From a virus (lineage: Duplodnaviria; Caudoviricetes), in the IMG/VR virus record IMGVR_UViG_3300035701_009376, positions 1 through 63,986 of that record: a stretch of DNA of 63,986 nt, one strand, 5' to 3'. Numbering within the stretch: the stretch's first letter is position 1; the number at the start of each line of letters is the position of its first letter. A program made the position numbers and the translations under genes. Below are positions 1 through 63,986 of the stretch, piece by piece. The notes beneath the pieces are model-generated. The model made no database searches. It worked only from the letters and a program-made list of their open reading frames with translations, and was not told the origin of the DNA.

Positions 1-513
1 ATGACGTACCCTGCGAACTACAGCTTGAACCAGCATATTCGCCGGGTGCTGTACGCGCTCAAGCGGCAGTATGGCGGCGCAGTCGTGGTCTATCAGAACG
101 GTGCGGTGACTACGGATACGAAGACCGGCGAAGTGACCCGGACGAAGACGGCGACCCGCATCCGGCGGGCCATCGTCCTGCCAGTGACGATCAACCGCGA
201 GGTCAAGCAGTCGATCTCCCTGATCTCCGCGAACAAGCAGATGGTCACGGGCGGCGGCTTCGAGTCGGGCAAGCGGACGTTCATCATCGAGCGCCGCGAT
301 TGCCCGAGCCTCGTGCTGCACAAGACGGACTGGTTGGCCTACGATGGCCGCCGGTACGCCATCGAGAACTACGAAGAGTACGAGTTCGAGACGGCGTACA
401 TCATCACGGGCAAGGAAATGCTCGGCGAGGCCCTGGGCGTCGAAGGATCAATCGTCGCTCTTGCGGCGGAGAACACCCTGGCCTTGAACGCCGAAGCCGG
501 AAGGGAGGCATAG
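1..513 (+). CDS. Putative head-closure / head-tail joining protein
   Basis: 170 aa, upstream of the tail genes; C-terminal DWLAYDGRRYAIE resembles head-closure proteins. Confidence 0.5.
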   Translation: MTYPANYSLNQHIRRVLYALKRQYGGAVVVYQNGAVTTDTKTGEVTRTKTATRIRRAIVLPVTINREVKQSISLISANKQMVTGGGFESGKRTFIIERRDCPSLVLHKTDWLAYDGRRYAIENYEEYEFETAYIITGKEMLGEALGVEGSIVALAAENTLALNAEAGREA

Positions 514-515
514 CC

Positions 516-1013
516 ATGTCCGCCAATCCCAACTGGGCACGCTGGGTGTTCGCATCCGTAGCCACCTACCTCAAGGAAGTCGCTCAACAGGAGCACCTTC
601 CTGTTCTGGTCGAAGGTCTGGACGACAGGACCACCGAGTTCATGGAGGCTACGGATCGGTGCGAGGTCCGCATCACAGGGCCGTTCACGAAGGAGCTAAG
701 CCACAACTACTTCCAGATCGAAGTCGTGGTGAACGTGCTGTTCTTGAGCCGTTACGAAGAGCAGAAGAACCAATACGCCATCCTGCAAAAGATCGGCGTA
801 TTCCACGAGGCAATGGACGGAGCTATCGCTGTCTACAAGTACGGAAAGGAACCCGGAGACGACGAGCACGCGCTTGTCGGCTGCCTTTCGCCGGTCCAAG
901 GCCGCCATGATGCCATCCGCGTCATGCACTTTGGGCAGGTCACTCCGACCGACCGGATCAAGCAGTCGATGGTGGATGCTCGCTACCGGATGGAATTGTC
1001 CACCAACCAGTAA
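516..1013 (+). CDS. Putative tail terminator / neck protein
   Basis: ATG 516 after GGGAGG; 165 aa directly before the major tail gene. Confidence 0.5.
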   Translation: MSANPNWARWVFASVATYLKEVAQQEHLPVLVEGLDDRTTEFMEATDRCEVRITGPFTKELSHNYFQIEVVVNVLFLSRYEEQKNQYAILQKIGVFHEAMDGAIAVYKYGKEPGDDEHALVGCLSPVQGRHDAIRVMHFGQVTPTDRIKQSMVDARYRMELSTNQ

Positions 1014-1029
1014 ACAGGAGAACCCGAAC

Positions 1030-1818
1030 ATGGCACGCATCGAACTTCGCGACTGCACCGTGCGGATCAAGGATGGCCTGGGGGCACACCCCACGACCTA
1101 TCCGTGCGTGGCAGAGGCCAACAAGACCCTCACGCCCAGCAAGACGGCGGTAGAGGAAGACGACACCAGTTGCAAGGTGACGGGCATCAGCATCCCTACG
1201 GCGGTCGGCGGGCACACGGAGAAAATCCCCGTCGGCGCGCGTTTCACCATCGTGGGTGAGACGGTCAGCCAGATTCACGTCGTCACGGCCCGCACCCAGG
1301 ACGGGACCGACGAGCACCTGACGACCGACATCACCTTCTCGCCGGCGCTCGGGGCCGGCACCTACGGCACAGACGCCGAGATTACGTTCCTGCCGCAGCA
1401 ACTCGAAGTGAAGATCGGTGAAGGGAACATCACCTACACCGAGCACAACGAGTACAACTACCTGCTCGACAGAGACAATCTGGACACGGTAAAGCAGGGC
1501 AAGGAAGTCCCGATGGACGTGAAGTGGGACAGCGTGTACGAGCACATCACCACCGGCACCAGCGAGAACATCAGCCCGATGGACGCGCTGAAGGGCATTG
1601 GGGCCGCCTCCGAGTGGATTACCTACGCCGAAGACCCGTGCGAACCCTATTCCGTGGCTATCGAGGTCGAGCACGTCCCGCCTTGCGGCACGAGCCAGGG
1701 CGAAACCACGCTCTTCCCCGATTTCCGCTCGGAGACGCGGGAGGTGAACTACAAGGATGCCACAATCTCGGTCACGGGCAAGTGCAACGTCACGGAACCC
1801 GTCGTGACCCGAGCGTAA
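1030..1818 (+). CDS. Major tail (tube) protein
   Basis: ATG 1030 after AGGAG; Thr-rich 262 aa; followed by terminator, chaperone and tape measure genes. Confidence 0.65.
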   Translation: MARIELRDCTVRIKDGLGAHPTTYPCVAEANKTLTPSKTAVEEDDTSCKVTGISIPTAVGGHTEKIPVGARFTIVGETVSQIHVVTARTQDGTDEHLTTDITFSPALGAGTYGTDAEITFLPQQLEVKIGEGNITYTEHNEYNYLLDRDNLDTVKQGKEVPMDVKWDSVYEHITTGTSENISPMDALKGIGAASEWITYAEDPCEPYSVAIEVEHVPPCGTSQGETTLFPDFRSETREVNYKDATISVTGKCNVTEPVVTRA

Positions 1819-1871
1819 GACGACTCCCCGGCCCTTGAGGCCGGTTGGGCTGGCCTACATCGACCAGTCAA

Positions 1872-1920
1872 GCGGTGCCGGCACCGGTGCCGGCACCGCC
1901 TCTTTCTCTTTTCTTTTCGC
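1872..1920 (+). terminator. Probable intrinsic terminator (perfect 28-bp palindrome plus pyrimidine tract)
   Basis: GCGGTGCCGGCACCGGTGCCGGCACCGC at 1872-1899, followed by CTCTTTCTCTTTTCTTTT. Confidence 0.6.
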
Positions 1921-1931
1921 GAGGGAACAAC

Positions 1932-2459
1932 ATGAAGATTGCCGGCATTGATCCGAAATCTCTCTCCAACGAGGTGCTCCTCGTTCTGCCGCGCGGTGAC
2001 AAGGAGATCATCTTCCGCGCCAAGGGCCTGCCCGACATGAGCGAGTTCGAGGCCCTGTGTCCGTACCCCAAGCCGCCGGGGAAACTCACCAAGGATGGCT
2101 GGGTTCCCAACCTCACCGACCCCACCTACCAGCAAGTGCTCAACGAGTGGGCCAAGAAGCGGCTGGGCTACATGGTCTTGAAGTCGCTGGCCCCGTCCGA
2201 GATTGAGTGGGATATGGTCAGGGAGAATGACCCCCGGACCTGGGCGAAGTGGGAAGACGACCTGAAAAGTGGCGGCCTGACGCAGATCGAGTGCAACCGC
2301 GTGCTGGCCCTGGTTTTGGAGGCGAACGCCCTGGACGAGGCCAAGCTGCAAAAGGCCCGCGAGGTTTTTCTTGCTGGTCAAGCTCCAATGCCGCCCGAAT
2401 TCTCTGGCCCAGCTATCGAACCGCCGAGTACGCCGTCTGGCACGCCTGCGAACGGCTAG
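1932..2459 (+). CDS. Tail assembly chaperone (short form)
   Basis: ATG 1932 after GAGGGA; lies between major tail and tape measure genes; overlapping -1 frame ORF follows. Confidence 0.7.
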   Translation: MKIAGIDPKSLSNEVLLVLPRGDKEIIFRAKGLPDMSEFEALCPYPKPPGKLTKDGWVPNLTDPTYQQVLNEWAKKRLGYMVLKSLAPSEIEWDMVRENDPRTWAKWEDDLKSGGLTQIECNRVLALVLEANALDEAKLQKAREVFLAGQAPMPPEFSGPAIEPPSTPSGTPANG

Positions 2460-2635
2460 GTATTCGCCCGCCGGGCGTCAAGCCTTTTTGGGACGAGTGC
2501 GGTGTCGAGACCCAGGCTTTGATCGTTGCCTTCGACCAACTGCGAAGTCACGACGAAGCGGAGCGGGAGGCTCAATTGGCCGGGGCAAGGATGCCGTTCG
2601 GGTGTTCTGTGCGGGGGGTAGATGATAAGCAGTGA
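2363..2635 (+). CDS. Tail assembly chaperone -1 frameshift extension
   Basis: Slippery G GTT TTT at 2363-2369; -1 frame open to 2635 (LWPSYRTAEYAVWHACERLGIRPP...). Confidence 0.6.
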   Translation, partial: GFSCWSSSNAARILWPSYRTAEYAVWHACERLGIRPPGVKPFWDECGVETQALIVAFDQLRSHDEAEREAQLAGARMPFGCSVRGVDDKQ

Positions 2636-3020
2636 CGCGAGCTTGACCGAACATGACTCACTGCACCGCTGCGCTGTTTGCGGCACGCAAAAGCGGGCAC
2701 ATGCCTTTCACAAAGCGCAGCTTGGAAGGAAGAGCCGTCGTCCGTGGTACAAGGATTGTTGCCGCGATTACCAGCTTCGGAAGAAGTTTGGCCTCAATCG
2801 GGCTGGCTACGACACCATGTTGCGGCAGCAAGGAGGCCGGTGCGCGATTTGTGGGAGTCTTGATCCCGGCACCAATGCGAAGGGCTGGTTCTGCATCGAC
2901 CACGACCACAAGACAGGTGCAGTGCGCGGCCTCTTGTGTAATCGGTGCGACACGGGCTTGGGAGACTTCAAGGACGATCCCCAGACGTTGCGCAGGGCGG
3001 CGGCTTACGCGGAGGGCACC
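2622..3020 (+). CDS. Endonuclease VII-like (homing-type) domain, read in frame into the next gene
   Basis: QGGRCAICG, IDHDHKTGAVRGLLCNRCDTGLG motifs; no stop before ATG 3021. Confidence 0.8.
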
Positions 3021-3554
3021 ATGAAGTTCACGGCCAAGTTCGCCCTTCCGCGCATCGATGTGGCCGGCTACCGCACGGCCTTGGACAAGCACATGAGCGA
3101 GATGAGCGCGCAGGGCCTCATGGTGTGGTTGGAGGCGGTCTTGGCGGAGATTCCGGTGTGGAGCGGCGCATCGCGGGCGACGTTCGTGAAGCTGGCCCAG
3201 GAGATCGGCTTCAATCTGCCAGTTGCCCCGGCCGCCGTGGAATCGGCCCACGGCCTGTTCACGAGCCGGATCGACCGCACGGCGATGGGGCGGGCCGCCA
3301 GTGACGGGAAGCTGACGGCCAACAAGGAGACGGGCGAGTACACGTTCACCTACGGCACGACGCTGCCGTGGCTGATTTGGAATGAGTACCACAACGCCAA
3401 CGTCGATCCCGACCCGACCTTGTTCTACCGCCTGCTCAATCCCGGTCCCTACAACTTTCAGATCGTCGGTGCCAGGGCCTTCCTCGATTTCGCCAGCAAG
3501 GTGAATCTGCCGCCGGTGAAATCTCACGTCCGTTCGGTTCCTGTCAAGTTCTAA
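3021..3554 (+). CDS. Putative tail-completion / neck protein (HK97 gp10-like)
   Basis: Own GGAGG RBS and ATG; IPVWSGASRA resembles the PVxTGxLR motif. Confidence 0.5.
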   Translation: MKFTAKFALPRIDVAGYRTALDKHMSEMSAQGLMVWLEAVLAEIPVWSGASRATFVKLAQEIGFNLPVAPAAVESAHGLFTSRIDRTAMGRAASDGKLTANKETGEYTFTYGTTLPWLIWNEYHNANVDPDPTLFYRLLNPGPYNFQIVGARAFLDFASKVNLPPVKSHVRSVPVKF

Positions 3555-3563
3555 GGTGTCGCA

Positions 3564-6500
3564 ATGGCCGACGAAATCGTCAATAAGCTCGGCTTCAGTG
3601 TCGAAGACGCCCTGCGCGAGCTTCGACGCTTGGACGATGCGCTGGCGAATTCCGGTCTGGCAATGCGGACCTTCGGCGGCGAGTTGGACGCCTGGAACGA
3701 TCAGGCAGCGGCCATCGTTACGAAGATGAAGGCAATGGCGACGGCTGCCACCCAGGTGGTCGAAGCCATGAAGGCGGGCGGCGGAATGGCGGCCCCGGCG
3801 GCTCCGGCCGCGCCGGCTGGTGCGTCGGCGTCGGGCCTGTGGCTGCCGCCCGGCGTGGCCGACGAGACGAAGAAGCTGACGACGGCGCTGCAAGGCGCGG
3901 GGGCAGCCGGAGCGGCGGCTGGCAATCAGATCAAGTCCGGCATGGGCGAGGCCGGCAACGAGACCGAAAAAACGGGGAAAAGTGCCGACCACCTGCGTGT
4001 CACGTTCGGCACGATGGGCCGGATCATCGTTACCCAAATGATTGTCCGGGCCATGAGCCAGATTCGCGACGCCCTACGCGACGCCGTGACGGAATCCATC
4101 GAGTTCCAGCGGCGGATCGCCGAAATCGAGACGGTCGCGCCGCGGGTCGGCGGCAGCTTCGCCTCCCTGACCAGCGAGGCGGCCGAGTTTGCCAAGCAGT
4201 TCAACATCCCTCTGGCCCAGGCAGCCGAGGGTCTGTATCAGACGATCTCGGACCAGTTCTCCAGCGTGTCGGAACGGACCAACATCATGTCGGCGGCCAT
4301 GAAGCTGGCGAAGGTCGGCGTCATGGACTTCCAGGACGCCACCACGCTGCTGACCGGTACGCTCAATGCCTTCGGCATGACGAGTGAGCAGGCCGATGTT
4401 GTGGCCGCGAAGTTCTTTACCACGATCAAGTTGGGGCATGTCCGTGGCAAGGAACTGGCGGACACGCTGGGGCAGGTCATTCCTATCGCCGCCGAGTTGG
4501 GCGTGAGCCTGGATGAAGTCAACGCTGCGATGGTCGCTTTGACCATCGGCGGCCTGGACGCCCACAAATCGACGACGGCCTTGCGCGGGGCCATGACTGG
4601 CTTCTTGAAGCCCTCGGAAGACATGAAGAAAGTCCTCCGGGAGTTGGGCTACACGTCGGCCGAACAGTTGATCCAGGCCAAGGGCCTCCAAGGTGCCCTG
4701 CAAGCGGTGGCGGACGCCTCGGACAACATGGCGTCCAGCATCGCCAAGTCGTTCCGCAACGTCCGCGCCTTGACGGCCGAATTGCGGTTGACGGGGAGCG
4801 GGGCCAAACAAGTCGAAGACGCCATGAAGGAAATGGCGACCTCGACGCCCGACATGCTGAACAGAATCTACGAGCAGTTCACCAGCACGGATGCGGAGAA
4901 GCTGACCCGCGAGATCAACCGCCTCAAGATTACGTTGACGCAAGACTTCGGTGCCGGGCTGACCGGCGCGTTGGCGACCGTCATGCAGTTTGTCGGCGGG
5001 GCCGACCGGCTGGCGTCGGCGATTCAAGCCATCGCGGCGGCCTGCGTCCCTGCGGGCTTGGCCCTGATCGGGTTGGCGGCCAAGGGTGCCATCGCCGCCC
5101 TGGCGCTGGGGCCGATTGGCTGGACGATCCTGGGCATCACCGCCGCCTTGTCGCTCTTCGTCGGCGGGGTGGTCTACACGACGGCGCAGTCCATCGCCGA
5201 GACCCGCCGGCTCGCCACCGAGCAGCGGCAGGCCACGATGGAATACTTGAAGAGCAAGGAGGAAGAGCTACGCAAGCTGCGTGAGGTGGAAGCGAAGAAG
5301 TTGCAGGAAGAGAACCGGTCGTGGGAAGAACGCGCGGCGAAGATGCGCCGATCCTACTTCAAAGCCCTGGACGAACTGCGCGACAAGAACCGTGACATCA
5401 TCGACAGCGACCGGCAGACGATGCAGTCGATGATTAGCTCGCAAGAGCGTGTCGTGGCGGCGTACCGCAATGCGGCGCAGGCCGCGGCGCGCATGGTTCA
5501 GGAGTCGCAGAACCGGCGTGTCACCTTGGAGGGTCAGTACGCCGATCTCTTGTTCAAGGAACGGATCGAGACGCAACTGCGGCTCGACGACCAGCAGAAA
5601 GCCAGTGCGATTCTGCGTCGAAGCTGGGAGTTGGAAGCCCAGGCCAACAAGATGCTGGTCAACGCGCAGACGGAAGCCGACGTGCAGCGGGCACAGGCCG
5701 TCTCGCAGCGGGCCGAGACGTACTTGAAGGAAGGCACAGCCCTCGCCAAGGAAGTGGGCGATAGCTGGCTGGTGTACCAGGCCGAGCGGAGCATCCGCAC
5801 GAACCTGGAAGGGCGGCTTGCGGCCGAGATGAAGTTGGAGGAATTGCAGGCGGCCCGCGCCCAGCGTTTGGCGGACGAAGCTGCCAAGGAGCAGGGCCGG
5901 CTCGACAAGATGAAAGTCCTGATGAAGGACATCTTGGCCGATCTGCAAGCCTTTGACAAGCAAGGTGCCAAGACGCCACAGGCGCTTGCGGAACAACAGG
6001 CCCGGCTCACGGCGAACATCGCACAGTTCCAAGACCTATGGATGGGTGGAAAGAAAGTCGATGTCGCGGACCTGTTGGCCTTCGATCAGCTTCAGCGCCG
6101 CGTGACCCTGGCCTTGGAAGGCGGCGTGTCGGAGGCAGAGGTCAGCAAACTCTATGCGGCTCCCGCGACGTTCGCCAAGTTCCGTTCGGAGATTGAGCAG
6201 GGTGTGGGGCCAGTGCGCCTGATGATCGAGTGGGGCGGGCTATCCAGCCCTCGCTTGAAGGAAGCCACGAAGGGCATGACGGCCGAAGAGACGATGGCGC
6301 AGTACAGCCAGCAGTTGGAGCGATCCAAGGAGATCATCGACCGCTTTGAGGGCATGAGGGGCGCGTTGACGGTCGCCAATGAGGGGTTGGCCCGGAGCCA
6401 ACAGGACATCAAGGCTGCGTTGGATCGCTGGGCAAACGTCGGCTGGGTCAACGACCTGAAGCGCTTTGGCGGGTTGGCCGCGATTGCGGCGAACAAGAAC

Positions 6501-7331
6501 AGTTTGTTCCCTGGCCGGTTCCAGCCGATTCGGGACGCGATCATCGCCCTGGAAGAGGCCATCAACAAGTTCAATGCCCCCGGTGCGAAACCCGGCACCG
6601 AAGACCTGGAGAAACTCCAAGCTGCCTACAAGCTGTACTTGGAGGCCGTCCGGCCGAAAGCCGCCAGCAAGGCCGCCTTGGACGAGTTTATGAAACTCGC
6701 CGAAGGGGCGGTCGCGGCGGCCCAAAGGGTGGACGCCATGCAGAAGGGCGTCAAGGAGATGGCGAAACCGGCGGCCGAGGCCACGGAGGATCGGGCGGCC
6801 ATCCAGGAAGCCTTGCGGGCGGTGGAAGAAGGCGCACGCCGGGTGCAGGGCAGCGCGGAAGGGGTGAAGACCGAGACCAAGGGTGCGCACCAAGCGCTCA
6901 CGGAAGTGTCGCAGCTCAATCTCGGCGGCCTGATCGGTCAGGCCGAGGCGTTGGCCGACGCCATGTGGAGCGCGGCAATGGCTTCGCAGAGCGTAGCCGC
7001 CCCGACCCCGGCACCCGTTTTGACGGCTGCCCACGGAGGCATCGCATGGAAGTTTCTCGCCAGCGGAGGGCCGGCGGGCACGGACGTGATCCCGGCAATG
7101 CTTTCGCCGGGCGAGGTGGTGATTAACGCCGCCTCGGCGCGGAAGTTCGCCGCGCAACTGACCGCCATCAATGCCGGCGTACAGCCGGTCTATCGTAGCG
7201 AAGGCGGCAGCGTCACCAACATTGGTGACATCAACGTGACTGTGAACGACGGCGGAACCAGCCGCCAGACGGCTAGGTCCATCGCCGCTGAGTTGCGAAG
7301 GGAACTGCGGCGTGGCACGGCAACCTTGTAA
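3564..7331 (+). CDS. Tail tape measure protein (TP901-like core)
   Basis: 1255 aa, Ala-rich and helical; TP901-type core, central hydrophobic stretch, C-terminal GTDVIPAMLSPGEVVINA motif. Confidence 0.9.
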   Translation: MADEIVNKLGFSVEDALRELRRLDDALANSGLAMRTFGGELDAWNDQAAAIVTKMKAMATAATQVVEAMKAGGGMAAPAAPAAPAGASASGLWLPPGVADETKKLTTALQGAGAAGAAAGNQIKSGMGEAGNETEKTGKSADHLRVTFGTMGRIIVTQMIVRAMSQIRDALRDAVTESIEFQRRIAEIETVAPRVGGSFASLTSEAAEFAKQFNIPLAQAAEGLYQTISDQFSSVSERTNIMSAAMKLAKVGVMDFQDATTLLTGTLNAFGMTSEQADVVAAKFFTTIKLGHVRGKELADTLGQVIPIAAELGVSLDEVNAAMVALTIGGLDAHKSTTALRGAMTGFLKPSEDMKKVLRELGYTSAEQLIQAKGLQGALQAVADASDNMASSIAKSFRNVRALTAELRLTGSGAKQVEDAMKEMATSTPDMLNRIYEQFTSTDAEKLTREINRLKITLTQDFGAGLTGALATVMQFVGGADRLASAIQAIAAACVPAGLALIGLAAKGAIAALALGPIGWTILGITAALSLFVGGVVYTTAQSIAETRRLATEQRQATMEYLKSKEEELRKLREVEAKKLQEENRSWEERAAKMRRSYFKALDELRDKNRDIIDSDRQTMQSMISSQERVVAAYRNAAQAAARMVQESQNRRVTLEGQYADLLFKERIETQLRLDDQQKASAILRRSWELEAQANKMLVNAQTEADVQRAQAVSQRAETYLKEGTALAKEVGDSWLVYQAERSIRTNLEGRLAAEMKLEELQAARAQRLADEAAKEQGRLDKMKVLMKDILADLQAFDKQGAKTPQALAEQQARLTANIAQFQDLWMGGKKVDVADLLAFDQLQRRVTLALEGGVSEAEVSKLYAAPATFAKFRSEIEQGVGPVRLMIEWGGLSSPRLKEATKGMTAEETMAQYSQQLERSKEIIDRFEGMRGALTVANEGLARSQQDIKAALDRWANVGWVNDLKRFGGLAAIAANKNSLFPGRFQPIRDAIIALEEAINKFNAPGAKPGTEDLEKLQAAYKLYLEAVRPKAASKAALDEFMKLAEGAVAAAQRVDAMQKGVKEMAKPAAEATEDRAAIQEALRAVEEGARRVQGSAEGVKTETKGAHQALTEVSQLNLGGLIGQAEALADAMWSAAMASQSVAAPTPAPVLTAAHGGIAWKFLASGGPAGTDVIPAMLSPGEVVINAASARKFAAQLTAINAGVQPVYRSEGGSVTNIGDINVTVNDGGTSRQTARSIAAELRRELRRGTATL

Positions 7332-7355
7332 CCCTTTTCATCGAGAGGAAAACCC

Positions 7356-7961
7356 ATGAGCGTCAATCAGTTGAACGTGAATCAGAAGGCGGGTTGCAGC
7401 GTGGTCCGCGCCCGCAAGGTCGGCGACCAACTGGAACCGCGCGGCCGGTTCGTGGTCGAGCACTTCCGCAAGGGCGTGAAGATCGGCGAGTACGAATTCC
7501 CCAACGGGATCACCAACGAGGGGAAGAACAAGCTGTTGGGAGTGATGTTCCACGGCGTCTCGGCCATCACGACCTGGTGGATCGGCATGATCGACAACAC
7601 GGGCTACACCGCGTTGGCCGCCGGGGACACCTACGCTCAGATCAACGGGAGCAACGGCTGGGACGAGTTCACCGACTACACCGACCCGGCCAACAGCGAC
7701 AGCGGAACCACCCGGCCCGAGTGGACCGAGGGCGCGGCTGCCAGCCAGGCTATCACCAACGCCAGCCCGGTGGTCTTCGACATCACCGACAGCGGCACGG
7801 TCAAGGGCCTGTTCCTGGTCGGCGGGGCCGCCAACGCCCAGAACAAGGACGACCACGAAGCGGCCGGGGCCGTGCTCTGGGCCACCGCGCTGTTCAACAC
7901 CGGCGATGTGGCCGTCAATGCCGACGACCAATTGAAGGTGACGTACACCGTCTCGGCGTAA
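7356..7961 (+). CDS. Virion structural (minor tail) protein
   Basis: 201 aa after tape measure; PNGITNEG ... DQLKVTYTVS typical of tail/baseplate proteins. Confidence 0.6.
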   Translation: MSVNQLNVNQKAGCSVVRARKVGDQLEPRGRFVVEHFRKGVKIGEYEFPNGITNEGKNKLLGVMFHGVSAITTWWIGMIDNTGYTALAAGDTYAQINGSNGWDEFTDYTDPANSDSGTTRPEWTEGAAASQAITNASPVVFDITDSGTVKGLFLVGGAANAQNKDDHEAAGAVLWATALFNTGDVAVNADDQLKVTYTVSA

Positions 7962-7978
7962 CGACACTCCCTCGCCAC

Positions 7979-8033
7979 GAGTCGGGCGGGGTTTCGCAAG
8001 AAGCCCCGCTCGGCTCTTCTTTCGCCTCTTCTC
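7979..8033 (+). terminator. Intrinsic terminator
   Basis: GAGTCGGGCGGGGTTTC-GCAA-GAAGCCCCGCTCGGCTC, then a T/C-rich tail. Confidence 0.7.
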
Positions 8034-8047
8034 TGTGAGGAATCACG

Positions 8048-9025
8048 ATGGCCTACGAACGATTTGCAAACGGCGGACTTTCTTCGCTGGATGCGGGGAT
8101 CGACAACGACGATCTCAGCCTGACGGTGAAGTCGGCTGTCGGATTCCCCACTGGCGGCAACTTCCGCATCATCATCGACAGCGAGATCATGCTGGTCACG
8201 AATGTTCAGGGCAAGACCTTCACGGTCTCGCGGGCGCAGGAGGGGACCAGCGCTGCCAGCCACGACGCCGATGCCGCTGTCTTCCACATCCTGACGGCCG
8301 GGAGCCTGGCCCAGCGGGACATCGACCAATTTGCCACCGGCGCGATGGCCGACCGTGATACGGCCGGGCAGGCGGGTCGGCTCTATCTGCCGAACGAGGG
8401 CCTGGTGGCCCAGGACAACGGCTCCCTGTGGGACATGCTGCCCCTGAACCGCCTGACGCCCCCGGCCAGCGCCGACTTTAGCTGGGTCAACCAGGGTGGC
8501 GCGACGGTCGCCGATACCAAGGGGACGATGGTCTTGACCACGCCGAGCACGGCGGGGACCGACAGCCTGCGCTGCCTGGTCAAGAGCGCCCCGGCCACGC
8601 CTTACGAAATCACGGTCGCCATGCTGGCCCAGAATCCACCTTACAACGGTTCCAGCGTCGTCCCGCAGTACGGCATTTGTTGGCGCGAGAGTGCCTCCGG
8701 CAAGCTGTTGACCTATGGCTGGGGCGGCACCAACTATCCGGGGTACTTCACCTATGCCCAATGGACGAACCCCACGACGCTCTCCGGCGGCCAGTTCCAG
8801 TACGGCGCGCCGATGATTGCACCGTTCTGGGTCCGCTTCTCGGACGATGGCACCAACCGCTACGTCAAGATTTCCAGCGACGGATTCAACTTCGCGCCCG
8901 TCCAACCAGGGCAGGGGCGCACCGTGTTTCTTACGGCCGATCAAGTCGGCGTGTTCGCCAACAGTTGGAAAGCCGCCAACGGCATCCAGCGCGTTGTTTC
9001 CTTCCTGCATTGGAGGCAAGCATAA
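8048..9025 (+). CDS. Tail fibre / receptor-binding-like protein, paralogue 1
   Basis: Shares N-terminal (GNFRIxxDxEI, V.R..EGT.A..H), WVNQG and SxDG motifs with the next two genes. Confidence 0.6.
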   Translation: MAYERFANGGLSSLDAGIDNDDLSLTVKSAVGFPTGGNFRIIIDSEIMLVTNVQGKTFTVSRAQEGTSAASHDADAAVFHILTAGSLAQRDIDQFATGAMADRDTAGQAGRLYLPNEGLVAQDNGSLWDMLPLNRLTPPASADFSWVNQGGATVADTKGTMVLTTPSTAGTDSLRCLVKSAPATPYEITVAMLAQNPPYNGSSVVPQYGICWRESASGKLLTYGWGGTNYPGYFTYAQWTNPTTLSGGQFQYGAPMIAPFWVRFSDDGTNRYVKISSDGFNFAPVQPGQGRTVFLTADQVGVFANSWKAANGIQRVVSFLHWRQA

Positions 9026-10014
9026 TGGCCGAGCTATTCAAGAACCTCGCCAGCACCACGCTTAATGGCGACATCGACGACAGCACTACGTCGGTGGTCG
9101 TCAACAGTGCGATGGGCTTCACCGGCGGCAACTTCCGCATCCTCGTGGACAGCGAGATTATGAAGGTCACGGGCGTCAGCGGCACCACGCTGACGGTCGT
9201 GCGCCAGCAGGAAGGAACGTCGGCGTCGGCGCACAGCAACGGTGCGGCCGTCAAGCACGTCTTGACGGCCGGGGCGCTGGACGCCCACGACCAGAACGAC
9301 CTGGCGGCGTATGACACGTTCGCCAACCGGCCCGCCGCCGGCACACCGGGACGCATCTTCCTGCCCAGCGACGGGTTGTTCATCGAGCGCGACAACGGCG
9401 CGACGTGGGAGAAGTTCGGCCCGATCTGGCCCATGACTCCTCCGGTGGCGTCCGATTTCCCGACCTGGGTGAACCAAGGCTCAGCCACCATCACGGACAA
9501 CAAAGGGGCCATCTGGCTGTACTCGCCCTACTCCAGCACGGAGAATCTGCGCATCCGGGTGAAGTCCTATCCGGCCACGCCGTTCACGGTGGAGATGGTC
9601 CTGTTGCCGAACGTCTGGATGTACACAGGCAACATCGCGATGGGGCTTTGCCTCCGCGACTCCGTGAGCCAAAAGCTGGTCTGCGTCGGACTCGGCGGTG
9701 GCACCTCCGACATGCAGATCAAGGGCGGCAATTGGACCAGCCACACTTCGTACAGTGGCGGCATCACGGGTTGGCCGAGCAATATGCACCACTCGGAGTC
9801 GCCCTTGATCTTCCTCAAGTATTACGACGACGGCTCCGCGAACCGCGTCTGGTCGGTCTCGGTGGACGGTACTACCTGGACGCAACTGGTCAGCATCAGC
9901 CGCACCGATTTCCTCACGCCCAACCAGATTGGGATTTTCGTCAACTCGGGCTGCGGCTACAACTCGCCGTATGCCGACATTGGCATGACGGTTCTCAGTT
10001 GGAGGCAATACTAA
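9025..10014 (+). CDS. Tail fibre / receptor-binding-like protein, paralogue 2
   Basis: TAATG overlap; MAELFKNLASTTL..., same architecture, 329 aa. Confidence 0.6.
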   Translation: MAELFKNLASTTLNGDIDDSTTSVVVNSAMGFTGGNFRILVDSEIMKVTGVSGTTLTVVRQQEGTSASAHSNGAAVKHVLTAGALDAHDQNDLAAYDTFANRPAAGTPGRIFLPSDGLFIERDNGATWEKFGPIWPMTPPVASDFPTWVNQGSATITDNKGAIWLYSPYSSTENLRIRVKSYPATPFTVEMVLLPNVWMYTGNIAMGLCLRDSVSQKLVCVGLGGGTSDMQIKGGNWTSHTSYSGGITGWPSNMHHSESPLIFLKYYDDGSANRVWSVSVDGTTWTQLVSISRTDFLTPNQIGIFVNSGCGYNSPYADIGMTVLSWRQY

Positions 10015-11006
10015 TGACTGAGAAGTTTTCCAACAAGGCCGCCACCACGCTGTCGGCCGCGATCACCACGGTCACGGCCACCAGTTGCACGGTGACGGAT
10101 GCCACGGCGTTTCCGGCGAGCGGAAACTTCCGCATCAAGATCGACGGCGAAATCCTCATTGTCACGGCGGTCGCCGGCGCGACGTTCACTGTCACGCGCG
10201 GGGCCGAGGGAACCACGGCGGCCACGCACGCCAGCGGGTCCGACGTGATTCACCTGCTTACCAAGGGCAGCCTGGAGGCGCGGATCGCCAACCGGTTCAT
10301 CTCGGACCTTTACGCGAACAAGCCGGCGGCCGGGGTGCGGGGGCGGCTGTTCCTTCCTTCGGACGGGCTGTTTCTCGAATACGACGACGGGGCGGCATGG
10401 CGGCAGTACGGACCCTATCGGCGGCTCAAAGCCCCGCCGCAGACCGGCTGGTCGTGGGTGAACCAGGGCAACGCCACGGCGACCTTCACTGGTAGCGCCT
10501 TGCTGCTGGAAGACCCCGATCTGGACGCCAACAGCCCACAGCTTCGCCTCTATGTCCGGGGATTGGCCGCTGCTTCAACCAATGTCGTGGCTGCGTTCGC
10601 CTACCACGGGGCGGCTTCCATGACGGGTCCGAAGGCCGGCTTCTGTGCTCGGTGCGCGGGCGGCACGGACGACGGCAACCTGACGACGATGGGGATACGG
10701 GAGACGGCGAGCAGTTCGTACCCGCTCCTCGAATACGTCCATTACACGTCTCCGACCGCCGTGGAGGCTACGCCCTCGGGCGACGGCCGGGTGCTCTGGC
10801 CGAGTTGGCGCGTGTACTGGGTCAAGTTCTCTTGGGAAGGCAACTACAAGCGCTGGTATTACTCGAACGACGGCGTGAATTGGATCAGGTGGTTCGAGGA
10901 CACCTATACCGGCTACAACACGCCCAGCCAGTTCGGCCTCTTCATCGACCCGCTTAACAACGTGCAGAAAATCTCCCTCTCGCTGATCCACTGGGAAGAG
11001 AGCTAA
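10014..11006 (+). CDS. Tail fibre / receptor-binding-like protein, paralogue 3
   Basis: TAATG overlap; MTEKFSNKAATTL..., same architecture, 330 aa. Confidence 0.6.
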   Translation: MTEKFSNKAATTLSAAITTVTATSCTVTDATAFPASGNFRIKIDGEILIVTAVAGATFTVTRGAEGTTAATHASGSDVIHLLTKGSLEARIANRFISDLYANKPAAGVRGRLFLPSDGLFLEYDDGAAWRQYGPYRRLKAPPQTGWSWVNQGNATATFTGSALLLEDPDLDANSPQLRLYVRGLAAASTNVVAAFAYHGAASMTGPKAGFCARCAGGTDDGNLTTMGIRETASSSYPLLEYVHYTSPTAVEATPSGDGRVLWPSWRVYWVKFSWEGNYKRWYYSNDGVNWIRWFEDTYTGYNTPSQFGLFIDPLNNVQKISLSLIHWEES

Positions 11007-11009
11007 GCG

Positions 11010-14000
11010 ATGGCGCAGACCGGCCAGCTAGGCACTGTTGACTCCCTGCTGGCGAACGTCCAACTGGCGTTCACGGCCGCCAACCCTGCGCCGCCCTCGA
11101 TTGCGACCGAGAGCGGCATGTTGGGCGGGCAATTGGGAGACGTGATGCTCGCCCTTGGCGGGGAGGTTGGTCCCTTGACCTTCAACCTCTCGGCCGAGAG
11201 CGTGCTGGCGCTTGCGCAGACGGCGGACCCGGCCCCGACCTTCGTGGCCCACCCCTCGCCGCACTGGGCCTTGGGCGGCCACGACTCCCAACTGGGGGCG
11301 ACGGAGCCGGCCTTCACGGGCGAGGCCCCTGCCGATCCGACGATTACCACCCAGACTGGCCGGCTCGGCTGGCAACTGGGCGAGACCGCCCCTGGACTGA
11401 CCGGGGTGGTCGGGCCGCACGTCATTTGCATGACGGCCGAGAGCGTGCTGGCGATCGCGCAAGCGGCCGATCCGGCACCGACCTTCGTGGCCCACGTCAG
11501 CCCGCGTTGGGCCTTGGGCGGGCGGGATTCCGGCCTGGGCGGCGTGGAACTGGCCTTCAGCGGCGCACCCATCTCCCGGCCGCTTACGGGCAGCCAGACC
11601 GGTAAGCTGGGTACGGTCGATTCGCTCTTGGGCGGGATGCGGCTGGCCCTCGGCCTGCAAGAGGGCGATGTCAGTAGCATCGAGGTGTCGGCCGAGAGCG
11701 CCTTGTCGCTGACAAGCGCTGCGTCGGCGGGCATCGCGCGGGAGCGTGCCGCTTCCAGCACGCTCGTCTTGACGGCCACGGCTGCGCGCAACAATTTGCT
11801 CACTGGCAGCAGTGAATCGGTCCTCGCTCTGACGAGTGCGGCGGATTGTGCGGCCGTGCGAACGGTCGCCGCCGAGAATACCCTGGAATTGACCGGTGCG
11901 GCCGGGCGCAACAATCCGGCGAGCGTCAGCGCTGAGTCGGCGATCAATGCCGAGGAATCGGCGGATTGTGCGGCCGTGCGGCCATTGACGGCCGAGAACA
12001 CGCTGGAGTTGACCAGCGAAGCGGCTGGGGTCGCCGTCCATCTGGTCTCGGCGGAATCCGTGGTGAGCCTGGATGCCGCTGGGTCGGTCGTGTCGGTGCG
12101 GACCCTCGCGGCCGGGAATACTCTGTCGCTGGCGACCGAGGCCGACCGGAACAATCTGCCGAACCGCTCGGCCGAATCGGTTCTCAGTCTGGACTCGGAA
12201 AGCGACGTTGCGGCCGTGCGCTTGGTGTCGGCCGAGAGTGCCCTGGACCTGTCGGTTGCGGCCGGTCGCAACAATCGGTTGTCGGCCGCCGCCGAGTCCG
12301 CGATCAGTGCCTCCGCAGCAGCCGGCTTCACGGCCGTGCGGACACTGGCCGCCGCCAGCACGTTGGGGCTGACGAGCAAGGCCGAGTTCGGTACGCGGAC
12401 GGTCTTTGCGGAGTCCTCGCTAAGCCTGGAAGCGACGGCCGAGTGTGCGGTCGTGCGGGTGATCTCGGCCAAGAATACCCTGGACCTGACGGCCACGGTC
12501 GGGCGCAACAATCTTCTCACGGCCGGTGCCGAGTCCACGCTGGTCCTGTCGGCGGCGGCCGGGCGCAATAATCTGCTCTCTGGCATCGGCGAATCCATCC
12601 TTTCCTTGGACACCGCTGCGGAAGCGGCGGCCATGCGGTCGTTGTCGGCCGAGAGCGTCCTTGCTCTGGACGCGGGGGCCGGGCGCAACAGCCTCTTGGA
12701 GGCGAGTGCCGAATCCACGCTCAGCCTGGTGACGACGGCCGGCGGCATGACCGTGCGGCCGGCGTCGGCCGAGACCACGCTGGAGTTGACCGGCGAAGCC
12801 GAAGGTGTCGTGGTTCGTTCGTCGTCCGCCGAATCCACCTTGACCCTGGAATCGGCGGCCGATGTCCAGGCCACGTTGTTCGTGTCGGCGGCGTCGGCCT
12901 TGAGCCTGACGACGGCCGCCACGCACAATAACCGATTTGTCGTTTCGGCCGGGTCCACGCTTAGTCTCACGTCGGCGGCAGCGGTCGGCCGACCGCTGCA
13001 AGCAGAGGCAGCCAGCGAACTGGAATTGACGGACGAGGCGGCCTGCACGCATAAGGTCGGGCATCGCCGCGAGTGCTGGGATTTCCTTCCGGTGTGGCAT
13101 GAGGCGTCCGTGTCCGTGGTGCGGGCCTTGGCCGCAGAGAGCGCCATCGCGTTGGTGCATACCGAGCACACGGCCCGGCCGTGGTACGTCTCGGCTGAGA
13201 CGCCGGTGCAGATTTCCACGCCGGAATATGACCCGGAGGTGGACGATATTGTCTGGCGGCTGGAAGGCTTGCAGGACGTGGCGAGTGCGGCCCGGCCGCT
13301 GACGGCCGCCGCCCAACACTCGATCCCTTTGCATCAAACCGCCTCGGCGGTGCGCGTCAAGCCGACAGCCATCGACGTGTCGGCGGAAAGCGTCCTGGAA
13401 CTTCTGGGCGAGGTCTGCACCAATCAGACCGGCAAGGCCGGGGATTGGCTGGTCCTGCGGCAGGAGGCGGCCGTGGACCGGTGCAAGCTGGTCAAATCGG
13501 CCCTGAATCTGTCGCAAGAAGCGGCCGTGATTGTGAGCGTCCCGCGCGGGGCGGCCTCGGCACTTCGCCTGCGCCAGGCCGCCACCTACAGCATCGTTTC
13601 GCGCGGCGTTCTGCAACGGTACAAGCCGTTCGTCGGCGAAGGACCGGAGGGTGCCCCGACGCCGCCTTCGGTCACGATTGGACCGCCCGAGCACGTCGCC
13701 TTGCCGTTCCAGTTGTTCTACCCGGCCGAGGCCGTCGTGACCGATTTCGTGCAACTGCGGGCACCGAACCTCGGCAATAAGGATCGTCTGGGCTTCAACC
13801 GCATCCTGCGGGAGACCCGTGGCGGCACGCTGATCGTCTTCGCCGACCCGATCTGGCCGAAGATTCAGACCCTCGTGCTCACGTTCTCCGGCCTGCGGAG
13901 CGTCCAGACCCAGCAGTTGCTCACCTTCCTGGAAACGCACTTGGGCGAGGAAATCGGACTGATCGACTGGGAAGGGCGGGCCTGGAAGGGCATCGTCACC

Positions 14001-14084
14001 AGCCCGACCGAGCCGGTGGTCCAGGACGGCAAGGATAGCTTCTCGGCGAGTCTGGAATTCGAGGGCGAGTTGGTGCCGGCTTAG
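11010..14084 (+). CDS. Repeat-rich minor tail / fibre shaft protein
   Basis: 1024 aa with many ~20-aa (S/A)AESxLxLxxxA repeats and a non-repetitive C-terminal domain. Confidence 0.6.
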   Translation: MAQTGQLGTVDSLLANVQLAFTAANPAPPSIATESGMLGGQLGDVMLALGGEVGPLTFNLSAESVLALAQTADPAPTFVAHPSPHWALGGHDSQLGATEPAFTGEAPADPTITTQTGRLGWQLGETAPGLTGVVGPHVICMTAESVLAIAQAADPAPTFVAHVSPRWALGGRDSGLGGVELAFSGAPISRPLTGSQTGKLGTVDSLLGGMRLALGLQEGDVSSIEVSAESALSLTSAASAGIARERAASSTLVLTATAARNNLLTGSSESVLALTSAADCAAVRTVAAENTLELTGAAGRNNPASVSAESAINAEESADCAAVRPLTAENTLELTSEAAGVAVHLVSAESVVSLDAAGSVVSVRTLAAGNTLSLATEADRNNLPNRSAESVLSLDSESDVAAVRLVSAESALDLSVAAGRNNRLSAAAESAISASAAAGFTAVRTLAAASTLGLTSKAEFGTRTVFAESSLSLEATAECAVVRVISAKNTLDLTATVGRNNLLTAGAESTLVLSAAAGRNNLLSGIGESILSLDTAAEAAAMRSLSAESVLALDAGAGRNSLLEASAESTLSLVTTAGGMTVRPASAETTLELTGEAEGVVVRSSSAESTLTLESAADVQATLFVSAASALSLTTAATHNNRFVVSAGSTLSLTSAAAVGRPLQAEAASELELTDEAACTHKVGHRRECWDFLPVWHEASVSVVRALAAESAIALVHTEHTARPWYVSAETPVQISTPEYDPEVDDIVWRLEGLQDVASAARPLTAAAQHSIPLHQTASAVRVKPTAIDVSAESVLELLGEVCTNQTGKAGDWLVLRQEAAVDRCKLVKSALNLSQEAAVIVSVPRGAASALRLRQAATYSIVSRGVLQRYKPFVGEGPEGAPTPPSVTIGPPEHVALPFQLFYPAEAVVTDFVQLRAPNLGNKDRLGFNRILRETRGGTLIVFADPIWPKIQTLVLTFSGLRSVQTQQLLTFLETHLGEEIGLIDWEGRAWKGIVTSPTEPVVQDGKDSFSASLEFEGELVPA

Positions 14085-14115
14085 TGCCTTCTTGGTGCCT
14101 GGCGAGGAGAGTCCT

Positions 14116-14514
14116 ATGTTCACGTTGCAGGCCCCTTATCCGATGTTGCAGACCACCACGCTGCTGCCTAACCCGCAGCTTAGCGACCAGGAGGGTCTAA
14201 CCGCGACGCTCACGCGCAAGACGGCGATGGATGGCACGCGCTACACCTACGTCAAGCGGAAGGGGGACCGCCGCAAGTTGAAGTGGACCTTCCGCATGAT
14301 GCGCAACAAGGGCCTCGAATTGCGGGCTTTCCTCTTCACCTATTTCGCTTCGACGATCAAGGTCATCGACCACAACGGGCGAGTCTGGATCGGCAACTTC
14401 ACGAACAATCCGTTCGAGTTTGACACGCCGCAAAAGGCCGGGCCGGCGATCGCGCCGTGGCCGGTCGGCGAGGCGCAGATGATCGACTTGGAGTTTGAGG
14501 GAGTGGAGCAGTGA
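14116..14514 (+). CDS. Putative distal tail protein
   Basis: GAGGAG RBS; 132 aa directly before the large tip gene. Confidence 0.45.
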   Translation: MFTLQAPYPMLQTTTLLPNPQLSDQEGLTATLTRKTAMDGTRYTYVKRKGDRRKLKWTFRMMRNKGLELRAFLFTYFASTIKVIDHNGRVWIGNFTNNPFEFDTPQKAGPAIAPWPVGEAQMIDLEFEGVEQ

Positions 14515-17423
14515 GAAACATATCCCCTGCCGGACTAACGAAGCTGGCCACGCGCTGCGGCAACGAGCCAATCACCATCATCGAGGTGGATTGGGTCGCT
14601 GGCTCCACGTCCATCTACGCGGATCGCGCCGTAGGCGCGATCCCCGGCCGGATCATCGAGGTCGGGGACTTGGATAATGTCGTCAACGTGAGCAATAACA
14701 GCGGGTCGCAGGAGCTTGCGGTCACGCTGGACGACACGGACGGCACGATCAAGGCCATCATGGATGCGCACGACGTTCACAAGCGGACGGCACGGGTTTA
14801 CCAGTATTTCACCGGCTTGGACTTGTCCGACCGGTTCCTGCTCTTCAGCGGCAAGGTCAGTTCGCCCATCACCTGGAGCGAGCGGGATCGCACCGTCAAG
14901 TTCACGATCCTCTCGCAACTGGAGGACAAGGAAATCGGCTTCAGTGCCGAAGAGGGCCAGTTTCCCTACCTGCCGGCAGACATGGTGGGCAAAGCCTGGC
15001 CGATGCTCTTTGGCAAGGTGATGAACTGCCCCACGTTGCAGGTCAACAAGGCGGTGACGGGGACGACGCTGACAGGTTGCGGCATTATCAGCGGCTTGCA
15101 GTTGTGGAACGTCCTTTCGGACGGCGCGGACGAGTCGCAGTACACGCTCAGCCTCTTGCAGATAATGATTCAGATTAACCATCTGAAGAAAGTCAAGGAG
15201 TGCTGGGCACCGGCGTTTCATACGCCGGTGGACGCCGCGAAGGCGGCGGACCTTCAGAAGCAGATCGACTCGCTGCAAGCCCAGATGCAGGAGGCCGTGG
15301 CCCGTCGCGGGAAGCAACGGGCCTGCGCGCTGGCCCGCCGGCAGCAGCAGATCGACGAGGCGATTGCCAAGGGCGCGGGCACGAACCCCATTCGCATCCT
15401 CGGCGGGGAAGACTTCCCGCAAGGGAAGAACATCACCCTGAACATCAACGGCGGCCTGTTCGTGGGCTACTTTGAGGGCGACCAGTTCCACGTCCAGAGC
15501 AGCAGCCATCCGGTGAACGAGTCGGCCGCCCAGTCGGCGTACAACGAGAAGACGCAGGAGCCGGCGGTCTGCTTGGAGCCGACACAGGTGAGCTACTACC
15601 GCTACGAGTCGGAGGTTCCCAACGGCTGCGGCGACGGGTTCCCCAAGGGCAACAAGATCGTGGACATGGGCGTCACGATCACCAATACGAACGCCACGGT
15701 CAGCCAGACGGACACCGAGCCGGTGGCCCAGCAGTTCTGGGCGGACCCCGGCACGACCGTCAAGATCGCCAGCGACGAGCCGATTACCTACATCGCCTCC
15801 ATCGTGCCGGGCACGGTCTTGGCCGTGAAAGCGTACAAGCAGCTTACCGGCGAGCGGCGACTGGTGGACGTGCCGACCGACCTGTACACGGTCAACACCC
15901 AGACCTACGGGACCGTGACAGCGGTGCAGATCGTCGTCAACAAGCCGCTGAGCACCATTACCGACCAGGGCTGGAGCGACGATCTCTACATCACCTTCCA
16001 GTCGAGCGTCGGCCCGAACGTGGTGGACATCCTCAAGTACCTGATCGCCAACTACACGGACCTGACGTGGGACCACACCTCCTTCAACCACGTCCATGCC
16101 AAGCTGGCGGCCTTCCCGGCGAACTTCCCTTTGCTGGAACGGCGGAACGCCATCGAGGTCTTGGAAAACATCGCCTTCCAATCCCGCTGTGCCATCTGGA
16201 TCAGCAACGGGGTGTTCTATCTGAAGTACCTGCCCGAGCAGCCGACCCCGGCCGACACGATCACGGTCAGCGACATCGACGCCGAGACCGGCATCGAGGT
16301 CGAGTTGACGCCCACGGAAGACATCGTGACGAAAATGAAGATCAAGTGGCGGCTGAGTTGGGCGGACATCTCGGACCAGGCGAAGGACAAGGCCGAGAAG
16401 ACGATCATCCTGCGGCACAACGTCTCCAAGTATGGCACCCAGGAGCGGGAATACGACTTCTACATCTACAACCAGCCGGACATCGCCTACAAGTGTGCGA
16501 CGTTCTGGCTGATCCGCAAGTCGAACACCTGGAAGCGGATCAAGTTCAAGACCTTCTTGAACAAGCTGAATCTGGAGACCTTCGACGCCCTGACGTTGGA
16601 CTTCGCCAGCCCTTACGTGGCGAACGGCCCGGTGCTGGCAATCGTCGAGCAGGCTAACTACAACTCGGCGGACAACTGCGTGGACTTCGAGTGCCTGGTG
16701 CCGGTGCTGGCGGGTACGATGGAGCAGTACCATTTCTTCTGGCCGGCGGCGTTGCCGGAATCGGACACCTGGCCGCCGGCCAACGAGATCGCGGCGGGCC
16801 AGGCGGGTGGTGACGGGATCGGCTCCGGGGCGACGGGCAGTTTGCCGGTGGGCGACACGGGGACGATTCCCGAGGGCAGCATCATCTTTGTGGGCGGTCC
16901 CAACGTTGTCTTCAAGTCCCAGAGCGATTGGGGCGACCGCACGCCCACGGACGCCGGCTTCGCGGCGCAGCCGGTGGTGAACCCGGCCACCTACATCAAT
17001 CTCTCGCCGGGATCGAGGCCGCGATTGAATCTGCGGACGTACCCCCGGCGCAGCCCGCCGGCTATCACGCCGAGTGCCACTTCATCGAGTCAGATCACGG
17101 TCGATCTGCACAAGACGAAGATTCTCGACACGTCCGGCGCGGAAACGAAGTACGCCTACCTGTCGTCGATCATCGCGGGGATCATCGCGGATGGCGACAA
17201 CAACAAACTGGCGCTGAGCCGCGAGGCTCAAGTCGCCGACTCGGCGCATCTGGATAGCCCCCGCCCGCTCACGGATGTCTTGAAGTTCGGGGACGAGTAT
17301 CTGGGTATCCGCACGGACGTTGCGTTCGTGGACACCGAGGATGGTGAGCACGAGTTCGATTTCAAGTACGACGAGGATGGAGGGAAGTTCGGGGCAGGGA
17401 CGGCGTTCTTGCAAGACGAGTGA
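14511..17423 (+). CDS. Tail tip / baseplate hub protein
   Basis: 970 aa; GKAWPMLFG and NVVDILKYLI motifs; position at end of tail operon. Confidence 0.65.
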   Translation: MRNISPAGLTKLATRCGNEPITIIEVDWVAGSTSIYADRAVGAIPGRIIEVGDLDNVVNVSNNSGSQELAVTLDDTDGTIKAIMDAHDVHKRTARVYQYFTGLDLSDRFLLFSGKVSSPITWSERDRTVKFTILSQLEDKEIGFSAEEGQFPYLPADMVGKAWPMLFGKVMNCPTLQVNKAVTGTTLTGCGIISGLQLWNVLSDGADESQYTLSLLQIMIQINHLKKVKECWAPAFHTPVDAAKAADLQKQIDSLQAQMQEAVARRGKQRACALARRQQQIDEAIAKGAGTNPIRILGGEDFPQGKNITLNINGGLFVGYFEGDQFHVQSSSHPVNESAAQSAYNEKTQEPAVCLEPTQVSYYRYESEVPNGCGDGFPKGNKIVDMGVTITNTNATVSQTDTEPVAQQFWADPGTTVKIASDEPITYIASIVPGTVLAVKAYKQLTGERRLVDVPTDLYTVNTQTYGTVTAVQIVVNKPLSTITDQGWSDDLYITFQSSVGPNVVDILKYLIANYTDLTWDHTSFNHVHAKLAAFPANFPLLERRNAIEVLENIAFQSRCAIWISNGVFYLKYLPEQPTPADTITVSDIDAETGIEVELTPTEDIVTKMKIKWRLSWADISDQAKDKAEKTIILRHNVSKYGTQEREYDFYIYNQPDIAYKCATFWLIRKSNTWKRIKFKTFLNKLNLETFDALTLDFASPYVANGPVLAIVEQANYNSADNCVDFECLVPVLAGTMEQYHFFWPAALPESDTWPPANEIAAGQAGGDGIGSGATGSLPVGDTGTIPEGSIIFVGGPNVVFKSQSDWGDRTPTDAGFAAQPVVNPATYINLSPGSRPRLNLRTYPRRSPPAITPSATSSSQITVDLHKTKILDTSGAETKYAYLSSIIAGIIADGDNNKLALSREAQVADSAHLDSPRPLTDVLKFGDEYLGIRTDVAFVDTEDGEHEFDFKYDEDGGKFGAGTAFLQDE

Positions 17424-17451
17424 TCTCACACCTTTCGAGGAGAACCTAGCA

Positions 17452-17640
17452 ATGGCAAAGAAGTGGATTCAGAGCGCGATCAAGCACCCCGGTGCCTTGA
17501 CGGCAAAGGCGAAGGCGGCGGGCATGTCGGTCTCGGCCTACATGGCGCGTCCGCCCAAGGGAATCTCAGCGACCACCAAGCGCGAGATCAACCTGGCGAA
17601 GACGCTGGCTTCGCTCCACAAGCGCGGGCGCAGCAAGTAA
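17452..17640 (+). CDS. Small basic phage protein
   Basis: GAGGAG RBS; MAKKWIQSAIKHPGAL..., Lys-rich 62 aa. Confidence 0.7.
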   Translation: MAKKWIQSAIKHPGALTAKAKAAGMSVSAYMARPPKGISATTKREINLAKTLASLHKRGRSK

Positions 17641-17667
17641 CGTATTGACTTGGCGAGGGATTGAATC

Positions 17668-18651
17668 ATGGCGGCCACCCGCGTATGGACGAGGGCGGAT
17701 TGGAATGACCTGATCGGCCGAATCAATGGATTGGCCGATCAAGGATGTTTCATTGCCGAGGAACTGGAAGAGGTGCCGGAGGGTCATATCTGGTCGGTCC
17801 AGGACATCACCGATGCCCACAACAAGTTGGCCGAGGTATGCAGCAATGCCCCGGCGTTCTCAGCCGAGACGGTGAAGTGGACGCAGGCAATCATCGACGA
17901 GCTAAATGACGCCATCGAGAATTGCGAGTGTGGTGGCTGTCCGGTTGCTTACGTGTATATGCCGGACGAGACACGCCCATTCACCCTGACGACCTTCGGG
18001 ACAGCGGAGGAGATGTGGAACAACGAGCACGCTCCGCTGGTCAATGAGACGGAAGGTACGGAGGCTTCCGACGCCGCCACCGAGGAGTGGACCACTCTGA
18101 ACGGCCTCTTGAACATGAATCCTTCGCAAGAAGCGGTGGACGATCAGGTAGATGCGCTCAACTCGGCGGCTGGTATTGCCTGGAGCTACATTAGTGGTGC
18201 CAATACGGCCAGGCATAACTATGAACCGCTGCATCAGTGGCTCGATCTCGGTCAAATCCATACGTCGGTCCCCACGGCGCACTACATGGAGTTTGGCGGC
18301 GTTCGGTATCGGCAGTGGAGGATGTGTCAAACAAGGGCCACCATCAGGATTGAAGACTACGGCTGTTGGGGCGATCCACCGAACATTTACATGCCGTATT
18401 CGTATGAGTATTACTTCACAGGATCGCCCGATGGCACGTTCTTTCTTTCGGGAACATCCTACGTCGGATACGGTGAGCCACAACTATTTGGTCGAAACGC
18501 GGACAGGGGTTGTGCTGCAAACTTTGTGGGTGATGGGGACTGTCCTTCTGTACAAAGGTGCATAAGTTACCTGAATGGGGAAGGTGTCCGTCATACCGTC
18601 AAAGTCACTTACGAGACGACCGAATTGTGGTCGGTGGCCTGGCCGGTGTAA
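17668..18651 (+). CDS. Hypothetical protein, possibly virion-associated, with lower-GC C-terminal half
   Basis: 327-aa ORF ending the + strand structural arm. Confidence 0.6.
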   Translation: MAATRVWTRADWNDLIGRINGLADQGCFIAEELEEVPEGHIWSVQDITDAHNKLAEVCSNAPAFSAETVKWTQAIIDELNDAIENCECGGCPVAYVYMPDETRPFTLTTFGTAEEMWNNEHAPLVNETEGTEASDAATEEWTTLNGLLNMNPSQEAVDDQVDALNSAAGIAWSYISGANTARHNYEPLHQWLDLGQIHTSVPTAHYMEFGGVRYRQWRMCQTRATIRIEDYGCWGDPPNIYMPYSYEYYFTGSPDGTFFLSGTSYVGYGEPQLFGRNADRGCAANFVGDGDCPSVQRCISYLNGEGVRHTVKVTYETTELWSVAWPV

Positions 18652-18686
18652 CATCAGCGACTACGGCAAGTGCGGCCGGTGTCAAC

Positions 18687-18722
18687 GCAAATGCCCAGGT
18701 GGGAAACCACCTGGGCATTTGC
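18687..18722. terminator. Hairpin between convergent operons (probable bidirectional terminator)
   Basis: Perfect 16-bp stem GCAAATGCCCAGGTGG-GAAA-CCACCTGGGCATTTGC. Confidence 0.75.
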
Positions 18723-18746
18723 TTGGGTTGATCTCGACCACACCCG

Positions 18747-19142
18747 TCAGGTGGACGGTCGGCGGGCGGGGCAATTCTGGCATTGGTCCGGCGCGGCCTC
18801 TTGACCGAATTGCCCTGCCTCTGGGTGGCCGCAGATGCCGGTGATCTGCAAGGTCTTGTCAATGACTTGGACCCGCAGAATCCGCTGCAAGCAGAAGGGC
18901 CATACGGGATAGAGCCGCCGGCCTTCGGTTCGATAACCGGGCAAAGTCGGCGGCGATTCGGGAAACTCCAGCGAGCCGTCCGAGTAGATGATTGGCCGTC
19001 CGTGGATCAGTTCCACGTCGGGGATGGCTTGCTCCACGAGTCGGTAGAGGCTGCTGGGAAGGCTGCCGGTGCCGACAACGTAGTTGCAGCCGCCCGTAGG
19101 CAGGGGCCGGCTCGGTTGGTCTTCGGGACAGTTGCAGGGCAT
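18747..19142 (-). CDS. Cys-rich hypothetical protein
   Basis: MPCNCPED... to CQNCPARRPST; starts just after the upstream stop. Confidence 0.55.
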   Translation of the reverse strand: MPCNCPEDQPSRPLPTGGCNYVVGTGSLPSSLYRLVEQAIPDVELIHGRPIIYSDGSLEFPESPPTLPGYRTEGRRLYPVWPFCLQRILRVQVIDKTLQITGICGHPEAGQFGQEAAPDQCQNCPARRPST

Positions 19143-19146
19143 AGTC

Positions 19147-19650
19147 TTACCACAGGTCTCGGGGGCAGTGTTCAGTTTCCATCTTGATCTTGTTGAGCAC
19201 GGCATAGCCGCTTTCGGCGACTCGACAGCCACACCCACGGCAGATTTCCTTTTCTGGGTCGTACCATTTGCAGGGCTTGCAAAGCTGGTTGAATATCCGC
19301 TCAACCTCTTTGTCCAGGCGCTCGGGCCGTCCGGCTGCCGTCCATTGGGCCAATGCTTCGGCGTAGGAGAAGACGCGCTTAACCAGACCAGGCGGATCAG
19401 GCGGTGTGTCACTGCTCTCGGCTGAGGTGTTCGGGGTGGGGTGTCTCCTCGTTGGCAGTTTCCTGGTCGGTTGAAGTATTGCCGGTCTTTCAGGATACGG
19501 CAGGCCGGTAAGGCATCGTTCACATTGGACCGGTTCGACGAAGCAACTACAGTGGATGGAGGCGGGATTGTTGCACCTTGCGCGGAGGCCGTTGGCATTG
19601 CCAACCAGGCGAAAGTCGCACGGTGGATAGATTGCTTGTTCGCTGCTCAC
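19147..19650 (-). CDS. Cys-rich zinc-binding protein (DUF6171-like C-terminus)
   Basis: GTG after AGGAGG; CKPC..CRGCGC..KIKMETEHCPRDLW. Confidence 0.6.
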   Translation of the reverse strand: MSSEQAIYPPCDFRLVGNANGLRARCNNPASIHCSCFVEPVQCERCLTGLPYPERPAILQPTRKLPTRRHPTPNTSAESSDTPPDPPGLVKRVFSYAEALAQWTAAGRPERLDKEVERIFNQLCKPCKWYDPEKEICRGCGCRVAESGYAVLNKIKMETEHCPRDLW

Positions 19651-19661
19651 GACTGGCCTCC

Positions 19662-20282
19662 TCAGAACGTCCGCAGCAAAGCGTGGTACACTTCCGCCTC
19701 GGCAATGCAATCCGCCAGGGCGTCGTGGGGATTCGTGTTGACGATCCCCAGCTTGGCACACATCGCGCCCAGGCTGACTCGTGGGAACGGCTGCGGCTCG
19801 CCCGCGAAGGCGGCCTTGTCGTTCAAGGCCACGGCGTAGAGCATCCCGTCGCGGGCGTGGCTGTGGAAGATCAAGTCGGTCTGCTCGACGCCCAGCCATG
19901 CCTTCAAGAAGCTGGACTCGAAGGCCCAATTGTGGGCCAATGGGATCAGGCACTTCTTAAACGGCAACTTCAGACCCTCGTACCACTCGAAGAGCCAATC
20001 GGCCACGCGGTCGGCCTCGGGGGCGTGCAGCAGCAGTTGGTCCATCGGAATCTTGTGCTTCTGCTTGGCGGCCTCGCTCTCCCGCTCCGGGTGCTTCGGC
20101 TTGACGTGCGTGTAGAAGGGGCGCACGCCCTCCAAGACCTTGAAGTCGGAATCCAGCGGCACGACGGCGATCTGGATGATCTCGTGCCAGCCGGGACGGG
20201 TGCCGGTGGTCTCCAAGTCCACGGCCGCCATCAGGCAGCCGTTGAGATGGACCAGGCCGGGGTAGATGATCGAATCAGCCAC
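19662..20282 (-). CDS. DEDDh 3'-5' exonuclease
   Basis: DLETTG, AHNWAFE, HDALAD motifs. Confidence 0.85.
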   Translation of the reverse strand: MADSIIYPGLVHLNGCLMAAVDLETTGTRPGWHEIIQIAVVPLDSDFKVLEGVRPFYTHVKPKHPERESEAAKQKHKIPMDQLLLHAPEADRVADWLFEWYEGLKLPFKKCLIPLAHNWAFESSFLKAWLGVEQTDLIFHSHARDGMLYAVALNDKAAFAGEPQPFPRVSLGAMCAKLGIVNTNPHDALADCIAEAEVYHALLRTF

Positions 20283-20751
20283 GGCGGGTTTTCCTCCCCG
20301 GCTTGCGGGTCTTCTTGTAGAGAGGATTCTTCACTTCCTTGGTGCCCTTGCGCATCTTGCGGACTTTCACGCGGCTTGCGCCAATCGCCTGGTAGTTCGG
20401 CATGTCGTTGAGTTCGGCGGGCAACAGGCCACGCTCGATCATCTCCTCGTAATGGATCAGGGCCATTGCGTTGAACATGATCGCAGCCAGGTGATCTTCG
20501 TCCCGCTTGCCCTGCTGGAACTTCATCACATGCCGCTTGAGCGAGGCGACACACCGCGAGAACGGCATCCCACGCTCCCAGTTGCGCTCGGCGTACTTGG
20601 CGGCCCCCATGCGGAGCCAATGCCCCTGACGCTCCTCGGCAAATGGGGAGATCAGATCGGGGCGGGGCTTGTCGTCTGCCGTGTCGCGGATCGCCATGCC
20701 CTTGCCGAAGGATTGCCGCTTGCCACTGTCCGTCATGCCGTACTTGCTCAT
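20275..20751 (-). CDS. dATP/dGTP diphosphohydrolase-like protein (DUF5664-type)
   Basis: KPRPDLI, GAAKYAERNWERG, SLKRH, EDHLAA motifs. Confidence 0.8.
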   Translation of the reverse strand: MSKYGMTDSGKRQSFGKGMAIRDTADDKPRPDLISPFAEERQGHWLRMGAAKYAERNWERGMPFSRCVASLKRHVMKFQQGKRDEDHLAAIMFNAMALIHYEEMIERGLLPAELNDMPNYQAIGASRVKVRKMRKGTKEVKNPLYKKTRKPGRKTRRG

Positions 20752-20921
20752 TGATCTTCTCCGGGGTTCACAGGTGCTTCTTCGATGATGTCGCCGCCGT
20801 GGTCGTCCGCGAAGGCCGCCTCATCCTCGGGCCACTCGTCGGTCTCGACTTCGGCGACTAGCTCGGCCCGCAACACGGAGCGCGAGAAGAAACCGGCGGA
20901 GCGGTAGACGCAGAGCATCAT
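20748..20921 (-). CDS. Small acidic hypothetical protein
   Basis: ATGA-coupled on both sides, GGAGG RBS; 57 aa. Confidence 0.55.
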   Translation of the reverse strand: MMLCVYRSAGFFSRSVLRAELVAEVETDEWPEDEAAFADDHGGDIIEEAPVNPGEDQ

Positions 20922-23587
20922 TGCTTGCCTCCTTCCGCCGTTTTGAGGGTCAGGTTGGAAATGTAGGTCTTGTGATAGTTCCCGTGGAACTTCTGGTGCC
21001 GGACAGGCAATTCCTTGCCGACACGAACCTTCGTCCAGAATCCCTTTTCGTCTGCATGGTCGTCGGACTTGCCGAGCCAGTTTTGGAAGGCGGCGAAAAA
21101 CTCCGAAAAGAGCGTGTGCTTTTCCGGCGTTCGCTCGCACCGTTCCGCGATGAATCGTTCCAAGGCGCTTTGATTGTCGTCTTCAGCGGATAGTTTGCTT
21201 CCTGTCGTCACTACTGGCAGCCGCAATCGACCAAGGATAGGCGGCAGGTCCATGTGCATGATCGTATGGAGGAAGTGTGGGGCTTCCTGATCGAGGAAGA
21301 CTTCCATCTTCGGCTTGGCGATCTTCTGTCCCTCCAGCAAGTCGCTGACGTAGATCGCCGTGATGCGGGTATCGCCGGGGAAGACGGGACAGTTTCCGCG
21401 ACTATTGGCCGTCTGGACCCAATGGGTTGCATTGGGTTGCTCGAAACTGTCGCACCGCATCCTGCGAATCAGGATGGTTCGACCCGTGCTGTACTCCTTC
21501 AATTTCGCGTGGGCACCCGGCGACTTGGTGAGGTCTACCTCCTCCACCGCGCAGACGATCGCGCCGGATAGCTCGTTGTTGAATTCACTGGTCAGGGAAC
21601 GCTTGGCTAGAGCGACGCCCTTCGTCACCAGCCGTTGCAAGGATTCATAGAAGATGCTCTTGCCGCTATCCTCGGGACCAAAGAAGAACAGGTACGGGGT
21701 CGGTTGGAACGGATCGCGGAAGGCACAGGCCACCCAGGCGCGGAGATAGTCGGCCCCTGTGCGGATGTTCGCGTCGATGGCCCAGGGCAACTCTCGCAGG
21801 ACCGGCGTGAGTTCGTGGCCGATATGCTCGAAGATCATGTCCCAGTGAGGGTGGTAGGGAACTTCATCATCGGTCAACTCGGCGGGCTTGAACTTGAATT
21901 GAGCGGCATCGAGGTTCCACTGCCGGCCGCCGGGGTACTCTTCGCGGAAGGGCAGGTTGACCAATCGCCAGCCTCGGGTGACGGCGGCACCCATGATGGC
22001 CTCGGCCTCGTTCTTCGCGTGCCCGAGGTGTTGCAACACCATTTTGATATTGGAGCCAGGTTGCCGGACCCATTCCTTGTCTTTCTTCATCACCCATCCT
22101 GCGTGTTCGACGGCGGCCGTCTCTACGGCGCGGATGATGCCGTCAAACTCGTTGAAGTCGAGTTGGTCGTCCTCCTTGGCATCCGTCTGGACCTTGAAAA
22201 TCTTGACAGCCTTTCCCTTCTTGTCGTCCCAGCCTTCGAGCCTGGAATCATCCGGCTTTCGTTCGATCTCAACGATCAGCCGGCCATCCTTATGGGCTTT
22301 GAGCGTTATCTTTCGATCGCCGCTGTCTGGCAGCTTGAGGTCTTCGCCCAGGGCCTTGGCCGCCTCGGTGGCCGCCTCCCGTGAAGCAAAGACATAACCA
22401 CCTTGTTCTCGCTCAATACCGCCGAAGAGCGTACATGCGGTCGCCAAGTCCGGGTAACGATTGAAGTAGCACGTCGTCCACCCCTGACCGTCTTGGGTCC
22501 AGGTATCGGCCTCGGTAATGCCGGGGGAGAAGCGGTAGACCCGCCAGGCTCCGTTGGGCAATGGAAAGAGAAAGCAGTTAGGCGTTCCTTTGTCTCGGCC
22601 CTCGGAGATCGTCTTGAAGATGCCGACCAACTTGAGGGCTTTGCTTTCGGTCGGGTCGTTCAAGAGATCGCGCAGTGCTACGGTGTGGGTTTGCAGCAAG
22701 TGGTGGTCAGCGACCCAGAGGGTGGTCGCGCCGGAGCGCATCAGGGCCTCGATCTGGGCCTTGTGTGAATCGTCCAAGGGGACCATCTTCCGGCTGGACG
22801 CCAGCTTCTCGAAGGGGTCTTGATCGTCTTCGGCGATCTCGTTGACCCTAATCTTGGCCCGCTGGCCCTTGACCACTTCAATATGGTCCCGCCAATTGGC
22901 CGGCAGGTCGCTTACGCCTAACCGCTTTGTGGCCGGCTTGATGATTTCCAGGCCACGATTCTCGGCCGACATCTTGCGGTGCCAAATCCACATCACGTGG
23001 CCGCAGGCGTCGATCGCGCTGGCAAAGTCGAATCCGACCTCGGCGGACATCATCCCCAGGATGCAGCGGGCCAGGGCGGCGTGCTCGGTGTGGTTGTCAG
23101 TCGGTACACCGGCCTCGTCGATGTAGACATAGAGGTGGATGCCGCCGCCACCGGTGCTGCGGCGGACTTCGACGTAAGGCAGCGCACAAGCCGCTTGCTT
23201 GACCTTCTCCAATTCCTTCTCTTCGATGCCGATGCCCTGGGCATGGCCGGTCAGGGCGTCGAAGTCATAGCCGAAGTGCCGGGAGCGGCGGGCCTGCCAA
23301 TCCCAGCCGGTCATGCCGATGCCCTCGGCATAGAGGTCGAAGGGATAGCCGATCTGGTAATCTTCCCACGTCGGGTCCGTGGCGGCATTCTTCGGAATGC
23401 GGATGGAGTGCCAGGTGTCGCTTCCGTTGGACCAGGTTGATTTCTTCCCGGCCACTGGCTCGCCGTCAGCAGCCATCACGTTCACCTGCGTCTCCATCGC
23501 AACGGACCACCGAGCCACGAGATCGGCATTGGCCGGCGTCTTGCGGGCCTGTAGGAAATTGCGCAGGGCTTCACTGGCTAGGGGCAT
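20918..23587 (-). CDS. Primase-helicase (AEP/PrimPol-like N-terminus, P-loop NTPase C-terminus)
   Basis: DFD and STGGGGIHLY primase motifs; Walker A GPEDSGKS, Walker B VEE. Confidence 0.8.
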   Translation of the reverse strand: MPLASEALRNFLQARKTPANADLVARWSVAMETQVNVMAADGEPVAGKKSTWSNGSDTWHSIRIPKNAATDPTWEDYQIGYPFDLYAEGIGMTGWDWQARRSRHFGYDFDALTGHAQGIGIEEKELEKVKQAACALPYVEVRRSTGGGGIHLYVYIDEAGVPTDNHTEHAALARCILGMMSAEVGFDFASAIDACGHVMWIWHRKMSAENRGLEIIKPATKRLGVSDLPANWRDHIEVVKGQRAKIRVNEIAEDDQDPFEKLASSRKMVPLDDSHKAQIEALMRSGATTLWVADHHLLQTHTVALRDLLNDPTESKALKLVGIFKTISEGRDKGTPNCFLFPLPNGAWRVYRFSPGITEADTWTQDGQGWTTCYFNRYPDLATACTLFGGIEREQGGYVFASREAATEAAKALGEDLKLPDSGDRKITLKAHKDGRLIVEIERKPDDSRLEGWDDKKGKAVKIFKVQTDAKEDDQLDFNEFDGIIRAVETAAVEHAGWVMKKDKEWVRQPGSNIKMVLQHLGHAKNEAEAIMGAAVTRGWRLVNLPFREEYPGGRQWNLDAAQFKFKPAELTDDEVPYHPHWDMIFEHIGHELTPVLRELPWAIDANIRTGADYLRAWVACAFRDPFQPTPYLFFFGPEDSGKSIFYESLQRLVTKGVALAKRSLTSEFNNELSGAIVCAVEEVDLTKSPGAHAKLKEYSTGRTILIRRMRCDSFEQPNATHWVQTANSRGNCPVFPGDTRITAIYVSDLLEGQKIAKPKMEVFLDQEAPHFLHTIMHMDLPPILGRLRLPVVTTGSKLSAEDDNQSALERFIAERCERTPEKHTLFSEFFAAFQNWLGKSDDHADEKGFWTKVRVGKELPVRHQKFHGNYHKTYISNLTLKTAEGGKQ

Positions 23588-23668
23588 TGCTATCTCTCTA
23601 AGGCCGCGTCGTTGATCCTCGTCGAGCGTATAAACGCGCTCGGCGCAGACTCTCGAAACTGGTCCGCG

Positions 23669-23758
23669 TAGATACCTATAAAAGACCCCCAAATCCCTTT
23701 GATTTCCCAGAAATGCTTGGGAAAAAAGGGGGATTTGGGGGTCTTTTATAGGTGTCTA
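23669..23758. repeat. Long AT-rich inverted repeat at the divergence point (candidate origin or operator)
   Basis: 28-bp arms at 23669-23696 and 23731-23758 with one mismatch, plus inner pairing. Confidence 0.85.
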
Positions 23759-23778
23759 AGTTCGACGCGGATGCACCG

Positions 23779-24741
23779 ATGCCCGAGAAACCAGCCGACG
23801 AGTTCCGTCCGATCCCCTTGGCCGAGATCATCGAGCCGTGGGTAATCCTGCGGATCGTCAATCGGGAATCCGTGGACTACCTGGAACTGCGCGACTCCAT
23901 CGCTCACCAGGGCCTCCTCAATTCCATCTGCGTGCGACCGTCGCTGCGAAGGCCGGGCTACTACGAAGTGGTGGATGGCCTCTATCGGTACACGGCCGCA
24001 GTGGAATTACGGTTGCCGGCCGTGCCCTGCATCGTCAAGCACAATCTCTCGGATGAAGACGTGTTGGCGATCCAGATTCAGGCCAATGCGCTGCGGCCCG
24101 AGACGACAGTGATCGAGTACGCCCGGCAGATCAAGCGGATCGTGGATGCCATTGCAGCCCGCGCGGGAAGGGATGCCACGTTGGCTGAGGTAAGCAACCT
24201 GATCCATAAGAACCCAGACTGGATTCGCCGGCAACTCGATCTGTTGAGCCTGCGGGCGGACATCCAGAAGGCCGTCGAGCGTGGTGAGATACCGCTGAAG
24301 TCAGCCTACGTGCTTGCCAAGCTGCCGCGCGTCCGTCAGGTCGAGTTCATCGCCCTGGCGAAGACGACCCCGGCGCGAGACTTCGCCCCGCTGGCGGCCC
24401 GACTGGTCCGGCAGATTCAAGAGGATGCCCGGCGAGGAAAGTTGCACGACTACTGCCGGGACTTCGAGCCGGTGCCGTACTTGCGGCCCTTGAAGGAGGT
24501 GCTCACTGAGTACCGCGAGCATCACCTGGGCGGTTTGACGGTGGTGAAGGGAGAGAGCAAGACGCCAGTGGACGGCTGGTACTTGGCCCTGCAATGGGCC
24601 TTGCATCTGGACGAGGAAAGCATCCGCGAACAACGAGAGAAAGCCTTAGCGCGAATTCAAGCCGCTGCATTGGAACGGAGGGCAGAGCCATGTGATGAAA
24701 TCGAGACGAGCACCGAGGACCTGAACGACAACGACGAGTAA
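23779..24741 (+). CDS. ParB/Srx N-terminal domain protein with HTH
   Basis: ELRDSIAHQGLLNSICVR..YEVVDGLYRYTA; ANALR. Confidence 0.8.
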   Translation: MPEKPADEFRPIPLAEIIEPWVILRIVNRESVDYLELRDSIAHQGLLNSICVRPSLRRPGYYEVVDGLYRYTAAVELRLPAVPCIVKHNLSDEDVLAIQIQANALRPETTVIEYARQIKRIVDAIAARAGRDATLAEVSNLIHKNPDWIRRQLDLLSLRADIQKAVERGEIPLKSAYVLAKLPRVRQVEFIALAKTTPARDFAPLAARLVRQIQEDARRGKLHDYCRDFEPVPYLRPLKEVLTEYREHHLGGLTVVKGESKTPVDGWYLALQWALHLDEESIREQREKALARIQAAALERRAEPCDEIETSTEDLNDNDE

Positions 24742-24787
24742 CGCACCTTCTTGATCCTTTCAACCCTGGAACAGAGAGACAACAACA

Positions 24788-25528
24788 ATGTCCGACACCA
24801 CTGCGATGATCCCCGTCAATCTCGACCAGCTTCCGTCCACCCAACTCGGCACCGACGACCAGTTCGCCGAACTGGCGAAGGGTGGCGACTACATCGGCCG
24901 GATGCAGCTCTATACGAAGTCGAAGGCCAACATGAAGGGGCTGATCCCCTCGGGCCACTACGGCATCCCCGAGAGCGACGAAGAGATCATCGACCTGGGG
25001 CCTTCCGTGGACCTGCTGCCGCTGGCCCGCCGGCCGAAGGCCATCGACATGACCGACATGGAGGCCCTGGTCATTTCCTACGACATGGAATCGGAAGAGT
25101 TCAAGCGGATCGCCACCAAGTCCGCCGAGTCCGATTCCCACTGCCAGTACGGTCCCAGCTTCCTCGTCTACGAGCGGAGCACCGGCCGCTTCCTGGAGTT
25201 CTTCTGCGGCAACAAGAGCAGCCGTATTGAGGCGAAGAAGCTCTTTCCGTTCCTTCCGCTCACCCAGGCCGACATCGACGCCAAGGCGGCGGCCGGCAAC
25301 GACGTGGGCGATCTCAAGCCGCACGGCCCGATGCCGGTGACGCTGAAGACGAAGGTGGCCGAGAACCGCAAGGGCACCTGGCACGTTCCCGTTGTGGTCC
25401 TTTGCACGTCGCCGTTCACGAAGCTGCCTTCGGGCGAAGTGATCTGCCGTGAGATTACCAAGTTTCTCACGATCAAAGACAACGGCGTCGAGAAGGTCCA
25501 GGACAGCAAGCCGGGCCGCGCTCGGTAG
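24788..25528 (+). CDS. Putative ssDNA-binding / replication protein
   Basis: 246 aa, strongly biased codons, replication-module position; function inferred only. Confidence 0.4.
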   Translation: MSDTTAMIPVNLDQLPSTQLGTDDQFAELAKGGDYIGRMQLYTKSKANMKGLIPSGHYGIPESDEEIIDLGPSVDLLPLARRPKAIDMTDMEALVISYDMESEEFKRIATKSAESDSHCQYGPSFLVYERSTGRFLEFFCGNKSSRIEAKKLFPFLPLTQADIDAKAAAGNDVGDLKPHGPMPVTLKTKVAENRKGTWHVPVVVLCTSPFTKLPSGEVICREITKFLTIKDNGVEKVQDSKPGRAR

Positions 25529-25670
25529 TCAACCGCCAGTAAACCGGCTGGGCCTCTGACGCAAGCCCACTCCAGTCGGCATTTGCTCCCGGACGGACTT
25601 GCCGCGCCTCTTATCGGCCCCATCCGGGTCATGTTCACCGGCCTGTCAACGGCTTGCACGCTGACAGGTA

Positions 25671-25712
25671 AGCCGAGGGCGGCAATGGCGACCGCCCTCG
25701 GCTCTCTTCCAT
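25671..25712 (+). terminator. Terminator-like hairpin
   Basis: AGCCGAGGGCGG / CCGCCCTCGGCT 12-bp stem followed by CTCTTCC. Confidence 0.6.
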
Positions 25713-25814
25713 TTCCGCTTGGCCTCGGCCTGATCGTGGAAAGCTGGAACAGGTGTGCCACGGCCTGGAGCCGGAATGTCGGTGAGGGGGATTCCAGCCA
25801 GCGGAGCATCGAGC

Positions 25815-26339
25815 ATGAATCCAGACGCAGTATTGATCCAAGTCCCGAGCATCGACTTCCGCACCTTCATCGGTCTCGGCCATAGGGTGCTGGGCCGCAG
25901 TCCAGCCGCTACGTCGGATGCCTGTCGTCGGGAACTATCGGACGCCGAGCGGTTCCTAAGCTGCCTGGCCGCGATGCGGGATGAGAAGGCACCCGTGGGA
26001 CTCTCACCCCATCTGCTGAAGCACGTCTCGTTCAGCGCGTTCATTGGGGCGGACGAACGGGACATGCTGGAAATCCTGCAACTGGCGAGTATGCCGTTTG
26101 TAGTGGTCGAGACGATTATGCGGGGAGTACAGGCGGCGGTCGTCACCGGCACTCTTGAACAATGGCGGGCCGCCGTCATCTCCGGTTGCGCCAGGGGCGC
26201 GCCGACCCCGGTACGGCATTGCTTCAACAAACTGCACGGCCTCTTCACGGCCGCCGGCCTCAATGTCTGGGGTGACTACACCCCTCGAACTAGCCCCGAC
26301 CAGACCTATCTGCTCTTGGAAGACAAAAGAGGCCGGTAG
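25815..26339 (+). CDS. Hypothetical protein with distant ThyX-like features
   Basis: HLLKHVSFSAFI and VVTGTLEQWR echo ThyX segments; the RHRxxS signature is absent. Confidence 0.4.
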   Translation: MNPDAVLIQVPSIDFRTFIGLGHRVLGRSPAATSDACRRELSDAERFLSCLAAMRDEKAPVGLSPHLLKHVSFSAFIGADERDMLEILQLASMPFVVVETIMRGVQAAVVTGTLEQWRAAVISGCARGAPTPVRHCFNKLHGLFTAAGLNVWGDYTPRTSPDQTYLLLEDKRGR

Positions 26340-26342
26340 GCG

Positions 26343-26380
26343 CTCTCGTTTTGCCAAGTTTTCGCGTTGTTACCTATAGG
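26343..26380 (+). promoter_or_regulatory. Phage promoter motif copy 1 (CTCTCG-N16-CGTTGT)
   Basis: CTCTCG TTTTGCCAAGTTTTCG CGTTGT TACCTATAGG, intergenic before the MTase. Confidence 0.75.
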
Positions 26381-26432
26381 ACTATCACGTCTTTCATCCT
26401 GAATCTATTACAGGTCCGCCGCAACGTCCGCT

Positions 26433-28052
26433 ATGCAACCCTATTTCACGCAAGACAAGCTGACCCTCTACTGCGGCGATTTGCGGCAAGTGCTGCCGAC
26501 CCTGCCAGAGAACAGCGTGGACTTTGTGGCGACGGACCCACCCTATGGTTTCAGCTTCATGGAGAAGGATTGGGACCACGAGGTTCCCGGCCCCGAGTTC
26601 TGGCGTGTCATCGGTCGCGTGTGCAAGCCCGGTGCGCTGCTGTTGGCTTTCGGCGGCACGCGGACCTATCACCGGTTGGTCTGCGCGATCGAGGATGCCG
26701 GGTGGGAGATTCGGGACTGCCTGATGTGGCTTCAGGGCCAGGGTTTCCCGAAAGCCGCCGACGTAGGCAAGATGATCGACAAGGCGAAGGGAGCCAAGCG
26801 CGAAGTCGTGGGCACGAAGGTCGGCTTGCCCGGCTACTCGCTGGCCGACAACGGCCGCACCAACGACATCTACGGCGATCTCCATAATCCCGAGGCCGAG
26901 TGCGCCATCACGGTTCCGGCTACGCCCGAGGCCGCCAAATGGACCGGCTGGGCCAACGCTCTGAAGCCCTGCTGGGAGCCCATAACCCTGGCGATGAAGC
27001 CGATGGACGGCACGATTGCTCACAACGCCCTGACCTGGGGCGTGGCGGGCATGAACATCGACGCTTGCCGCATCGGTGACAACCCCGGCTACAAGTACAA
27101 CGCCGACCGTAACGGCACGACCTTCCACGGCAAGCAGGGCGAGCGGATCAAGCAATCGGCCGAGAAGAAGGGCACTCAGTACATCGAGTCTACGAAGGGC
27201 CGTTGGCCGGGGAACCTGCTGCTGGACGAAGAGGCTGCCCAGCTTCTCGATGCCCAGACCGGGACGCTGAAAAGCGGCACCGGAGTCGTGCGGACGAAAG
27301 CCGGGGACGGCTACCACGGCGGCATGGGCAAGGCCGGCGATGCCCAAGTGGCCTATGGCGACTCCGGCGGTGCCAGTCGGTTTTTCTACACGGCTAAAGC
27401 GACCACAAGAGAACGCAATGACGGCTGTGAGAAGGTGGTGACATGGGAAGGCGTGGACCTAAGCCGCGAGACGGAAGATACGCTCCGACACGCAAGGGCT
27501 ATATCCGCTATCGGCATGGACTGTCTGGCCGCTATCGAATGGAACACGATCTTGTGTGGGAGCAGCACCGGGGGCCAATCCCGGACGGATATTGTGTTCA
27601 TCATGTCAACTTTGACAAGACTGATAACCGAATTGAGAACCTTCAACTTCTCACCTTCCTCGAACACAAACGCCTCCATTCTGGCTGCTACAAAGACGCT
27701 GTTGGCGACTGGATCAAACCTTGCCGCCGCTGCGGACGACATCGACCGATTTCGGAGTTCTACAAGCGTCGAAACGGCGTCTCTCCTTGGTGCCCTCAGT
27801 GCTGTGTTGCGAGTGCTGTTGCAAATAAGCGCAAGAGGACATCGCGGCAATCTACATCCATGCGTTAAACCCGTGAAGCTGATGGAGTATCTGCTGACGC
27901 TGCTCTCCACACCGGACGGCGGGGTGATTCTCGATCCTTTCGCCGGAAGCGGCTCGACCCTCCTGGCAGCCCAACGCCTCGACCGGCGCTGCATCGGTGT
28001 GGAGTTGATCGAACACAACTGCGAGATCATCAAGGCCCGTCTTCAGGGCTGA
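26433..28052 (+). CDS. DNA methyltransferase (N6A/N4C, beta-type order) with internal insertion
   Basis: TDPPY, ASRFFY, HPCVKP, ILDPFAGSGST motifs. Confidence 0.9.
   Translation: MQPYFTQDKLTLYCGDLRQVLPTLPENSVDFVATDPPYGFSFMEKDWDHEVPGPEFWRVIGRVCKPGALLLAFGGTRTYHRLVCAIEDAGWEIRDCLMWLQGQGFPKAADVGKMIDKAKGAKREVVGTKVGLPGYSLADNGRTNDIYGDLHNPEAECAITVPATPEAAKWTGWANALKPCWEPITLAMKPMDGTIAHNALTWGVAGMNIDACRIGDNPGYKYNADRNGTTFHGKQGERIKQSAEKKGTQYIESTKGRWPGNLLLDEEAAQLLDAQTGTLKSGTGVVRTKAGDGYHGGMGKAGDAQVAYGDSGGASRFFYTAKATTRERNDGCEKVVTWEGVDLSRETEDTLRHARAISAIGMDCLAAIEWNTILCGSSTGGQSRTDIVFIMSTLTRLITELRTFNFSPSSNTNASILAATKTLLATGSNLAAAADDIDRFRSSTSVETASLLGALSAVLRVLLQISARGHRGNLHPCVKPVKLMEYLLTLLSTPDGGVILDPFAGSGSTLLAAQRLDRRCIGVELIEHNCEIIKARLQG
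27443..27868 (+). CDS. HNH endonuclease nested in an alternate frame of the MTase
   Basis: EHDLVWEQHRGPIPDGYCVHHVNFDKTDNRIENLQLL..H plus CxxC...CxxC; AAGGTGGT RBS. Confidence 0.8.
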   Translation: MGRRGPKPRDGRYAPTRKGYIRYRHGLSGRYRMEHDLVWEQHRGPIPDGYCVHHVNFDKTDNRIENLQLLTFLEHKRLHSGCYKDAVGDWIKPCRRCGRHRPISEFYKRRNGVSPWCPQCCVASAVANKRKRTSRQSTSMR

Positions 28053-28062
28053 GGGAGTTTGA

Positions 28063-30099
28063 ATGTCGGTTGAAGCAGTCAAAGTCGAAGCCACCACGTC
28101 CAGTGGGACGCGAATCCGCGTGCCGGTGCTGCTGGAAAGAAAGGAAGGCCGCATCTACTTCTGGGACGGCAAGGTGGGCACGAAGACCCGCTACGGCTTG
28201 TCGTCGGAAGTCAAGGCCATGCGCGGCTCGCACTTCCACGGCTACGACGACGAGGGCGAGTACGCCAAGAAAATGGTGTGGTCGGTGGACGATTGCCAGC
28301 GCAACCGGTTCCAGATCGGCTATCTCTGCGGTCAAGACGTTTATGCCTGGTTCGACCGCTCGCTGATGCGCCACGAGTATCGGCCGCTGATGCGCGGCGG
28401 GGTGCCGCAGACGTTCATGCCGCACCAGGCGGACCTGGCCGACGCCGGCCTGACGTACCACTACCAGATATTCGGGGCCGAAATGGGCACGGGCAAGACC
28501 CTGGCTGCCCAGATGGTGATTGAGAAGTCGGGCGTCAACCTGGTGTGGTGGGCGGGGCCGAAGACCAGCATCCCGAACATCAAGCGCGAGTTCAAGCTGT
28601 GGGGTTTCCCCTTCAATCGTATCCAGGTCGCGTTCTTTACCTACGAAGGTCTCGTCCGCGTGATGGATGAATGGGACGGCTCGCAACCGCTGCCGCAATT
28701 CTTCGTGGCTGACGAATCGAGCCGGTGCAAGAACGACACGTCCCAGCGCTCCAAAGCCTGTCAGAAACTTGCCGACCTGATTCGCGACAAGTACGGCCTG
28801 GATGGCTACGTGATCCTCATGTCCGGCACGCCGTCGCCGAAGACGCCTTGTGACTGGTGGAGTCAGTGCGAGATCGCTTGGCCGGGCTTCTTGAAGGAAG
28901 GCAGCCGCCGGGCGATGGAAGAGCGGCTGGCCTTCATGGTCGAGCAGCAGTTCGATGCCGGCAAGTTCAAGAAGCGCATCGGTTGGAAGGACAACGAATG
29001 CAAGTGCGCCAAGTGCGGCGACACCTTCGAGGAAGGACCGCACGAGTTGGACGGGGTTACAGACCCGGAAGACTACCACAAATTCGAGGCCAGCAAGAAC
29101 GAAGTCGCCTACCTCTACGAACGACTCAAAGGGCTGGTGGTCGTCAAGCATAAGAAGGACTGCTTGCACCTGCCCGAGAAGCGATACCGCAAGGTCGTCT
29201 GCAAGCCTACGGCCAGCGTCCTGCGCGTGGCGGAATCCATCGTCCGCGCGGCCCCCAACGCGGTCACCGGCATGACGCTGCTGCGGGAACTAAGCGACGG
29301 ATTCCAGTACCGCGAAGTCCAGGACGGCATGACGAAATGCACGCATTGCACGGATGGCACGGTCGCCGAGTGGATGGACCCGGAAGACCCCGAGGCCCGC
29401 TACCAGGCCATCGACATGCTGGACCCGGACCTGTTGGCCCGTCTTGTCAAGGAGACCGTTCCCTGCCCGTTGTGCAACGGCAAGCGGGAAGTCCCCAAGA
29501 TGGCGCGCATCACTCGGGAAGTGCCCTGCCCGAAGGAAGCCGCCCTCAAAATGCTGCTGGACGAGAACGAAGAGGTCGGTCGGCTGGTGGTCTTCGCCGG
29601 CTTCACCGGTTCCGTGGATCGCATCGTCAAGCTGTGCCTGAAGGAGAAGTGGGACGTAGTGCGCTGCGATCAGGGCAACTTCCAAGTCTTCGCGTCCAAG
29701 AGCGACAGCCCGGATGGCGCTGTCGTGGCCGGCGAGGAGCCACTGGATTACTGGGCCAACTTGGAGGGGCACGGCAAGGTCGTCTTCGTCGCCAATCCCG
29801 AGTCGGGCGGCATGAGCCTGACGTTGGTAGAGGCTCGCATGGCGGTCTACTGGTCCAACAGTTGGAAACCGGAGTACCGCGTGCAAAGCGAGGATCGCAT
29901 CCACCGCAAGGGCATGGACGAGAACCTGGGCTGCATGATCGTGGACCTGATTCACCTGCCCAGTGACGACCGTGTACTCGACGTGATTCGCGCCAACCGG
30001 AAGTTGGAGCTGATGACGATGGGTGAAATCCTCCAGGGCGTTGACTGGCAGGATGCCGGCGAAGAAGGCGAGATGTCCGTGGAGGAGTTGACGCCGTGA
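28063..30099 (+). CDS. SF2 (SNF2-like) helicase with Cys-rich inserts
   Basis: EMGTGKT, DESS, MSGTP, QSEDRIHRKG motifs. Confidence 0.85.
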   Translation: MSVEAVKVEATTSSGTRIRVPVLLERKEGRIYFWDGKVGTKTRYGLSSEVKAMRGSHFHGYDDEGEYAKKMVWSVDDCQRNRFQIGYLCGQDVYAWFDRSLMRHEYRPLMRGGVPQTFMPHQADLADAGLTYHYQIFGAEMGTGKTLAAQMVIEKSGVNLVWWAGPKTSIPNIKREFKLWGFPFNRIQVAFFTYEGLVRVMDEWDGSQPLPQFFVADESSRCKNDTSQRSKACQKLADLIRDKYGLDGYVILMSGTPSPKTPCDWWSQCEIAWPGFLKEGSRRAMEERLAFMVEQQFDAGKFKKRIGWKDNECKCAKCGDTFEEGPHELDGVTDPEDYHKFEASKNEVAYLYERLKGLVVVKHKKDCLHLPEKRYRKVVCKPTASVLRVAESIVRAAPNAVTGMTLLRELSDGFQYREVQDGMTKCTHCTDGTVAEWMDPEDPEARYQAIDMLDPDLLARLVKETVPCPLCNGKREVPKMARITREVPCPKEAALKMLLDENEEVGRLVVFAGFTGSVDRIVKLCLKEKWDVVRCDQGNFQVFASKSDSPDGAVVAGEEPLDYWANLEGHGKVVFVANPESGGMSLTLVEARMAVYWSNSWKPEYRVQSEDRIHRKGMDENLGCMIVDLIHLPSDDRVLDVIRANRKLELMTMGEILQGVDWQDAGEEGEMSVEELTP

Positions 30100-30371
30100 C
30101 CAACGTCTTCTGCGAAATCGCGTTGTCCAAGGGCCGCTGGGGCTATCCACCCTCCCGCTCGCGGGCGCGAAGAAACCTGCGGTGGACCTTCGGAAGCCGC
30201 TTGCTGGACGTGACCTTCCACGACCCTGGCGACAACGCGATTGAAATGGACATCCGCGTGGCTGGCGACGAAGACAACTGCGAAGAAATCAGGGATGCAA
30301 TCTTCCGTGCCTTCCTGGAATGGAAACCCGAGTATGAGAGCATGATCGACGTTTCTGTAGCTGTTGACTGA
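30096..30371 (+). CDS. Hypothetical protein
   Basis: GTGA-coupled 91-aa ORF. Confidence 0.5.
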   Translation: MTNVFCEIALSKGRWGYPPSRSRARRNLRWTFGSRLLDVTFHDPGDNAIEMDIRVAGDEDNCEEIRDAIFRAFLEWKPEYESMIDVSVAVD

Positions 30372-30396
30372 CACCTCTACCCTTGGAGTTGCAACG

Positions 30397-31359
30397 ATGA
30401 AGTACGTGCTGTTGGCCCTGACCCTGCTTGCCTTGACCGTCGCCCCGGCGGTCGCCAGCGTCCCCGATGATTTGCAGCGTGTGAGCGTCACCATCAAAGC
30501 CGGGAGCGCCCAAGGCTCCGGCACCCTCGTCACCCGGAAGATTGGCGAAGACACCGTGACCTTCGTGTGGACAGCGGCCCACGTTGTCGATGGTCTGCGC
30601 ACCACGCGCACCGTCGTCACGCCGCAAGGGACGCCCCGTATCCTCGTCGAGTATCGGGATGCCGAGATCGTCCAGGAGCGCCAGCAGGACGGCCGCCGCG
30701 TGGGCGAAGTCAAGTACGACTGCAAGGTCGTCAAGGTCAGTGACGCCGACTACGGGGAAGATTTGGCTTTGCTGATGGTCCGCTGCAAGGGCGCTTACCC
30801 CTTGAACATCTGCGCGAAGTTCCACCAAGACACAAACTACATCCCGCCCATTGGCATCGAGTTGAGCCACTGCGGCAGTCTGCTCGGGCAGTTCGGGGCC
30901 AACAGCTACACCACGGGCGTCCTGAGCCAAACCGGCCGGACCCTCGCCATGAAAGGCGCGAACACCAAGGTGTTCGACCAGGTGACGGCTGTGGCTTTTC
31001 CCGGCTCGTCCGGCGGCGGCATGTTCCTCAAGGAGAACGGCGAGTACATCGGGATGCTCACCCAAGGCGTGATGAAACTGCAAGGTTTCAACTTCATCGT
31101 GCCGGTGCGGCGCATTCATAGCTGGGCGAAAGACGCAAAGATCGAATGGGCCATGAATCCCGATGTGTCCATGCCCACGCTGAAGGAGATCGACGCGATC
31201 CCCGTGGAAGACGCCGGTCAATCGCCGGGCGGCTATCCGCAGCGCAATCCGGCCGGTGGGCCGCCGGATGAAGGCGCGGCTTCTGCCAACCCACCTTTCG
31301 ACTTCAACGACGCCATCAACTGGGTCTCGAAGTTCGTTCGTTCGCTCCGAAGGGGCTAG
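30397..31359 (+). CDS. Secreted trypsin-like serine protease
   Basis: Signal peptide; TAAHVV, DLALL, PGSSGGG catalytic triad motifs. Confidence 0.85.
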   Translation: MKYVLLALTLLALTVAPAVASVPDDLQRVSVTIKAGSAQGSGTLVTRKIGEDTVTFVWTAAHVVDGLRTTRTVVTPQGTPRILVEYRDAEIVQERQQDGRRVGEVKYDCKVVKVSDADYGEDLALLMVRCKGAYPLNICAKFHQDTNYIPPIGIELSHCGSLLGQFGANSYTTGVLSQTGRTLAMKGANTKVFDQVTAVAFPGSSGGGMFLKENGEYIGMLTQGVMKLQGFNFIVPVRRIHSWAKDAKIEWAMNPDVSMPTLKEIDAIPVEDAGQSPGGYPQRNPAGGPPDEGAASANPPFDFNDAINWVSKFVRSLRRG

Positions 31360-31400
31360 TCAGTCGCTTTCTTCCTGCCTCTGTGACTGACAGCACATGA

Positions 31401-31440
31401 GCCGGGTGGCGATGGGGCAGCGCCGCCCGGCCTCTCTCGA
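31401..31440 (+). terminator. Terminator-like hairpin
   Basis: GCCGGGTGGCG / CGCCGCCCGGC stem followed by CTCTCTC. Confidence 0.5.
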
Positions 31441-31473
31441 ACCCCCGCAACCTTCTCAGCTAGCAATATCTAC

Positions 31474-31947
31474 ATGGCGTTCTTCAAGACCAAGTTCGAG
31501 TCGCACAAGCAGGAGTGGGAGACACCCACTGGCCTGTTCGACCGGCTGAACCGTGAATTCGGTTTCACGCTGGACCTGGCGGCGGATGCCACGAATGCGA
31601 AGTGTTCGACCTACTACACGTCGGAGAACGATGCCTTAAGGCTCCCCTGGCACGGTGTCTGTTGGCTCAATCCGCCCTACGGCGCGAAGCAACACAGGCT
31701 CTCGGACTGGGTGCAGAAAGCGTTTCGGGAAGCCCAGACCAAGGCAGGCTGCAAGGTCGTCATGCTGATCCCCGCACGTACCAACACCCGCTGGTGGCAC
31801 GACTACTGCATGAGGGCCGCCGAAATCCGCTTCATCAACGGGCGACCAAAATTCGGCGATGCCAAGCACGGGCTGCCACAGCCCTTGGCCTTGGTTGTCT
31901 TCCAACCGCACGACGGCCCGACCGTTCTCTCCTCCTTCGAGGCATGA
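31474..31947 (+). CDS. Phage-type DNA N6-adenine methyltransferase
   Basis: EWETP, FTLDLAA, WLNPPY, LIPARTNTRWWH motifs. Confidence 0.9.
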   Translation: MAFFKTKFESHKQEWETPTGLFDRLNREFGFTLDLAADATNAKCSTYYTSENDALRLPWHGVCWLNPPYGAKQHRLSDWVQKAFREAQTKAGCKVVMLIPARTNTRWWHDYCMRAAEIRFINGRPKFGDAKHGLPQPLALVVFQPHDGPTVLSSFEA

Positions 31948-31971
31948 AGGAAGCAACAAAGGACAGCATCA

Positions 31972-33288
31972 ATGAAGTTGACAAAGAAGAAGGTCGAGAA
32001 AATCAAGCAGGCCATCACGGATGGCACAAGGCAGCCGGAAATCGCCAAGCGGTTCAAGGTGAGCCGCAGCATCGTCTCCGACATCGCCACTGGCCGGGTC
32101 CACAAAGACGTGCAATGGCCCAATGGCGAGCCGCCCGCGCCCAAGCGGGCCGGCGGTCAACACCAGGCCGTCCCGGACTACGACCCCACGGACAAGCGTG
32201 TCCTGGAGTTGGAGGCCGAGATCGTCCACCTGACGGACGAGCGGAACCGCGAGCGGCAAAAGGTCAAGGCCAGCGCCAAAATTGCTGGCCTGTTCAAGGC
32301 CGTCGTGGCGGAAATGGAACAGCGGATCAAGCCGTTTCCGGCCTTGCCCTCGCAACTCGAATACCGCCGCAAGGCCCAGATCGTTGAGCATTGCGTGATG
32401 CACCTTTCGGACGGCCACCACGATCAGGTCGTGCGGCCAGAGGAAGTCGGCGGGCTGGAAGAATACAGCTTTCCCATCTCGTGTTGCCGGGCCGAGCGTT
32501 ACGTCAACACGGTCGTCGAATGGACGCAAGACACCTTGGCACCGAAGTTCTACTTCCCGGTGTTATGGGTGTTGGCCTACGGCGACTTCACCAGCGGCGA
32601 AATCCACAAGGCGTGCGAGCGGTCCTATTACCGCAATCAGTTCAAGAATTGCCTGGCCATCGGCCAGTTGCACGCGCTGATGTACCGCGACCTGGCAAGC
32701 CATTTCGAGGAGGTTCACGTCCTGTATCTGGCCGGCAATCACGGCCGGCGGACGCCGAAGAAGGATTACCTCGGCGCGCACGACAACTGGGACTACCTCT
32801 GCGGTGAGGTGGCCCGCTTGCATTGCCGCGATCTGGGGAACGTCCATTTCACGATCCCCGATGCGTGGAGCGCCAACATCAACATCAATGGCGTGGGCTT
32901 CAACGTCTCGCACGGCGACGACGTGCGGAGCAACCTGGGAATCCCGTGGTACGGGATGGTCCGCCGGCAAAAGGGCCTGATCGCTCTGGGCGCGGCGGCC
33001 GGTGCCCAGCGTTGCCGGTACTTCTGCGTCGGCCACCATCACGCCGCCAGCATCCTGTCCGACGTGGACGGCGAACTGCTGGTCAACGGCTCGTGGGTGG
33101 GCACCGATGCCTTCGCCTACAACTCGCTGTCTGGCTACCGGGAGCCATCCCAGTGGCTTCACGGCGTCAACCCCAAGCATGGCATCACCTGGCGAATGAA
33201 CTGCAAGCTGCGCCATGAGAACGAGAAGAACGGCCCGAAGCGCTACCTGATCGACGGTGGCCGCGACGTGGGGCCGCTCAAGTCTTAA
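31972..33288 (+). CDS. HTH plus calcineurin-like metallophosphoesterase
   Basis: N-terminal HTH; SDGH, GD, GNHG, SHGD, GHHH motifs. Confidence 0.8.
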   Translation: MKLTKKKVEKIKQAITDGTRQPEIAKRFKVSRSIVSDIATGRVHKDVQWPNGEPPAPKRAGGQHQAVPDYDPTDKRVLELEAEIVHLTDERNRERQKVKASAKIAGLFKAVVAEMEQRIKPFPALPSQLEYRRKAQIVEHCVMHLSDGHHDQVVRPEEVGGLEEYSFPISCCRAERYVNTVVEWTQDTLAPKFYFPVLWVLAYGDFTSGEIHKACERSYYRNQFKNCLAIGQLHALMYRDLASHFEEVHVLYLAGNHGRRTPKKDYLGAHDNWDYLCGEVARLHCRDLGNVHFTIPDAWSANININGVGFNVSHGDDVRSNLGIPWYGMVRRQKGLIALGAAAGAQRCRYFCVGHHHAASILSDVDGELLVNGSWVGTDAFAYNSLSGYREPSQWLHGVNPKHGITWRMNCKLRHENEKNGPKRYLIDGGRDVGPLKS

Positions 33289-33301
33289 CCCCCGAGAATC
33301 C

Positions 33302-33595
33302 ATGAAGGCGAAAACATCTGCGGTCCTGGCCGTGCTTTGTGCATCGGCCGTTGGCGTCATCGGGTTGTTCCTGGCCGCCATTCTGGCCCGTGGCTTCGTG
33401 CTCACGGTCCTGTGGGGATGGTTCGCCGCCCCCGTCTTCGGTCTGCCGGCCTTGGGCATCGCGCCGGCACTCGGCTTGACCGTGCTGCTCAACTACCTGC
33501 TCAACCACAAGAAGGAAGGCCAGTCGCTTCCCGGCATTTTCGGCGGCGCTCTGGCGGCCCTTGGCGTTGGCTGGGTGATTCACCTTTTCGTCTGA
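33302..33595 (+). CDS. Small membrane protein
   Basis: About three hydrophobic helices. Confidence 0.6.
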   Translation: MKAKTSAVLAVLCASAVGVIGLFLAAILARGFVLTVLWGWFAAPVFGLPALGIAPALGLTVLLNYLLNHKKEGQSLPGIFGGALAALGVGWVIHLFV

Positions 33596-33603
33596 GGTCA
33601 ACC

Positions 33604-33777
33604 ATGCCCATTCATCGCACCACCAAGAACGGTAAGCCGGCATTGCAGTACGGCAGCCGCGGTGCCAAGTACGCCTACACGCCGGGTAACAAGCGGAGCC
33701 GCGAGGCCGCCAAGAAGAAGTGCATCAAACAGGCACTCGCCATCGAGCGGCGTAGCGGTGTGCCCGCCGACCTGTGA
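33604..33777 (+). CDS. Small basic phage protein
   Basis: GAGGT RBS; MPIHRTTKNGKPALQYG... Confidence 0.6.
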   Translation: MPIHRTTKNGKPALQYGSRGAKYAYTPGNKRSREAAKKKCIKQALAIERRSGVPADL

Positions 33778-33789
33778 AAGGAGCCGCCC

Positions 33790-33981
33790 GTGGCCAAGAA
33801 ACGAACGTCAACCAAATCGGCCCGGACGCCGGTTGCCCCGCCTCCGGTCCTAGAGCGGTTGCAGAACAGCGGCATGATGCGCTTCGGAGAGGGGCAGCCG
33901 CAGGTTCCGAGTGTTGGGGCGGCCAGGATGCAGAAGCCTACCGGCCGCAAGCCAGCCGGCAAGAAGGGCCGCCGTAAGTAG
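33790..33981 (+). CDS. Small basic hypothetical protein
   Basis: AAGGAG RBS, GTG start; Lys/Arg-rich. Confidence 0.55.
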   Translation: MAKKRTSTKSARTPVAPPPVLERLQNSGMMRFGEGQPQVPSVGAARMQKPTGRKPAGKKGRRK

Positions 33982-34008
33982 CAGCCTGCGCCTAGCGCGA
34001 AGGAGCCA

Positions 34009-34221
34009 GTGATGCCCAAGCGAGTCGGTCGCCGGACCATCGAGCATTGGCGCGACGGCGAGTGCATCGCCCGAATCGAAGTCACCGACGACATGATTCA
34101 GCGCAACGCCGATGGCACGGCACGGGTCGTGTTCCCGCCGGGAAACATCGTTCTGGCGACGGGGGACGAGCTGCATTTCGACGTGGACGGACTCATTGAG
34201 CGACTGAAGGGAGGCAAATGA
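34009..34221 (+). CDS. Hypothetical protein
   Basis: AGGAG RBS; coupled to the next ORF. Confidence 0.55.
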   Translation: MMPKRVGRRTIEHWRDGECIARIEVTDDMIQRNADGTARVVFPPGNIVLATGDELHFDVDGLIERLKGGK

Positions 34222-34412
34222 TGCCGGAGACGAAGCTGCGGCTCAACCTCCTCCACTTGCGGAAGGGCGAGCAGCCGGAGGCGGTCGAGACCTACTACGT
34301 GCTCGGCCACCGACCTGCGGGCGGCATGATCGCCCGAGTCATCATCGGAGAAGACCTGGAACTGTGGAAGCATGACACCTTGATCTTCGACTTCAGCAAC
34401 GAACAAGCATGA
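34218..34412 (+). CDS. Hypothetical protein
   Basis: ATGA overlap, GGAGG RBS. Confidence 0.55.
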   Translation: MMPETKLRLNLLHLRKGEQPEAVETYYVLGHRPAGGMIARVIIGEDLELWKHDTLIFDFSNEQA

Positions 34413-34612
34413 GATTCCGAGCACTCTTCATCGGCGGCCCGGTGGATGGCCAAGAGCGAGTCCTGAACGCCTGCCCGCCCACCATCGACTGCACGACGGC
34501 GCGCTACTCGCGCCTTCATGTCATAGGAGCGACGGCGATCTACTCGTTGCTCAGTCTCGAAGAGACCTTGAACCGTGTCTGGAATCGCTACGCGGGAGAA
34601 AGCGATGCGTGA
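34409..34612 (+). CDS. Hypothetical protein
   Basis: ATGA overlap; FIGGPVDG motif common in phage proteins. Confidence 0.55.
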   Translation: MRFRALFIGGPVDGQERVLNACPPTIDCTTARYSRLHVIGATAIYSLLSLEETLNRVWNRYAGESDA

Positions 34613-35430
34613 GCTACAGCTTGCACCTTGGAGAGACATCTATGCCGACCTACTGCGTAAGTGACCTGCATCTGTGCGACCGCGGCCCGCGCGACAACTT
34701 CTGTTACGGGGACCGGGAAGAGCGATTTTACCGCTTCTTGGACTTGGTGGAGAGCAATCACGGTCGGCTGCTGATCCTCGGCGACCTGTTCGATTGGTGG
34801 CAAGTCCCCGTGGGCGCGGTGATCGTGGCCTACCGCCCGCTCTTGGATCGGCTAGCCGGCATGGGGGCAACGTGGATCGTCGGCAATCACGACAACGCCT
34901 TGGCACCCCTGATCGGCACTGAATTGATGCCCGATCATCCCTTGCTCAGGACGGCCTGCCACCCGTTCGAGGAAATCATCGGCGGCCGAAGGATCGCCTA
35001 CCTCCACGGCCACGAGGCCGACCCCTACTGCTGTGACCTGAATCCCGGCACCGGAGAGATCACGGCGATCATCAGCGGGATGCTGGAGGACCGCAACAAG
35101 GGGCCGTTCCACAATCACCATGCCGTGGAAGACGAGTTCGTCGGCACGTTGGAAGGGGCCTTGACTCTCTGGCGGAGACTGACGTTCCAGCACGGCCGCC
35201 AGGAGGAGATGGTCGCTGGCGTCGAGAAGTACCGCCAGAAGCAGAGGGCCGCTGTGGTGGTCTACGGCCACACGCACGAGCCGGGCCACATCGGCGATTA
35301 CCACTTCAACACCGGTTGCTGGGCGCGGCGGCACGACACGTTCGTCTCCATCAGCGACGGCGGCCAGGGTTCCGTGTGGGAATGGCTGCCGGACCAGGGG
35401 CCGGTCCCCTTTGACGTGAAATTGAGATGA
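34609..35430 (+). CDS. Metallophosphoesterase (LpxH-like)
   Basis: SDLH, GDLFD, GNHD, HGH, GHTH, NTGCW motifs. Confidence 0.85.
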   Translation: MSYSLHLGETSMPTYCVSDLHLCDRGPRDNFCYGDREERFYRFLDLVESNHGRLLILGDLFDWWQVPVGAVIVAYRPLLDRLAGMGATWIVGNHDNALAPLIGTELMPDHPLLRTACHPFEEIIGGRRIAYLHGHEADPYCCDLNPGTGEITAIISGMLEDRNKGPFHNHHAVEDEFVGTLEGALTLWRRLTFQHGRQEEMVAGVEKYRQKQRAAVVVYGHTHEPGHIGDYHFNTGCWARRHDTFVSISDGGQGSVWEWLPDQGPVPFDVKLR

Positions 35431-36290
35431 ACCTGCCGGAGTTGGAACAGTACAAGGCGTACTCGATTCCGGTCACGGCCATCTATTATGACGCCGCCTT
35501 CAACTGCCGGGGTGAGTTCACGCTGCAATCCGTCAAGGAACTGGCCGACAGCATCGCCCAGGCGGGCCGGCTGATCTGTCCGGTCGCTGTCCAGCCGTGG
35601 GCCGAGGCCAAGGGTTTCGAGTACCGGCTGATCGTTGGGCACCGCCGCTTCAAGGCCGTGACCACCTTCCTGAAATGGACGGCGATACCTGCCTATATCT
35701 GCGAGGGCCTAAGTGACCACAAGGCCCGCATGTTGAACTTCGTGGAGAACTTGCAGCGGAAGAGCCTGAATGTCTTGGAAGAGGCTCGTGCCATCCAGAA
35801 CCTTTATCCCGATGGTGCGCCTTTGCGACAGGCAGCCGAGGAACTGAAGCAGCCGACACGATGGGTCCATATCCGTGTGCGCCTGCTGAAGATGCCGGAG
35901 GCAATCCAGCAAAAGGCTGCCGCCGGTGTACTGTCTCAAGCGAATCTGGAAACGCTTGCGGGCATTGAGAAGCCCGACGAACAGATCAAGGCCGCCGAGG
36001 AGATTGCCGAAGCACGGCAGCGCGGCCGAGGCAAGTTCCTGCCCGGCTTGGACAGAACGTATAAACGCCGCCGGGGCGTCCGTCCCCGCGAGGAAATCAA
36101 CCGCATGATCGAGCGGATGCTCGGGGCCGGAATCGGCGGATTGCCGCCTCGGGTTGCGGCCTGGTGTGCGGGCCAGATCGCCGACGAGGAATTGTTGAAA
36201 GAAATCGAAGAAGTCACTCTCGAAACCGCCGGAGAATGCGTTGTCTCTGATAGGGAGAGATTTGATGGACACACCAGCCGCTCCAGTTGA
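35427..36290 (+). CDS. Second ParB-like protein
   Basis: ELADSI, YRLIVGHRRFKA, ENLQRKSLN motifs. Confidence 0.85.
   Translation: MNLPELEQYKAYSIPVTAIYYDAAFNCRGEFTLQSVKELADSIAQAGRLICPVAVQPWAEAKGFEYRLIVGHRRFKAVTTFLKWTAIPAYICEGLSDHKARMLNFVENLQRKSLNVLEEARAIQNLYPDGAPLRQAAEELKQPTRWVHIRVRLLKMPEAIQQKAAAGVLSQANLETLAGIEKPDEQIKAAEEIAEARQRGRGKFLPGLDRTYKRRRGVRPREEINRMIERMLGAGIGGLPPRVAAWCAGQIADEELLKEIEEVTLETAGECVVSDRERFDGHTSRSS
36217..36254 (+). promoter_or_regulatory. Phage promoter motif copy 2
   Basis: CTCTCG AAACCGCCGGAGAATG CGTTGT CTCTGATAGG before ATG 36265. Confidence 0.7.
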
Positions 36291-36663
36291 ACCGGGAATC
36301 GACGTTCGGAAGCTGAAGCCAGAGACGGTGATTCTCTTGGAGGCGGAACCCTACCTCTATGAGATTCGCGTCATGTACCCGGCACACGGCATCGTGGAGA
36401 TCAGTTCCAGCGACCCGAATCTCCGCGTTGCGACCGTGGGCCAATTGCTTCAGAGCGTCCGCTGGTCGAGTCCCGGTGCGCCGATCCCCGCCTGGATCGG
36501 CAGAGGTCTCGCCCTGGAAATCCGGTTTCGCAATGGTGTCTATCGCACTCAACCGGTGACGGCAGCCAGCGTCACTGGGAAACGCGACGACGGCAGCCAT
36601 TGGTCTTACGACGTTTTCGAGACTTCCGGCGTGCGCGCGGAATACCCGGCGCTGAACCCATAA
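36265..36663 (+). CDS. Hypothetical protein
   Basis: GGGAGAG RBS; 132 aa. Confidence 0.6.
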   Translation: MDTPAAPVEPGIDVRKLKPETVILLEAEPYLYEIRVMYPAHGIVEISSSDPNLRVATVGQLLQSVRWSSPGAPIPAWIGRGLALEIRFRNGVYRTQPVTAASVTGKRDDGSHWSYDVFETSGVRAEYPALNP

Positions 36664-36776
36664 CCGCATGGCTGGTGACTGGGATCGGTAAAGCCTGACC
36701 GGTAATGGTATCTGCCGCCGTGGCTGGCGGGGAACCATGCGGAAGCCGGAAGTCCCGTTCAAGGTGGAATCACGCT

Positions 36777-39437
36777 ATGCCCGACAAGCCGCCGAAACTC
36801 TACCTCGATACCGAGACTTGTGGGCTGCATAGCATGATGGTGCTGTTGCAGTATGCCGTGGAAGACGGCCCCATTGCTCTGTACGAGGTCTGGCGGCGGC
36901 CGATCCGTGAGACGCTGGCGCTGATCGAGTGGATATGCCAGCACACAGTCGTCGGCTTCAACTTGTCCTTCGACTGGTTCCATGTTGTCAAGGTTTACAC
37001 CATCTTTCGCCTCTGCGACCCGGACTGGATTCCCGAAGAGCATATCGACGAGATCGCCATGCTGGAACCGCAGGGGCAAGATGGCCCGTGCGTCAAGCCG
37101 GCGGCGGTCCTGGACCTGATGCTCCACAGCCGCAAAGGCCCCTACCAATCGCTGATGGCCCGCGAGGATGTCAGGATCAAGCGGGTTCCCACGGCTCTTG
37201 CCTACGCCCTGGCCCGCGAGTTAGAGGCCAGAGTCCAATTCGACAACATCTACTTCGCCAAGTCGGCCGACCCGGAAGCGCCCAAGTGGCAGGTCTTCGA
37301 CCGTCACGACTCCTTCGGCGATCTGGATACCGAGTTCAAGGATGTTGTCTTGAAGTTCAATCCGGCGGGCGGGTTGAAGTTCCTTGCCGAGCACGCTCTG
37401 AAGCTCAAGCCCAAGTATCACTACGCCGATGTAGAGCCGCCCCCAGTGTGGCGGCCCTGCGAGTTGGGCTATGCACCCACGGCCTTGGCCGTGTCAAGTC
37501 CTGACAAGGGCTGGGCGATTGAGACGGACGACGGCGAAGGCAACGGGAAGAAGGTCACGAAGTACGCTTGGCCCGGCGTGATTCGCAAGTTCATCGACCA
37601 TTGGGCAACCCGCCAGGACGCCCGCGACTACGCCAATGACGACATCGTTTATACGCGGGCGCTGGACAAGCATTTTGGATGCCCGGAGCCGGGTGACAAT
37701 GACTCTACGCTGACCTGCATGGTGGCGGCCGTCCGTTGGCACGGGTTCACAATTAACCGTGAAGGCATCAGCGGCCTGCGGGCGAAGGCCCAGGCTGTCA
37801 TGGCGGCCAGCCCAGTCAACATCCACAAGCCGAGTGAGGTTCGGGCCTACATTACTGCCGTGATGAACGACACGGAGAAACTGATCCTTGAAGAGTCCAC
37901 GAAGAAGGCCAACCTTGAAGCGATCAGCAAGTGGGGCATCGGTAAGATGTGCCCGACGTGCAAGGGCAAGGGCTACCTTGGGGAAGAGAAGACGAATATC
38001 TGCCCTGATTGCAAAGGCGTCTGCTTTGCTGGTGAACCGGAACCGTGCGGTGAGTGCGAGGGGACTGTTCCGTCGCAGACGCTTACGGCTTTCGGACTGG
38101 ATCGTGGGGCTAGTGTTGACACGGTCCACGCCACCTATCGGCATCTGGCGAAGACGCATCATCCCGACCACGGCGGAAATGCTGAAGAGTTCAAGCGGGT
38201 CCAGGAAGCCTACGAGGCAATGATAAACCGGCCGCAGTGTCATCGCTGCGGTGGTACGGGTTTCCTGAAGGTCGGCTGGCATCCGGCGGCCGTTCGCGCG
38301 AAGGAAATCCTTGCCGTCAAGTTTGCTGCCAAGGAAATCGAGCTATACGACAAACTGCTGTTGTCCGGCAAGTTCCACGCCAGCTTCGTCGTGATTGGTG
38401 CCCTCTCGTCCCGCATGGCTGGGGCAGACGGCCTCAATGCCCAAGGCATCAAGCACACGAAAGAAGTCCGCCAGATGTTCCCCTTGGCCTGGGAAGGGTA
38501 TCTGCTCTGCGGCGGCGACTTCAGTTCCTTCGAGGTGACAATTGCCGATGCCGTGTGCAACGACGAAGCCCTGCGCGCTGAACTGATTGCGGGCCGGAAG
38601 ATTCATGCCCTGTTTGGCATGGCGATCTTCCCCGGCACGACCTATGAGGAGGTCAAGTCGAGCGACGGCAGTACGACCAACGATATGTACACCAAGGGCA
38701 AGCAAGGGTTCTTCGGCACGATGCTCTACGGCGGCGACCACAGCACCCTGGTCAACCGCCTGGGGATCAGCGAAGAGGTCGCCAAGACGGCTATCGAGAA
38801 CTTCGGCAGCCGGTTCGTGGGCGTCAAGCGGTGGCGCAAGCGGGTTGCTGACTCGTTCTGTTCCATGACCCAACCGGCCGGCATCGGCACGAAGGTGGTC
38901 TGGAAAGAGCCGGCCGACTATGCCGAAACGATGCTGGGCTTCCGCCGCTACTTCACCCTGGAAAACCGCATCGCCCGCGCGATCTTCGACTTGGCCCGCA
39001 ACACTCCGAAGCACTGGAAGGACTGCAAGGTCAAGGTGGTCCGCCGCGACCGAGTGCAGACAGCCGGCGGTGCCGTCTCGTCAGCTCTCTATGGGGCGGC
39101 CTTCTCGATGCAGGCAGCCAACATGCGGGCGGCGGCGAACCATGAAATCCAGTCGCCGGGGGCCGAAATCACTAAGCACGTCCAGCGAAAGATTTGGGAC
39201 TTGCAGCCTGTCGGCGTGAACGAATGGCACGTCGCCCCCATGAACATCCACGACGAGATCATGTGCGTCACCCGGCCCGATGCGGTTCAGAGCGTGGCAC
39301 AGGTGGTCCGGGATTCCGTGGAGCACTTCCGCCCTTACGTGCCGCTGATCGGCATGGACTGGAACGAGGAAATGGCGAACTGGGCCGAGAAGAAGAGCGG
39401 CACGATCAAGATCAGAGCACCAGAGATGATGAAGTGA
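36777..39437 (+). CDS. polA: Family A DNA polymerase with 3'-5' exonuclease and a DnaJ-like insertion
   Basis: Exo motifs DTE, FNLSFD, YANDD; polymerase motifs DFSSFE, KQGFFGTMLYG, IHDE. Confidence 0.9.
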   Translation: MPDKPPKLYLDTETCGLHSMMVLLQYAVEDGPIALYEVWRRPIRETLALIEWICQHTVVGFNLSFDWFHVVKVYTIFRLCDPDWIPEEHIDEIAMLEPQGQDGPCVKPAAVLDLMLHSRKGPYQSLMAREDVRIKRVPTALAYALARELEARVQFDNIYFAKSADPEAPKWQVFDRHDSFGDLDTEFKDVVLKFNPAGGLKFLAEHALKLKPKYHYADVEPPPVWRPCELGYAPTALAVSSPDKGWAIETDDGEGNGKKVTKYAWPGVIRKFIDHWATRQDARDYANDDIVYTRALDKHFGCPEPGDNDSTLTCMVAAVRWHGFTINREGISGLRAKAQAVMAASPVNIHKPSEVRAYITAVMNDTEKLILEESTKKANLEAISKWGIGKMCPTCKGKGYLGEEKTNICPDCKGVCFAGEPEPCGECEGTVPSQTLTAFGLDRGASVDTVHATYRHLAKTHHPDHGGNAEEFKRVQEAYEAMINRPQCHRCGGTGFLKVGWHPAAVRAKEILAVKFAAKEIELYDKLLLSGKFHASFVVIGALSSRMAGADGLNAQGIKHTKEVRQMFPLAWEGYLLCGGDFSSFEVTIADAVCNDEALRAELIAGRKIHALFGMAIFPGTTYEEVKSSDGSTTNDMYTKGKQGFFGTMLYGGDHSTLVNRLGISEEVAKTAIENFGSRFVGVKRWRKRVADSFCSMTQPAGIGTKVVWKEPADYAETMLGFRRYFTLENRIARAIFDLARNTPKHWKDCKVKVVRRDRVQTAGGAVSSALYGAAFSMQAANMRAAANHEIQSPGAEITKHVQRKIWDLQPVGVNEWHVAPMNIHDEIMCVTRPDAVQSVAQVVRDSVEHFRPYVPLIGMDWNEEMANWAEKKSGTIKIRAPEMMK

Positions 39438-39742
39438 AGTACATCGACCACTACGAGATTCAGTACAGGCGTCACGGCGGCGGCTGGGAATACGTCGGGA
39501 ACGTCTACCCTCGCTATGAGTGGAGGACCGTGCGCCCCTGGTTCTTCTTCGGTCTGATTTCCTGGCCGAAGATGGTGAATGCTGCGGCGGCTGCGCTCCG
39601 GGCATATTGCCAAGCGACCGACGTTGCCCTGGCACTAATCGGCGGCGACGCACGGGACCACTGTCGCATCTGGCGATGGGAGCGCAGAGGCCGGAGGCTC
39701 ACGAAACAGATCGACGGCCAGTTCGACGGACACTTGATCTGA
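39434..39742 (+). CDS. Hypothetical protein
   Basis: GTGA-coupled ORF. Confidence 0.5.
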   Translation: MKYIDHYEIQYRRHGGGWEYVGNVYPRYEWRTVRPWFFFGLISWPKMVNAAAAALRAYCQATDVALALIGGDARDHCRIWRWERRGRRLTKQIDGQFDGHLI

Positions 39743-40137
39743 TGGGCAGAATCCGCCGACCAGCGCACGGCCCCGAGTGGCACATCCAGCAGGACTTGAT
39801 TGCGTTCCTGAGAGCACGATGCTGGCACGTCGAGCACACGCACGGCAACTTGTACCAGACCGGCTTCCCCGACTTGTATGTGATGCACGAGAAGTGGGGC
39901 ACGCGATGGATCGACTGCAAGCAGCCGAAGAACTACACGTTCACGAAAGCCCAGCGGCGCAAGTGGCCGCTGTGGGACGCCAAGGGCACTGGCATCTGGA
40001 TACTCACTGCGGCCACGCAGGAAGAGTACGACAAGCTGTTCAGGCCGCCCAACTGGCGTGACTACTGGAAGGAGTCGTGGGGTCAGGTTCCTGACATCGA
40101 CGCCCTTCTCGACGAGCTAGACCGCGAAGGCTGGTAG
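39742..40137 (+). CDS. VRR-NUC / PD-(D/E)xK-like nuclease (resolvase candidate)
   Basis: EWHIQ, GFPDL, WIDCK, TKAQ motifs. Confidence 0.7.
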   Translation: MGRIRRPAHGPEWHIQQDLIAFLRARCWHVEHTHGNLYQTGFPDLYVMHEKWGTRWIDCKQPKNYTFTKAQRRKWPLWDAKGTGIWILTAATQEEYDKLFRPPNWRDYWKESWGQVPDIDALLDELDREGW

Positions 40138-40190
40138 CTCGCTTCTCGCAACCCGCTAAGAAACGCCGACTGCGGAAAAACCCTGCGCCT

Positions 40191-40691
40191 ATGGAACTGC
40201 AACATCGACCCGAACCGTGGATGTGTACGCCCCTGGCCTTCGCGATGGCCTTGGACATGCCCGTCGCTGATCTGCTCGCGGCCATCGGCCACGACGGCAG
40301 CGAGATTGTCTTCCCGACGCTTCCCGAGCCCCTGTGCCGGCGGTGCTTCCACATCCAAGAGCTGATCCAGGTTGCCTTGGCGCGCGGCATGGCCGTCACG
40401 CCGGTCGAGTTGTTCCCCGTGCTGCAACCGGCCGAAGTGGGACCGTTCCACAAGACAGTGCTCTACGCGGACAACAACTGGCGGCGGTTCGAGACCACGA
40501 TCCAGAGCAGCCGGGGCGTCATTGACGGCACCGGCGCACGTCTTCGCCACATGGTCGCTTACGACCACGGCCGCATCTACGACCCGCGCGGGCCGGTCTA
40601 CGACTACAGCCGCCTCGCCTGTGAAGCCCACCACTTCTACACCCGCTGCGCCTGGCGGATCGACCCGATGGGAGGAAGCAGCCATGAGTAA
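40191..40691 (+). CDS. Hypothetical protein, possible papain-like (C39-type) peptidase
   Basis: WMCTPLAFAMAL ... HMVAYD..IYDP Cys/His/Asp pattern. Confidence 0.45.
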   Translation: MELQHRPEPWMCTPLAFAMALDMPVADLLAAIGHDGSEIVFPTLPEPLCRRCFHIQELIQVALARGMAVTPVELFPVLQPAEVGPFHKTVLYADNNWRRFETTIQSSRGVIDGTGARLRHMVAYDHGRIYDPRGPVYDYSRLACEAHHFYTRCAWRIDPMGGSSHE

Positions 40692-41364
40692 TCAGTACAA
40701 CGAGGCCCTGGTTGCTGCCATCTACTATGCAACCAACGGCGAGTCGCTGGACGCCGAAAAGAACGCCGCTCTCTACAAACGGGTGGCGGCCGGCGATACC
40801 GCTGCCCGCGAGGAAATGATCGTCGGCAACATGCCGCTGGCCGTTACGAACGTCGAGAGTTTTGTGGCTCGGTTTCCGGGAATGGCCCACCTGCGCGACG
40901 ACTTGACGAGTGCCGCCTTCATCGGTCTGACGAAAGCCGTGAACAAAATGGCGGCCGGTGAAGGGCCGCGCAGCACCGATCTCTCGGCCCCGGTCGAGTT
41001 CATGGGCATGTGGATCAACCGGGAATTGTATCGGTTGCTTGAACCGGAAGGCATTGCGCCGCCACATACGTCAAAGAATCGGGCGCGTGCCCAAGGCAAG
41101 GAACTGACCATGCCGACGATTCACAACGTCATTCCCGAGCGATTCGAGGTTCCTTCTTACCAGAAAGAGCTGGAGACGCGCGATCTGATCGAATCCTGTT
41201 GCACCTGTGACGAGGAGCGAACCTTTGTGGCAATGCGTGAAGCGGGATACACCCTCGTCGAGATTGCAGTCGCCCTCCAGAGATCGCGGATGTTCACCCA
41301 GAGGATGGGCATAAAGCTGGATGCCCGCGTCCAGAACAAGATCGAGGCCATCCGCAACGAATGA
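40684..41364 (+). CDS. Phage-encoded sigma70-family sigma factor
   Basis: Region 2 (AGDTAAREEMIVGNMPL; DDLTSAAFIGLTKAV) and region 4 HTH (GYTLVEIAVAL). Confidence 0.8.
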   Translation: MSNQYNEALVAAIYYATNGESLDAEKNAALYKRVAAGDTAAREEMIVGNMPLAVTNVESFVARFPGMAHLRDDLTSAAFIGLTKAVNKMAAGEGPRSTDLSAPVEFMGMWINRELYRLLEPEGIAPPHTSKNRARAQGKELTMPTIHNVIPERFEVPSYQKELETRDLIESCCTCDEERTFVAMREAGYTLVEIAVALQRSRMFTQRMGIKLDARVQNKIEAIRNE

Positions 41365-41942
41365 TCCGACGCATCTTCCTAGACCTGGACGACGTGTGCA
41401 ACACGCTGGCACCTTTCGTGTTGCACTGGGTCGGCTGCGGCATCGCTCCGACTGACTATGCGAGCTACCCACGCCAGTTTGGCTACCGCATTTCCGACGT
41501 GGCCAATTTCCTGCTGGGGGAATCTCGCTATACGCCGGCCACGCTCTGGGCGTCCATTCCACGTTCGATCTGGGTCAACGTTCCCGAGTCGCCGTTCTTC
41601 GCCTGGCTCTTGGAGACATGCGCCAAGGCGGTCGGCCGCGAGAACGTCTGCATCGCCACGAGTCCCACGAAATGCCCTGAGAGCCTGGCCGGCAAGCTGG
41701 AGTGGATTCACGACCACTTCCCGGCGTGGATGCACCGGCAATACGCCATCACACCCCGTAAGCATCTTCTCGCCCGGTCGGATTCCCTCCTGATCGACGA
41801 CTATGCGGAGAACACCGCCCGTTTTCAAGCCCTCGGCGGCCAGGTAATCCTCGTGCCGAGGCCCTGGAATGACAACTGGGCGGCCGATCCCCGGACCTAT
41901 TTGGAAGAAAAACTTGCGGCGGCGCTCTCGAAATCGGCCTGA
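41361..41942 (+). CDS. HAD 5'(3')-deoxyribonucleotidase-like protein
   Basis: FLDLDDV, ATSP, GKLEWI, LLIDD motifs. Confidence 0.8.
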   Translation: MIRRIFLDLDDVCNTLAPFVLHWVGCGIAPTDYASYPRQFGYRISDVANFLLGESRYTPATLWASIPRSIWVNVPESPFFAWLLETCAKAVGRENVCIATSPTKCPESLAGKLEWIHDHFPAWMHRQYAITPRKHLLARSDSLLIDDYAENTARFQALGGQVILVPRPWNDNWAADPRTYLEEKLAAALSKSA

Positions 41943-41962
41943 AATACGTTGTTCTTTATAGA
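41925..41962 (+). promoter_or_regulatory. Phage promoter motif copy 3
   Basis: CTCTCG AAATCGGCCTGAAATA CGTTGT TCTTTATAGA. Confidence 0.75.
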
Positions 41963-41995
41963 GACACTTGCAGACCTTTTAAGCTGGCTCTAATC

Positions 41996-42163
41996 ATGCA
42001 CACCGTCGAATTCATCCCTGCCAACTGGTTGGAGCGGGCGGCATGGTGGCCTGGCCTGACGGTCTACAGCCGACCGGTCCAGATCGAGCGGCGAACGGTC
42101 GTTCGCCGGGCGTGCGACCGGGTGGAAGACCTGCTCCGATCCCTGCTTTCCGCACAGGCATAA
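41996..42163 (+). CDS. Small hypothetical protein (55 aa, not in the ORF track)
   Basis: MHTVEFIPANWLERAAWW... fills the gap between the promoter motif and the ligase. Confidence 0.45.
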   Translation: MHTVEFIPANWLERAAWWPGLTVYSRPVQIERRTVVRRACDRVEDLLRSLLSAQA

Positions 42164-42166
42164 CCG

Positions 42167-43309
42167 ATGGCAAAGCGCGAATTCCTGCAACTGGCCGACC
42201 ATTACGACCGCCACAAACATGAAGTGGCGGGGTGGTTCGTCTCGGAGAAGCTGGATGGCACACGCTGCTTCTGGGACGGCGGCATCACTCGCGGCCTGCC
42301 CACCGAGACGGTGCCCTGGGCCAGCATCATCGACCCCAAGACGGGCCAGAAGAAAGCGAAGATCAAGCCTGTGGCGACCGGCCTGTGGAGCCGCTACGGC
42401 AACCCGATCATGGCCCCGGACTGGTGGCTCAATCAGCTTCCCTGCTGTCCCTTGGATGGCGAACTGTGGGCCGGGCGGGGCAGATTTCAGCTCTGCCGGT
42501 CGATCTGCGGCGGCGACACGCCGGACGAGCGCTTCGACAAGATCGTCTTCGCCGTCTACTCCACCCCGCCGCTCGGCGCGATCTTCAGCACGGGGCAGAT
42601 CAAGAACGCCAACATGGTCTGCAACGTCGAGTACCTCGCCATTGAGGCATGGATCAGGCAACGGCTCAATGCCAGGGGCGAGCGATTCGAGGGCGTTCCC
42701 CAGCCAAAGCGCTGTCTGGGCGACGACTTCCGGTTCCTGCACCCCGGCCAGCCTTTCGGCAAGGAACTGGCGGTGTTGAACACGGCCTTGGAGAACACCG
42801 ACGCCTCAGTCTGTTACCTGCATCCGCAGATGAAGCTGATCGACGTTCCCGACGCCGCTAATGACCAGGTGGAAGAGTATCTGCAACGAGTGCTGGACCA
42901 GGGTGGCGAGGGCGTGGTGATCCGCAATCCTGACGCCGTTTGGACGCCGAAACGGCACCACAGCATTCTGAAGTACAAGCCATTCTCCGACGCCGAGGCC
43001 CGCCTGGTGGGCTTCACCAGCGGCCGGGAAACCGCCAAGGGCAGCCGGCTGCTGGGCAAGATCGGTGCCCTGATCGTGGACTTCCAGGGCAAGCGCCTGG
43101 AATTGTCGGGCCTGACTGACGCCGAGCGAGAGTTTCTCAATCCCGACATGGCCCGCACAGCGGCCGAGAAGCCGGGGCAGGACATGCCCGCCTTCTTTCA
43201 GGGCCAGTCATTCAAGGTCGGACAGACCGTCACGTTCAAGTACCGCGAACTGTCCGATGACGGCATTCCAAGAGAGGCGAGGTACTGGCGGCGGAGGGAC
43301 GTGGAATGA
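42167..43309 (+). CDS. ATP-dependent DNA ligase
   Basis: SEKLDG, LDGELW, EGVVIR, LKYKP motifs and C-terminal OB fold. Confidence 0.9.
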   Translation: MAKREFLQLADHYDRHKHEVAGWFVSEKLDGTRCFWDGGITRGLPTETVPWASIIDPKTGQKKAKIKPVATGLWSRYGNPIMAPDWWLNQLPCCPLDGELWAGRGRFQLCRSICGGDTPDERFDKIVFAVYSTPPLGAIFSTGQIKNANMVCNVEYLAIEAWIRQRLNARGERFEGVPQPKRCLGDDFRFLHPGQPFGKELAVLNTALENTDASVCYLHPQMKLIDVPDAANDQVEEYLQRVLDQGGEGVVIRNPDAVWTPKRHHSILKYKPFSDAEARLVGFTSGRETAKGSRLLGKIGALIVDFQGKRLELSGLTDAEREFLNPDMARTAAEKPGQDMPAFFQGQSFKVGQTVTFKYRELSDDGIPREARYWRRRDVE

Positions 43310-44283
43310 TCGACGTTTCCTCGATCCGTCTCTATTGCGGGGACGCACGGAGCCACTACGACCTGTGGGACGCGCCAACGCTCATCATCTCCGACGGGCC
43401 TTACGGACTGAACGGCTACGATGGCGACCTCAAACGGCCGGATCAACTCCCCGCGTGGTACGAGCCGCACATTGCGGCATGGACCCGCCGCGCTACCGCG
43501 TCTACGACGTTGTGGTTCTGGAACACGGAAGTCGGCTGGGCGGAAGTCCATCCCCTTCTGCGGGAAGCGGAGTGGCTTTATCGGGCGTGCTGCATCTGGG
43601 ACAAGGGCCTCGCCCATGTGGCGGGCAATACCAACACTCGGACCCTGCGGAAGTTCCCTGTGGTCACCGAGGTGTGCGTCCACTACGTCCGCGAGCCTCA
43701 GTTTCGATTGACCACCGACGCTCCAGCGCTCTCTGCCCAGGATTGGCTTAGGGCGGAGTGGCGGCGGACGCGGCTGCCCTTTGCCAAAGCGAACGAGGCG
43801 TGCGGCGTGAAAAACGCGGCCACTCGCAAGTACCTCACTGGCGATCACCTGTGGTATTTCCCACCGCCAGACGTGTTCCGCAGGTTGGTAGAGTTTGCCA
43901 ATGTGAACGGCGACCCTTTGGGGCGTCCGTACTTCTCGCTTGACGGCAAGACGAGCCTCCTGCCCTCGCAGTGGGAGCAACTTCGCGGGAAGTTCTGCTG
44001 CGACGCCGGAATAACCAACGTGTGGCAAGTCCCAGCGGTGCGCGGCAAGGAACGGATCAAGGTCCAGGGCAACGTGGTCCATCCGAACCAGAAACCGCTC
44101 GCTCTCATGCGACGGCTGGTAAGAAGCTGCTCAGACCCCGGCGATGTCGTCTGGGAGCCTTTTGGCGGGCTTTGCACTGCCTCGCTCGCAGCGGCGGAAA
44201 CCGGGCGAAAAGCGTTCGCCGCCGAGATCACACCAGCCATCTACGAACAAGCACTCCAACGAATTAGGCAAGCCGCTGTATGA
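43306..44283 (+). CDS. DNA methyltransferase (N6A/N4C)
   Basis: SDGPY, HPNQKP, VWEPFGG motifs. Confidence 0.85.
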   Translation: MIDVSSIRLYCGDARSHYDLWDAPTLIISDGPYGLNGYDGDLKRPDQLPAWYEPHIAAWTRRATASTTLWFWNTEVGWAEVHPLLREAEWLYRACCIWDKGLAHVAGNTNTRTLRKFPVVTEVCVHYVREPQFRLTTDAPALSAQDWLRAEWRRTRLPFAKANEACGVKNAATRKYLTGDHLWYFPPPDVFRRLVEFANVNGDPLGRPYFSLDGKTSLLPSQWEQLRGKFCCDAGITNVWQVPAVRGKERIKVQGNVVHPNQKPLALMRRLVRSCSDPGDVVWEPFGGLCTASLAAAETGRKAFAAEITPAIYEQALQRIRQAAV

Positions 44284-45044
44284 GTGAGACGCCCAAGATT
44301 ACGTATCGCCAGTACGGCGGCAAGGCGTCCATCGCCAAGTGGATTGTGTCCCACTTCCCCGAGCACCAGGTCTACATGGAGCCGTGCTGTGCCTCTGCCG
44401 CGGTGCTGCTGGCCAAGCCGCGATCGTTCGTCGAGATCATCAACGATCTGGACGACGTGGTCATGGGCATGTGGCGGGCCATAAAGTCGCAACCCGAGCG
44501 ACTTGCCGCCTTGCTTTGGGCCACGCCGTACACGGCCGCCAACTGGCGGGAACAGCCCGTGGGCGACATCGACCAGGCCGTGCTGCTGATGGCACAGGGC
44601 GCGCAGTTCTACTGCGGTAATGGCAACTCGTCCACCTGGTCGCTGGATAAGTGCCCCGCCCCGCACAAGCCAAAGCCCGAGGTTTGGGCGGATTGGTTCC
44701 GGCGGGTGCTGCCCGCCGCGAACCGGATGCGAGGCGTCGAGCTTTTGCACGAAGACGCCCTGGTCGCCATCCAGCGGGTCTACCGTGATCCCGAAGCCCT
44801 GATCTACGTCGATCCGCCTTACTACGGCCACGAAGACGAGTACCGCTACCGCATCGACTACCCGGCAATGGTCGAACTGCTGAACTCGGCCAGCGCCAAG
44901 GTTGTGGTTTCCGAATACCCGGACGCCGCCGAGTTCTACCGGCACTGGAACCGTATCGACCGCGTGACCGCCAGCCGGGCCGGGACGGGGCGGCACAACT
45001 ACCGCGGCAAGACGAAGACCGAAGTCCTGTTCACCAACTTTTGA
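44280..45044 (+). CDS. D12/Dam-class DNA adenine methyltransferase
   Basis: YGGK, EIINDLD, YVDPPY motifs. Confidence 0.9.
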   Translation: MSETPKITYRQYGGKASIAKWIVSHFPEHQVYMEPCCASAAVLLAKPRSFVEIINDLDDVVMGMWRAIKSQPERLAALLWATPYTAANWREQPVGDIDQAVLLMAQGAQFYCGNGNSSTWSLDKCPAPHKPKPEVWADWFRRVLPAANRMRGVELLHEDALVAIQRVYRDPEALIYVDPPYYGHEDEYRYRIDYPAMVELLNSASAKVVVSEYPDAAEFYRHWNRIDRVTASRAGTGRHNYRGKTKTEVLFTNF

Positions 45045-45073
45045 GCCATTGATCGACCATTGAGGTTCGCACC

Positions 45074-46099
45074 GTGAGTCAAACCGCAGAACTATCGCGT
45101 GTTCAAGCCAACATCGGCGAGCTGGTGGAGCGTTTCGTGTTGGACCGCTGGCAGGCCGGACAGCCGCGCTTCCACATCCAGGACTTGCACGACTACATCG
45201 CCACCCGGACACAGATTGCCCCTGCGTCGCCCGATCGCATCCTCCGGCAACTTCGGTTGGAGGGCAAGTTCGATTACAAGGTGGTCAGCCGCTCGGACTC
45301 CTGCTACGAGATCACCGCGATCAACCCCGGCCCGAGAGGCAAGCCGGCAAGAACTGTGGCGACCAAGCGCAACCCGAAGCAAGAGGGCACCAGCTACTTT
45401 GATTGCATTCCGCAAGCCGGCCCATGCCCCATCGGCTGCAACCAATGCTTCTTCAACCGGCCGGGGGCGTACTACGTTCCTATGGACCAATTGCCCCTGG
45501 TGCCCACGCCGAAAGAGGTCGGCGACGGCATTGTGCGGATGAACTGCGGGAATGACAGCAACAATCAGCGGGACCTGGTGATCGACACCGCCAAGCAGTA
45601 TCAGCGGTACTTCTTCAACACGTCGATCCCCCGCTTCGATTTCCCAGGTCCGGTCGTGCTCACGGCCAATCCCACGGAAGAGGATGAATCCCGCTATGCC
45701 TGGCCGATCTGGCACGGCGATAACTGGTACTCGCCGGCTGCCAACCTGATGTTCGTGCGGCTCCGCACCTCGGCCACGAACCTGGGCCTGGTGGACAAGG
45801 CCGTGGCCGCCTGGACCGCCGCGCAGGTGCCGGTGGTGATTACCTTCATGGCCTACTACGACCACGAGCCGCACGTGCCGGCGGACCTGATCTTCAAGGG
45901 TCCGTGCTACGAGTGGCGCGTGCGGCACATCAACCCCTACTGGTGCCCGACCAAAGACTTTGTGCGCTGGGTCATGTCCCGCTACGCACAGAACCGGCTG
46001 GTGAGCATGTGCAGCAGCGTCAGTTCGGCTTACTGCCGCGACTGCCGCAACTGCGAAACCCACTACCTGCAAACGATGAAGCGACTACGGGGTGAATAG
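45074..46099 (+). CDS. Winged-helix-like N-terminus fused to a radical-SAM-like Fe-S domain
   Basis: CPIGCNQC (CxxxCxxC) and C-terminal CRDCRNC. Confidence 0.6.
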   Translation: MSQTAELSRVQANIGELVERFVLDRWQAGQPRFHIQDLHDYIATRTQIAPASPDRILRQLRLEGKFDYKVVSRSDSCYEITAINPGPRGKPARTVATKRNPKQEGTSYFDCIPQAGPCPIGCNQCFFNRPGAYYVPMDQLPLVPTPKEVGDGIVRMNCGNDSNNQRDLVIDTAKQYQRYFFNTSIPRFDFPGPVVLTANPTEEDESRYAWPIWHGDNWYSPAANLMFVRLRTSATNLGLVDKAVAAWTAAQVPVVITFMAYYDHEPHVPADLIFKGPCYEWRVRHINPYWCPTKDFVRWVMSRYAQNRLVSMCSSVSSAYCRDCRNCETHYLQTMKRLRGE

Positions 46100-46277
46100 T
46101 CGCTGCATCCCAACTCCGAAGGAGGATTCCGTGACCCCACTCGTGACCCTCGTGATTTCGCTGCTGGCCGGCGTCATTGTCGTCACCATGACGTGCCCGC
46201 CGCTGGTGGCCATTGTCACCGTCGTCGGCATCTGTTTCATCGGGGCGATCATTGCCAAGGCGATGGGGAGAATCTGA
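46092..46277 (+). CDS. Small two-helix membrane protein
   Basis: Hydrophobic; true start may be GTG 46131 after AAGGAGG. Confidence 0.5.
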   Translation: MNSRCIPTPKEDSVTPLVTLVISLLAGVIVVTMTCPPLVAIVTVVGICFIGAIIAKAMGRI

Positions 46278-46476
46278 TCCGTCCTACGGCTACGTGAAAG
46301 AATGACCTGTCCGCTCCTCGCCCTCGGTCCAGTGGCAAGTGCCTCCTGGCCGGGCATCGGCATGGAGCATCGGCGATTCCGCCGTCAGGTCGCGCATCTG
46401 CTCGACGCCGAGCAGCGCGGCCAATAGAGCCTGCTCATCCCGTTAGCAACCGTCAACTGTCTCGCACTACGCGCCC

Positions 46477-47613
46477 ATGTCGGAAGTCAACATCACCGTC
46501 GAACGCATCGAGGCCGTCGAGCGACATCCCAACGCCGAGAAGTTGGAGATCGCCAAGGTCGCCGGCACGCAGACCGCCATCGTCAAAGGCCAATTCCAGG
46601 CCGGCGATCTGTGCGTCTATTTCCCGCCTGACATCTTGATCCCTGGTGACGTGTCCGAGGCCCTGGGCGTGGCGAAGTACCTCAAGACGGCCCTTTACGG
46701 TGGGCTGCGGGGGCCTTGCCGCGTGGCGGCCTGCCGGCTGCGGGGCACGCCGAGCTACGGTTTCGCCCAACCGCTGAGCGCGCTTGGCACGGTGAAGCTG
46801 TCGGCCATCACGCCCGGCCTGGACGTGACCGAGACCTTTCGCGGGTTGAAGTACGAGCCACCGGCGCGGGTTTACCGTGGCTATGGCGGCGGCACAGGAG
46901 AGGTGTGGGGCGGCCTGGCCCGCGAACCAGTCAACTTCCACCGCTACACCGACATTCAGCACTATCGCAAGTACCGGCACCTTCTTCCAGCCGGACTCCC
47001 GGTGCGAATCACCGAGAAGATCCACGGCACCAACAGCCGTGTCGGGCTGCTGAAAGTCGATGGCGAATGGCAATTCTACGCCGGCTCCCACAAGACGGCC
47101 CGCAAGCAGATCGACCCGGAGTGCCGCGAGTCGGTGTATTGGTATCCGTTGCAGCAAGAAGGTGTGCTGAACCTGCTCACCCACGTCTGCAACAACTGGA
47201 GCGACGACGGCGAGCCGACCAACGACGTGATTATCTTCGGCGAGTTATTCGGCCCCGGCGTCCAGGACTTGGACTACGGCGTGCCGGCCGGCGAAATCGG
47301 CTGGCGGGTCTTCGACATCTCCGTCAGCGGCACCTATCTGGATTGGGCACTCGTCAAGGCGCTCTGCGAGCGCTATGGCGTCCCCACCGTGCCCGTGCTC
47401 TACGAAGGCCCCTTCTCGCCGGAACTGGTCGAGCGGTTGACCTACGGCGACACGACCGTGGCTCGGGCGGTCAAGTCGAAGTTCAAGGGCCGTGAAGGGA
47501 TCGTCATTACTCCGCTCGTCGAGCAGCAGTGCTCGATGGGTCGCCTCGTTCTGAAATCTGTTTCAGCGGACTATCTGGACCGGAAGGGTGCGCAAGATGA
47601 AGCCGAGTTTTAG
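46477..47613 (+). CDS. RNA ligase (DRB0094/Rnl5-like)
   Basis: N-terminal HPNAEKLE OB-like domain; TEKIHG, FGE, FDI, EGIV, LKSVS motifs. Confidence 0.85.
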   Translation: MSEVNITVERIEAVERHPNAEKLEIAKVAGTQTAIVKGQFQAGDLCVYFPPDILIPGDVSEALGVAKYLKTALYGGLRGPCRVAACRLRGTPSYGFAQPLSALGTVKLSAITPGLDVTETFRGLKYEPPARVYRGYGGGTGEVWGGLAREPVNFHRYTDIQHYRKYRHLLPAGLPVRITEKIHGTNSRVGLLKVDGEWQFYAGSHKTARKQIDPECRESVYWYPLQQEGVLNLLTHVCNNWSDDGEPTNDVIIFGELFGPGVQDLDYGVPAGEIGWRVFDISVSGTYLDWALVKALCERYGVPTVPVLYEGPFSPELVERLTYGDTTVARAVKSKFKGREGIVITPLVEQQCSMGRLVLKSVSADYLDRKGAQDEAEF

Positions 47614-48190
47614 GCTCCTCCGGTATCTGCGCACCGTCGGGCTTGGCCTGGTGTTGGGCGCGTGCGCGCCGGCCTACATCGGCGGCTTGTACTACGGCTT
47701 GTGCGGCGACCATGCCTACGAGCAAGCGTGGCTCGACCGGGCCATCGACCATCTGAGGGCGATGCGGGAGTCGTGCGACGCCCCGGACCTGCGCGACCTC
47801 CTGGACTACACGATCCGGCGCTACAGCCGTGCCGGCGCATGGGATGTCATGGTGGCACCGTGCGTCGGGGTCTACCCCGACGGGAAGACGGTCGGCGTCA
47901 ACGTCCCGTACTGCCCCGGCATCACGATTGACCCCGAAGTGCTGTCGTGGCCGCCAGAGGATGGAGCGCTGATCGTGGTCCATGAAGCCCTGCACGATTA
48001 CTGGCCCTTCTTCGGCCACGGCCATATCAACGCCCGCGAACAGAAGCTTTGCGAGTTGTCCTGTGCTATCCGACGCCTTCATCGAAGTGACGTGCGACAG
48101 CAAGCGATCGAACTGACCCACCCCGAGGTTCTGACCCGCCGGCTCCATGAGGAAGCGATGATCCTGCGCCGGAGGTTACTGCACCGATGA
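47597..48190 (+). CDS. Membrane-anchored HExxH metallopeptidase-like protein
   Basis: N-terminal hydrophobic helix; VHEALH...GH. Confidence 0.5.
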
Positions 48191-48206
48191 TCTCTCGAAA
48201 TCCTGT

Positions 48207-48857
48207 ATGACTGTTCCTATTGACCTAGTTCTCAGCGCCCATGTCGGCCAGAACGCGCATGTCTTCGCCGACATCCTGCGTCTGCACGTGCCGCGCGGTT
48301 CCAAGGTCGCGGACGTGACCTACGGCAGAGGGGCCTTCTGGAAGGAAGTCGATCCGACCCTCTATACGTTGCTGGCCACCGACCTGAAGACCGGCGTGGA
48401 TTGCCGGAGACTGCCCTATGAGGATGCCTCCATTGACGCCGTTGTGCTTGACCCGCCGTACATGGAGGGGTTCTTCCGCCAAACCGCGGAACAACTTGCG
48501 GGGTCCGGGTCTCATGCGTCCTTTCGTGAGCACTACGCTTCTTCAGCCACGACTACAAGCGGCCCGCGGTATCACGCTGCCGTCCTGTCGCTGTACGTCG
48601 AGGCCGCTATCGAGGCCCGTCGAGTGCTGCGCAATCGGGGCATCCTCATTGTCAAGTGCCAAGACGAAGTGAGCGCCAACCAGCAGCATTTGACCCACGT
48701 TGAGATCGTCAACGAGTACGCCGCGATTGGATTTCACGCCAAGGATTTGTTTGTGCTCGTGCGGACGAATCGGCCTGGAGTGAGTCGGCTGAAGAAGCAG
48801 GTCCACGCCAGAAAGAATCACTCGTACTTCCTTGTGTTCGTCAAGACAAACCCATGA
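48207..48857 (+). CDS. DNA methyltransferase
   Basis: [16 protein letters not shown] motifs. Confidence 0.85.
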
Positions 48858-49423
48858 GCCCGTCGCCTCGACACGAAAGCACAGGCGCGGAAAAGACTGT
48901 GGTTTACCGCACCATTGTCGCCGACCCGCCGTGGACGCCCGTCCTGGGTGCCACGTGGAAGACCCGCTTCACCGATAAGGCGCGGCCCCAGAAGCACTAC
49001 CGAACCATGAGCGTCGATGCGATCTGCGGCCTGAAAGTGCCGGCGGCGAAGCAGGCCCATTTGTGGCTCTGGGTGCTCAACCAGCACATCGACTGGGGCT
49101 ACGCCGTGGTACGGGCCTGGGGCTTCCAGCCCTGGACGATGTTGACGTGGTGCAAGCCCGGTCGCGGCGTCGGCCGCTTCCAGTGCAACACCGAGCACGT
49201 CCTGCTCTGCCGTAAAGGGGCACGCCACGGCAATCCCTTCGGCCCGACCGGCGGAACCTGGTTCACCTGGCCGCGAGGTCGGCACAGTGCCAAACCGGAC
49301 GAGTTTTACCGGCTGGTCGAAAGCGTTTCGCCCGGCCTTTACTTGGAAATGTTCGCCCGCGAGCGCCGCCCAGGTTGGGACGCCTTCGGTGACGAAGTGG
49401 AAGGTTCGATAGCCCTCGTGTGA
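48854..49423 (+). CDS. MT-A70 family adenine methyltransferase
   Basis: ADPPW, HSAKP, LEMFAR, GWDAFG motifs. Confidence 0.9.
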
Positions 49424-49432
49424 TCGACCGAT

Positions 49433-50032
49433 ATGCCTAGCCCGCTGACCGTCAAACGCAACGACTACCACGCCCGCCCGAAGCGGAGCGACGTTTATAC
49501 GCCGCCCGGCGTGGCCCGGTTCCTTTTTGACGTACTGGGCGGCTGTAACCGTTGGGATACGATCCTGGACCCGGCCATTGGCACCGGCCAGTTGACGGAC
49601 CCCTGGTACGACGACGCCTGCCGCATCATCGGCATCGACATCGTTGACCGGAAGCCGGCTTGCCAGCGGTTCATCCACGGCCGTTTCGAGGATCAAGAGA
49701 GCATCCGACCGTTGCCCGATCTGGTGCTCTGCAATCCACCCTTCAACGGTGCGGCTGGCAAGCAACTTTATCCCGAGGTGTTCCTGCGGCACGCCTTGAA
49801 GCTGTTTGGCGAGACGATGCCCGTAGTGCTCTTCACCCCGATGGGCTTTCGCCTGAACCAGCGGCGGAAAAGCACCCGCTGGCGTTGGCTGCGTGACAGC
49901 CGGGCCGACCTGACCAGCATCGTGTCCCTGCCGCTCGACACCTTCCCCGGCGTCGAGTTCCACGCCGAAATCCTGATCTTCAACGTCAAGGGCATCCGCC
50001 CGCACTACTTTCTCCCGGAGGCCGCACTGTGA
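49433..50032 (+). CDS. N6-adenine DNA methyltransferase (gamma-type order)
   Basis: YTPP, ILDPAIGTG, CNPPF motifs. Confidence 0.85.
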   Translation: MPSPLTVKRNDYHARPKRSDVYTPPGVARFLFDVLGGCNRWDTILDPAIGTGQLTDPWYDDACRIIGIDIVDRKPACQRFIHGRFEDQESIRPLPDLVLCNPPFNGAAGKQLYPEVFLRHALKLFGETMPVVLFTPMGFRLNQRRKSTRWRWLRDSRADLTSIVSLPLDTFPGVEFHAEILIFNVKGIRPHYFLPEAAL

Positions 50033-50679
50033 GCTACACCCGAAAGCAGATTGCCGAGGCCCTGGACCTGGCCGTTCTGAGGCCGACCGCCACGCACGCC
50101 GACATCGTTCGGGCGGCGCACAAAGTCAAGACTGAGAGCATTCGCTCGCTCTGTGTGGCCCCGGTCAACGTCGGCATAGCGCGCCTGTACGCCGAAGACA
50201 TCGCGGCCGTCGTCGGCTTCCCGCACGGCAACACCCTGCCGGCCGTCAAGGTGCTGGAAGCCAGCCTGGCCGTCAGCCACGGGGCGACCGAGCTGGACGT
50301 AGTGGTCAACTATGGCCACTTTCTGGCCGGCAAGCCGCAGACGGTCAAGGAGGAGTTGACCCTGTTGGTCAACCTCTTCCGGCCCATGCCCGTCGTCGTC
50401 AAGGCCATTCTGGAAACGTCCTACTACAACCCGGACCAGATTCGCGATGCCTGCAAGCTGTGCGTCGATTGCGGCGTGGGGTTCGTGAAGACTTCCACCG
50501 GGTTCGGCTCCGGTGGGGCGACGGAGGAAGCGGTCAGAATCATGGTCGCTGCCGTGCGCGGCAGCGGCGTGGGAGTGAAGGCCAGCGGTGGCATCAAGAC
50601 CTATGCCGACGCCGCCCGCTACCTGGACCTGGGCTGCACCCGTCTTGGCTCGTCCGTCTTCGAGGAGTTGCTGCCATGA
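50029..50679 (+). CDS. deoC: Deoxyribose-phosphate aldolase
   Basis: VGFPHG, ELDVV, KAILET, FVKTSTGF, VKASGGI, RLGSS motifs. Confidence 0.92.
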   Translation: MSYTRKQIAEALDLAVLRPTATHADIVRAAHKVKTESIRSLCVAPVNVGIARLYAEDIAAVVGFPHGNTLPAVKVLEASLAVSHGATELDVVVNYGHFLAGKPQTVKEELTLLVNLFRPMPVVVKAILETSYYNPDQIRDACKLCVDCGVGFVKTSTGFGSGGATEEAVRIMVAAVRGSGVGVKASGGIKTYADAARYLDLGCTRLGSSVFEELLP

Positions 50680-51719
50680 ATCGCCTCTTCTACAACCGCG
50701 TCTACTTATCTGGCCCCATCGACAATGCCAAGGACTTTGGCGTCGGCTGGCGGCAAATGGTCCGCGAGCGCCTGGCCGATTTGGACTTGATCTTCCTGGA
50801 CCCATGCAAGAAGCCGTTGCAACTGGGGTTCGCCTGTGAAGACTTGGAGAACCACAGACGCCGCTTAGCCTTGAAACGCATCGGCGACTTCGAGACGATT
50901 TCCCGCGAGATGCGACTGATTCGTTGCATCGACCTTAGACTGGCAGACCTCTGCGACTTTGCCATCACGCATCTCGATCTCAACATCTACTCCACGGGGA
51001 CGCATGAGGAAGTCACCACCCTGAACCGGCGGAAGGTGCCGATCCTCGTTCATGTCGAGCAAGGCAAGGAGAACCTGCCGGACTGGTATTTAGGTGCGTT
51101 GCCGCATCAACACGTCTTTGGCGAGTGGGACGATCTTTTCGCTTACGTCCGGCACGTCGCCCACGATCCGCCACCCATCGACACCTTCAACCGCTGGCGT
51201 TTTCTGGACTACGGACTGCTTTATGGGATGAATACGATCCCGTTGACACAAGGAAAGTGTGCGACCATCAGCCCGGAAGACTACCGCCACCTGATGCAAT
51301 GGAGTTGGCACGCCGCCAAGAAGGGCCGGCAGACCATCACGTACTACGCAGAGCGTGGCGTGAACGGCAAGGCTGGGCGTCAGCACGTTGGGATGCACCA
51401 GCAGGTCGTCAAGCGTATGGGGATGGCCGTGCCGCCTGGTTACACCATCGACCATATCAACAGTGACCCGCTCGACAATCGCCGCGAGAACCTGCGCATC
51501 GTGACGGAAAGCCAGAACCAATGGAACCGGCGGCGAGGCGGTGACAACCGCACCGGAGTCAAAGGTGTGTGCTACGACGAGGCCAACAAAACCTACAAAG
51601 CGGCTGTCTGGAAGGGCAACAAGCCGGTGTGGCAGAAGCACTTCAAGACCCTCAGTGCCGCGACAAAGGCCATTGAAAAGGCCCGCAAAGAGTTGCACGG
51701 GGACTGCGCTCGCAACTAG
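50676..51719 (+). CDS. Nucleoside 2-deoxyribosyltransferase-like protein fused to an HNH-AP2 endonuclease (from ATG 51228)
   Basis: VYLSGPID..WR, DL, STGTHEE; then IPLTQGK, IDHINSDPLDNRRENLR, TGVKGV. Confidence 0.8.
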   Translation: MNRLFYNRVYLSGPIDNAKDFGVGWRQMVRERLADLDLIFLDPCKKPLQLGFACEDLENHRRRLALKRIGDFETISREMRLIRCIDLRLADLCDFAITHLDLNIYSTGTHEEVTTLNRRKVPILVHVEQGKENLPDWYLGALPHQHVFGEWDDLFAYVRHVAHDPPPIDTFNRWRFLDYGLLYGMNTIPLTQGKCATISPEDYRHLMQWSWHAAKKGRQTITYYAERGVNGKAGRQHVGMHQQVVKRMGMAVPPGYTIDHINSDPLDNRRENLRIVTESQNQWNRRRGGDNRTGVKGVCYDEANKTYKAAVWKGNKPVWQKHFKTLSAATKAIEKARKELHGDCARN

Positions 51720-51729
51720 GGGACTAGCC

Positions 51730-51945
51730 ATGAAACCGGACCCCAGCACACCCAAACGATCCATTGCCAAGGCTGTGAGTTGGGAAAGCCTCTCGAATCT
51801 TGTGTGCTTCGCCCTGGCGTTCGCCATGTTCGGCAACCTGGGCGGGTGCGTTGTTTTCACGCTGATCTGCTTCATTGTGAAGCTGGTGCTTTTCTATTAC
51901 CACGAGCGCGTCTGGCATCAGATTCCGTATGGCAAGCAAGTCTGA
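51730..51945 (+). CDS. DUF2061-like small membrane protein
   Basis: RSIAKAVSW ... YYHERVW. Confidence 0.75.
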   Translation: MKPDPSTPKRSIAKAVSWESLSNLVCFALAFAMFGNLGGCVVFTLICFIVKLVLFYYHERVWHQIPYGKQV

Positions 51946-52079
51946 GCCGGGGAGGGAGGCCAGCAAGATTTCGGTAGTAGCTGGCCGTGGGTGGCGATCA
52001 AGGGCGCGTGGAGTACGGGCGATTATACCGGCGACACGGAAACGCGCAGTACCCGGCTTCGGACATTCTGGAGAACGAC

Positions 52080-52265
52080 ATGGAACCCTACCGGAAAGAA
52101 AAGCTGCCCGGCCGCAACGACAAGTGCCCGTGCGGCAGCGGCAAGAAGGCCAAGAAGTGCTGCTTGGGGAAGATCGAAGCCTTCGCCGCCCTGCCGCCAC
52201 ACGTGCGCGAACAAGTCGTGGTGGCCAAGATTCTTGGCCATCCGGCAACGGAGCCAGCGACGTGA
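52080..52265 (+). CDS. SEC-C motif protein
   Basis: [18 protein letters not shown]; GGAG RBS. Confidence 0.8.
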
Positions 52266-52738
52266 GACGCATTCCGTTGACGAAGGGCAAGGAGGCGTTG
52301 GTAGACGACCAGGACTACGACTACCTCATACAGTGGAAATGGTTTGTCTCCGGCGGCTACGCCAAGCGTAGCACATATCCCTACGGTCGCGGTCGTCCGG
52401 TCCAGGTAGCCATGCACAACGAAGTGGCACGGCGAAACGGCTTACGATGCAAAGAAGTGGACCACATAGATCGCAACGGGCTGAACAACACACGCGGTAA
52501 CCTACGACCGGCGACACGCCGGCAACAGGCAATGAACCGTGGTCTCCGTAAGGACAACACGTCTGGATACAAGGGCGTCTGTTGGCACAAGAAGACCGGC
52601 AAGTGGGCTGCCTCGATCATGCACAACGGTCGCCGGGAGCACATCGCGCTTTTCGTTGACCCGAAGCGTGCGGCTACGGCCTACAACGAACGGGCACTGA
52701 AGTATTTCGGCGAATTCGCACAACTCAACAAGGTGTAG
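52262..52738 (+). CDS. Free-standing HNH-AP2 homing endonuclease
   Basis: [38 protein letters not shown] motifs. Confidence 0.9.
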
Positions 52739-52740
52739 CC

Positions 52741-53742
52741 ATGCAGATTCCGCGATCCCTCAGCTACTCGTCTCTATGCCTGTTCGAGAAGGATGCGGAC
52801 GAGTTTTTTGTCCGTTATCTGGCGGACCATCGGGCTCCTCGGCTGCCGCAAGAGCAGCCGGCCGCAGCCGGGTCCGCCTTTGATGCGTATGTCAAGTCGA
52901 TGCTCAACTGGCACCTCTACGGCCGGGCGATGTCGCCGCAATTCGAGTTCCCGGCCATCTTCGAGTCACAGGTCGAGCCGCACAACCGGGACTTCGCCCT
53001 GAAGGCCGGCAAGCACGTCTTCAAGGCGTACAAGCTGTGCGGGGCCTACGACGACCTGCTCAAGCTGCTGCGGCAATCCGTCGAACCGCCGCGATTCGAG
53101 TTCAAGGTGGACGGCCTGATCGAGGGTGTGCCCTTCACCGGCAAGCCCGATTGCCGCTTCGTCCTGGACCTGGGACAAGGCCGCATCCCGTGCATCTTCG
53201 ATTGGAAGGTCCGGGGCTACTGTTCCAAATACGGTGCTTCCCCATCGAAGGGATACGCCGTCTGTTTGGACGGCTTCGTCGGCAAGGCCAGCCGCAGCCA
53301 GGGCAAGGAGCACGCCATGTACAAGGCGATGGACTTCCGCGGCTTGACGATCAACAGCGGCTACACGGAGTTCTGCTGCGATGAGTATGCCGACCAGCTT
53401 TGCCTCTACGGCTGGCTGCTTGGCGAGCAGATCGGCGACGAGAACTTGATCTGCGGGATTGAAGAGTTGTGCGCGAAGTTCATGGGCGAGGGCAACCCGC
53501 CGACGCTTCGCTATGCCCGGCATCGCGGCCGGGTCAAGGCCGACTACCAACAGAAGCTCGCCGAGCGGGTCAAGACCTGCTGGCAAGCCATCACCAGCGG
53601 CCACGTCTTCTCCAGTCTCAGCCGTGAAGAGAGCGATTCCCGCTGCCAAGTCCTGGAGCAGATGGCCGTGGGGCTTGCGTCCAACGGCACAGCCCTGGAC
53701 GACTGGTTTGCCGATGTCACCCGTCCAAAGTTCTTCCATTAA
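52741..53742 (+). CDS. PD-(D/E)xK (RecB/Cas4-like) exonuclease
   Basis: LSYSSL, GKPD, FDWK, QLCLY motifs. Confidence 0.75.
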   Translation: MQIPRSLSYSSLCLFEKDADEFFVRYLADHRAPRLPQEQPAAAGSAFDAYVKSMLNWHLYGRAMSPQFEFPAIFESQVEPHNRDFALKAGKHVFKAYKLCGAYDDLLKLLRQSVEPPRFEFKVDGLIEGVPFTGKPDCRFVLDLGQGRIPCIFDWKVRGYCSKYGASPSKGYAVCLDGFVGKASRSQGKEHAMYKAMDFRGLTINSGYTEFCCDEYADQLCLYGWLLGEQIGDENLICGIEELCAKFMGEGNPPTLRYARHRGRVKADYQQKLAERVKTCWQAITSGHVFSSLSREESDSRCQVLEQMAVGLASNGTALDDWFADVTRPKFFH

Positions 53743-53759
53743 GCCATGAGCATCAAGCC

Positions 53760-54059
53760 ATGCCCGTCCCACTGTTCATCCTCGAACGCATCAAGAGTGC
53801 CCCCGTCAACGGCCAGCACATGGCGGACGTGTTCACCAAGCTGGCCTACGTCCTCGACCGCACCGAACAGGACGAAGGAGCCATCAACATCGCCTACGAC
53901 GCCCAGACCGACCAGCTACAGCCCGGCGACCTGGTTCCAACTGTCACCTTCTCTCTGCAAAGACAAAAGACGGCGACGGTCGTGGTAGACCCGGACAAGG
54001 TAATCGACGTGCCATTCAGGCCGGCGGAAGCGGCGACGGACGAGGAGATCGAGACGTGA
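53760..54059 (+). CDS. Hypothetical protein
   Basis: 99 aa, coupled to the next ORF. Confidence 0.55.
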   Translation: MPVPLFILERIKSAPVNGQHMADVFTKLAYVLDRTEQDEGAINIAYDAQTDQLQPGDLVPTVTFSLQRQKTATVVVDPDKVIDVPFRPAEAATDEEIET

Positions 54060-54340
54060 ACCTGGCCCTTTTCATGCTGGCGGTCGTTGGCCTGACGCAC
54101 ATCATCGTGGACGCCGAGATCAGCGAACCGGTTCACAGATGGATCGAGCCGCGCGTCCCGATCGTCGCCCGAATCATGGATTGCTACCAATGCTCCGGTT
54201 TTTGGTGCGGTCTCGCCCTCGGCCCGCTGGTCGGCCCGAATCCGCTGGTCTGGGCCGTCTGCGGCTGTGCCGGCAGCTTCCTTGCCCAACTGGGATGGCT
54301 CGTGCTCGACAGCCTGGAAAAGTATGCGAAGGGAAAGTGA
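54056..54340 (+). CDS. DUF1360-like membrane protein
   Basis: Hydrophobic helices with CYQCSGFW. Confidence 0.65.
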   Translation: MNLALFMLAVVGLTHIIVDAEISEPVHRWIEPRVPIVARIMDCYQCSGFWCGLALGPLVGPNPLVWAVCGCAGSFLAQLGWLVLDSLEKYAKGK

Positions 54341-54341
54341 C

Positions 54342-54614
54342 ATGCCGTGGCTCGTGGTCGTGACATTTGCCTTCCTGTGCGGCTTCCTCATGGACATCGT
54401 GTGGACGCTCTGCGTCGATGCCGTGACCTGCAAGCGGCCACTGCTGGCAGCCAACTTCAGCGCCTTGCTCTACCTTTGCACCATCGTCTCCACGGTGCTG
54501 ATCGTGGAGAAGTGCTTTACAGCCGTGGCCGCCTACATCATCGGCGGCTGGCTGGGAACTTATCTCGTCGTCGCCCGCCGTCGTGACGGCGGCAGCAAGC
54601 CGTATCGGCAATGA
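54342..54614 (+). CDS. Small membrane protein
   Basis: Three hydrophobic helices; GGWLGTY. Confidence 0.6.
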   Translation: MPWLVVVTFAFLCGFLMDIVWTLCVDAVTCKRPLLAANFSALLYLCTIVSTVLIVEKCFTAVAAYIIGGWLGTYLVVARRRDGGSKPYRQ

Positions 54615-54671
54615 CAACCATCAACATCCTCGTCTACCACGGCAAGCACGGCGGCAAGCGACTGATCCAAC

Positions 54672-55370
54672 ATGACGACCACGCAAGTCAAGCAACGTCG
54701 AACACCCGTCCGCCGGACGATCTCGCAGCGATCCGAACTAATCAACGATTTCCATACCTGGGGCGTGAACCCGGACACGCGCGAGATCGTGCTAATGAGC
54801 AGCCCGGACAACATCGAAGACGGCATCGACTGGACGTGCGCTAACACGTTCATCAAGAACCTGCTGCTCTTGAACATGATGAACCACACGCCGATCCTCG
54901 TGCATCAATGCACCTGTGGCGGCGAGTGGAACTATGGCATCGCCATCTATGATGCCATCCTCGCCAGCCCCTCGCCGGTCGTTCTGGTCGCCCACGCCCA
55001 CGCGCGAAGCATGTCGAGCATCATTCCGCAAGCGGCGAAACGTCGGGTCATTATGCCCAACGCCGACTTCATGGTCCACTTCGGCATGGCTGGCTACGAA
55101 GGTGATTCTCGCAGTTTCGTTGCGGAAGGCAAGCAGACGGATGTGATGGACGGCCGGATGCTGGACATCTACACGGCGAAATGCGTCCGGGGCAACTTCT
55201 TCCGCCGCAACAAATACACCAGGGATCGCGTGCGGGAGTACCTGCGCCAGCGGATGAACGAGATACGCGAATGGTACATGCCGGCCGCCGAGGCGGTGGA
55301 CAAGGGATTCATGGACGGCGTATTCGGGACGCCTCGCTTCAAGAGCTACGACGAGATACGGCAACTATGA
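54672..55370 (+). CDS. clpP: ClpP-like serine protease
   Basis: GGEWNYGIAIYDAI, ARSMSSII, PNADFMVH, EAVDKGFMD motifs. Confidence 0.8.
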   Translation: MTTTQVKQRRTPVRRTISQRSELINDFHTWGVNPDTREIVLMSSPDNIEDGIDWTCANTFIKNLLLLNMMNHTPILVHQCTCGGEWNYGIAIYDAILASPSPVVLVAHAHARSMSSIIPQAAKRRVIMPNADFMVHFGMAGYEGDSRSFVAEGKQTDVMDGRMLDIYTAKCVRGNFFRRNKYTRDRVREYLRQRMNEIREWYMPAAEAVDKGFMDGVFGTPRFKSYDEIRQL

Positions 55371-56638
55371 CGCACATTCTGGTGAACGCCGACTGCCTCG
55401 ATTACCTCAACACGTCGCAGCAGTGGACCACACTGTTCGCCGACCCGCCGGACAACATCGGCCTGGGCTACCAGACCTACAAGGATAAGTTGCCCGACGA
55501 GAAGTACATCGACATGCTCCAGACCTGGTTGCACTTGTTCATCTACCGCGCGAAGACGGTCTGGTTCAGCTACAACGCGCGATGGACTTTCGAGGTCGGC
55601 CGCATCGTCTCCGGGATGCTTAGCCGGATTCGCGGCCTGGAAGCGAAGCCTTGCGTCCAGACCTTCACGTTCGGTCAGCATTGCCACCACGATCTGGGCA
55701 ACAACCACCGGCCGCTCTTGCGATTGCGCTGGCACGACGCCCCATTGAGGCCCGACGCAATCCGCGTTGCGTCATGGCGGCAGGAGAACGGCGATAAGCG
55801 TGCGGACCCGCGCGGCCGGGTGCCCGGCGACGTGGCTCAGTGTGAGCGGTACGAACGAGACACATTACCCCTACCAAACTGGACCGCCGACGATATTGAG
55901 CGGTTTCTGTCCAAGATCAACCGTGCCGGCGAGACGGACTGTTGGGAATGGACAGCAGGAAAACGCAGCGGATACGGACGCTTCCGCATTGGCGACAACC
56001 TTTACGTCGCCACACGACTCATGTGGCGACTGACGCACGGAACCGACCCGATCGGTCAACTGGTGTTGCACACCTGTGACAACCCCGGATGCTGCAACCC
56101 TGCGCACTTGTTTATCGGCTCCGATGCCGATAATGGCCGTGACAAGGAGGCAAAGGGCCGCGGCAAACATCCCATCGGCGAGCACAACGGATTAGCAAAG
56201 CTGAGCGATGAAGATGTAATCCGAATCTTCCAATCCACGGACACCAATGTCGCTTTAGCCCGGCAGTTTGGCGTTAGCGACGTAGCGATTAGCTCGATTC
56301 GCAACGGCTGTACCTGGCAGCACGTCACCAGCCGGATCGGACTCAGCGATGTCTTCAACTACCCTCGCGTGACCGGCAATAGCAAGCAGCGCCGCTCCTG
56401 GCATCCCACTCAGCTCAACGAGGGGCTGGTCGAGCGCTGCATCAAGTTCACGACGCCTGAAGGCGAGACAGTTCTGGACCCATTCGGCGGCACAGGAACG
56501 ACGCTTCGCGTCTGCCGCCGCCTGGGCTACCCTTGCACCCTCATCGAGATCGACGCCAGCTATTGCGCCGAGATCGCCAGGGAACACGGGATGAGGCGGT
56601 CGGAGTACATTCACCGCGCCTTATGGGAGATCGAATGA
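55367..56638 (+). CDS. DNA methyltransferase (beta-type) with an in-frame HNH insertion (about 55835-56353)
   Basis: ADPPD, HPTQL, VLDPFGGTGTT flank CWEW..VLHTCDNPGCCNPAHL..DN and an HTH. Confidence 0.85.
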   Translation: MTHILVNADCLDYLNTSQQWTTLFADPPDNIGLGYQTYKDKLPDEKYIDMLQTWLHLFIYRAKTVWFSYNARWTFEVGRIVSGMLSRIRGLEAKPCVQTFTFGQHCHHDLGNNHRPLLRLRWHDAPLRPDAIRVASWRQENGDKRADPRGRVPGDVAQCERYERDTLPLPNWTADDIERFLSKINRAGETDCWEWTAGKRSGYGRFRIGDNLYVATRLMWRLTHGTDPIGQLVLHTCDNPGCCNPAHLFIGSDADNGRDKEAKGRGKHPIGEHNGLAKLSDEDVIRIFQSTDTNVALARQFGVSDVAISSIRNGCTWQHVTSRIGLSDVFNYPRVTGNSKQRRSWHPTQLNEGLVERCIKFTTPEGETVLDPFGGTGTTLRVCRRLGYPCTLIEIDASYCAEIAREHGMRRSEYIHRALWEIE

Positions 56639-56868
56639 CCTGGCTCATTTCACACGACGCAAGCGGCTACCGAATCATCGACGCCGAAGGCAGGGAGCGC
56701 GGACGCTACCGCGGTGCTAATGAACTTGCCACCCACCTGGCCCTGGCGATCGGCGAACTGGATAGGCTGCGCCATCAAATCGCCACCGATCACTCCTTCG
56801 CCCACCTGGAGCGAGCCCCGGCGGAAGTGGCGACCTGGCCAGCGTGGAAGCGAAGGTTGCCTGGATGA
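56635..56868 (+). CDS. Hypothetical protein
   Basis: ATGA-coupled 77-aa ORF. Confidence 0.55.
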   Translation: MTWLISHDASGYRIIDAEGRERGRYRGANELATHLALAIGELDRLRHQIATDHSFAHLERAPAEVATWPAWKRRLPG

Positions 56869-56877
56869 TCTGTAACG

Positions 56878-57240
56878 ATGCTGATCGTCAAGATCGAACT
56901 TCATTCGGCCGTCAGCGGCGAGATAAAGACCGTCGCCACCGGCAAAATCGTCAACACCGGGACCGGCAGCCCCACGCAGGGCAACTACCGCATCGAATTG
57001 CGGGACGCCGCCGGCCGGCTCTGGAAGACCGGCCATATCGAGGGCTTCCCCCGCAAGCGTTTGCTCGCGTGGGATTTGCTGTACCGCGTCTTGAAGAAAC
57101 TTATCGGCGACCGAGATTCTACTCTCGTTTTGTCTCCGTTTCGCGTTGTTCCTAATGGAGAGCAACATGAACCATCAAACAAGGAACAACGCCATGATCG
57201 CCCAACTGTTGAATCTGAACGCCATCCTGAAGCGCCATGA
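56878..57240 (+). CDS. Hypothetical protein
   Basis: MLIVKIELHSA..IVNTGTG..GNY; the 3' tail runs across a promoter motif. Confidence 0.6.
   Translation: MLIVKIELHSAVSGEIKTVATGKIVNTGTGSPTQGNYRIELRDAAGRLWKTGHIEGFPRKRLLAWDLLYRVLKKLIGDRDSTLVLSPFRVVPNGEQHEPSNKEQRHDRPTVESERHPEAP
57122..57159 (+). promoter_or_regulatory. Phage promoter motif copy 4
   Basis: CTCTCG TTTTGTCTCCGTTTCG CGTTGT TCCTAATGGA before ATG 57167. Confidence 0.75.
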
Positions 57241-57523
57241 GATTCACCGGAAGTTCTGGCCGGAGATTCGCGCCCTCGTCGAAGACGGCCAGCGACCCAG
57301 CAGGGAGCTGCGGACCCGCCTGAACCACGTCAGCAACTACAAGGCGGCCGTGGCCGAGATCATCCACGAGTTGTCCAAGGGACTCGACCACCAGTTTCCG
57401 CCGCCGGAGTACCGCACGCCGGCCAACTACCAACTGTACGAAGAACCGTTGACGCCCGAGTCGTTGACGCCCGAAGACGTTGTGCTTGCGACTTCGGCGG
57501 GTGCGCCGTCCGTAGCCCGTTAA
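57167..57523 (+). CDS. Hypothetical protein
   Basis: GGAGAG RBS; 118 aa. Confidence 0.6.
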   Translation: MNHQTRNNAMIAQLLNLNAILKRHEIHRKFWPEIRALVEDGQRPSRELRTRLNHVSNYKAAVAEIIHELSKGLDHQFPPPEYRTPANYQLYEEPLTPESLTPEDVVLATSAGAPSVAR

Positions 57524-57642
57524 ACAACCAGACCCGCCGCCTCCTGAAACCTGGGTTGGCATTGGCTCCCGGTGCCAGAGCGCGTTGATCGACGGCTGGC
57601 ACTATCCCTCTTCTCTCACCGCAAGAAAGGATCGAACGCGAC

Positions 57643-57867
57643 ATGAACCCGACCGACTTCTTGGGCCGCGAAATCCGCCCTGGCGACCTGATCGTCTACC
57701 CGTGGCGGCGTGGCGCGCAGATGGGCCTGAACAAGCTGAATGTCCAGATGGTCACGCCCGAGGCCATCAGCGGCTTCAGCAACACCGGCCGCCCCGTAAA
57801 GATCACCAACCTGAAGAACGTGGTGGTCGTGGAGCACCCGCAAGTCAGCCAATCGGAGACCGTCTGA
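57643..57867 (+). CDS. Small hypothetical protein
   Basis: DFLGREIRPGDLIVY; AAAGGA RBS. Confidence 0.65.
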   Translation: MNPTDFLGREIRPGDLIVYPWRRGAQMGLNKLNVQMVTPEAISGFSNTGRPVKITNLKNVVVVEHPQVSQSETV

Positions 57868-57868
57868 C

Positions 57869-58078
57869 ATGCCGTTGTACGACTTGGAGTGCAGCGCGTG
57901 CGGCGCGACGTTCGAGGAGTTCCAGGCCATGAACCAGCCTCAGCCCACGCGCTGCGAGAAGTGTGGCAAGAAGAAGGTCCGCCGGGTGCTGCTGAAGCCG
58001 CCAGCAACCTACAACAGCTACTCGCCGATGCACCCGCGCAAGAATCGCGGCAGCGGCATCGGTCGGAAAGGGGTCTGA
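57869..58078 (+). CDS. FmdB-family zinc ribbon protein
   Basis: MPLYDLECSACG..FE..CEKCG. Confidence 0.85.
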   Translation: MPLYDLECSACGATFEEFQAMNQPQPTRCEKCGKKKVRRVLLKPPATYNSYSPMHPRKNRGSGIGRKGV

Positions 58079-58884
58079 TGGAGTTCGTCCGCAAACGGAA
58101 ACGGGGCCAGAACAAGAAGGTCCGCAAAACCTGGTTCTCGCAAGACGGCTACCGGATTGTCTGGCGCAAGGAGGTTTGGGGCGTCCGCGTGCCGGCTCGA
58201 TTCCAGGTTTGTGTGCGAACGCTAATCCCGTACAGCGACGGACAAACCCGGCAGATGTGGGAGTTCGTCAACCACAAACGCCGCCTAATCAAGACTCTGC
58301 GAGCCGCACAGGACGAGTGCGAGAAACACAAGCGCCTCTGGACGAAGGCGTGCGAGACCCAAGGCGTCCGGGGCTTAAAGGAACTATTCGGCGGCAAGCT
58401 GCCGAGCGGGATGCCCCTGTGGGCGCGAAAGAACATGGACCGCCGGCTGTACGCCATCTTGGTGGACAGCCGGCCAACGAAGTGCCGCGAAGACGAGGAA
58501 GACGAGACATGCACCGAGAGTTCGCAACCGGCTTCCGACGCATCCGGCCCCGGCGGTCCTACAAGAACTTCGGACACTTCTGCCTCGCCCACGGAGCCAG
58601 TTTCGGGAACCCCTACCCCTGCCTCGCCTGCCGAGGGCAAGGGACGGTCTACGACCCGAACGACCCGCCGTGCTCGGTCGAAGGCAACAAGTACCGACGC
58701 ACCATCGCCTGCACCGCCTGCGGAAGCTCCGGCAAAGGGACGAAAGAAGCCTGCCGCCAGGCGTACCAACAAGTCGTCGAAGCGTACCGGCAAGAGAAGG
58801 TCGAGTACGACCGCCTTGTCCAACTCCGGCACGAGGCGCTCAAGAGGCTCACGAAAGACGAAATCGCTGCCCTCCGGGAACTAG
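58078..58884 (+). CDS. Basic hypothetical protein; low-complexity tail overlaps the next gene
   Basis: TGATG overlap; MEFVRKRKRG... Confidence 0.5.
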   Translation: MEFVRKRKRGQNKKVRKTWFSQDGYRIVWRKEVWGVRVPARFQVCVRTLIPYSDGQTRQMWEFVNHKRRLIKTLRAAQDECEKHKRLWTKACETQGVRGLKELFGGKLPSGMPLWARKNMDRRLYAILVDSRPTKCREDEEDETCTESSQPASDASGPGGPTRTSDTSASPTEPVSGTPTPASPAEGKGRSTTRTTRRARSKATSTDAPSPAPPAEAPAKGRKKPAARRTNKSSKRTGKRRSSTTALSNSGTRRSRGSRKTKSLPSGN

Positions 58885-58892
58885 GGATATGA
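58509..58892 (+). CDS. DnaJ-type zinc finger (CxxCxGxG) protein
   Basis: CLACRGQG ... CTACGSSG. Confidence 0.65.
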   Translation: MHREFATGFRRIRPRRSYKNFGHFCLAHGASFGNPYPCLACRGQGTVYDPNDPPCSVEGNKYRRTIACTACGSSGKGTKEACRQAYQQVVEAYRQEKVEYDRLVQLRHEALKRLTKDEIAALRELGI

Positions 58893-59410
58893 GTGAGTTC
58901 TGTCCTCGCTGCACGGCACCGGTGGAGACCGGCCGAGACGACGACCGCTTGTGCGAGGTCTGCGGCTGGTTCGGCGACCGGCAGGAAGTCTTGCTGGCCC
59001 CGCCGCAAGACGACGTGTTCAATCCCGTGCTGGCCGCCGCGCAGACCCTTGAGTTGTACCGCGACGTGTGCCGCAAGGAACTGATCGCCGAGCAGATTTA
59101 CGATGCTGGCAGCGCCACGGAAGTGGACTTGTTCAAGGTAAAGATCGCCCGGCGGCACGCCGCTCACGCGATCGTCGAAATGTTCGTTGCCCTCCGCAAT
59201 CGCGTGGCGAAACAACAACTGAAGCGTATGAACGGCCGGGTCCCCTGGCCATCGAACTGGACCGACCGGCACTACAACGCCACCAACGATCCGTGCGACT
59301 TCCTGGTTGGGCCGTGCTCCTGCGGCGCTTGGCACCAGGAGCAGGAAGACTGGGTGCAAGCCATGCTCTTCAAGCACAACGCCGAGATCATCGACGGAGA
59401 CCCCTCGTGA
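58889..59410 (+). CDS. Zinc-ribbon hypothetical protein
   Basis: CPRC..CEVCGW; CD..GPCSCGAWH. Confidence 0.65.
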   Translation: MSEFCPRCTAPVETGRDDDRLCEVCGWFGDRQEVLLAPPQDDVFNPVLAAAQTLELYRDVCRKELIAEQIYDAGSATEVDLFKVKIARRHAAHAIVEMFVALRNRVAKQQLKRMNGRVPWPSNWTDRHYNATNDPCDFLVGPCSCGAWHQEQEDWVQAMLFKHNAEIIDGDPS

Positions 59411-60315
59411 GAAAACTCTGCCCGAAGTGTGAAGAACTGCTGAAGGTTGCCGACGACGGCACGGCCCATTGCAACGGCTGCGGCTGGTCCGGCCCGGCTT
59501 CCACGGCCCGCCGTGAGCCGAGCCTGCCGGCCACGCCACCAAAGATGCCTTACGTCTCCATCGACATCGAGACCACGGGCCTGAATCACGAGACCTGCCA
59601 GACGCTTGAAGTCGGGGCCGTGATTGACGATTGGAAGACGCCCATCGACCAACTTCCGCGCTTCCGGCGGGTACTGGTCTACGATACCGTCTCCGGTAAT
59701 CCTTACGCGATGGCCTTGAACGCGGCGCTGCTGAAGTTCATGGCGAACGCCCCGAAAGACCCGCCGCAGCCGGCACATGAGGCCGTGGCAACGTGGGCCG
59801 AGAAGTGCGCCATCACCCGGCCGCTCGATTCCGCCGTGCTCACGTTGGCAATCGACAACCAGCCGATCAACTGGTGGAACATCCCGAACAAGCTGCTTGT
59901 CGGCGGCCTTCAGCCGGCAATTCGAGAGAGCCTGATCGACTTGGCGGCCAATCCGCCGGGCACGAGTTGCTTCTGTCAGCCATGCGAGTTGGCCTTCCTG
60001 TTCCGGTCGTGGATCGTGATGAATGGCCTTGACCCCCTTAGCCTGCAAGCGGCTGGCAAGAACTTCGCCAGCTTCGACATGCAGTTTCTCTATTGGCTGC
60101 CGAACTTCACGGAAGCCGTGAGGTTCCGGCATCGCGTCTTGGACCCCGCCATCCTCTTCTGGCGTCCGCTGGAAGACGATCGCTTGCCCGACAGCAAGAC
60201 CTGCTACGAGCGGGCAGGGATCGGCAGCAAGGTCGCCCACACGGCGGTCGAAGATGCCCTGGCCGTCGTGCGGCTCGTTCGCATGGGTGTCAAACGCCTG
60301 GAAGGAATGAACTGA
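59407..60315 (+). CDS. Second DEDDh exonuclease with N-terminal zinc ribbon
   Basis: CPKC..CNGC; DIETTG, GKNFASFD, HTAVEDA motifs. Confidence 0.8.
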   Translation: MRKLCPKCEELLKVADDGTAHCNGCGWSGPASTARREPSLPATPPKMPYVSIDIETTGLNHETCQTLEVGAVIDDWKTPIDQLPRFRRVLVYDTVSGNPYAMALNAALLKFMANAPKDPPQPAHEAVATWAEKCAITRPLDSAVLTLAIDNQPINWWNIPNKLLVGGLQPAIRESLIDLAANPPGTSCFCQPCELAFLFRSWIVMNGLDPLSLQAAGKNFASFDMQFLYWLPNFTEAVRFRHRVLDPAILFWRPLEDDRLPDSKTCYERAGIGSKVAHTAVEDALAVVRLVRMGVKRLEGMN

Positions 60316-60384
60316 TACTGAGTGCGTGGTGTGATTCCTTTCGGTTCCGCTGGCCCGCCCGATGGTCACGGGCGGGCCAGCCTT

Positions 60385-60459
60385 GGCCCCGTCATTTCTA
60401 ACCGGTGAGGATACAGGCCCTTCAAGCCTGGGATGCGGGTTCGAGTCCCGCCGGGGCTA
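60385..60459 (+). tRNA. tRNA-Glu(UUC), no encoded CCA
   Basis: Acceptor GGCCCCG/CGGGGCT; anticodon arm CAGGC-CCTTCAA-GCCTG; T arm GCGGG-TTCGAGT-CCCGC. Confidence 0.8.
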
Positions 60460-60472
60460 TTTGGAGAACTTT

Positions 60473-60643
60473 ATGCCCAGTACCGACATCGACGGCACCG
60501 TGATTGTGATTCTCAGTGCGGCCGAGGCCCGCCGGGTTTATGAACACCTCCGCGCCATTGCCGGCGGCCCCGGTCTGGATGCCTTGGAGCACAGACTTGC
60601 CGATAAGATCGCCCGTGACCTGAACCTGCCAACCCTGGATTAG
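60473..60643 (+). CDS. Small hypothetical protein
   Basis: GGAG RBS; 56 aa. Confidence 0.55.
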   Translation: MPSTDIDGTVIVILSAAEARRVYEHLRAIAGGPGLDALEHRLADKIARDLNLPTLD

Positions 60644-60714
60644 CCGCGCGTCGGGCAAAGCCTGCGAAGGCTCCCGGAACCTATCGGAAATCTCTCTGCC
60701 TCGCTGATTTTCTA

Positions 60715-60752
60715 CTCTCGTTTTGTCTGGTTTTCGCGTTGTCCTTTGTAGA
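60715..60752 (+). promoter_or_regulatory. Phage promoter motif copy 5
   Basis: CTCTCG TTTTGTCTGGTTTTCG CGTTGT CCTTTGTAGA before ATG 60761. Confidence 0.75.
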
Positions 60753-60760
60753 GGCATCCC

Positions 60761-61168
60761 ATGAACAAGACCGCCAAAGCAACCGTGGAGTTGACAAAAA
60801 ACGACGAAGGCACCTGGCTGAACGTCGAGGTCGGCGGCCGGAAGGCCACCCTGTCGCTCAACAATAGCAACCACGGTCCATTGGTCAAAGACATCCTCGT
60901 CGAATGGGCTGAACGCCAATTCCATCCCACGGGAATCGGCAAGAAGGCCCTGGTGCTGGTCGGCGAGTGCCTGCTGGCGGGGCTAATGACCCTGCTGCTG
61001 GTCGGGATCATCGGCGGTGCCCTCTACCTTTGCTACGCCCACGCCGGCAGCATGGCCGAAGGGTTCGGCCTTGCCATCGGTGCGGGCCTGCTGGGCGGGG
61101 TAGTCCGCTACTTCAAGACCACCCGCCGGATGCTCAGCAAACTGACGGCCGGCAAGCTGTTTCAGTAG
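60761..61168 (+). CDS. Membrane protein
   Basis: Two C-terminal hydrophobic helices. Confidence 0.6.
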   Translation: MNKTAKATVELTKNDEGTWLNVEVGGRKATLSLNNSNHGPLVKDILVEWAERQFHPTGIGKKALVLVGECLLAGLMTLLLVGIIGGALYLCYAHAGSMAEGFGLAIGAGLLGGVVRYFKTTRRMLSKLTAGKLFQ

Positions 61169-61176
61169 GAACCATC

Positions 61177-61497
61177 ATGGCCACTACGCAGAAAATCAAG
61201 ATCGTTGACGAGAACGAGTACAACCGCGCCATGAACACGGGCGTCAGCTACCACCTGCGCCACGCCATCAGCGGGCGCTGGTATGCCGGCCGAGGCCGAT
61301 ACTCCGATGGCGAGCGGCGTGTGACGTTCCGCGGCCGACGCGAGGCGCGGCGCGCCATAGGGGCGTACTTCCGCAAGACCGAGAGCGTCTTCCTGGAACT
61401 GGTGCCCTTCTGCCTGGTGCCGCCCCGCCAAGGCCACGAGGCCGAGGCCGCGCGGCTGTTGGAAGTGGGACCGGAGCCGCTGGTCCCGAAGAAGTAA
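61177..61497 (+). CDS. Hypothetical protein
   Basis: AGGA RBS; 106 aa. Confidence 0.55.
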   Translation: MATTQKIKIVDENEYNRAMNTGVSYHLRHAISGRWYAGRGRYSDGERRVTFRGRREARRAIGAYFRKTESVFLELVPFCLVPPRQGHEAEAARLLEVGPEPLVPKK

Positions 61498-61532
61498 TCC
61501 CCGATCCCACTACCCGTGAGAGGCACCGCGAC

Positions 61533-61916
61533 ATGAAACTGGACCTGCTGAATCGCGTGATTACTGCCGCCGCCCTGGTCGCGTTAGCGATTACCTTGGG
61601 CGTCTGGTTGACCCGTTCCCCGCTGACCGCCGCACCGGCCGCCACGCCGGCCGTGGCCCCATTCCTGCCGCCGGCCAAACCTGTTCCGCCCGCGAAGGCC
61701 ATGCCCGAGCCGACGCTGGCCCCTCTGCCTCTCCCAGCCCCCGCCATCCCCACGACGGTCACGACCGAGGTGGAGATCGAGTTCGAGATCGCCCCTTTGC
61801 CAAGCCCGCCCACCCCAGTCGTGGCCGACCCGCCTCGCACCGAGCCGGCCGAGAATCCGCAGACGCCAGCCAATTGCCGGCAATACTTCCGCCGAGGCTG
61901 GTTCCGCCGCCGATGA
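61533..61916 (+). CDS. Pro-rich membrane-anchored protein ending RRGWFRRR
   Basis: N-terminal hydrophobic helix, Pro-rich body. Confidence 0.6.
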   Translation: MKLDLLNRVITAAALVALAITLGVWLTRSPLTAAPAATPAVAPFLPPAKPVPPAKAMPEPTLAPLPLPAPAIPTTVTTEVEIEFEIAPLPSPPTPVVADPPRTEPAENPQTPANCRQYFRRGWFRRR

Positions 61917-62269
61917 ACGCCGCGATCAAGCAACTCTTCGACGAGTACCTTCTCGACGCCAAAGACCCGGTGGCCGCCGCCGTGCTCGCTTTGGCAGACG
62001 TTCTCTGTCGGCCGACACCGGAGCCCATCGTCATTGAACCCGACGACAAGGGTACTTTGTCCGTGAAAGAAGCAGCGAGCAGGTTGAACATCAGCAGCAA
62101 GAAGGTCTATCAGATGTGCCTGGCGGGCCAACTGCGCTGCACCCGCATCGGCGGGCGCGTCCGCATCCCTTTGGATGAGATCGAGCGTTACCAAGCCGCC
62201 CGGTGTCACGAGCGGACTTCACTGCCCCCTCCTTCTTCAGGCCACCGCGTACCACCATATAACCCTTAG
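61913..62269 (+). CDS. Excisionase-like HTH protein
   Basis: LSVKEAASRLNISSKKVY..RIGGRVRIP. Confidence 0.8.
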   Translation: MNAAIKQLFDEYLLDAKDPVAAAVLALADVLCRPTPEPIVIEPDDKGTLSVKEAASRLNISSKKVYQMCLAGQLRCTRIGGRVRIPLDEIERYQAARCHERTSLPPPSSGHRVPPYNP

Positions 62270-62275
62270 AAGCCA

Positions 62276-62305
62276 TTGGACTCCTCCTCACAAGTATGGT
62301 AAGAT
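62276..62305 (+). promoter_or_regulatory. Host sigma70-like promoter for the HTH/integrase pair
   Basis: TTGGAC-like -35 and extended -10 TGGTAAGAT. Confidence 0.4.
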
Positions 62306-62329
62306 GGAGTTTAGCAGAGGTCTGAAGCC

Positions 62330-62761
62330 ATGACAGTCGATCTGGTCCGAACCATCATTCTTCGCAAGATGGACGAGTGCGACGCGGCTGCTGACCGCCC
62401 CGATCTACCGTGTCCTGATCCAGAGCCAAATGCCCGCCGAGGGTCGGAGATCGTGCAGGACGTTGGCAATCGCATGGCCCGGCTTGGCTTTGCTGAACTC
62501 TATGCGTTGAGCCGGGAGTATGTCCCATTCGCTCACCCGGATGAGGCCAAGGGGTATCTCTCCCAATGCTTGGCCGCCCTGCCGGAACCGCCCGCCATCG
62601 AGTCTCCCTACCTGGATTCCGGGAAGGCCGCGGCATACCTCGGCATCGACGTGAAACAGCTTTACCGGCAGGTCGAGTTGGGCAAGCTCAAGCCTCTCCG
62701 CGGTCCTCGAAACTCGTACCGCTTCACGCAAACGATGTTGGACGACTACCTTGGCAAGTGA
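62330..62761 (+). CDS. Excisionase-like HTH protein
   Basis: YLDSGKAAAYLGIDVKQLYR..YRFTQTMLD. Confidence 0.75.
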   Translation: MTVDLVRTIILRKMDECDAAADRPDLPCPDPEPNARRGSEIVQDVGNRMARLGFAELYALSREYVPFAHPDEAKGYLSQCLAALPEPPAIESPYLDSGKAAAYLGIDVKQLYRQVELGKLKPLRGPRNSYRFTQTMLDDYLGK

Positions 62762-63986
62762 AATCTGTGAACTATTCGACGGCCGTCGCATCCGCTTCTC
62801 TCTGAATAAGCGGGACGGTCGTCCCGCATACTTCGTCTACTTCCGTCTGCCAGACGGACGGCGAGCGGAGACATCGACGAAGGAAACGAATCGGCGAAGG
62901 GCGCAGGATGCGGCGATCGCCATCATTCAGGAAGCCTACGCTCCGCCGCCTGCCCCGCCACCCGAACCGGATTCAACGGATTCGGTCCCGTGGGATGATG
63001 CCCTGAAACTCGCGCTTCGGCACATGCGGGCGAACAATTTGCGGGCGACCACGATTCAGCAATACGAATTAGCTGTCAAGACGCTCCGCAAGGTGGTCCC
63101 GGACTCCAAGGGGCCGGACGACATTACGCCTGCGTTGGCCGAGCACTTCAAGTTGGTGCGTTTGGAGAAGGGCCGGAAACCCCGAACCGTCGAGAACGAC
63201 ATCAACAACCTGAGCATCGTCTACGGCCATTGGTTTCGCGACACCCTGAAGATCATCGACAGTAACCCGTTCGCCGACGTGGAACCGCCCAGATACGATA
63301 AAGCGCCCGCGCGCTACATCGCGGAGGATGAACAGCAAGCGTTGTTCAATTGGCTGAAGGAGCGATGGCAGTGGCGATTGCCCCTAGTTTTTCTCGAAGT
63401 GAAGGCCGCCATTGGCTGCCGGATTGGCGAGCTGTCATCGGCGTTGACCGTGAACCTGCGCGAGGGCCGGCTCTATTTCCCCGCCGACGCCACCAAGGGA
63501 AGAGAGGAGCGGGCTTGCCTCCTCCCGAAAACTCTGTACGACGAGTTGCGGGCGAAGGCTGGGCCGACCTACGTCTTCGAGCGGTTCAGCGAAGAGCTAC
63601 GGGAAGTCCATCGACGCAAAGGGAACCATCAACCGGCAAACGCCGTGCGAACCTTCACCCCCGCCCGGCTGAAACGATGGATGCAGGATGAGGCTAAGAA
63701 CTACTTCGACAGGACCAATGCCCGCAAGTTCAAGCTTCACAACTTCCGGGGGACGGCCATGAGCAAGGCCCGCGTCGCGGGCGTCTCTACCGACGATGCG
63801 GCCATCGCCTTCGATTGCACCGTCGCCACGATGCAGCAGCACTACCTGGCGTTCGACAAAGCCCGCGTAGCGGATGATGTCTTCTCGCGGATTCAGAACG
63901 GCCGTGTTGGGCGTGCCCACCAGAATGGCGAAGGCGATGGGCGCGCCCAACAGGACAACCAACGTGCTCAGCGAGCCCAACTCTAG
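62751..63986 (+). CDS. int: Tyrosine recombinase / integrase
   Basis: Arm-binding-like N-terminus; GCRIGEL (R), TKG (K), HNFR (HxxR), QHY (Y). Confidence 0.9.
   Translation: MASEICELFDGRRIRFSLNKRDGRPAYFVYFRLPDGRRAETSTKETNRRRAQDAAIAIIQEAYAPPPAPPPEPDSTDSVPWDDALKLALRHMRANNLRATTIQQYELAVKTLRKVVPDSKGPDDITPALAEHFKLVRLEKGRKPRTVENDINNLSIVYGHWFRDTLKIIDSNPFADVEPPRYDKAPARYIAEDEQQALFNWLKERWQWRLPLVFLEVKAAIGCRIGELSSALTVNLREGRLYFPADATKGREERACLLPKTLYDELRAKAGPTYVFERFSEELREVHRRKGNHQPANAVRTFTPARLKRWMQDEAKNYFDRTNARKFKLHNFRGTAMSKARVAGVSTDDAAIAFDCTVATMQQHYLAFDKARVADDVFSRIQNGRVGRAHQNGEGDGRAQQDNQRAQRAQL

Follow-up and report, generated by a model that had tools for sequence, protein, structure and literature searches.

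An HNH endonuclease gene lies out of frame inside a DNA methylase gene of a sediment provirus, and the methylase frame runs across it without a stop codon; comparison with related copies confirmed that this odd arrangement is real. The insert that carries the nuclease gene is probably a selfish, ShiLan-like element, with a homing-endonuclease gene of the HNH type set out of frame in a methylase gene and read through without splicing. In the textbook picture, homing endonuclease genes travel in self-splicing introns and inteins, and for this reason do not kill the genes that they invade. A homing gene with neither intron nor intein, whose host frame stays open and is translated through, would represent a third strategy, which until now has been known from just a few mycobacteriophages, by computation alone, and which the window (the whole stretch of DNA analysed, 63,986 nucleotides) would extend outside Actinobacteria.

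The nested HNH gene and its host methylase

The arrangement comprises the following features.

26433..28052, + strand: host gene, a beta-class amino-DNA methyltransferase ORF of 539 aa (ORF list, PF01555, phrog_67)
26535..26546, + strand: catalytic motif IV, D-P-P-Y, intact (..VATDPPYGFS.. in the translation; columns nearly invariant in alignment A3)
27417..27845, + strand: insert, ~429 nt (~143 codons), boundaries good to ± ~6 nt (DNA and protein alignment with insert-free homologues; GC profile)
27432..27441, + strand: Shine-Dalgarno-like word AAGGTGGTGA, just before the HNH ATG (27443), read by the methylase frame within C-E-K-V-V-T-W-E (sequence)
27443..27868, + strand: nested HNH_3 endonuclease gene, 141 aa, in frame +2 relative to the methylase (ORF list, PF13392, alignment, AF2)
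27846..27872, + strand: conserved host motif G-N-x-H-P-x-V-K-P, directly 3' of the insert, overlapped by the last 7 HNH codons and the HNH stop (sequence and alignment)
27866..27868, + strand: HNH stop TAA, formed from the host codons GTT AAA (V-K of HPCVKP; alignment)
27933..27959, + strand: SAM-binding motif I, D-P-F-A-G-S-G-S-T, intact and in frame downstream of the insert (translation; columns invariant in A3)
27386..28033, − strand: antisense 215-aa ORF across the insert, a by-product and not a gene (ORF list)

The methylase ORF matched PF01555 (N6_N4_Mtase, E = 4.4e-25) of Pfam in two stretches and phrog_67 (DNA methyltransferase, E = 1.3e-56). The best solved structure for its model was CcrM (6pbd, E = 1.2e-5), with M.RsrI and M.BceJIV also matched. 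The beta-class order was confirmed, motif IV (D-P-P-Y) standing ahead of motif I (F-x-G-x-G) and the profile match being divided by the target-recognition region. With both motifs intact, the host methylase looks functional. A helicase gene begins at 28063, shortly after the methylase stop.

Alignment to insert-free methylase homologues, as the preliminary description had proposed, mapped the junctions to the loop between ..KER(G) and GN(D)HPTVKP, in the linker that joins the target-recognition region to the G-N-D-H-P-T-V-K-P motif. In these homologues, which are up to 92% identical (P0005), the insert is replaced by 6 nt (codons G-P); the DNA junction was mapped against six insert-free loci (L248, L252, L253, L254, L264 and L266), and protein alignment A1 was also used. 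The GC content is 0.49–0.59 over ~27400–27950, compared with 0.60–0.69 in both flanks, and translation of 27420–27870 in the methylase frame matched no Pfam family at E ≤ 0.01. The preliminary description of a lower-GC stretch of ~430 nt that lacks a stop in the methylase frame and reads as non-methylase-like sequence is thus borne out, the 539-aa ORF being unbroken. AlphaFold predicted a confident helical bundle for the read-through peptide (pLDDT ~70–92), which does not agree with a linker of tolerated junk and nothing more, and might be a hint that the peptide has a role. Given the similarity of the insert's 3' end (K-G-x-R-G-N) to the end of the 5' exon (K-E-R-G-x-G-N), a target-site duplication was considered here and rejected as unproven, because the basic tail belongs to the HNH family in free-standing copies too.

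The HNH ORF lies wholly within the methylase ORF and matched Pfam PF13392 (HNH_3) with E = 2.5e-16 and 59.5 bits (cut-off 24.8). Its product consists of an HNH core, followed by a CxxC...CxxC zinc ribbon and a basic C-terminal helix, and residues H53, H54, N62, N66, H75, C94, C97, C117 and C120 are invariant in 31 aligned HNH sequences. The AF2 model of the protein has a mean pLDDT of 91.2. The family assignment rests on Pfam, since the family profile gave no match to solved structures at E ≤ 0.01 and the best solved fold in a Foldseek search with the model, I-HmuI (1u3e, E = 0.12, probability 0.92), matched only weakly.

The Shine-Dalgarno-like word is kept in L003, L004, L088, L168 and L169, and is present in 23 of 37 nested copies, compared with 146 of 865 control windows (17%), a frequency that was counted in favour of a presumed separate initiation of the HNH protein. 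At the other end of the gene, insert-free alleles read GTC AAG where the window has GTT AAA, and a stop built from host codons in this way, at offset −1, recurs in 9 of the 35 nested copies whose motif could be located. A complete 141-aa HNH/zinc-finger ORF with its own ribosome-binding site, in another frame inside the methylase, had been reported from the sequence, and the PF13392 match, the +2 offset, the Shine-Dalgarno-like word and the CxxC pairs all agree with that description.

The methylase frame in related copies

To compare the arrangement across relatives, loci were gathered via the HNH protein and hence without bias for the host frame, taking the best 80 of the 368–418 loci confirmed per collection. 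Among the loci listed, all 43 HNH matches flanked by methylase parts share a single relative frame, +2, and 40 of them have no stop between the flanks; the methylase frame is stop-free in 30 of the 30 non-identical copies with methylase on both sides. By permutation, 11.07 of these 30 copies would be expected to be open, with a mean of 1.04 stops. Their other sense frame contains a mean of 9.37 stops (9.43 expected), and in AT-rich copies it contains 13–22 stops, with 0 in the host frame. The depletion of stops anticipated in the preliminary description was thus seen across homologous inserts, with 0 of 30 carrying a stop in the methylase frame and most carrying 6–22 in the other sense frame. 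In free-standing relatives, the corresponding frame is open in 1 of 33 among the loci listed (mean 2.76 stops). The difference between nested and free-standing copies gives Fisher p = 3.6e-17, where the 30 and 33 are not independent events because the copies share descent and two clades dominate the free-standing set. A stop-free host frame was found across hosts of 34–65% GC.

For the window alone, synonymous-codon permutation of the HNH ORF left the methylase frame open in 58% of 500 trials (P = 0.58), which is not significant because the codon choice is already adapted. Unlike this window-only test, the comparison with relatives is decisive for openness beyond chance. The nested and free-standing counts would constitute a quantitative sign of selection, which is absent from the published work.

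The unbroken methylase frame is the usual solution, and not the sole one, because in 5 of the 30 nested relatives a stop/start overlap right after H-P-T, immediately beyond the 3' end of the insert, divides the methylase. These split variants retain both methylase halves, and their stop/start overlaps are typical of coupled translation. A further nested relative, L168, has a 1-nt frameshift. Changes of 1 nt and of 5–7 nt are present at H-P-T among L168, L028, L030, L031, L095 and L210. The split relatives temper the earlier proposal that the element's strategy is to keep the host frame open, the insert itself being stop-free in all 30 copies.

Substitutions at HNH codon positions 1, 2 and 3 number 267, 188 and 442, respectively, and the HNH amino-acid identity exceeds the methylase-frame identity in 14 of 15 pairs. 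Since substitutions are concentrated at HNH third positions, HNH is the frame under protein-level selection, and the methylase frame across the insert is mainly kept open. The fraction of fourfold sites kept at 60–95% HNH identity is 0.43/0.62/0.74 in nested pairs versus 0.36/0.36/0.59 in free-standing pairs (pairs not independent). This higher retention may be a hint, and only a hint, of a second constraint, as faster protein change in nested copies would give an equal pattern. Because of the +2 frame, the HNH wobble base falls at the second position of host codons, so that host-frame stops could be avoided, and the composition of the linker tuned, by synonymous HNH changes alone.

Distribution, mobility and alternative readings

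Insert-bearing alleles do not cluster, and are scattered among insert-free alleles up to 92% identical to them. In an extein tree (44 hand-picked rows of the 120 methylase homologues listed), the six insert-bearing alleles, each next to an insert-free one, require six changes, of which well-supported branches force at least five. Extein identity between insert-bearing and insert-free alleles is 66–92%, and the HNH genes of the six alleles form a single clade with 99% support in a quick tree. In the sediment metagenome X3, an insert-free relative (joint 27373 to 27863) occurs alongside insert-bearing DNA; parts of the stretch that no contig of X3 or X5 covers do not count as absent. This scattered presence among insert-free alleles is as expected of a homing element. 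The same HNH family occurs at several insertion sites, sometimes with several copies in one gene, and inteins and a terminase gene also harbour nested members. At 33 loci, mostly on Planctomycetota and Acidobacteriota chromosomes among the loci listed, a free-standing relative immediately follows a ParB-methylase gene. The nearest copies of the element in the sediment provirus of the window are in Planctomycetaceae metagenome-assembled genomes (MAGs).

We hypothesize that the methylase mRNA is translated straight through the insert, with neither RNA nor protein splicing, which would give a methylase with ~141 extra Ser/Thr/Leu/Ala-rich residues, predicted to be helical in the window lineage and looped out of the fold. 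The HNH protein would be made separately, by internal initiation at its own Shine-Dalgarno-like word and ATG. During co-infection, it would cut the uninterrupted motif region of insert-free methylase alleles, and repair of the cut allele would copy the insert in. In the carrier, the target site would be destroyed by the insert together with the altered flanking codons (D to L/S/T, GTC to GTT). The inference in the preliminary description of a splicing-free homing element that holds the host frame open in a tolerant loop, making the DNA dual-coding, gains support from the junction mapping, from the 0 of 30 copies with stops and from the scans that gave no intein or intron signature, so that all the proposed checks that were run favour it.

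It is also possible, although we put this forward only tentatively, that one HNH_3 lineage is a specialist of life inside the frames of other genes, with a read-through peptide that is shaped and not junk. Such a lineage would move between four states: free-standing beside methylase genes, out of frame in inteins, directly nested without splicing, and next to a programmed split of the host gene. Its +1 frame would be kept stop-free by codon choice, its stop codon would be borrowed from the host H-x-T-x-K-P motif, and its wobble positions, which are host second codon positions, would shape the peptide into a compact helical spacer tolerated by the methylase. If true, a homing gene could be harmless in coding sequence by a third means, apart from introns and inteins, and the lineage would be a possible intermediate in the birth of endonuclease-bearing inteins.

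An alternative to read-through is that an unrecognised RNA or protein splicing reaction removes the insert, for example as a degenerate or atypical intein with an out-of-frame endonuclease, leaving a mature methylase without the extra 141 residues. A splicing past or an unrecognised splicing route is not absurd, since six same-lineage HNH relatives (L094, L204, L207, L209, L225 and L053) sit out of frame inside canonical inteins, which have the architecture C..HN|T or C..HN|C and lie within or next to the same H-P|T-x-K-P motif. The clade of these intein-nested genes lies within a well-supported clade that also holds direct-nested copies. Moreover, the insert of the window lineage starts with Cys, and an open host frame is exactly what protein splicing needs. 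Against this, the window protein gave no match to Hint, Vint or Intein_splicing in Pfam at E ≤ 0.01, and no Hint or intein domain was found at the same threshold in any of the 30 direct-nested ORFs with both flanks (28, L008 and the window were scanned), in a scan in which all six intein-nested relatives, serving as positive controls, did match Hint/Intein_splicing. The His-Asn followed by Cys/Ser/Thr of an intein C-terminus is replaced in the insert by ..R-G-N, followed by L/T/V/A/S depending on the allele, and the starting Cys is not conserved in other nested copies. The ~143 codons of the insert are occupied by the HNH ORF, and the peptide is predicted to be all-helical, not a beta-rich Hint fold.

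As for RNA splicing, this needs no open frame, and an Rfam scan of 26300–28300 in E-value mode gave six matches, each with E ≥ 0.96 and a score well short of the gathering threshold, and no intron family matched even at E ≤ 10; a novel ribozyme could escape these libraries. Only ~26 nt of the insert lie outside the HNH ORF, which leaves little room for a ribozyme core. The Rfam and Pfam scans and the residue after the insert all agree with the original observation that no intein terminus or intron core is visible. The metatranscriptome X23, a single RNA library, contains only short contigs ~87–93% alike, some of them within the insert. One contig has an insert-free junction, but it is from another phage and not a spliced product, because its D-H-P-T-V-K codons are those typical of insert-free alleles. 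Apart from this library, which speaks for neither side, the evidence makes removal of the insert by splicing unlikely.

Another reading, which we consider similarly improbable, is that the methylase is dispensable or inactive in carriers, and that its frame is open only to guard against the polarity or toxicity of a truncation, or to let ribosomes reach downstream genes. The methylase is not essential according to the discussion in the available part of the mycobacteriophage paper (PMC11855218). The five relatives with a split methylase and the one with a frameshift point the same way, and the closeness of the helicase gene (28063) to the methylase stop suggests that translation may be coupled. 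However, the catalytic and SAM-binding motifs are intact in exteins that remain 66–92% identical to insert-free alleles, the split variants keep both halves with overlaps of the coupled-translation type, and the stop-free state is maintained over the whole 34–65% range of host GC.

The HNH protein might instead have been domesticated to work with the methylase, as a nested nuclease of the restriction or addiction type, or might serve the phage as a nuclease in some other way, and not be a homing enzyme. The 33 free-standing relatives directly downstream of ParB-methylase genes suggest a standing link between HNH and methylase, but in the known layout of intron-less homing, too, the endonuclease gene stands free next to the gene that it targets. 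The sporadic presence of the insert among near-identical methylase alleles, the several sites and possible multiple copies per gene, the nesting in inteins and a terminase gene, and the altered flanking codons of the presumed target are all typical of homing elements, and make domestication very unlikely.

Chance, by which a high-GC genome would yield long open frames and the open methylase frame would be meaningless, would suit the window-only permutation and the presence of an open antisense frame, but is refuted by the nested and free-standing counts and by the AT-rich copies, whose stops fall in the other sense frame and never in the host frame, and the antisense frame is open regardless of nesting. 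The antisense 215-aa ORF was rejected as a third coding frame: the antisense frame codon-aligned to HNH is free of stops in 10 of the 30 nested relatives and in 20 of the 33 free-standing ones, and its openness is not specific to nesting because free-standing copies have it as well.

Comparison with known systems

An out-of-frame HNH insertion in a phage methylase has already been published as the ShiLan domain of mycobacteriophages (2023–2025), for which read-through was proposed computationally in the available sections of PMC11855218. The window shares with it a PF01555 methylase host, ~45% identical to that of the window. In those sections, as in the window, the insert adds no host-frame stop, the third frame carries an HNH_3-type ORF with its stop at the 3' edge of the insert, there is no intron or intein signature, and the distribution is sporadic. 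The ShiLan-type site, as seen in phage Bipolar, follows A-L-K-P-S at about residue 190 of the insert-free protein, whereas that of the window is at about residue 331, before G-N-D-H-P-T-V-K-P and ~140 codons beyond; the Bipolar insert begins with a copy of the downstream exon. The HNH protein of the window has 141 aa with one C-terminal zinc ribbon and starts with a Shine-Dalgarno-like word and ATG, whereas that of ShiLan is described as having 195 aa with zinc fingers on both sides, and as starting with GTG without a ribosome-binding site (PMC11855218, section 4.3). The ShiLan host is a Mycobacterium phage; the window is a sediment provirus with its nearest copies in Planctomycetaceae MAGs. 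No mycobacteriophage is among the 40 matches listed, of 989 records, to the window HNH, and cultured phages carry only distant relatives of it among the matches listed. The different insertion site and the non-homologous insert rule out the window as a ShiLan domain proper; it is a further example of ShiLan-like architecture, set apart by its site, by a distinct, smaller HNH and by a recognisable ribosome-binding site.

Another phage methylase with a nuclease-like ORF out of frame, unrelated to the first, is Pacc40 gp60 (PMC11855218, section 3.6); free-standing relatives of this ORF adjoin methylase genes in other phages according to the same sections. Compared by description only, it differs from the window in belonging to a helicase-methylase fusion family and in an HNH assignment that its authors call less certain. 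Inteins with a homing endonuclease in another frame have been described by Gosselin, Arsenault and Gogarten (bioRxiv 10.1101/2025.01.02.630785); in the available passages, the enzyme is endonuclease VII-like and is found in polymerase, capsid, terminase and thymidylate synthase genes. These inteins share with the window a frame-3 nuclease ORF within host-frame sequence that must stay open, and those passages report no HNH_3 in a methylase intein. The six intein-nested relatives of the window HNH show exactly this layout; the window HNH has no surrounding intein.

Insert-bearing 'long' methylases are likely to be mis-read as carrying a domain of unknown function, and nested nuclease genes are systematically missed because gene callers report the methylase alone.

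The HNH gene mobE, which lies within nrdA of Aeromonas phage Aeh1, was reportedly described by Gibb and Edgell in 2007, and is said to split nrdA into two separately translated pieces. As far as that account goes, mobE resembles the window gene as a free-standing homing gene of the HNH type that has entered a conserved phage gene with no intron or intein. In contrast to the split nrdA, the host frame of the window is continuous, the split state being found only in the five relatives. I-HmuI of phage SPO1, the weak best structural match, shares an HNH_3-type core with the window HNH, and differs from it in being longer and encoded by a group I intron.

An HNH gene nested in a phage methylase gene

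The window derives from an IMG/VR provirus record, and its methylase gene lies in a phage replication module (primase, ParB-like protein, methylase, helicase, exonuclease, ParB-like protein). The relevant features were located by ORF listing and, for the insert, by protein alignment of methylases (A1) and DNA alignment:

26433..28052 (+), methylase ORF, 539 aa
~27417-27845, insert, 429 nt replacing 6 nt of insert-free alleles
27443..27868 (+), HNH ORF, 141 aa, +2 offset, wholly within the methylase ORF

The methylase ORF matched the N6_N4 DNA methylase family (PF01555, E = 4.4e-25) in two stretches, and the 141-aa ORF matched HNH_3 endonucleases (PF13392, E = 2.5e-16; score 59.5 bits, cut-off 24.8), confirming the preliminary description of a complete HNH ORF in a different frame inside the methylase. 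The low GC and non-methylase character that it ascribed to a ~430-nt stretch were also borne out, as GC is 0.49-0.59 across the insert and 0.60-0.69 on either side, and no Pfam family matched 27420-27870 read in the methylase frame.

A protein search returned both insert-free methylases (398-400 aa), the most similar of which (P0005) is 92% identical, and full-length insert-bearing homologues (P0002, P0004, P0018, P0040, P0046). The junctions were mapped, as had been proposed, by alignment to insert-free homologues, at the DNA level using six insert-free loci. The ..K-E-R codons lie on the 5' side of the insertion point and a conserved G-N-D-H-P-T-V-K-P motif on the 3' side; in insert-bearing alleles the D of this motif is substituted, and often the P or T as well. 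The HNH ORF overruns the insert by 23 nt into the motif, where its TAA stop is formed from the host codons GTT AAA (GTC AAG in insert-free alleles). Among 35 nested relatives with a findable motif, the HNH stop starts at -1 nt relative to the Lys codon in 9, at -10 nt in 7 and at -19 nt in 5.

The ribosome-binding site claimed for the HNH gene was found as a Shine-Dalgarno-like word, AAGGTGGTGA, ending two bases 5' of its ATG. Such a word occurs 4-18 nt 5' of the ATG in 23/37 nested copies, compared to 146/865 control windows, and conservation extends to the initial Met and the N-terminal sequence M-G-x-R-G-P-K. The simplest reading is that the HNH protein would be translated by separate internal initiation. 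Its structural model is confident (mean pLDDT 91.2); the best solved structure for this model is the homing enzyme I-HmuI, a weak match (E = 0.12), and a search of solved structures by sequence gave no match.

Conservation of an open host frame

DNA of relatives was retrieved through the HNH protein and the HNH family alignment (A2), giving 245 loci (no more than the best 80 per scan), a sample which is therefore independent of the host frame. A tblastn search of these loci with an insert-free methylase identified 43 HNH matches flanked by consecutive methylase parts. The relative frame is identical in all 43; both methylase parts are in one frame in 37, and the interval between them is stop-free in 40.

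Stops were counted for HNH matches of ≥95 residues, after removal of copies identical over the first 120 nt. In each of the 30 nested copies flanked by methylase at both ends the host frame contains zero stops, compared to 11.07 open copies and a mean of 1.04 stops expected from synonymous-codon permutation. The other sense frame of these copies contains a mean of 9.37 stops (9.43 expected), and AT-rich copies have 13-22 stops there and 0 in the host frame. In free-standing relatives, which adjoin ParB-methylase genes, just downstream, and are mostly from Planctomycetota and Acidobacteriota, the corresponding frame is open in 1/33, with a mean of 2.76 stops (2.78 expected). The nested and free-standing sets differ with Fisher p = 3.6e-17, a test that treats copies singly although they are related by descent and the free-standing set is dominated by two clades (quick tree). 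For the window alone, the host frame is open in 58% of permutations, with 0.5 stops expected versus ~2.8 in free-standing relatives, because its HNH codon choice is already adapted. The comparative evidence is strong that the host frame is selected to be stop-free, in agreement with the claim that the methylase frame is kept open and with the stop-codon depletion proposed as its check.

In six close copies (window and loci L003, L004, L088, L168, L169), substitutions at HNH codon positions 1/2/3 number 267/188/442, and identity is higher in the HNH than in the methylase frame in 14/15 pairs, which together indicate, at the level of sequence, that ordinary purifying selection acts on the HNH protein. 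Changes in the host-frame reading fall for the most part on second positions of the host codons. Since the HNH wobble base is the second base of the host codon, the read-through peptide is rich in Ser, Thr, Leu and Ala (12.7%, 11.1%, 9.8% and 8.7%), consistent with its earlier description as Ser/Thr-rich, and synonymous HNH changes alone should, from the code, suffice to avoid host-frame stops. This peptide (~residues 331-470) was unexpectedly modelled as a helical bundle (pLDDT ~70-92); the same region in GC-rich relatives is S/T/G/P-rich low-complexity sequence, thus no common fold is kept across the family. The model of the whole methylase (mean pLDDT 66) matches the beta-class enzymes CcrM, M.RsrI and M.BceJIV.

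Introns, inteins and mobility

No Rfam intron family matched, even at E ≤ 10, and the HNH ORF fills the insert, with space for a ribozyme core absent. Neither the window protein nor any of the 30 both-flank direct-nested ORFs gave a Hint/intein match. The window insert thus appears to be neither intron nor intein, as the preliminary description had judged by eye. Six other relatives carry the same HNH lineage out of frame in the middle of a canonical host-frame intein, with Hint/Intein_splicing matches and C...H-N followed by T or C:

L094:1197-3233, ParB-methylase
L209:1176-3209, ParB-methylase
L207:3-2072, ParB-methylase
L204:1188-2927, ParB-methylase
L225:1551-3161, methylase
L053:1326-3824, terminase large subunit

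The five methylase inteins lie inside the H-P-T-x-K-P motif, between P and T, a few codons away from the window insertion site, and the intein-nested clade falls within a well-supported clade that also holds direct-nested copies (quick tree). That a single HNH lineage links these intein-nested and directly nested copies with free-standing ones and with split genes was not found in print.

On a tree built from the exteins alone of 44 methylases (6 with the insert, 38 without) picked from 120 listed homologues, the insert requires 6 changes, at least 5 forced by well-supported branches, and every carrier has an insert-free neighbour. The HNH genes of the six carriers form one clade (99% support, quick tree). 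The window allele is present in public sediment metagenomes: identical contigs in X4 span the 5' junction, and X3 contains an insert-free relative, ~86% alike, joining 27373 to 27863.

The same architecture was described, by computation throughout, in mycobacteriophage methylases (PMC11855218). These ShiLan-type inserts have a host frame without stops, and a third-frame HNH with its stop at the insert end, and they lack signs of an intron or intein; read-through and leaderless GTG initiation were proposed. A preprint from the same group describes inteins with an endonuclease in another frame (bioRxiv 10.1101/2025.01.02.630785). The insert of phage Bipolar follows A-L-K-P-S, whereas the window insert occupies a different site, and the Bipolar HNH is a different, longer protein. 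The window element belongs to this recently described kind; new are its site, HNH lineage, host range and visible ribosome-binding site. The comparative stop-free evidence supports the proposal of a splicing-free homing element with an open host frame, for which unspliced read-through, an active enlarged methylase and HNH-driven homing are predictions.

Variation among relatives

In five nested relatives the methylase is broken directly after H-P-T, 3' of the HNH gene:

L028:2960-3090
L031:2960-3090
L030:1070-1180
L095:2900-3010
L210:2870-2980

The first ORF ends H-P-T-stop, and a duplicated Thr codon (T-V-K-P) marks the start of the second or lies close to it; in 3/5 (L028, L030, L031) stop and start overlap as TTGA or GTGA. 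This looks like a two-piece gene and not an assembly error. L168 carries a 1-nt insertion at this point.

Related HNH genes nest at three further sites in the methylase family, after ~residues 113, 191 and 264. Two nested HNH genes occur in one methylase ORF in L008:698-2830, L064:876-3263 (= L068) and L221:2-2608, in tandem in one gap or at two sites; the tandem gap of L008 has 897 nt free of host-frame stops. The cultured cyanophage Cr-LKS3 (Cylindrospermopsis; g59, L329:1396-3246) encodes a 616-aa annotated 'DNA methylase' containing a +2-frame HNH_3 ORF, unannotated in the record, at an A-L-K-P-A site. In alignment A1, P0007 (589 aa) has a ~190-aa insert after A-L-K-P-A that, like the published ShiLan insert, opens with a diverged downstream-exon copy, and P0067 has an internal duplication of its G-R-W-P-A-N..L-D-E region. 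HNH_3 genes of other lineages, in the +1 frame of open methylase ORFs (L312:415-1062, L314:1314-1940; one with NUMOD3) indicate that +2 is not the sole workable frame.

Another nuclease lineage is represented by a ~145-codon insert after S-R-F-F in this methylase family (L257:1001-2640, L274:402-1960; proteins P0008, P0093, P0101). Its host frame is stop-free, its +2-frame ORF has CxxC...H-H...CxxCH motifs and no Pfam match at E ≤ 0.001, and its 3' end copies the exon sequence R-F-(K)-Y..K-A-x-K-K-E-R-G. Methylases of this family also have in-frame LAGLIDADG insertions, in L004:78-2237 (aa 78-176), L014:40-2673 (aa 284-324) and L328 (phage Taj gp79), with no intein detected in these three; L004 combines the insertion with a nested HNH.

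On the 41.7-kb contig encoding P0121 and P0087, the HNH frame continues into the C-terminal part of the methylase, so that one 203-aa protein matches both PF13392 and PF01555, and a frameshift affects the N-terminal part of the methylase; the locus is a decayed copy or else a fusion of HNH and methylase. A second HNH_3-like region in the window (51363-51518) shares 35% identity with nested-HNH residues 25-75; with an AP2-like tail read by eye after it, it lies in frame at the C-terminal end of a 419-aa ORF (50460-51719, +). This region may represent a further homing-type nuclease, either joined to the upstream gene as a fusion or reached by reading on from that gene.

Follow-up and report, generated by a model that had tools for sequence, protein, structure and literature searches.

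The family A DNA polymerase encoded in the window (the whole stretch of 63,986 nucleotides analysed here, a tailed prophage of Planctomycetota whose source is a metagenomic provirus record) carries a J-domain at a position consistent with its thumb. Profile searches together with the translation confirm that this segment is a real HPD J-domain, and its presence suggests that a viral replication enzyme itself calls in host Hsp70 (DnaK). The domain is a 58-aa insert (38064..38237, + strand, residues 430-487 of 886), recognised by the Pfam DnaJ match and delimited by a gap in J-less relatives. No published polymerase with a J-domain of its own came to light, in agreement with an earlier note on this DNA; the literature covered included PolA surveys, whose domain-architecture tables could list one.

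The open frame encoding the polymerase extends over 36705..39437 (+). The start was set at M25 (36777), as in the database gene call (P0003) and in all relatives, which gives a gene at 36777..39437 (+) for a protein of 886 aa plus stop. Pfam DNA_pol_A (PF00476, cut-off 34.3) matched this protein with 74.1 bits, and profile positions 104-359, corresponding to the palm and fingers core, lie at 38364..39326 (+). D581, K642 and H825 are invariant in the 103-sequence alignment A2 and D826, E827, Y651 and G653 nearly so; we take these residues to belong to the motifs named A, B and C. The best solved relative is a DNA polymerase I (7r0k_A, E 1.4e-28) and the AlphaFold2 model of the polymerase has a mean pLDDT of 94.8 and a pTM of 0.91. 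In this model, the insert sits between a helix at residues 377-383 and a long helix at residues 503-530 (38283..38366, +), presumably the returning thumb helix of the Pol I architecture. The profile aligns the insert segment to the region preceding the palm in solved Pol I structures. Model helices and profile alignment are consistent with the thumb location that had been put forward for the insert.

The DnaJ profile (PF00226, cut-off 27.8) reached 32.5 bits with the full-length polymerase and 36.1 bits with the 127-aa insert stretch, over profile positions 7-54 of 63, which upholds the claim of an HPD J-domain in a family A polymerase. It was also above the cut-off in two other carriers, the phage contigs L002 (35.1 bits) and L145 (44.9 bits). 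A profile built from the inserts matched 49 distinct solved J-domain sequences, among them the DnaJ of 5nro and the J-domain of SV40 large T (1gh6, E 3e-5). According to the AlphaFold2 model, the insert folds, as anticipated, into J-domain helices I (38073-38093), II (38115-38159) and III (38181-38225), all on the + strand. The HPD tripeptide (residues 462-464, 38160..38168, +) is placed in the loop between helices II and III, predicted at residues 447-461 and 469-483, and the ten-residue pLDDT blocks over residues 431-490 range from 80 to 93. The four-helix J fold is incomplete, helix IV being absent from both the Pfam span and the model. Helix IV is the least conserved part of the J fold, and the nearest stand-alone J relatives likewise stop directly after helix III. 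On the 127-aa stretch, Pfam gave no intein or homing-endonuclease domain and, beyond DnaJ, only zinc-ribbon-type matches below the cut-off; with an inserted segment of merely 58 aa, an intein or homing element was rejected. A defence or anti-defence family was discarded as well: PADLOC returned nothing for the insert or for the donor protein described below, and for the polymerase just a PolA-type match of 13 bits.

The earlier note had described an insert of ~115 aa combining a DnaJ zinc finger with the J-domain. Its motif coordinates were borne out by the translation, both for HPD and for the four CxxCxG knuckles. Knuckles 1 and 2 (CPTCKGKG, 37950-37973, and CPDCKGVC, 38001-38024) occupy 37950..38024 (+). 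Knuckle 3 (CGECEG, 38046..38063, +) is conserved across the family as the first half of a core zinc ribbon, whose second half is knuckle 4 (CHRCGGTG, 38238..38261, +), as seen from the translation and the relatives. The insert proper is shorter than had been thought: J-less relatives that have the zinc ribbon, with up to 85% identity to the window polymerase, lack exactly the 58-aa stretch 38064-38237, and the remainder is ribbon that they share. Among 82 anchored relatives, four CxxC were counted in 31 and two in 39, and the J-domain is missing from all 81 proteins other than the window's own. All four core Cys are aligned in 73 of the 103 sequences of alignment A2, while the outer pair (knuckles 1 and 2) is restricted to closer relatives. 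The profile of the DnaJ zinc finger, DnaJ_CXXCXGXG (PF00684), reached 12.5 and 19.6 bits, under its cut-off of 32.7, so that the HMM scan that had been proposed succeeded for DnaJ and DNA_pol_A and failed for this third profile. Because J-less polymerases carry the ribbon and PF00684 stays below its cut-off, the ribbon is not DnaJ-derived, and we rejected a joint gain of zinc finger and J-domain. The knuckle loop is hypervariable: usually 4-7 aa long, it grows to as much as 46 aa through unrelated inserts in members that lack the J-domain. These alignments indicate that the J-domain is a later entrant into the knuckle loop of a pre-existing ribbon.

The metagenomic origin of the record and the low GC3 of the insert compared with its flanks (0.64 vs 0.80, and 0.58 vs 0.83) could be signs of an assembly chimera between a J-protein gene and a polymerase gene. 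Against this, contigs of run X1, possibly the source sample, cover 37700-38418 with 0 differences. Contigs of two further public sediment runs cover 37700-38265 (X2) and 38048-38394 (X3), also with 0 differences. Junctions were counted as bridged by a 31-letter rule; by this rule the left one is bridged by X2, the right one by X3 and both by X1. L002 and L145, moreover, have diverged J-domains in frame at the same codon position. A chimera, which the earlier note had named as a danger to its reading, was rejected on these grounds and its probability is negligible. In a fourth run (X4), no contig piece extends across the insert, and one short overlap with the HPD region has unrelated flanks. 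No RNA dataset is listed among the 24 runs checked.

The survey of homologues with and without the insert, which had been suggested, gave three carriers in all (the window, L002 and L145), with the J-domain at the same site, and mostly J-less relatives. The L002 and L145 contigs are at about 79% nucleotide identity and more distant. The HPD motif is kept in all three carriers, so that its expected conservation in homologues with the insert holds for L002 and L145. The J-region columns invariant across 12 aligned sequences are Y, A, HPD, GG, F, K, A and E; they are kept by construction in the window and L002 inserts, which are part of this alignment. The dN/dS of the J-domain is 0.27, 0.20 and 0.22 in the three carrier pairs, and that of the rest of the gene 0.085, all rough values because synonymous sites are near saturation (dS 1.1-1.75). 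The J-domain is accordingly under purifying selection. The J-domain changes faster than its host gene, with amino-acid identities between window and L002 of 55% and 90% respectively. In L145, an in-frame loss of ~190 residues that includes the motif B region probably leaves the polymerase dead, judging from its sequence; the J-domain is retained.

Of 270 fetched family proteins, a phmmer screen found a J-domain in one alone, that of the window. In the close-relative tree it was present in 2 of the 62 rows, and it was absent from all three prophage copies in MAGs with a readable insert region. No carrier was found in 401 sampled Planctomycetota genomes, where the sole long match belonged to a J-protein of the usual kind. 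When proteins of 500-1593 aa were searched by word index with the J region, the window's own protein alone was returned. A metagenome scan with J patterns gave at least 80 loci; among the matches listed, the best had 52% identity and none came with a polymerase. Very few family members have the J-domain, which is an accessory and not a family feature, and its rarity in the family implies that the polymerase works without it. As regards a single origin as against spread, monophyly was not rejected by AU tests, either for the polymerases of the window and L002 (p 0.21) or for the three inserts (p 0.485).

The probable donor family of the insert, from sequence comparison, consists of uncharacterised metagenomic stand-alone proteins with a C-terminal J-domain (P0275-P0283, 148-266 aa). 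Across the full J-domain they have 48-64% identity to the three inserts, and they share with them a pre-helix 'P-x-x-P-Q-x-L' lead-in and a short tail past helix III; their J-domains and the inserts form one clade (support 98/98). Unlike the insert, they have an unrelated N-terminal region of ~190 aa and no polymerase part. This region had no Pfam or PHROG match and gave low-score leads alone in the ESM Atlas (0.77 and 0.75). In 201 genomes of the host order, one full-length donor-family relative was detected (35% identity), the other matches being generic J-domains. On a viral contig, a replication initiator and a DnaB-like helicase are followed, 1.2 kb downstream, by a stand-alone C-terminal J-protein 34% identical to P0277. 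There is no other J-domain gene in the window and no separate one in the records of four J-less relatives (61-91% complete), and relocation of a lineage-conserved J gene was therefore rejected.

Structure prediction with DnaK, another proposal of the earlier note, yielded the canonical arrangement. Docking with ATP and a DnaK of Thermoguttaceae, taken from a bacterium that hosts a related prophage and not the one in the window, scored 0.66, compared with 0.01 for the best of 3 controls. This passes a mark that 58 of 80 solved complexes attained, as did 2 of 110 mismatched pairs. At least 86% of contacts are shared between runs, and the partner pLDDT is 62 or higher. In the predicted interface, helix II, HPDH and helix III face DnaK residues 207-210, 373-387 (where the LLL linker lies), 412-416 and 474-475; the confident part of the interface does not list the zinc ribbon. 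The J-domain is thus predicted to dock at the canonical J-domain site of a host-type DnaK. Because a similar DnaK-DnaJ complex (5nro) is already solved, the pass shows likeness and not binding, and it may reflect the model's memory of that complex.

We give an even chance to the reading that DnaK is recruited to the replicase or replisome by the built-in J-domain. A copy of the C-terminal HPD J-domain of a small stand-alone J-protein, with 58 aa and three helices, would have landed in frame in the knuckle loop of the thumb-region zinc ribbon, to project from the polymerase as a working co-chaperone module. It would touch ATP-bound host DnaK at the nucleotide-binding domain, the linker and the substrate-binding beta domain and trigger ATP hydrolysis, upon which DnaK would clamp an unfolded or exposed segment adjoining the thumb. 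J-domains ordinarily work in this way, by loading DnaK locally on a client close by. Here we infer both the stimulation of DnaK and the choice of client. The client may be the polymerase itself, with DnaK as an aid to its folding, solubility or reactivation, or DnaK may have to remodel or evict a replisome partner or loader. Lambda requires DnaK/DnaJ/GrpE for eviction of the P loader (PMC12661323), and the family A mitochondrial polymerase Mip1 is protected by Mdj1 (PMC3750215). It is somewhat unlikely that a J-domain on the thumb's tip loads DnaK on a fork partner (helicase/primase, loader or DNA-bound roadblock) while the J segment behaves as a recombining cassette. Spread of a cassette between polymerase alleles, by recombination at the conserved zinc-knuckle codons, would explain the scattered distribution and the foreign GC3.

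Two further explanations assign the J-domain no role in replication or no function at all. The J-domain could titrate or mis-activate host DnaK globally (e.g. in the heat-shock response), the polymerase being an early-expressed vehicle without a replication-specific role. Rki of RB43, the sole phage J-protein known to have been characterised, works in this manner, acting via DnaK and stabilising sigma-32 (PMC3486835). The donor family likewise consists of stand-alone J-proteins, the deleted L145 polymerase still keeps its J-domain and the window offers no second J-domain gene. We nevertheless regard such an effector as unlikely, since all three carriers use the same internal loop and not a terminus or a separate gene, and since an internal site of an essential enzyme is costly for a mere passenger effector. 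The four J-less records without a J gene also give no sign that the phage lineage generally needs an effector of this kind. Alternatively, a J fragment could persist without function, neutral or slowly decaying, in an insertion-tolerant knuckle loop. This would fit a hypervariable loop, a rare domain with foreign-looking GC3 whose amino acids change faster than the rest of the gene, and one carrier whose polymerase is broken. It is quite unlikely in view of dN/dS values of 0.20-0.27 in all three pairs (at dS above 1), of an insert still in frame with HPD and the invariant J columns kept, and of a J fold predicted with confidence.

Contacts between J-domains and Hsp70 are weak, transient and coupled to ATP hydrolysis, with which they end, and a stable DnaK clamp would need a DnaK-binding client segment. 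This general background of the Hsp70 cycle speaks against a stable clamp and makes mechanistically unlikely the processivity role that had been imagined, in which thumb-bound DnaK holds the enzyme on DNA as thioredoxin does for T7 polymerase. Many J-less relatives, in addition, have the same thumb ribbon without a J-domain. We consider this role very improbable even though the insert is in the thumb region and T7-like PolA have their thioredoxin-binding insertion at the thumb's tip (PMC10201439). Of the direct Hsp70 recruitment proposed in the earlier note, the J-domain, its site and the predicted docking are supported; the DnaJ ribbon and a thioredoxin-like processivity role are not supported.

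Thumb insertions that borrow host factors (T7/thioredoxin) and J-domains on viral replication proteins (large T) are known already. If active, the J-domain described here would tie Hsp70 physically and directly to a replicase, a connection easily tested by an HPD point mutant, with the J-less alleles at 85% identity as natural controls. It would then bear on the old question of what DnaK contributes when phages and organelles replicate their DNA, as in lambda P eviction and with Mdj1/Mip1. The codon-precise capture of a domain in the zinc-ribbon loop is also a natural example of an insertion-tolerant polymerase site. These perspectives are limited by the three carriers known, one of them on a broken polymerase, and by hosts that are uncultured or hard to grow.

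An HPD J-domain and CxxCxG-type zinc knuckles are common to the window polymerase and DnaJ (type I Hsp40). The architecture is nevertheless not that of DnaJ: PF00684 is low, there is neither a G/F region nor a PF01556 match for C-terminal substrate-binding domains, and the order of modules differs, the J-domain lying within a ribbon that comes from the polymerase family. The T7 gene 5 polymerase is a phage family A replicase whose thumb insertion recruits an abundant host protein, and by analogy the same may hold for the window polymerase. Its TBD is an insertion on the thumb's tip and reaches at least 50 aa in just ~29% of its cluster (PMC10201439), and with such a distribution it too is a patchy accessory. 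In the window polymerase the insert is, by Pfam, zinc ribbon plus J-domain and not a T7-like TBD. Its predicted partner is DnaK instead of thioredoxin, and binding is expected to be transient and catalytic, in contrast to the stable 1:1 complex of the T7 type. In sequence the two polymerases are not closely related: the best GenBank phage matches have 24-26% identity, over no more than 40% of the window polymerase, and none is T7; no T7-like phage occurs among the best 12 of 47 matched phage records.

Phage J-domains are otherwise represented by Rki of RB43, which acts via host DnaK (PMC3486835), and by the stand-alone J-proteins of PHROGs 9210 and 14336. The insert matches phrog_9210, whose J-domain is C-terminal too. 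These are separate small proteins, whereas the J-domain of the window is part of an enzyme. Polyomavirus large T, like the window polymerase, is a viral replication protein with its own HPD J-domain for host Hsp70. The loop of large T reads HPDKGG (PMC11720896) and that of the insert HPDHGG, both of the 'HPD-x-GG' type. The J-domain of large T is N-terminal on a helicase/initiator of a eukaryotic virus, whereas that of the window is internal, set in the zinc ribbon of a bacteriophage polymerase.

The frame at window 36705–39437 encodes a family A DNA polymerase, whose start was placed at M25 (36777) in agreement with the database gene call and with all relatives, giving a protein of 886 aa. 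Pfam bore out the family assignment of the earlier note (DNA_pol_A, 74.1 bits, cut-off 34.3), and the four CxxCxG motifs and the HPD reported there were found in the translation at exactly the same positions. The J-domain was recovered by HMM scan both in the whole protein (DnaJ, 32.5 bits) and in the 127-aa insert alone (36.1 bits; cut-off 27.8). The proposed DnaJ zinc finger did not stand: DnaJ_CXXCXGXG scored 12.5 and 19.6 bits, below its 32.7 cut-off.

A possible assembly chimera was checked with contigs from public sequencing runs, which span the insert junctions with 0 differences from the window. Run X1, possibly the source sample, covers window 37700–38418; X2 (another sample and study) covers 37700–38265 and X3 (a third sample and study) 38048–38394. 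Under a 31-letter rule, the left junction is bridged by X1 and X2 and the right junction by X1 and X3. A contig from a fourth run, X4, shares with the window no more than the HPD region (38134–38168), has unrelated sequence on both sides, and is presumably a J-domain gene of another organism. The J insert is real. More telling than the run contigs are two other phage contigs, L002 and L145, in which a J-domain of diverged sequence sits at the identical codon position. L002 is a 69,991-bp provirus collinear with the window at ~79% nucleotide identity, and the J-domain of its 886-aa polymerase scores 35.1 bits. L145 is a 41,293-bp contig, syntenic with the window but more distant than L002; it was found by a J-specific pattern scan of viral contigs that returned 51 loci, 2 of them in polymerases (L145 and L144, the latter a locus on the L002 contig). 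While its J-domain scores 44.9 bits, the L145 polymerase (1711–3849) has suffered an in-frame loss of ~190 residues, roughly 572–763 of its relatives; the motif B region is gone and DNA_pol_A is no longer reported by Pfam.

The family of this polymerase is large: of 8000 candidates scored, 2055 proteins reach E ≤ 0.001, and clustering at 50% identity gives 1806 representatives. Flanking motifs allowed 82 of the fetched members to be anchored; their ribbon site holds two CxxC in 39 and four in 31, and no J-domain was found except in the window's own protein. Knuckles 3 and 4 form the core ribbon, and their four Cys are aligned in 73/103 sequences of alignment A2, where the loop between these knuckles is mostly 4–7 aa long and reaches 46 aa in J-less members. 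The closest J-less relatives (≤85% identity, 831 aa) read '...CG-x-C-x-G-DDPQ-C-x-RCGGTG...', and the window has 58 aa in place of about two of their loop residues. DNA alignments to two J-less loci stop at 38072 (L006) and 38057 (L020) and pick up again at 38232, whereas the alignment with L002 is unbroken through the insert. The ribbon is thus an ancestral family feature, and the J-domain (38064–38237) is a later insertion into the knuckle loop. The earlier note had treated "DnaJ zinc finger" and J-domain as one unit, which is not tenable as the ribbon without a J-domain is widespread in the family. A second insertion hot spot lies in the fingers region, where additional CxxCxGxG zinc modules (PF27659.1 or PF00684 in the precomputed annotation) occur in the relatives P0041, P0066, P0071 and P0120 and in L145:1711–3849. 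A further insert of ~45 aa precedes the conserved 'RRDRVQTAGGA' block in P0008, P0010, P0031 and L022.

The full-length polymerase was modelled by AlphaFold2 with alignment A2 (mean pLDDT 94.8, pTM 0.91). The insert was modelled as three helices (residues 433–439, 447–461 and 469–483) with the HPD (462–464) between II and III; pLDDT in ten-residue blocks from 431 to 490 was 83, 80, 92, 93, 92 and 84. In the model, short helices that end at 383 precede the insert, and after it a 28-residue helix (503–530) leads into the palm; the family profile aligns the ribbon columns just before the returning helix of solved Pol I structures (best 7r0k_A, E 1.4e-28). Both are consistent with the thumb location proposed earlier, given the architecture of Pol I. 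The thioredoxin-binding insertion of T7 polymerase sits on the tip of the thumb, according to a PolA survey (PMC10201439), and the 'same loop as T7' would be a candidate equivalence only.

For docking, we used the DnaK of a Thermoguttaceae MAG carrying an 82%-related prophage, that is, of the related prophage's host. The 127-aa ribbon-plus-J segment was co-folded with DnaK residues 1–605 in the presence of ATP and two zinc ions. The docking score was 0.66 (runs 0.66, 0.67 and 0.64) against 0.01 for the best of 3 controls, a mark reached by 58/80 solved complexes and 2/110 mismatched pairs; a like complex (5nro) is already solved. At least 86% of contacts agree between runs, with a partner pLDDT of at least 62. 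The predicted interface involves helix II, HPDH and helix III on the J side and 207–210, 373–387 (including LLL of the interdomain linker), 412–416 and 474–475 of DnaK, which is the canonical J-domain site as seen in E. coli; the confident part of the interface does not include the zinc ribbon. The pass may reflect the model's memory of 5nro; it shows likeness to such a complex rather than binding by this copy.

A profile of the inserts finds small proteins of 148–266 aa (P0275–P0283) whose C-terminal J-domain is 52–67% identical to the window insert by BLASTP; global alignments of six of them with the three inserts give 48–64%. The similarity spans the lead-in before helix I through the short tail after helix III, and in L002 the insert's tail has kept a likeness to the C-terminal end of donor-type proteins. 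In the J-domain tree, the three inserts and ten donor-type proteins form one clade (support 98/98) with no internal resolution, and the AU test does not reject monophyly of the inserts (p 0.485). The donor breakpoint common to the inserts argues for a single capture. P0275–P0283 and P0286, all on short metagenomic contigs, consist of a ~190-aa N-terminal region without assignment and a three-helix C-terminal J-domain, outside which no Pfam or PHROG match was obtained. An Atlas lead for this family (score 0.75) points to a Planctomycetota-rich cluster; of 201 host-order genomes, only one had a full-length donor-type protein, 35% identical. A 60-kb viral contig (L050) encodes a 129-aa C-terminal J-protein (9980–10369), 34% identical to donor-family member P0277. 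Genes for a replication initiator (phrog_9474) and a DnaB-like helicase (phrog_19), at 6399–8776, lie 1.2 kb upstream of it.

The insert is rare. The J segment was matched in 1/270 fetched family proteins, the window's own, and is present in 2/62 rows of the close-relative polymerase tree. It was found in 0/3 MAG prophage copies with a readable insert region; no J-bearing polymerase was detected in 401 sampled Planctomycetota genomes, and of the metagenome loci with J-like matches, at least 80, none of those listed holds a polymerase. The window and L002 polymerases are not sisters in the best tree, but grouping them is not rejected (AU p 0.21). J-to-J identities (55, 54 and 64%) do not track polymerase identities (64 to 93%). 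In the window, GC3 is 0.64 for the insert and 0.80 elsewhere in the gene; the corresponding L002 values are 0.58 (insert 11279–11464) and 0.83; 58-codon windows over the rest of the window gene average 0.797 (SD 0.062). GC3 is low in both inserts even though dS between them exceeds 1, which may stem from a foreign source or from repeated gene exchange with the donors. Spread of the insert by recombination through the conserved knuckle codons would explain the tree, identity and GC3 pattern, as would such repeated exchange.

Between the window and L002, dN/dS is 0.27 for the J-domain (58 codons, dS 1.1) and 0.085 for the rest of the gene (824 codons, dS 0.76). The two J-domain pairs including L145 give 0.20 and 0.22 (dS 1.3–1.75). 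These J-domain values are rough, synonymous sites being near saturation, but are still far from neutrality. The HPD and every J-region column invariant across 12 aligned sequences are retained.

The window is a complete IMG/VR record of provirus class (63,986 bp; CheckV completeness 61%). It encodes a tape-measure protein, tail fibre, primase-type protein, ATP-dependent DNA ligase, RNA ligase, several DNA methylases, and helicase, exonuclease and ParB-like proteins. A tRNA-Glu (60384–60460) followed by an integrase-like frame (62751–63986) that runs off the window end probably marks the prophage attachment end. Since close polymerase relatives lie in large MAG contigs of Thermoguttaceae, Planctomycetaceae and Pirellulales, the host is a planctomycete. 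GenBank phages yielded no close polymerase relative, the best matches being 24–26% identical over ≤40% of the protein. The replication module has two ParB-like genes (23752–24741 and 35427–36290), one of them a short way upstream of the polymerase and separated from it by a small unassigned frame (36241–36663). A DNA methylase gene (55181–56638, + strand) has an HNH_3 endonuclease domain mid-protein (residues 279–320) before its C-terminal methylase part (386–465); a second HNH_3 domain lies in the ORF at 50460–51719, and a further methylase (26433–28052) has ~390 residues without assignment between the Pfam matches at its two ends. Internal insertions seem to arise readily in the genes of this phage.

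In the most economical reading, to which we give an even chance, the J-domain of the polymerase is functional and brings DnaK to the replicase or replisome. The thumb J-domain would bring in ATP-bound DnaK, which would be made to clamp onto a nearby segment; the client may be the polymerase, a loader or a partner in the replisome. J-domain contacts with Hsp70 are transient, so a thioredoxin-like processivity role is unlikely. There are precedents: lambda depends on DnaK, DnaJ and GrpE for removal of the P loader from DnaB (PMC12661323), and in mitochondria Mdj1 and Hsp70 shield Mip1, a family A polymerase, from heat stress (PMC3750215). Action through DnaK is also described for Rki, a phage J-protein (PMC3486835), and an Rki-like global effector could merely be riding on the polymerase, which we consider improbable; that the insert is a tolerated passenger seems slightly less probable again. 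Both alternatives gain from the small number of carriers, the damage to the L145 polymerase and the faster change of the J-domain.

A full-text literature search found no polymerase of this kind, in line with the earlier note, which knew of no described PolA with a J-domain; 'DnaJ' and 'J-domain' do not occur in the main text of two recent polymerase surveys, which deal with family A and with bacterial enzymes (PMC10201439, PMC12926913). Two known kinds are close. One is the thumb insertion that recruits a host factor, as in T7 polymerase and thioredoxin; for the window polymerase the predicted partner is DnaK instead. The other is the viral replication protein with its own J-domain. The window polymerase would be a variant of both.
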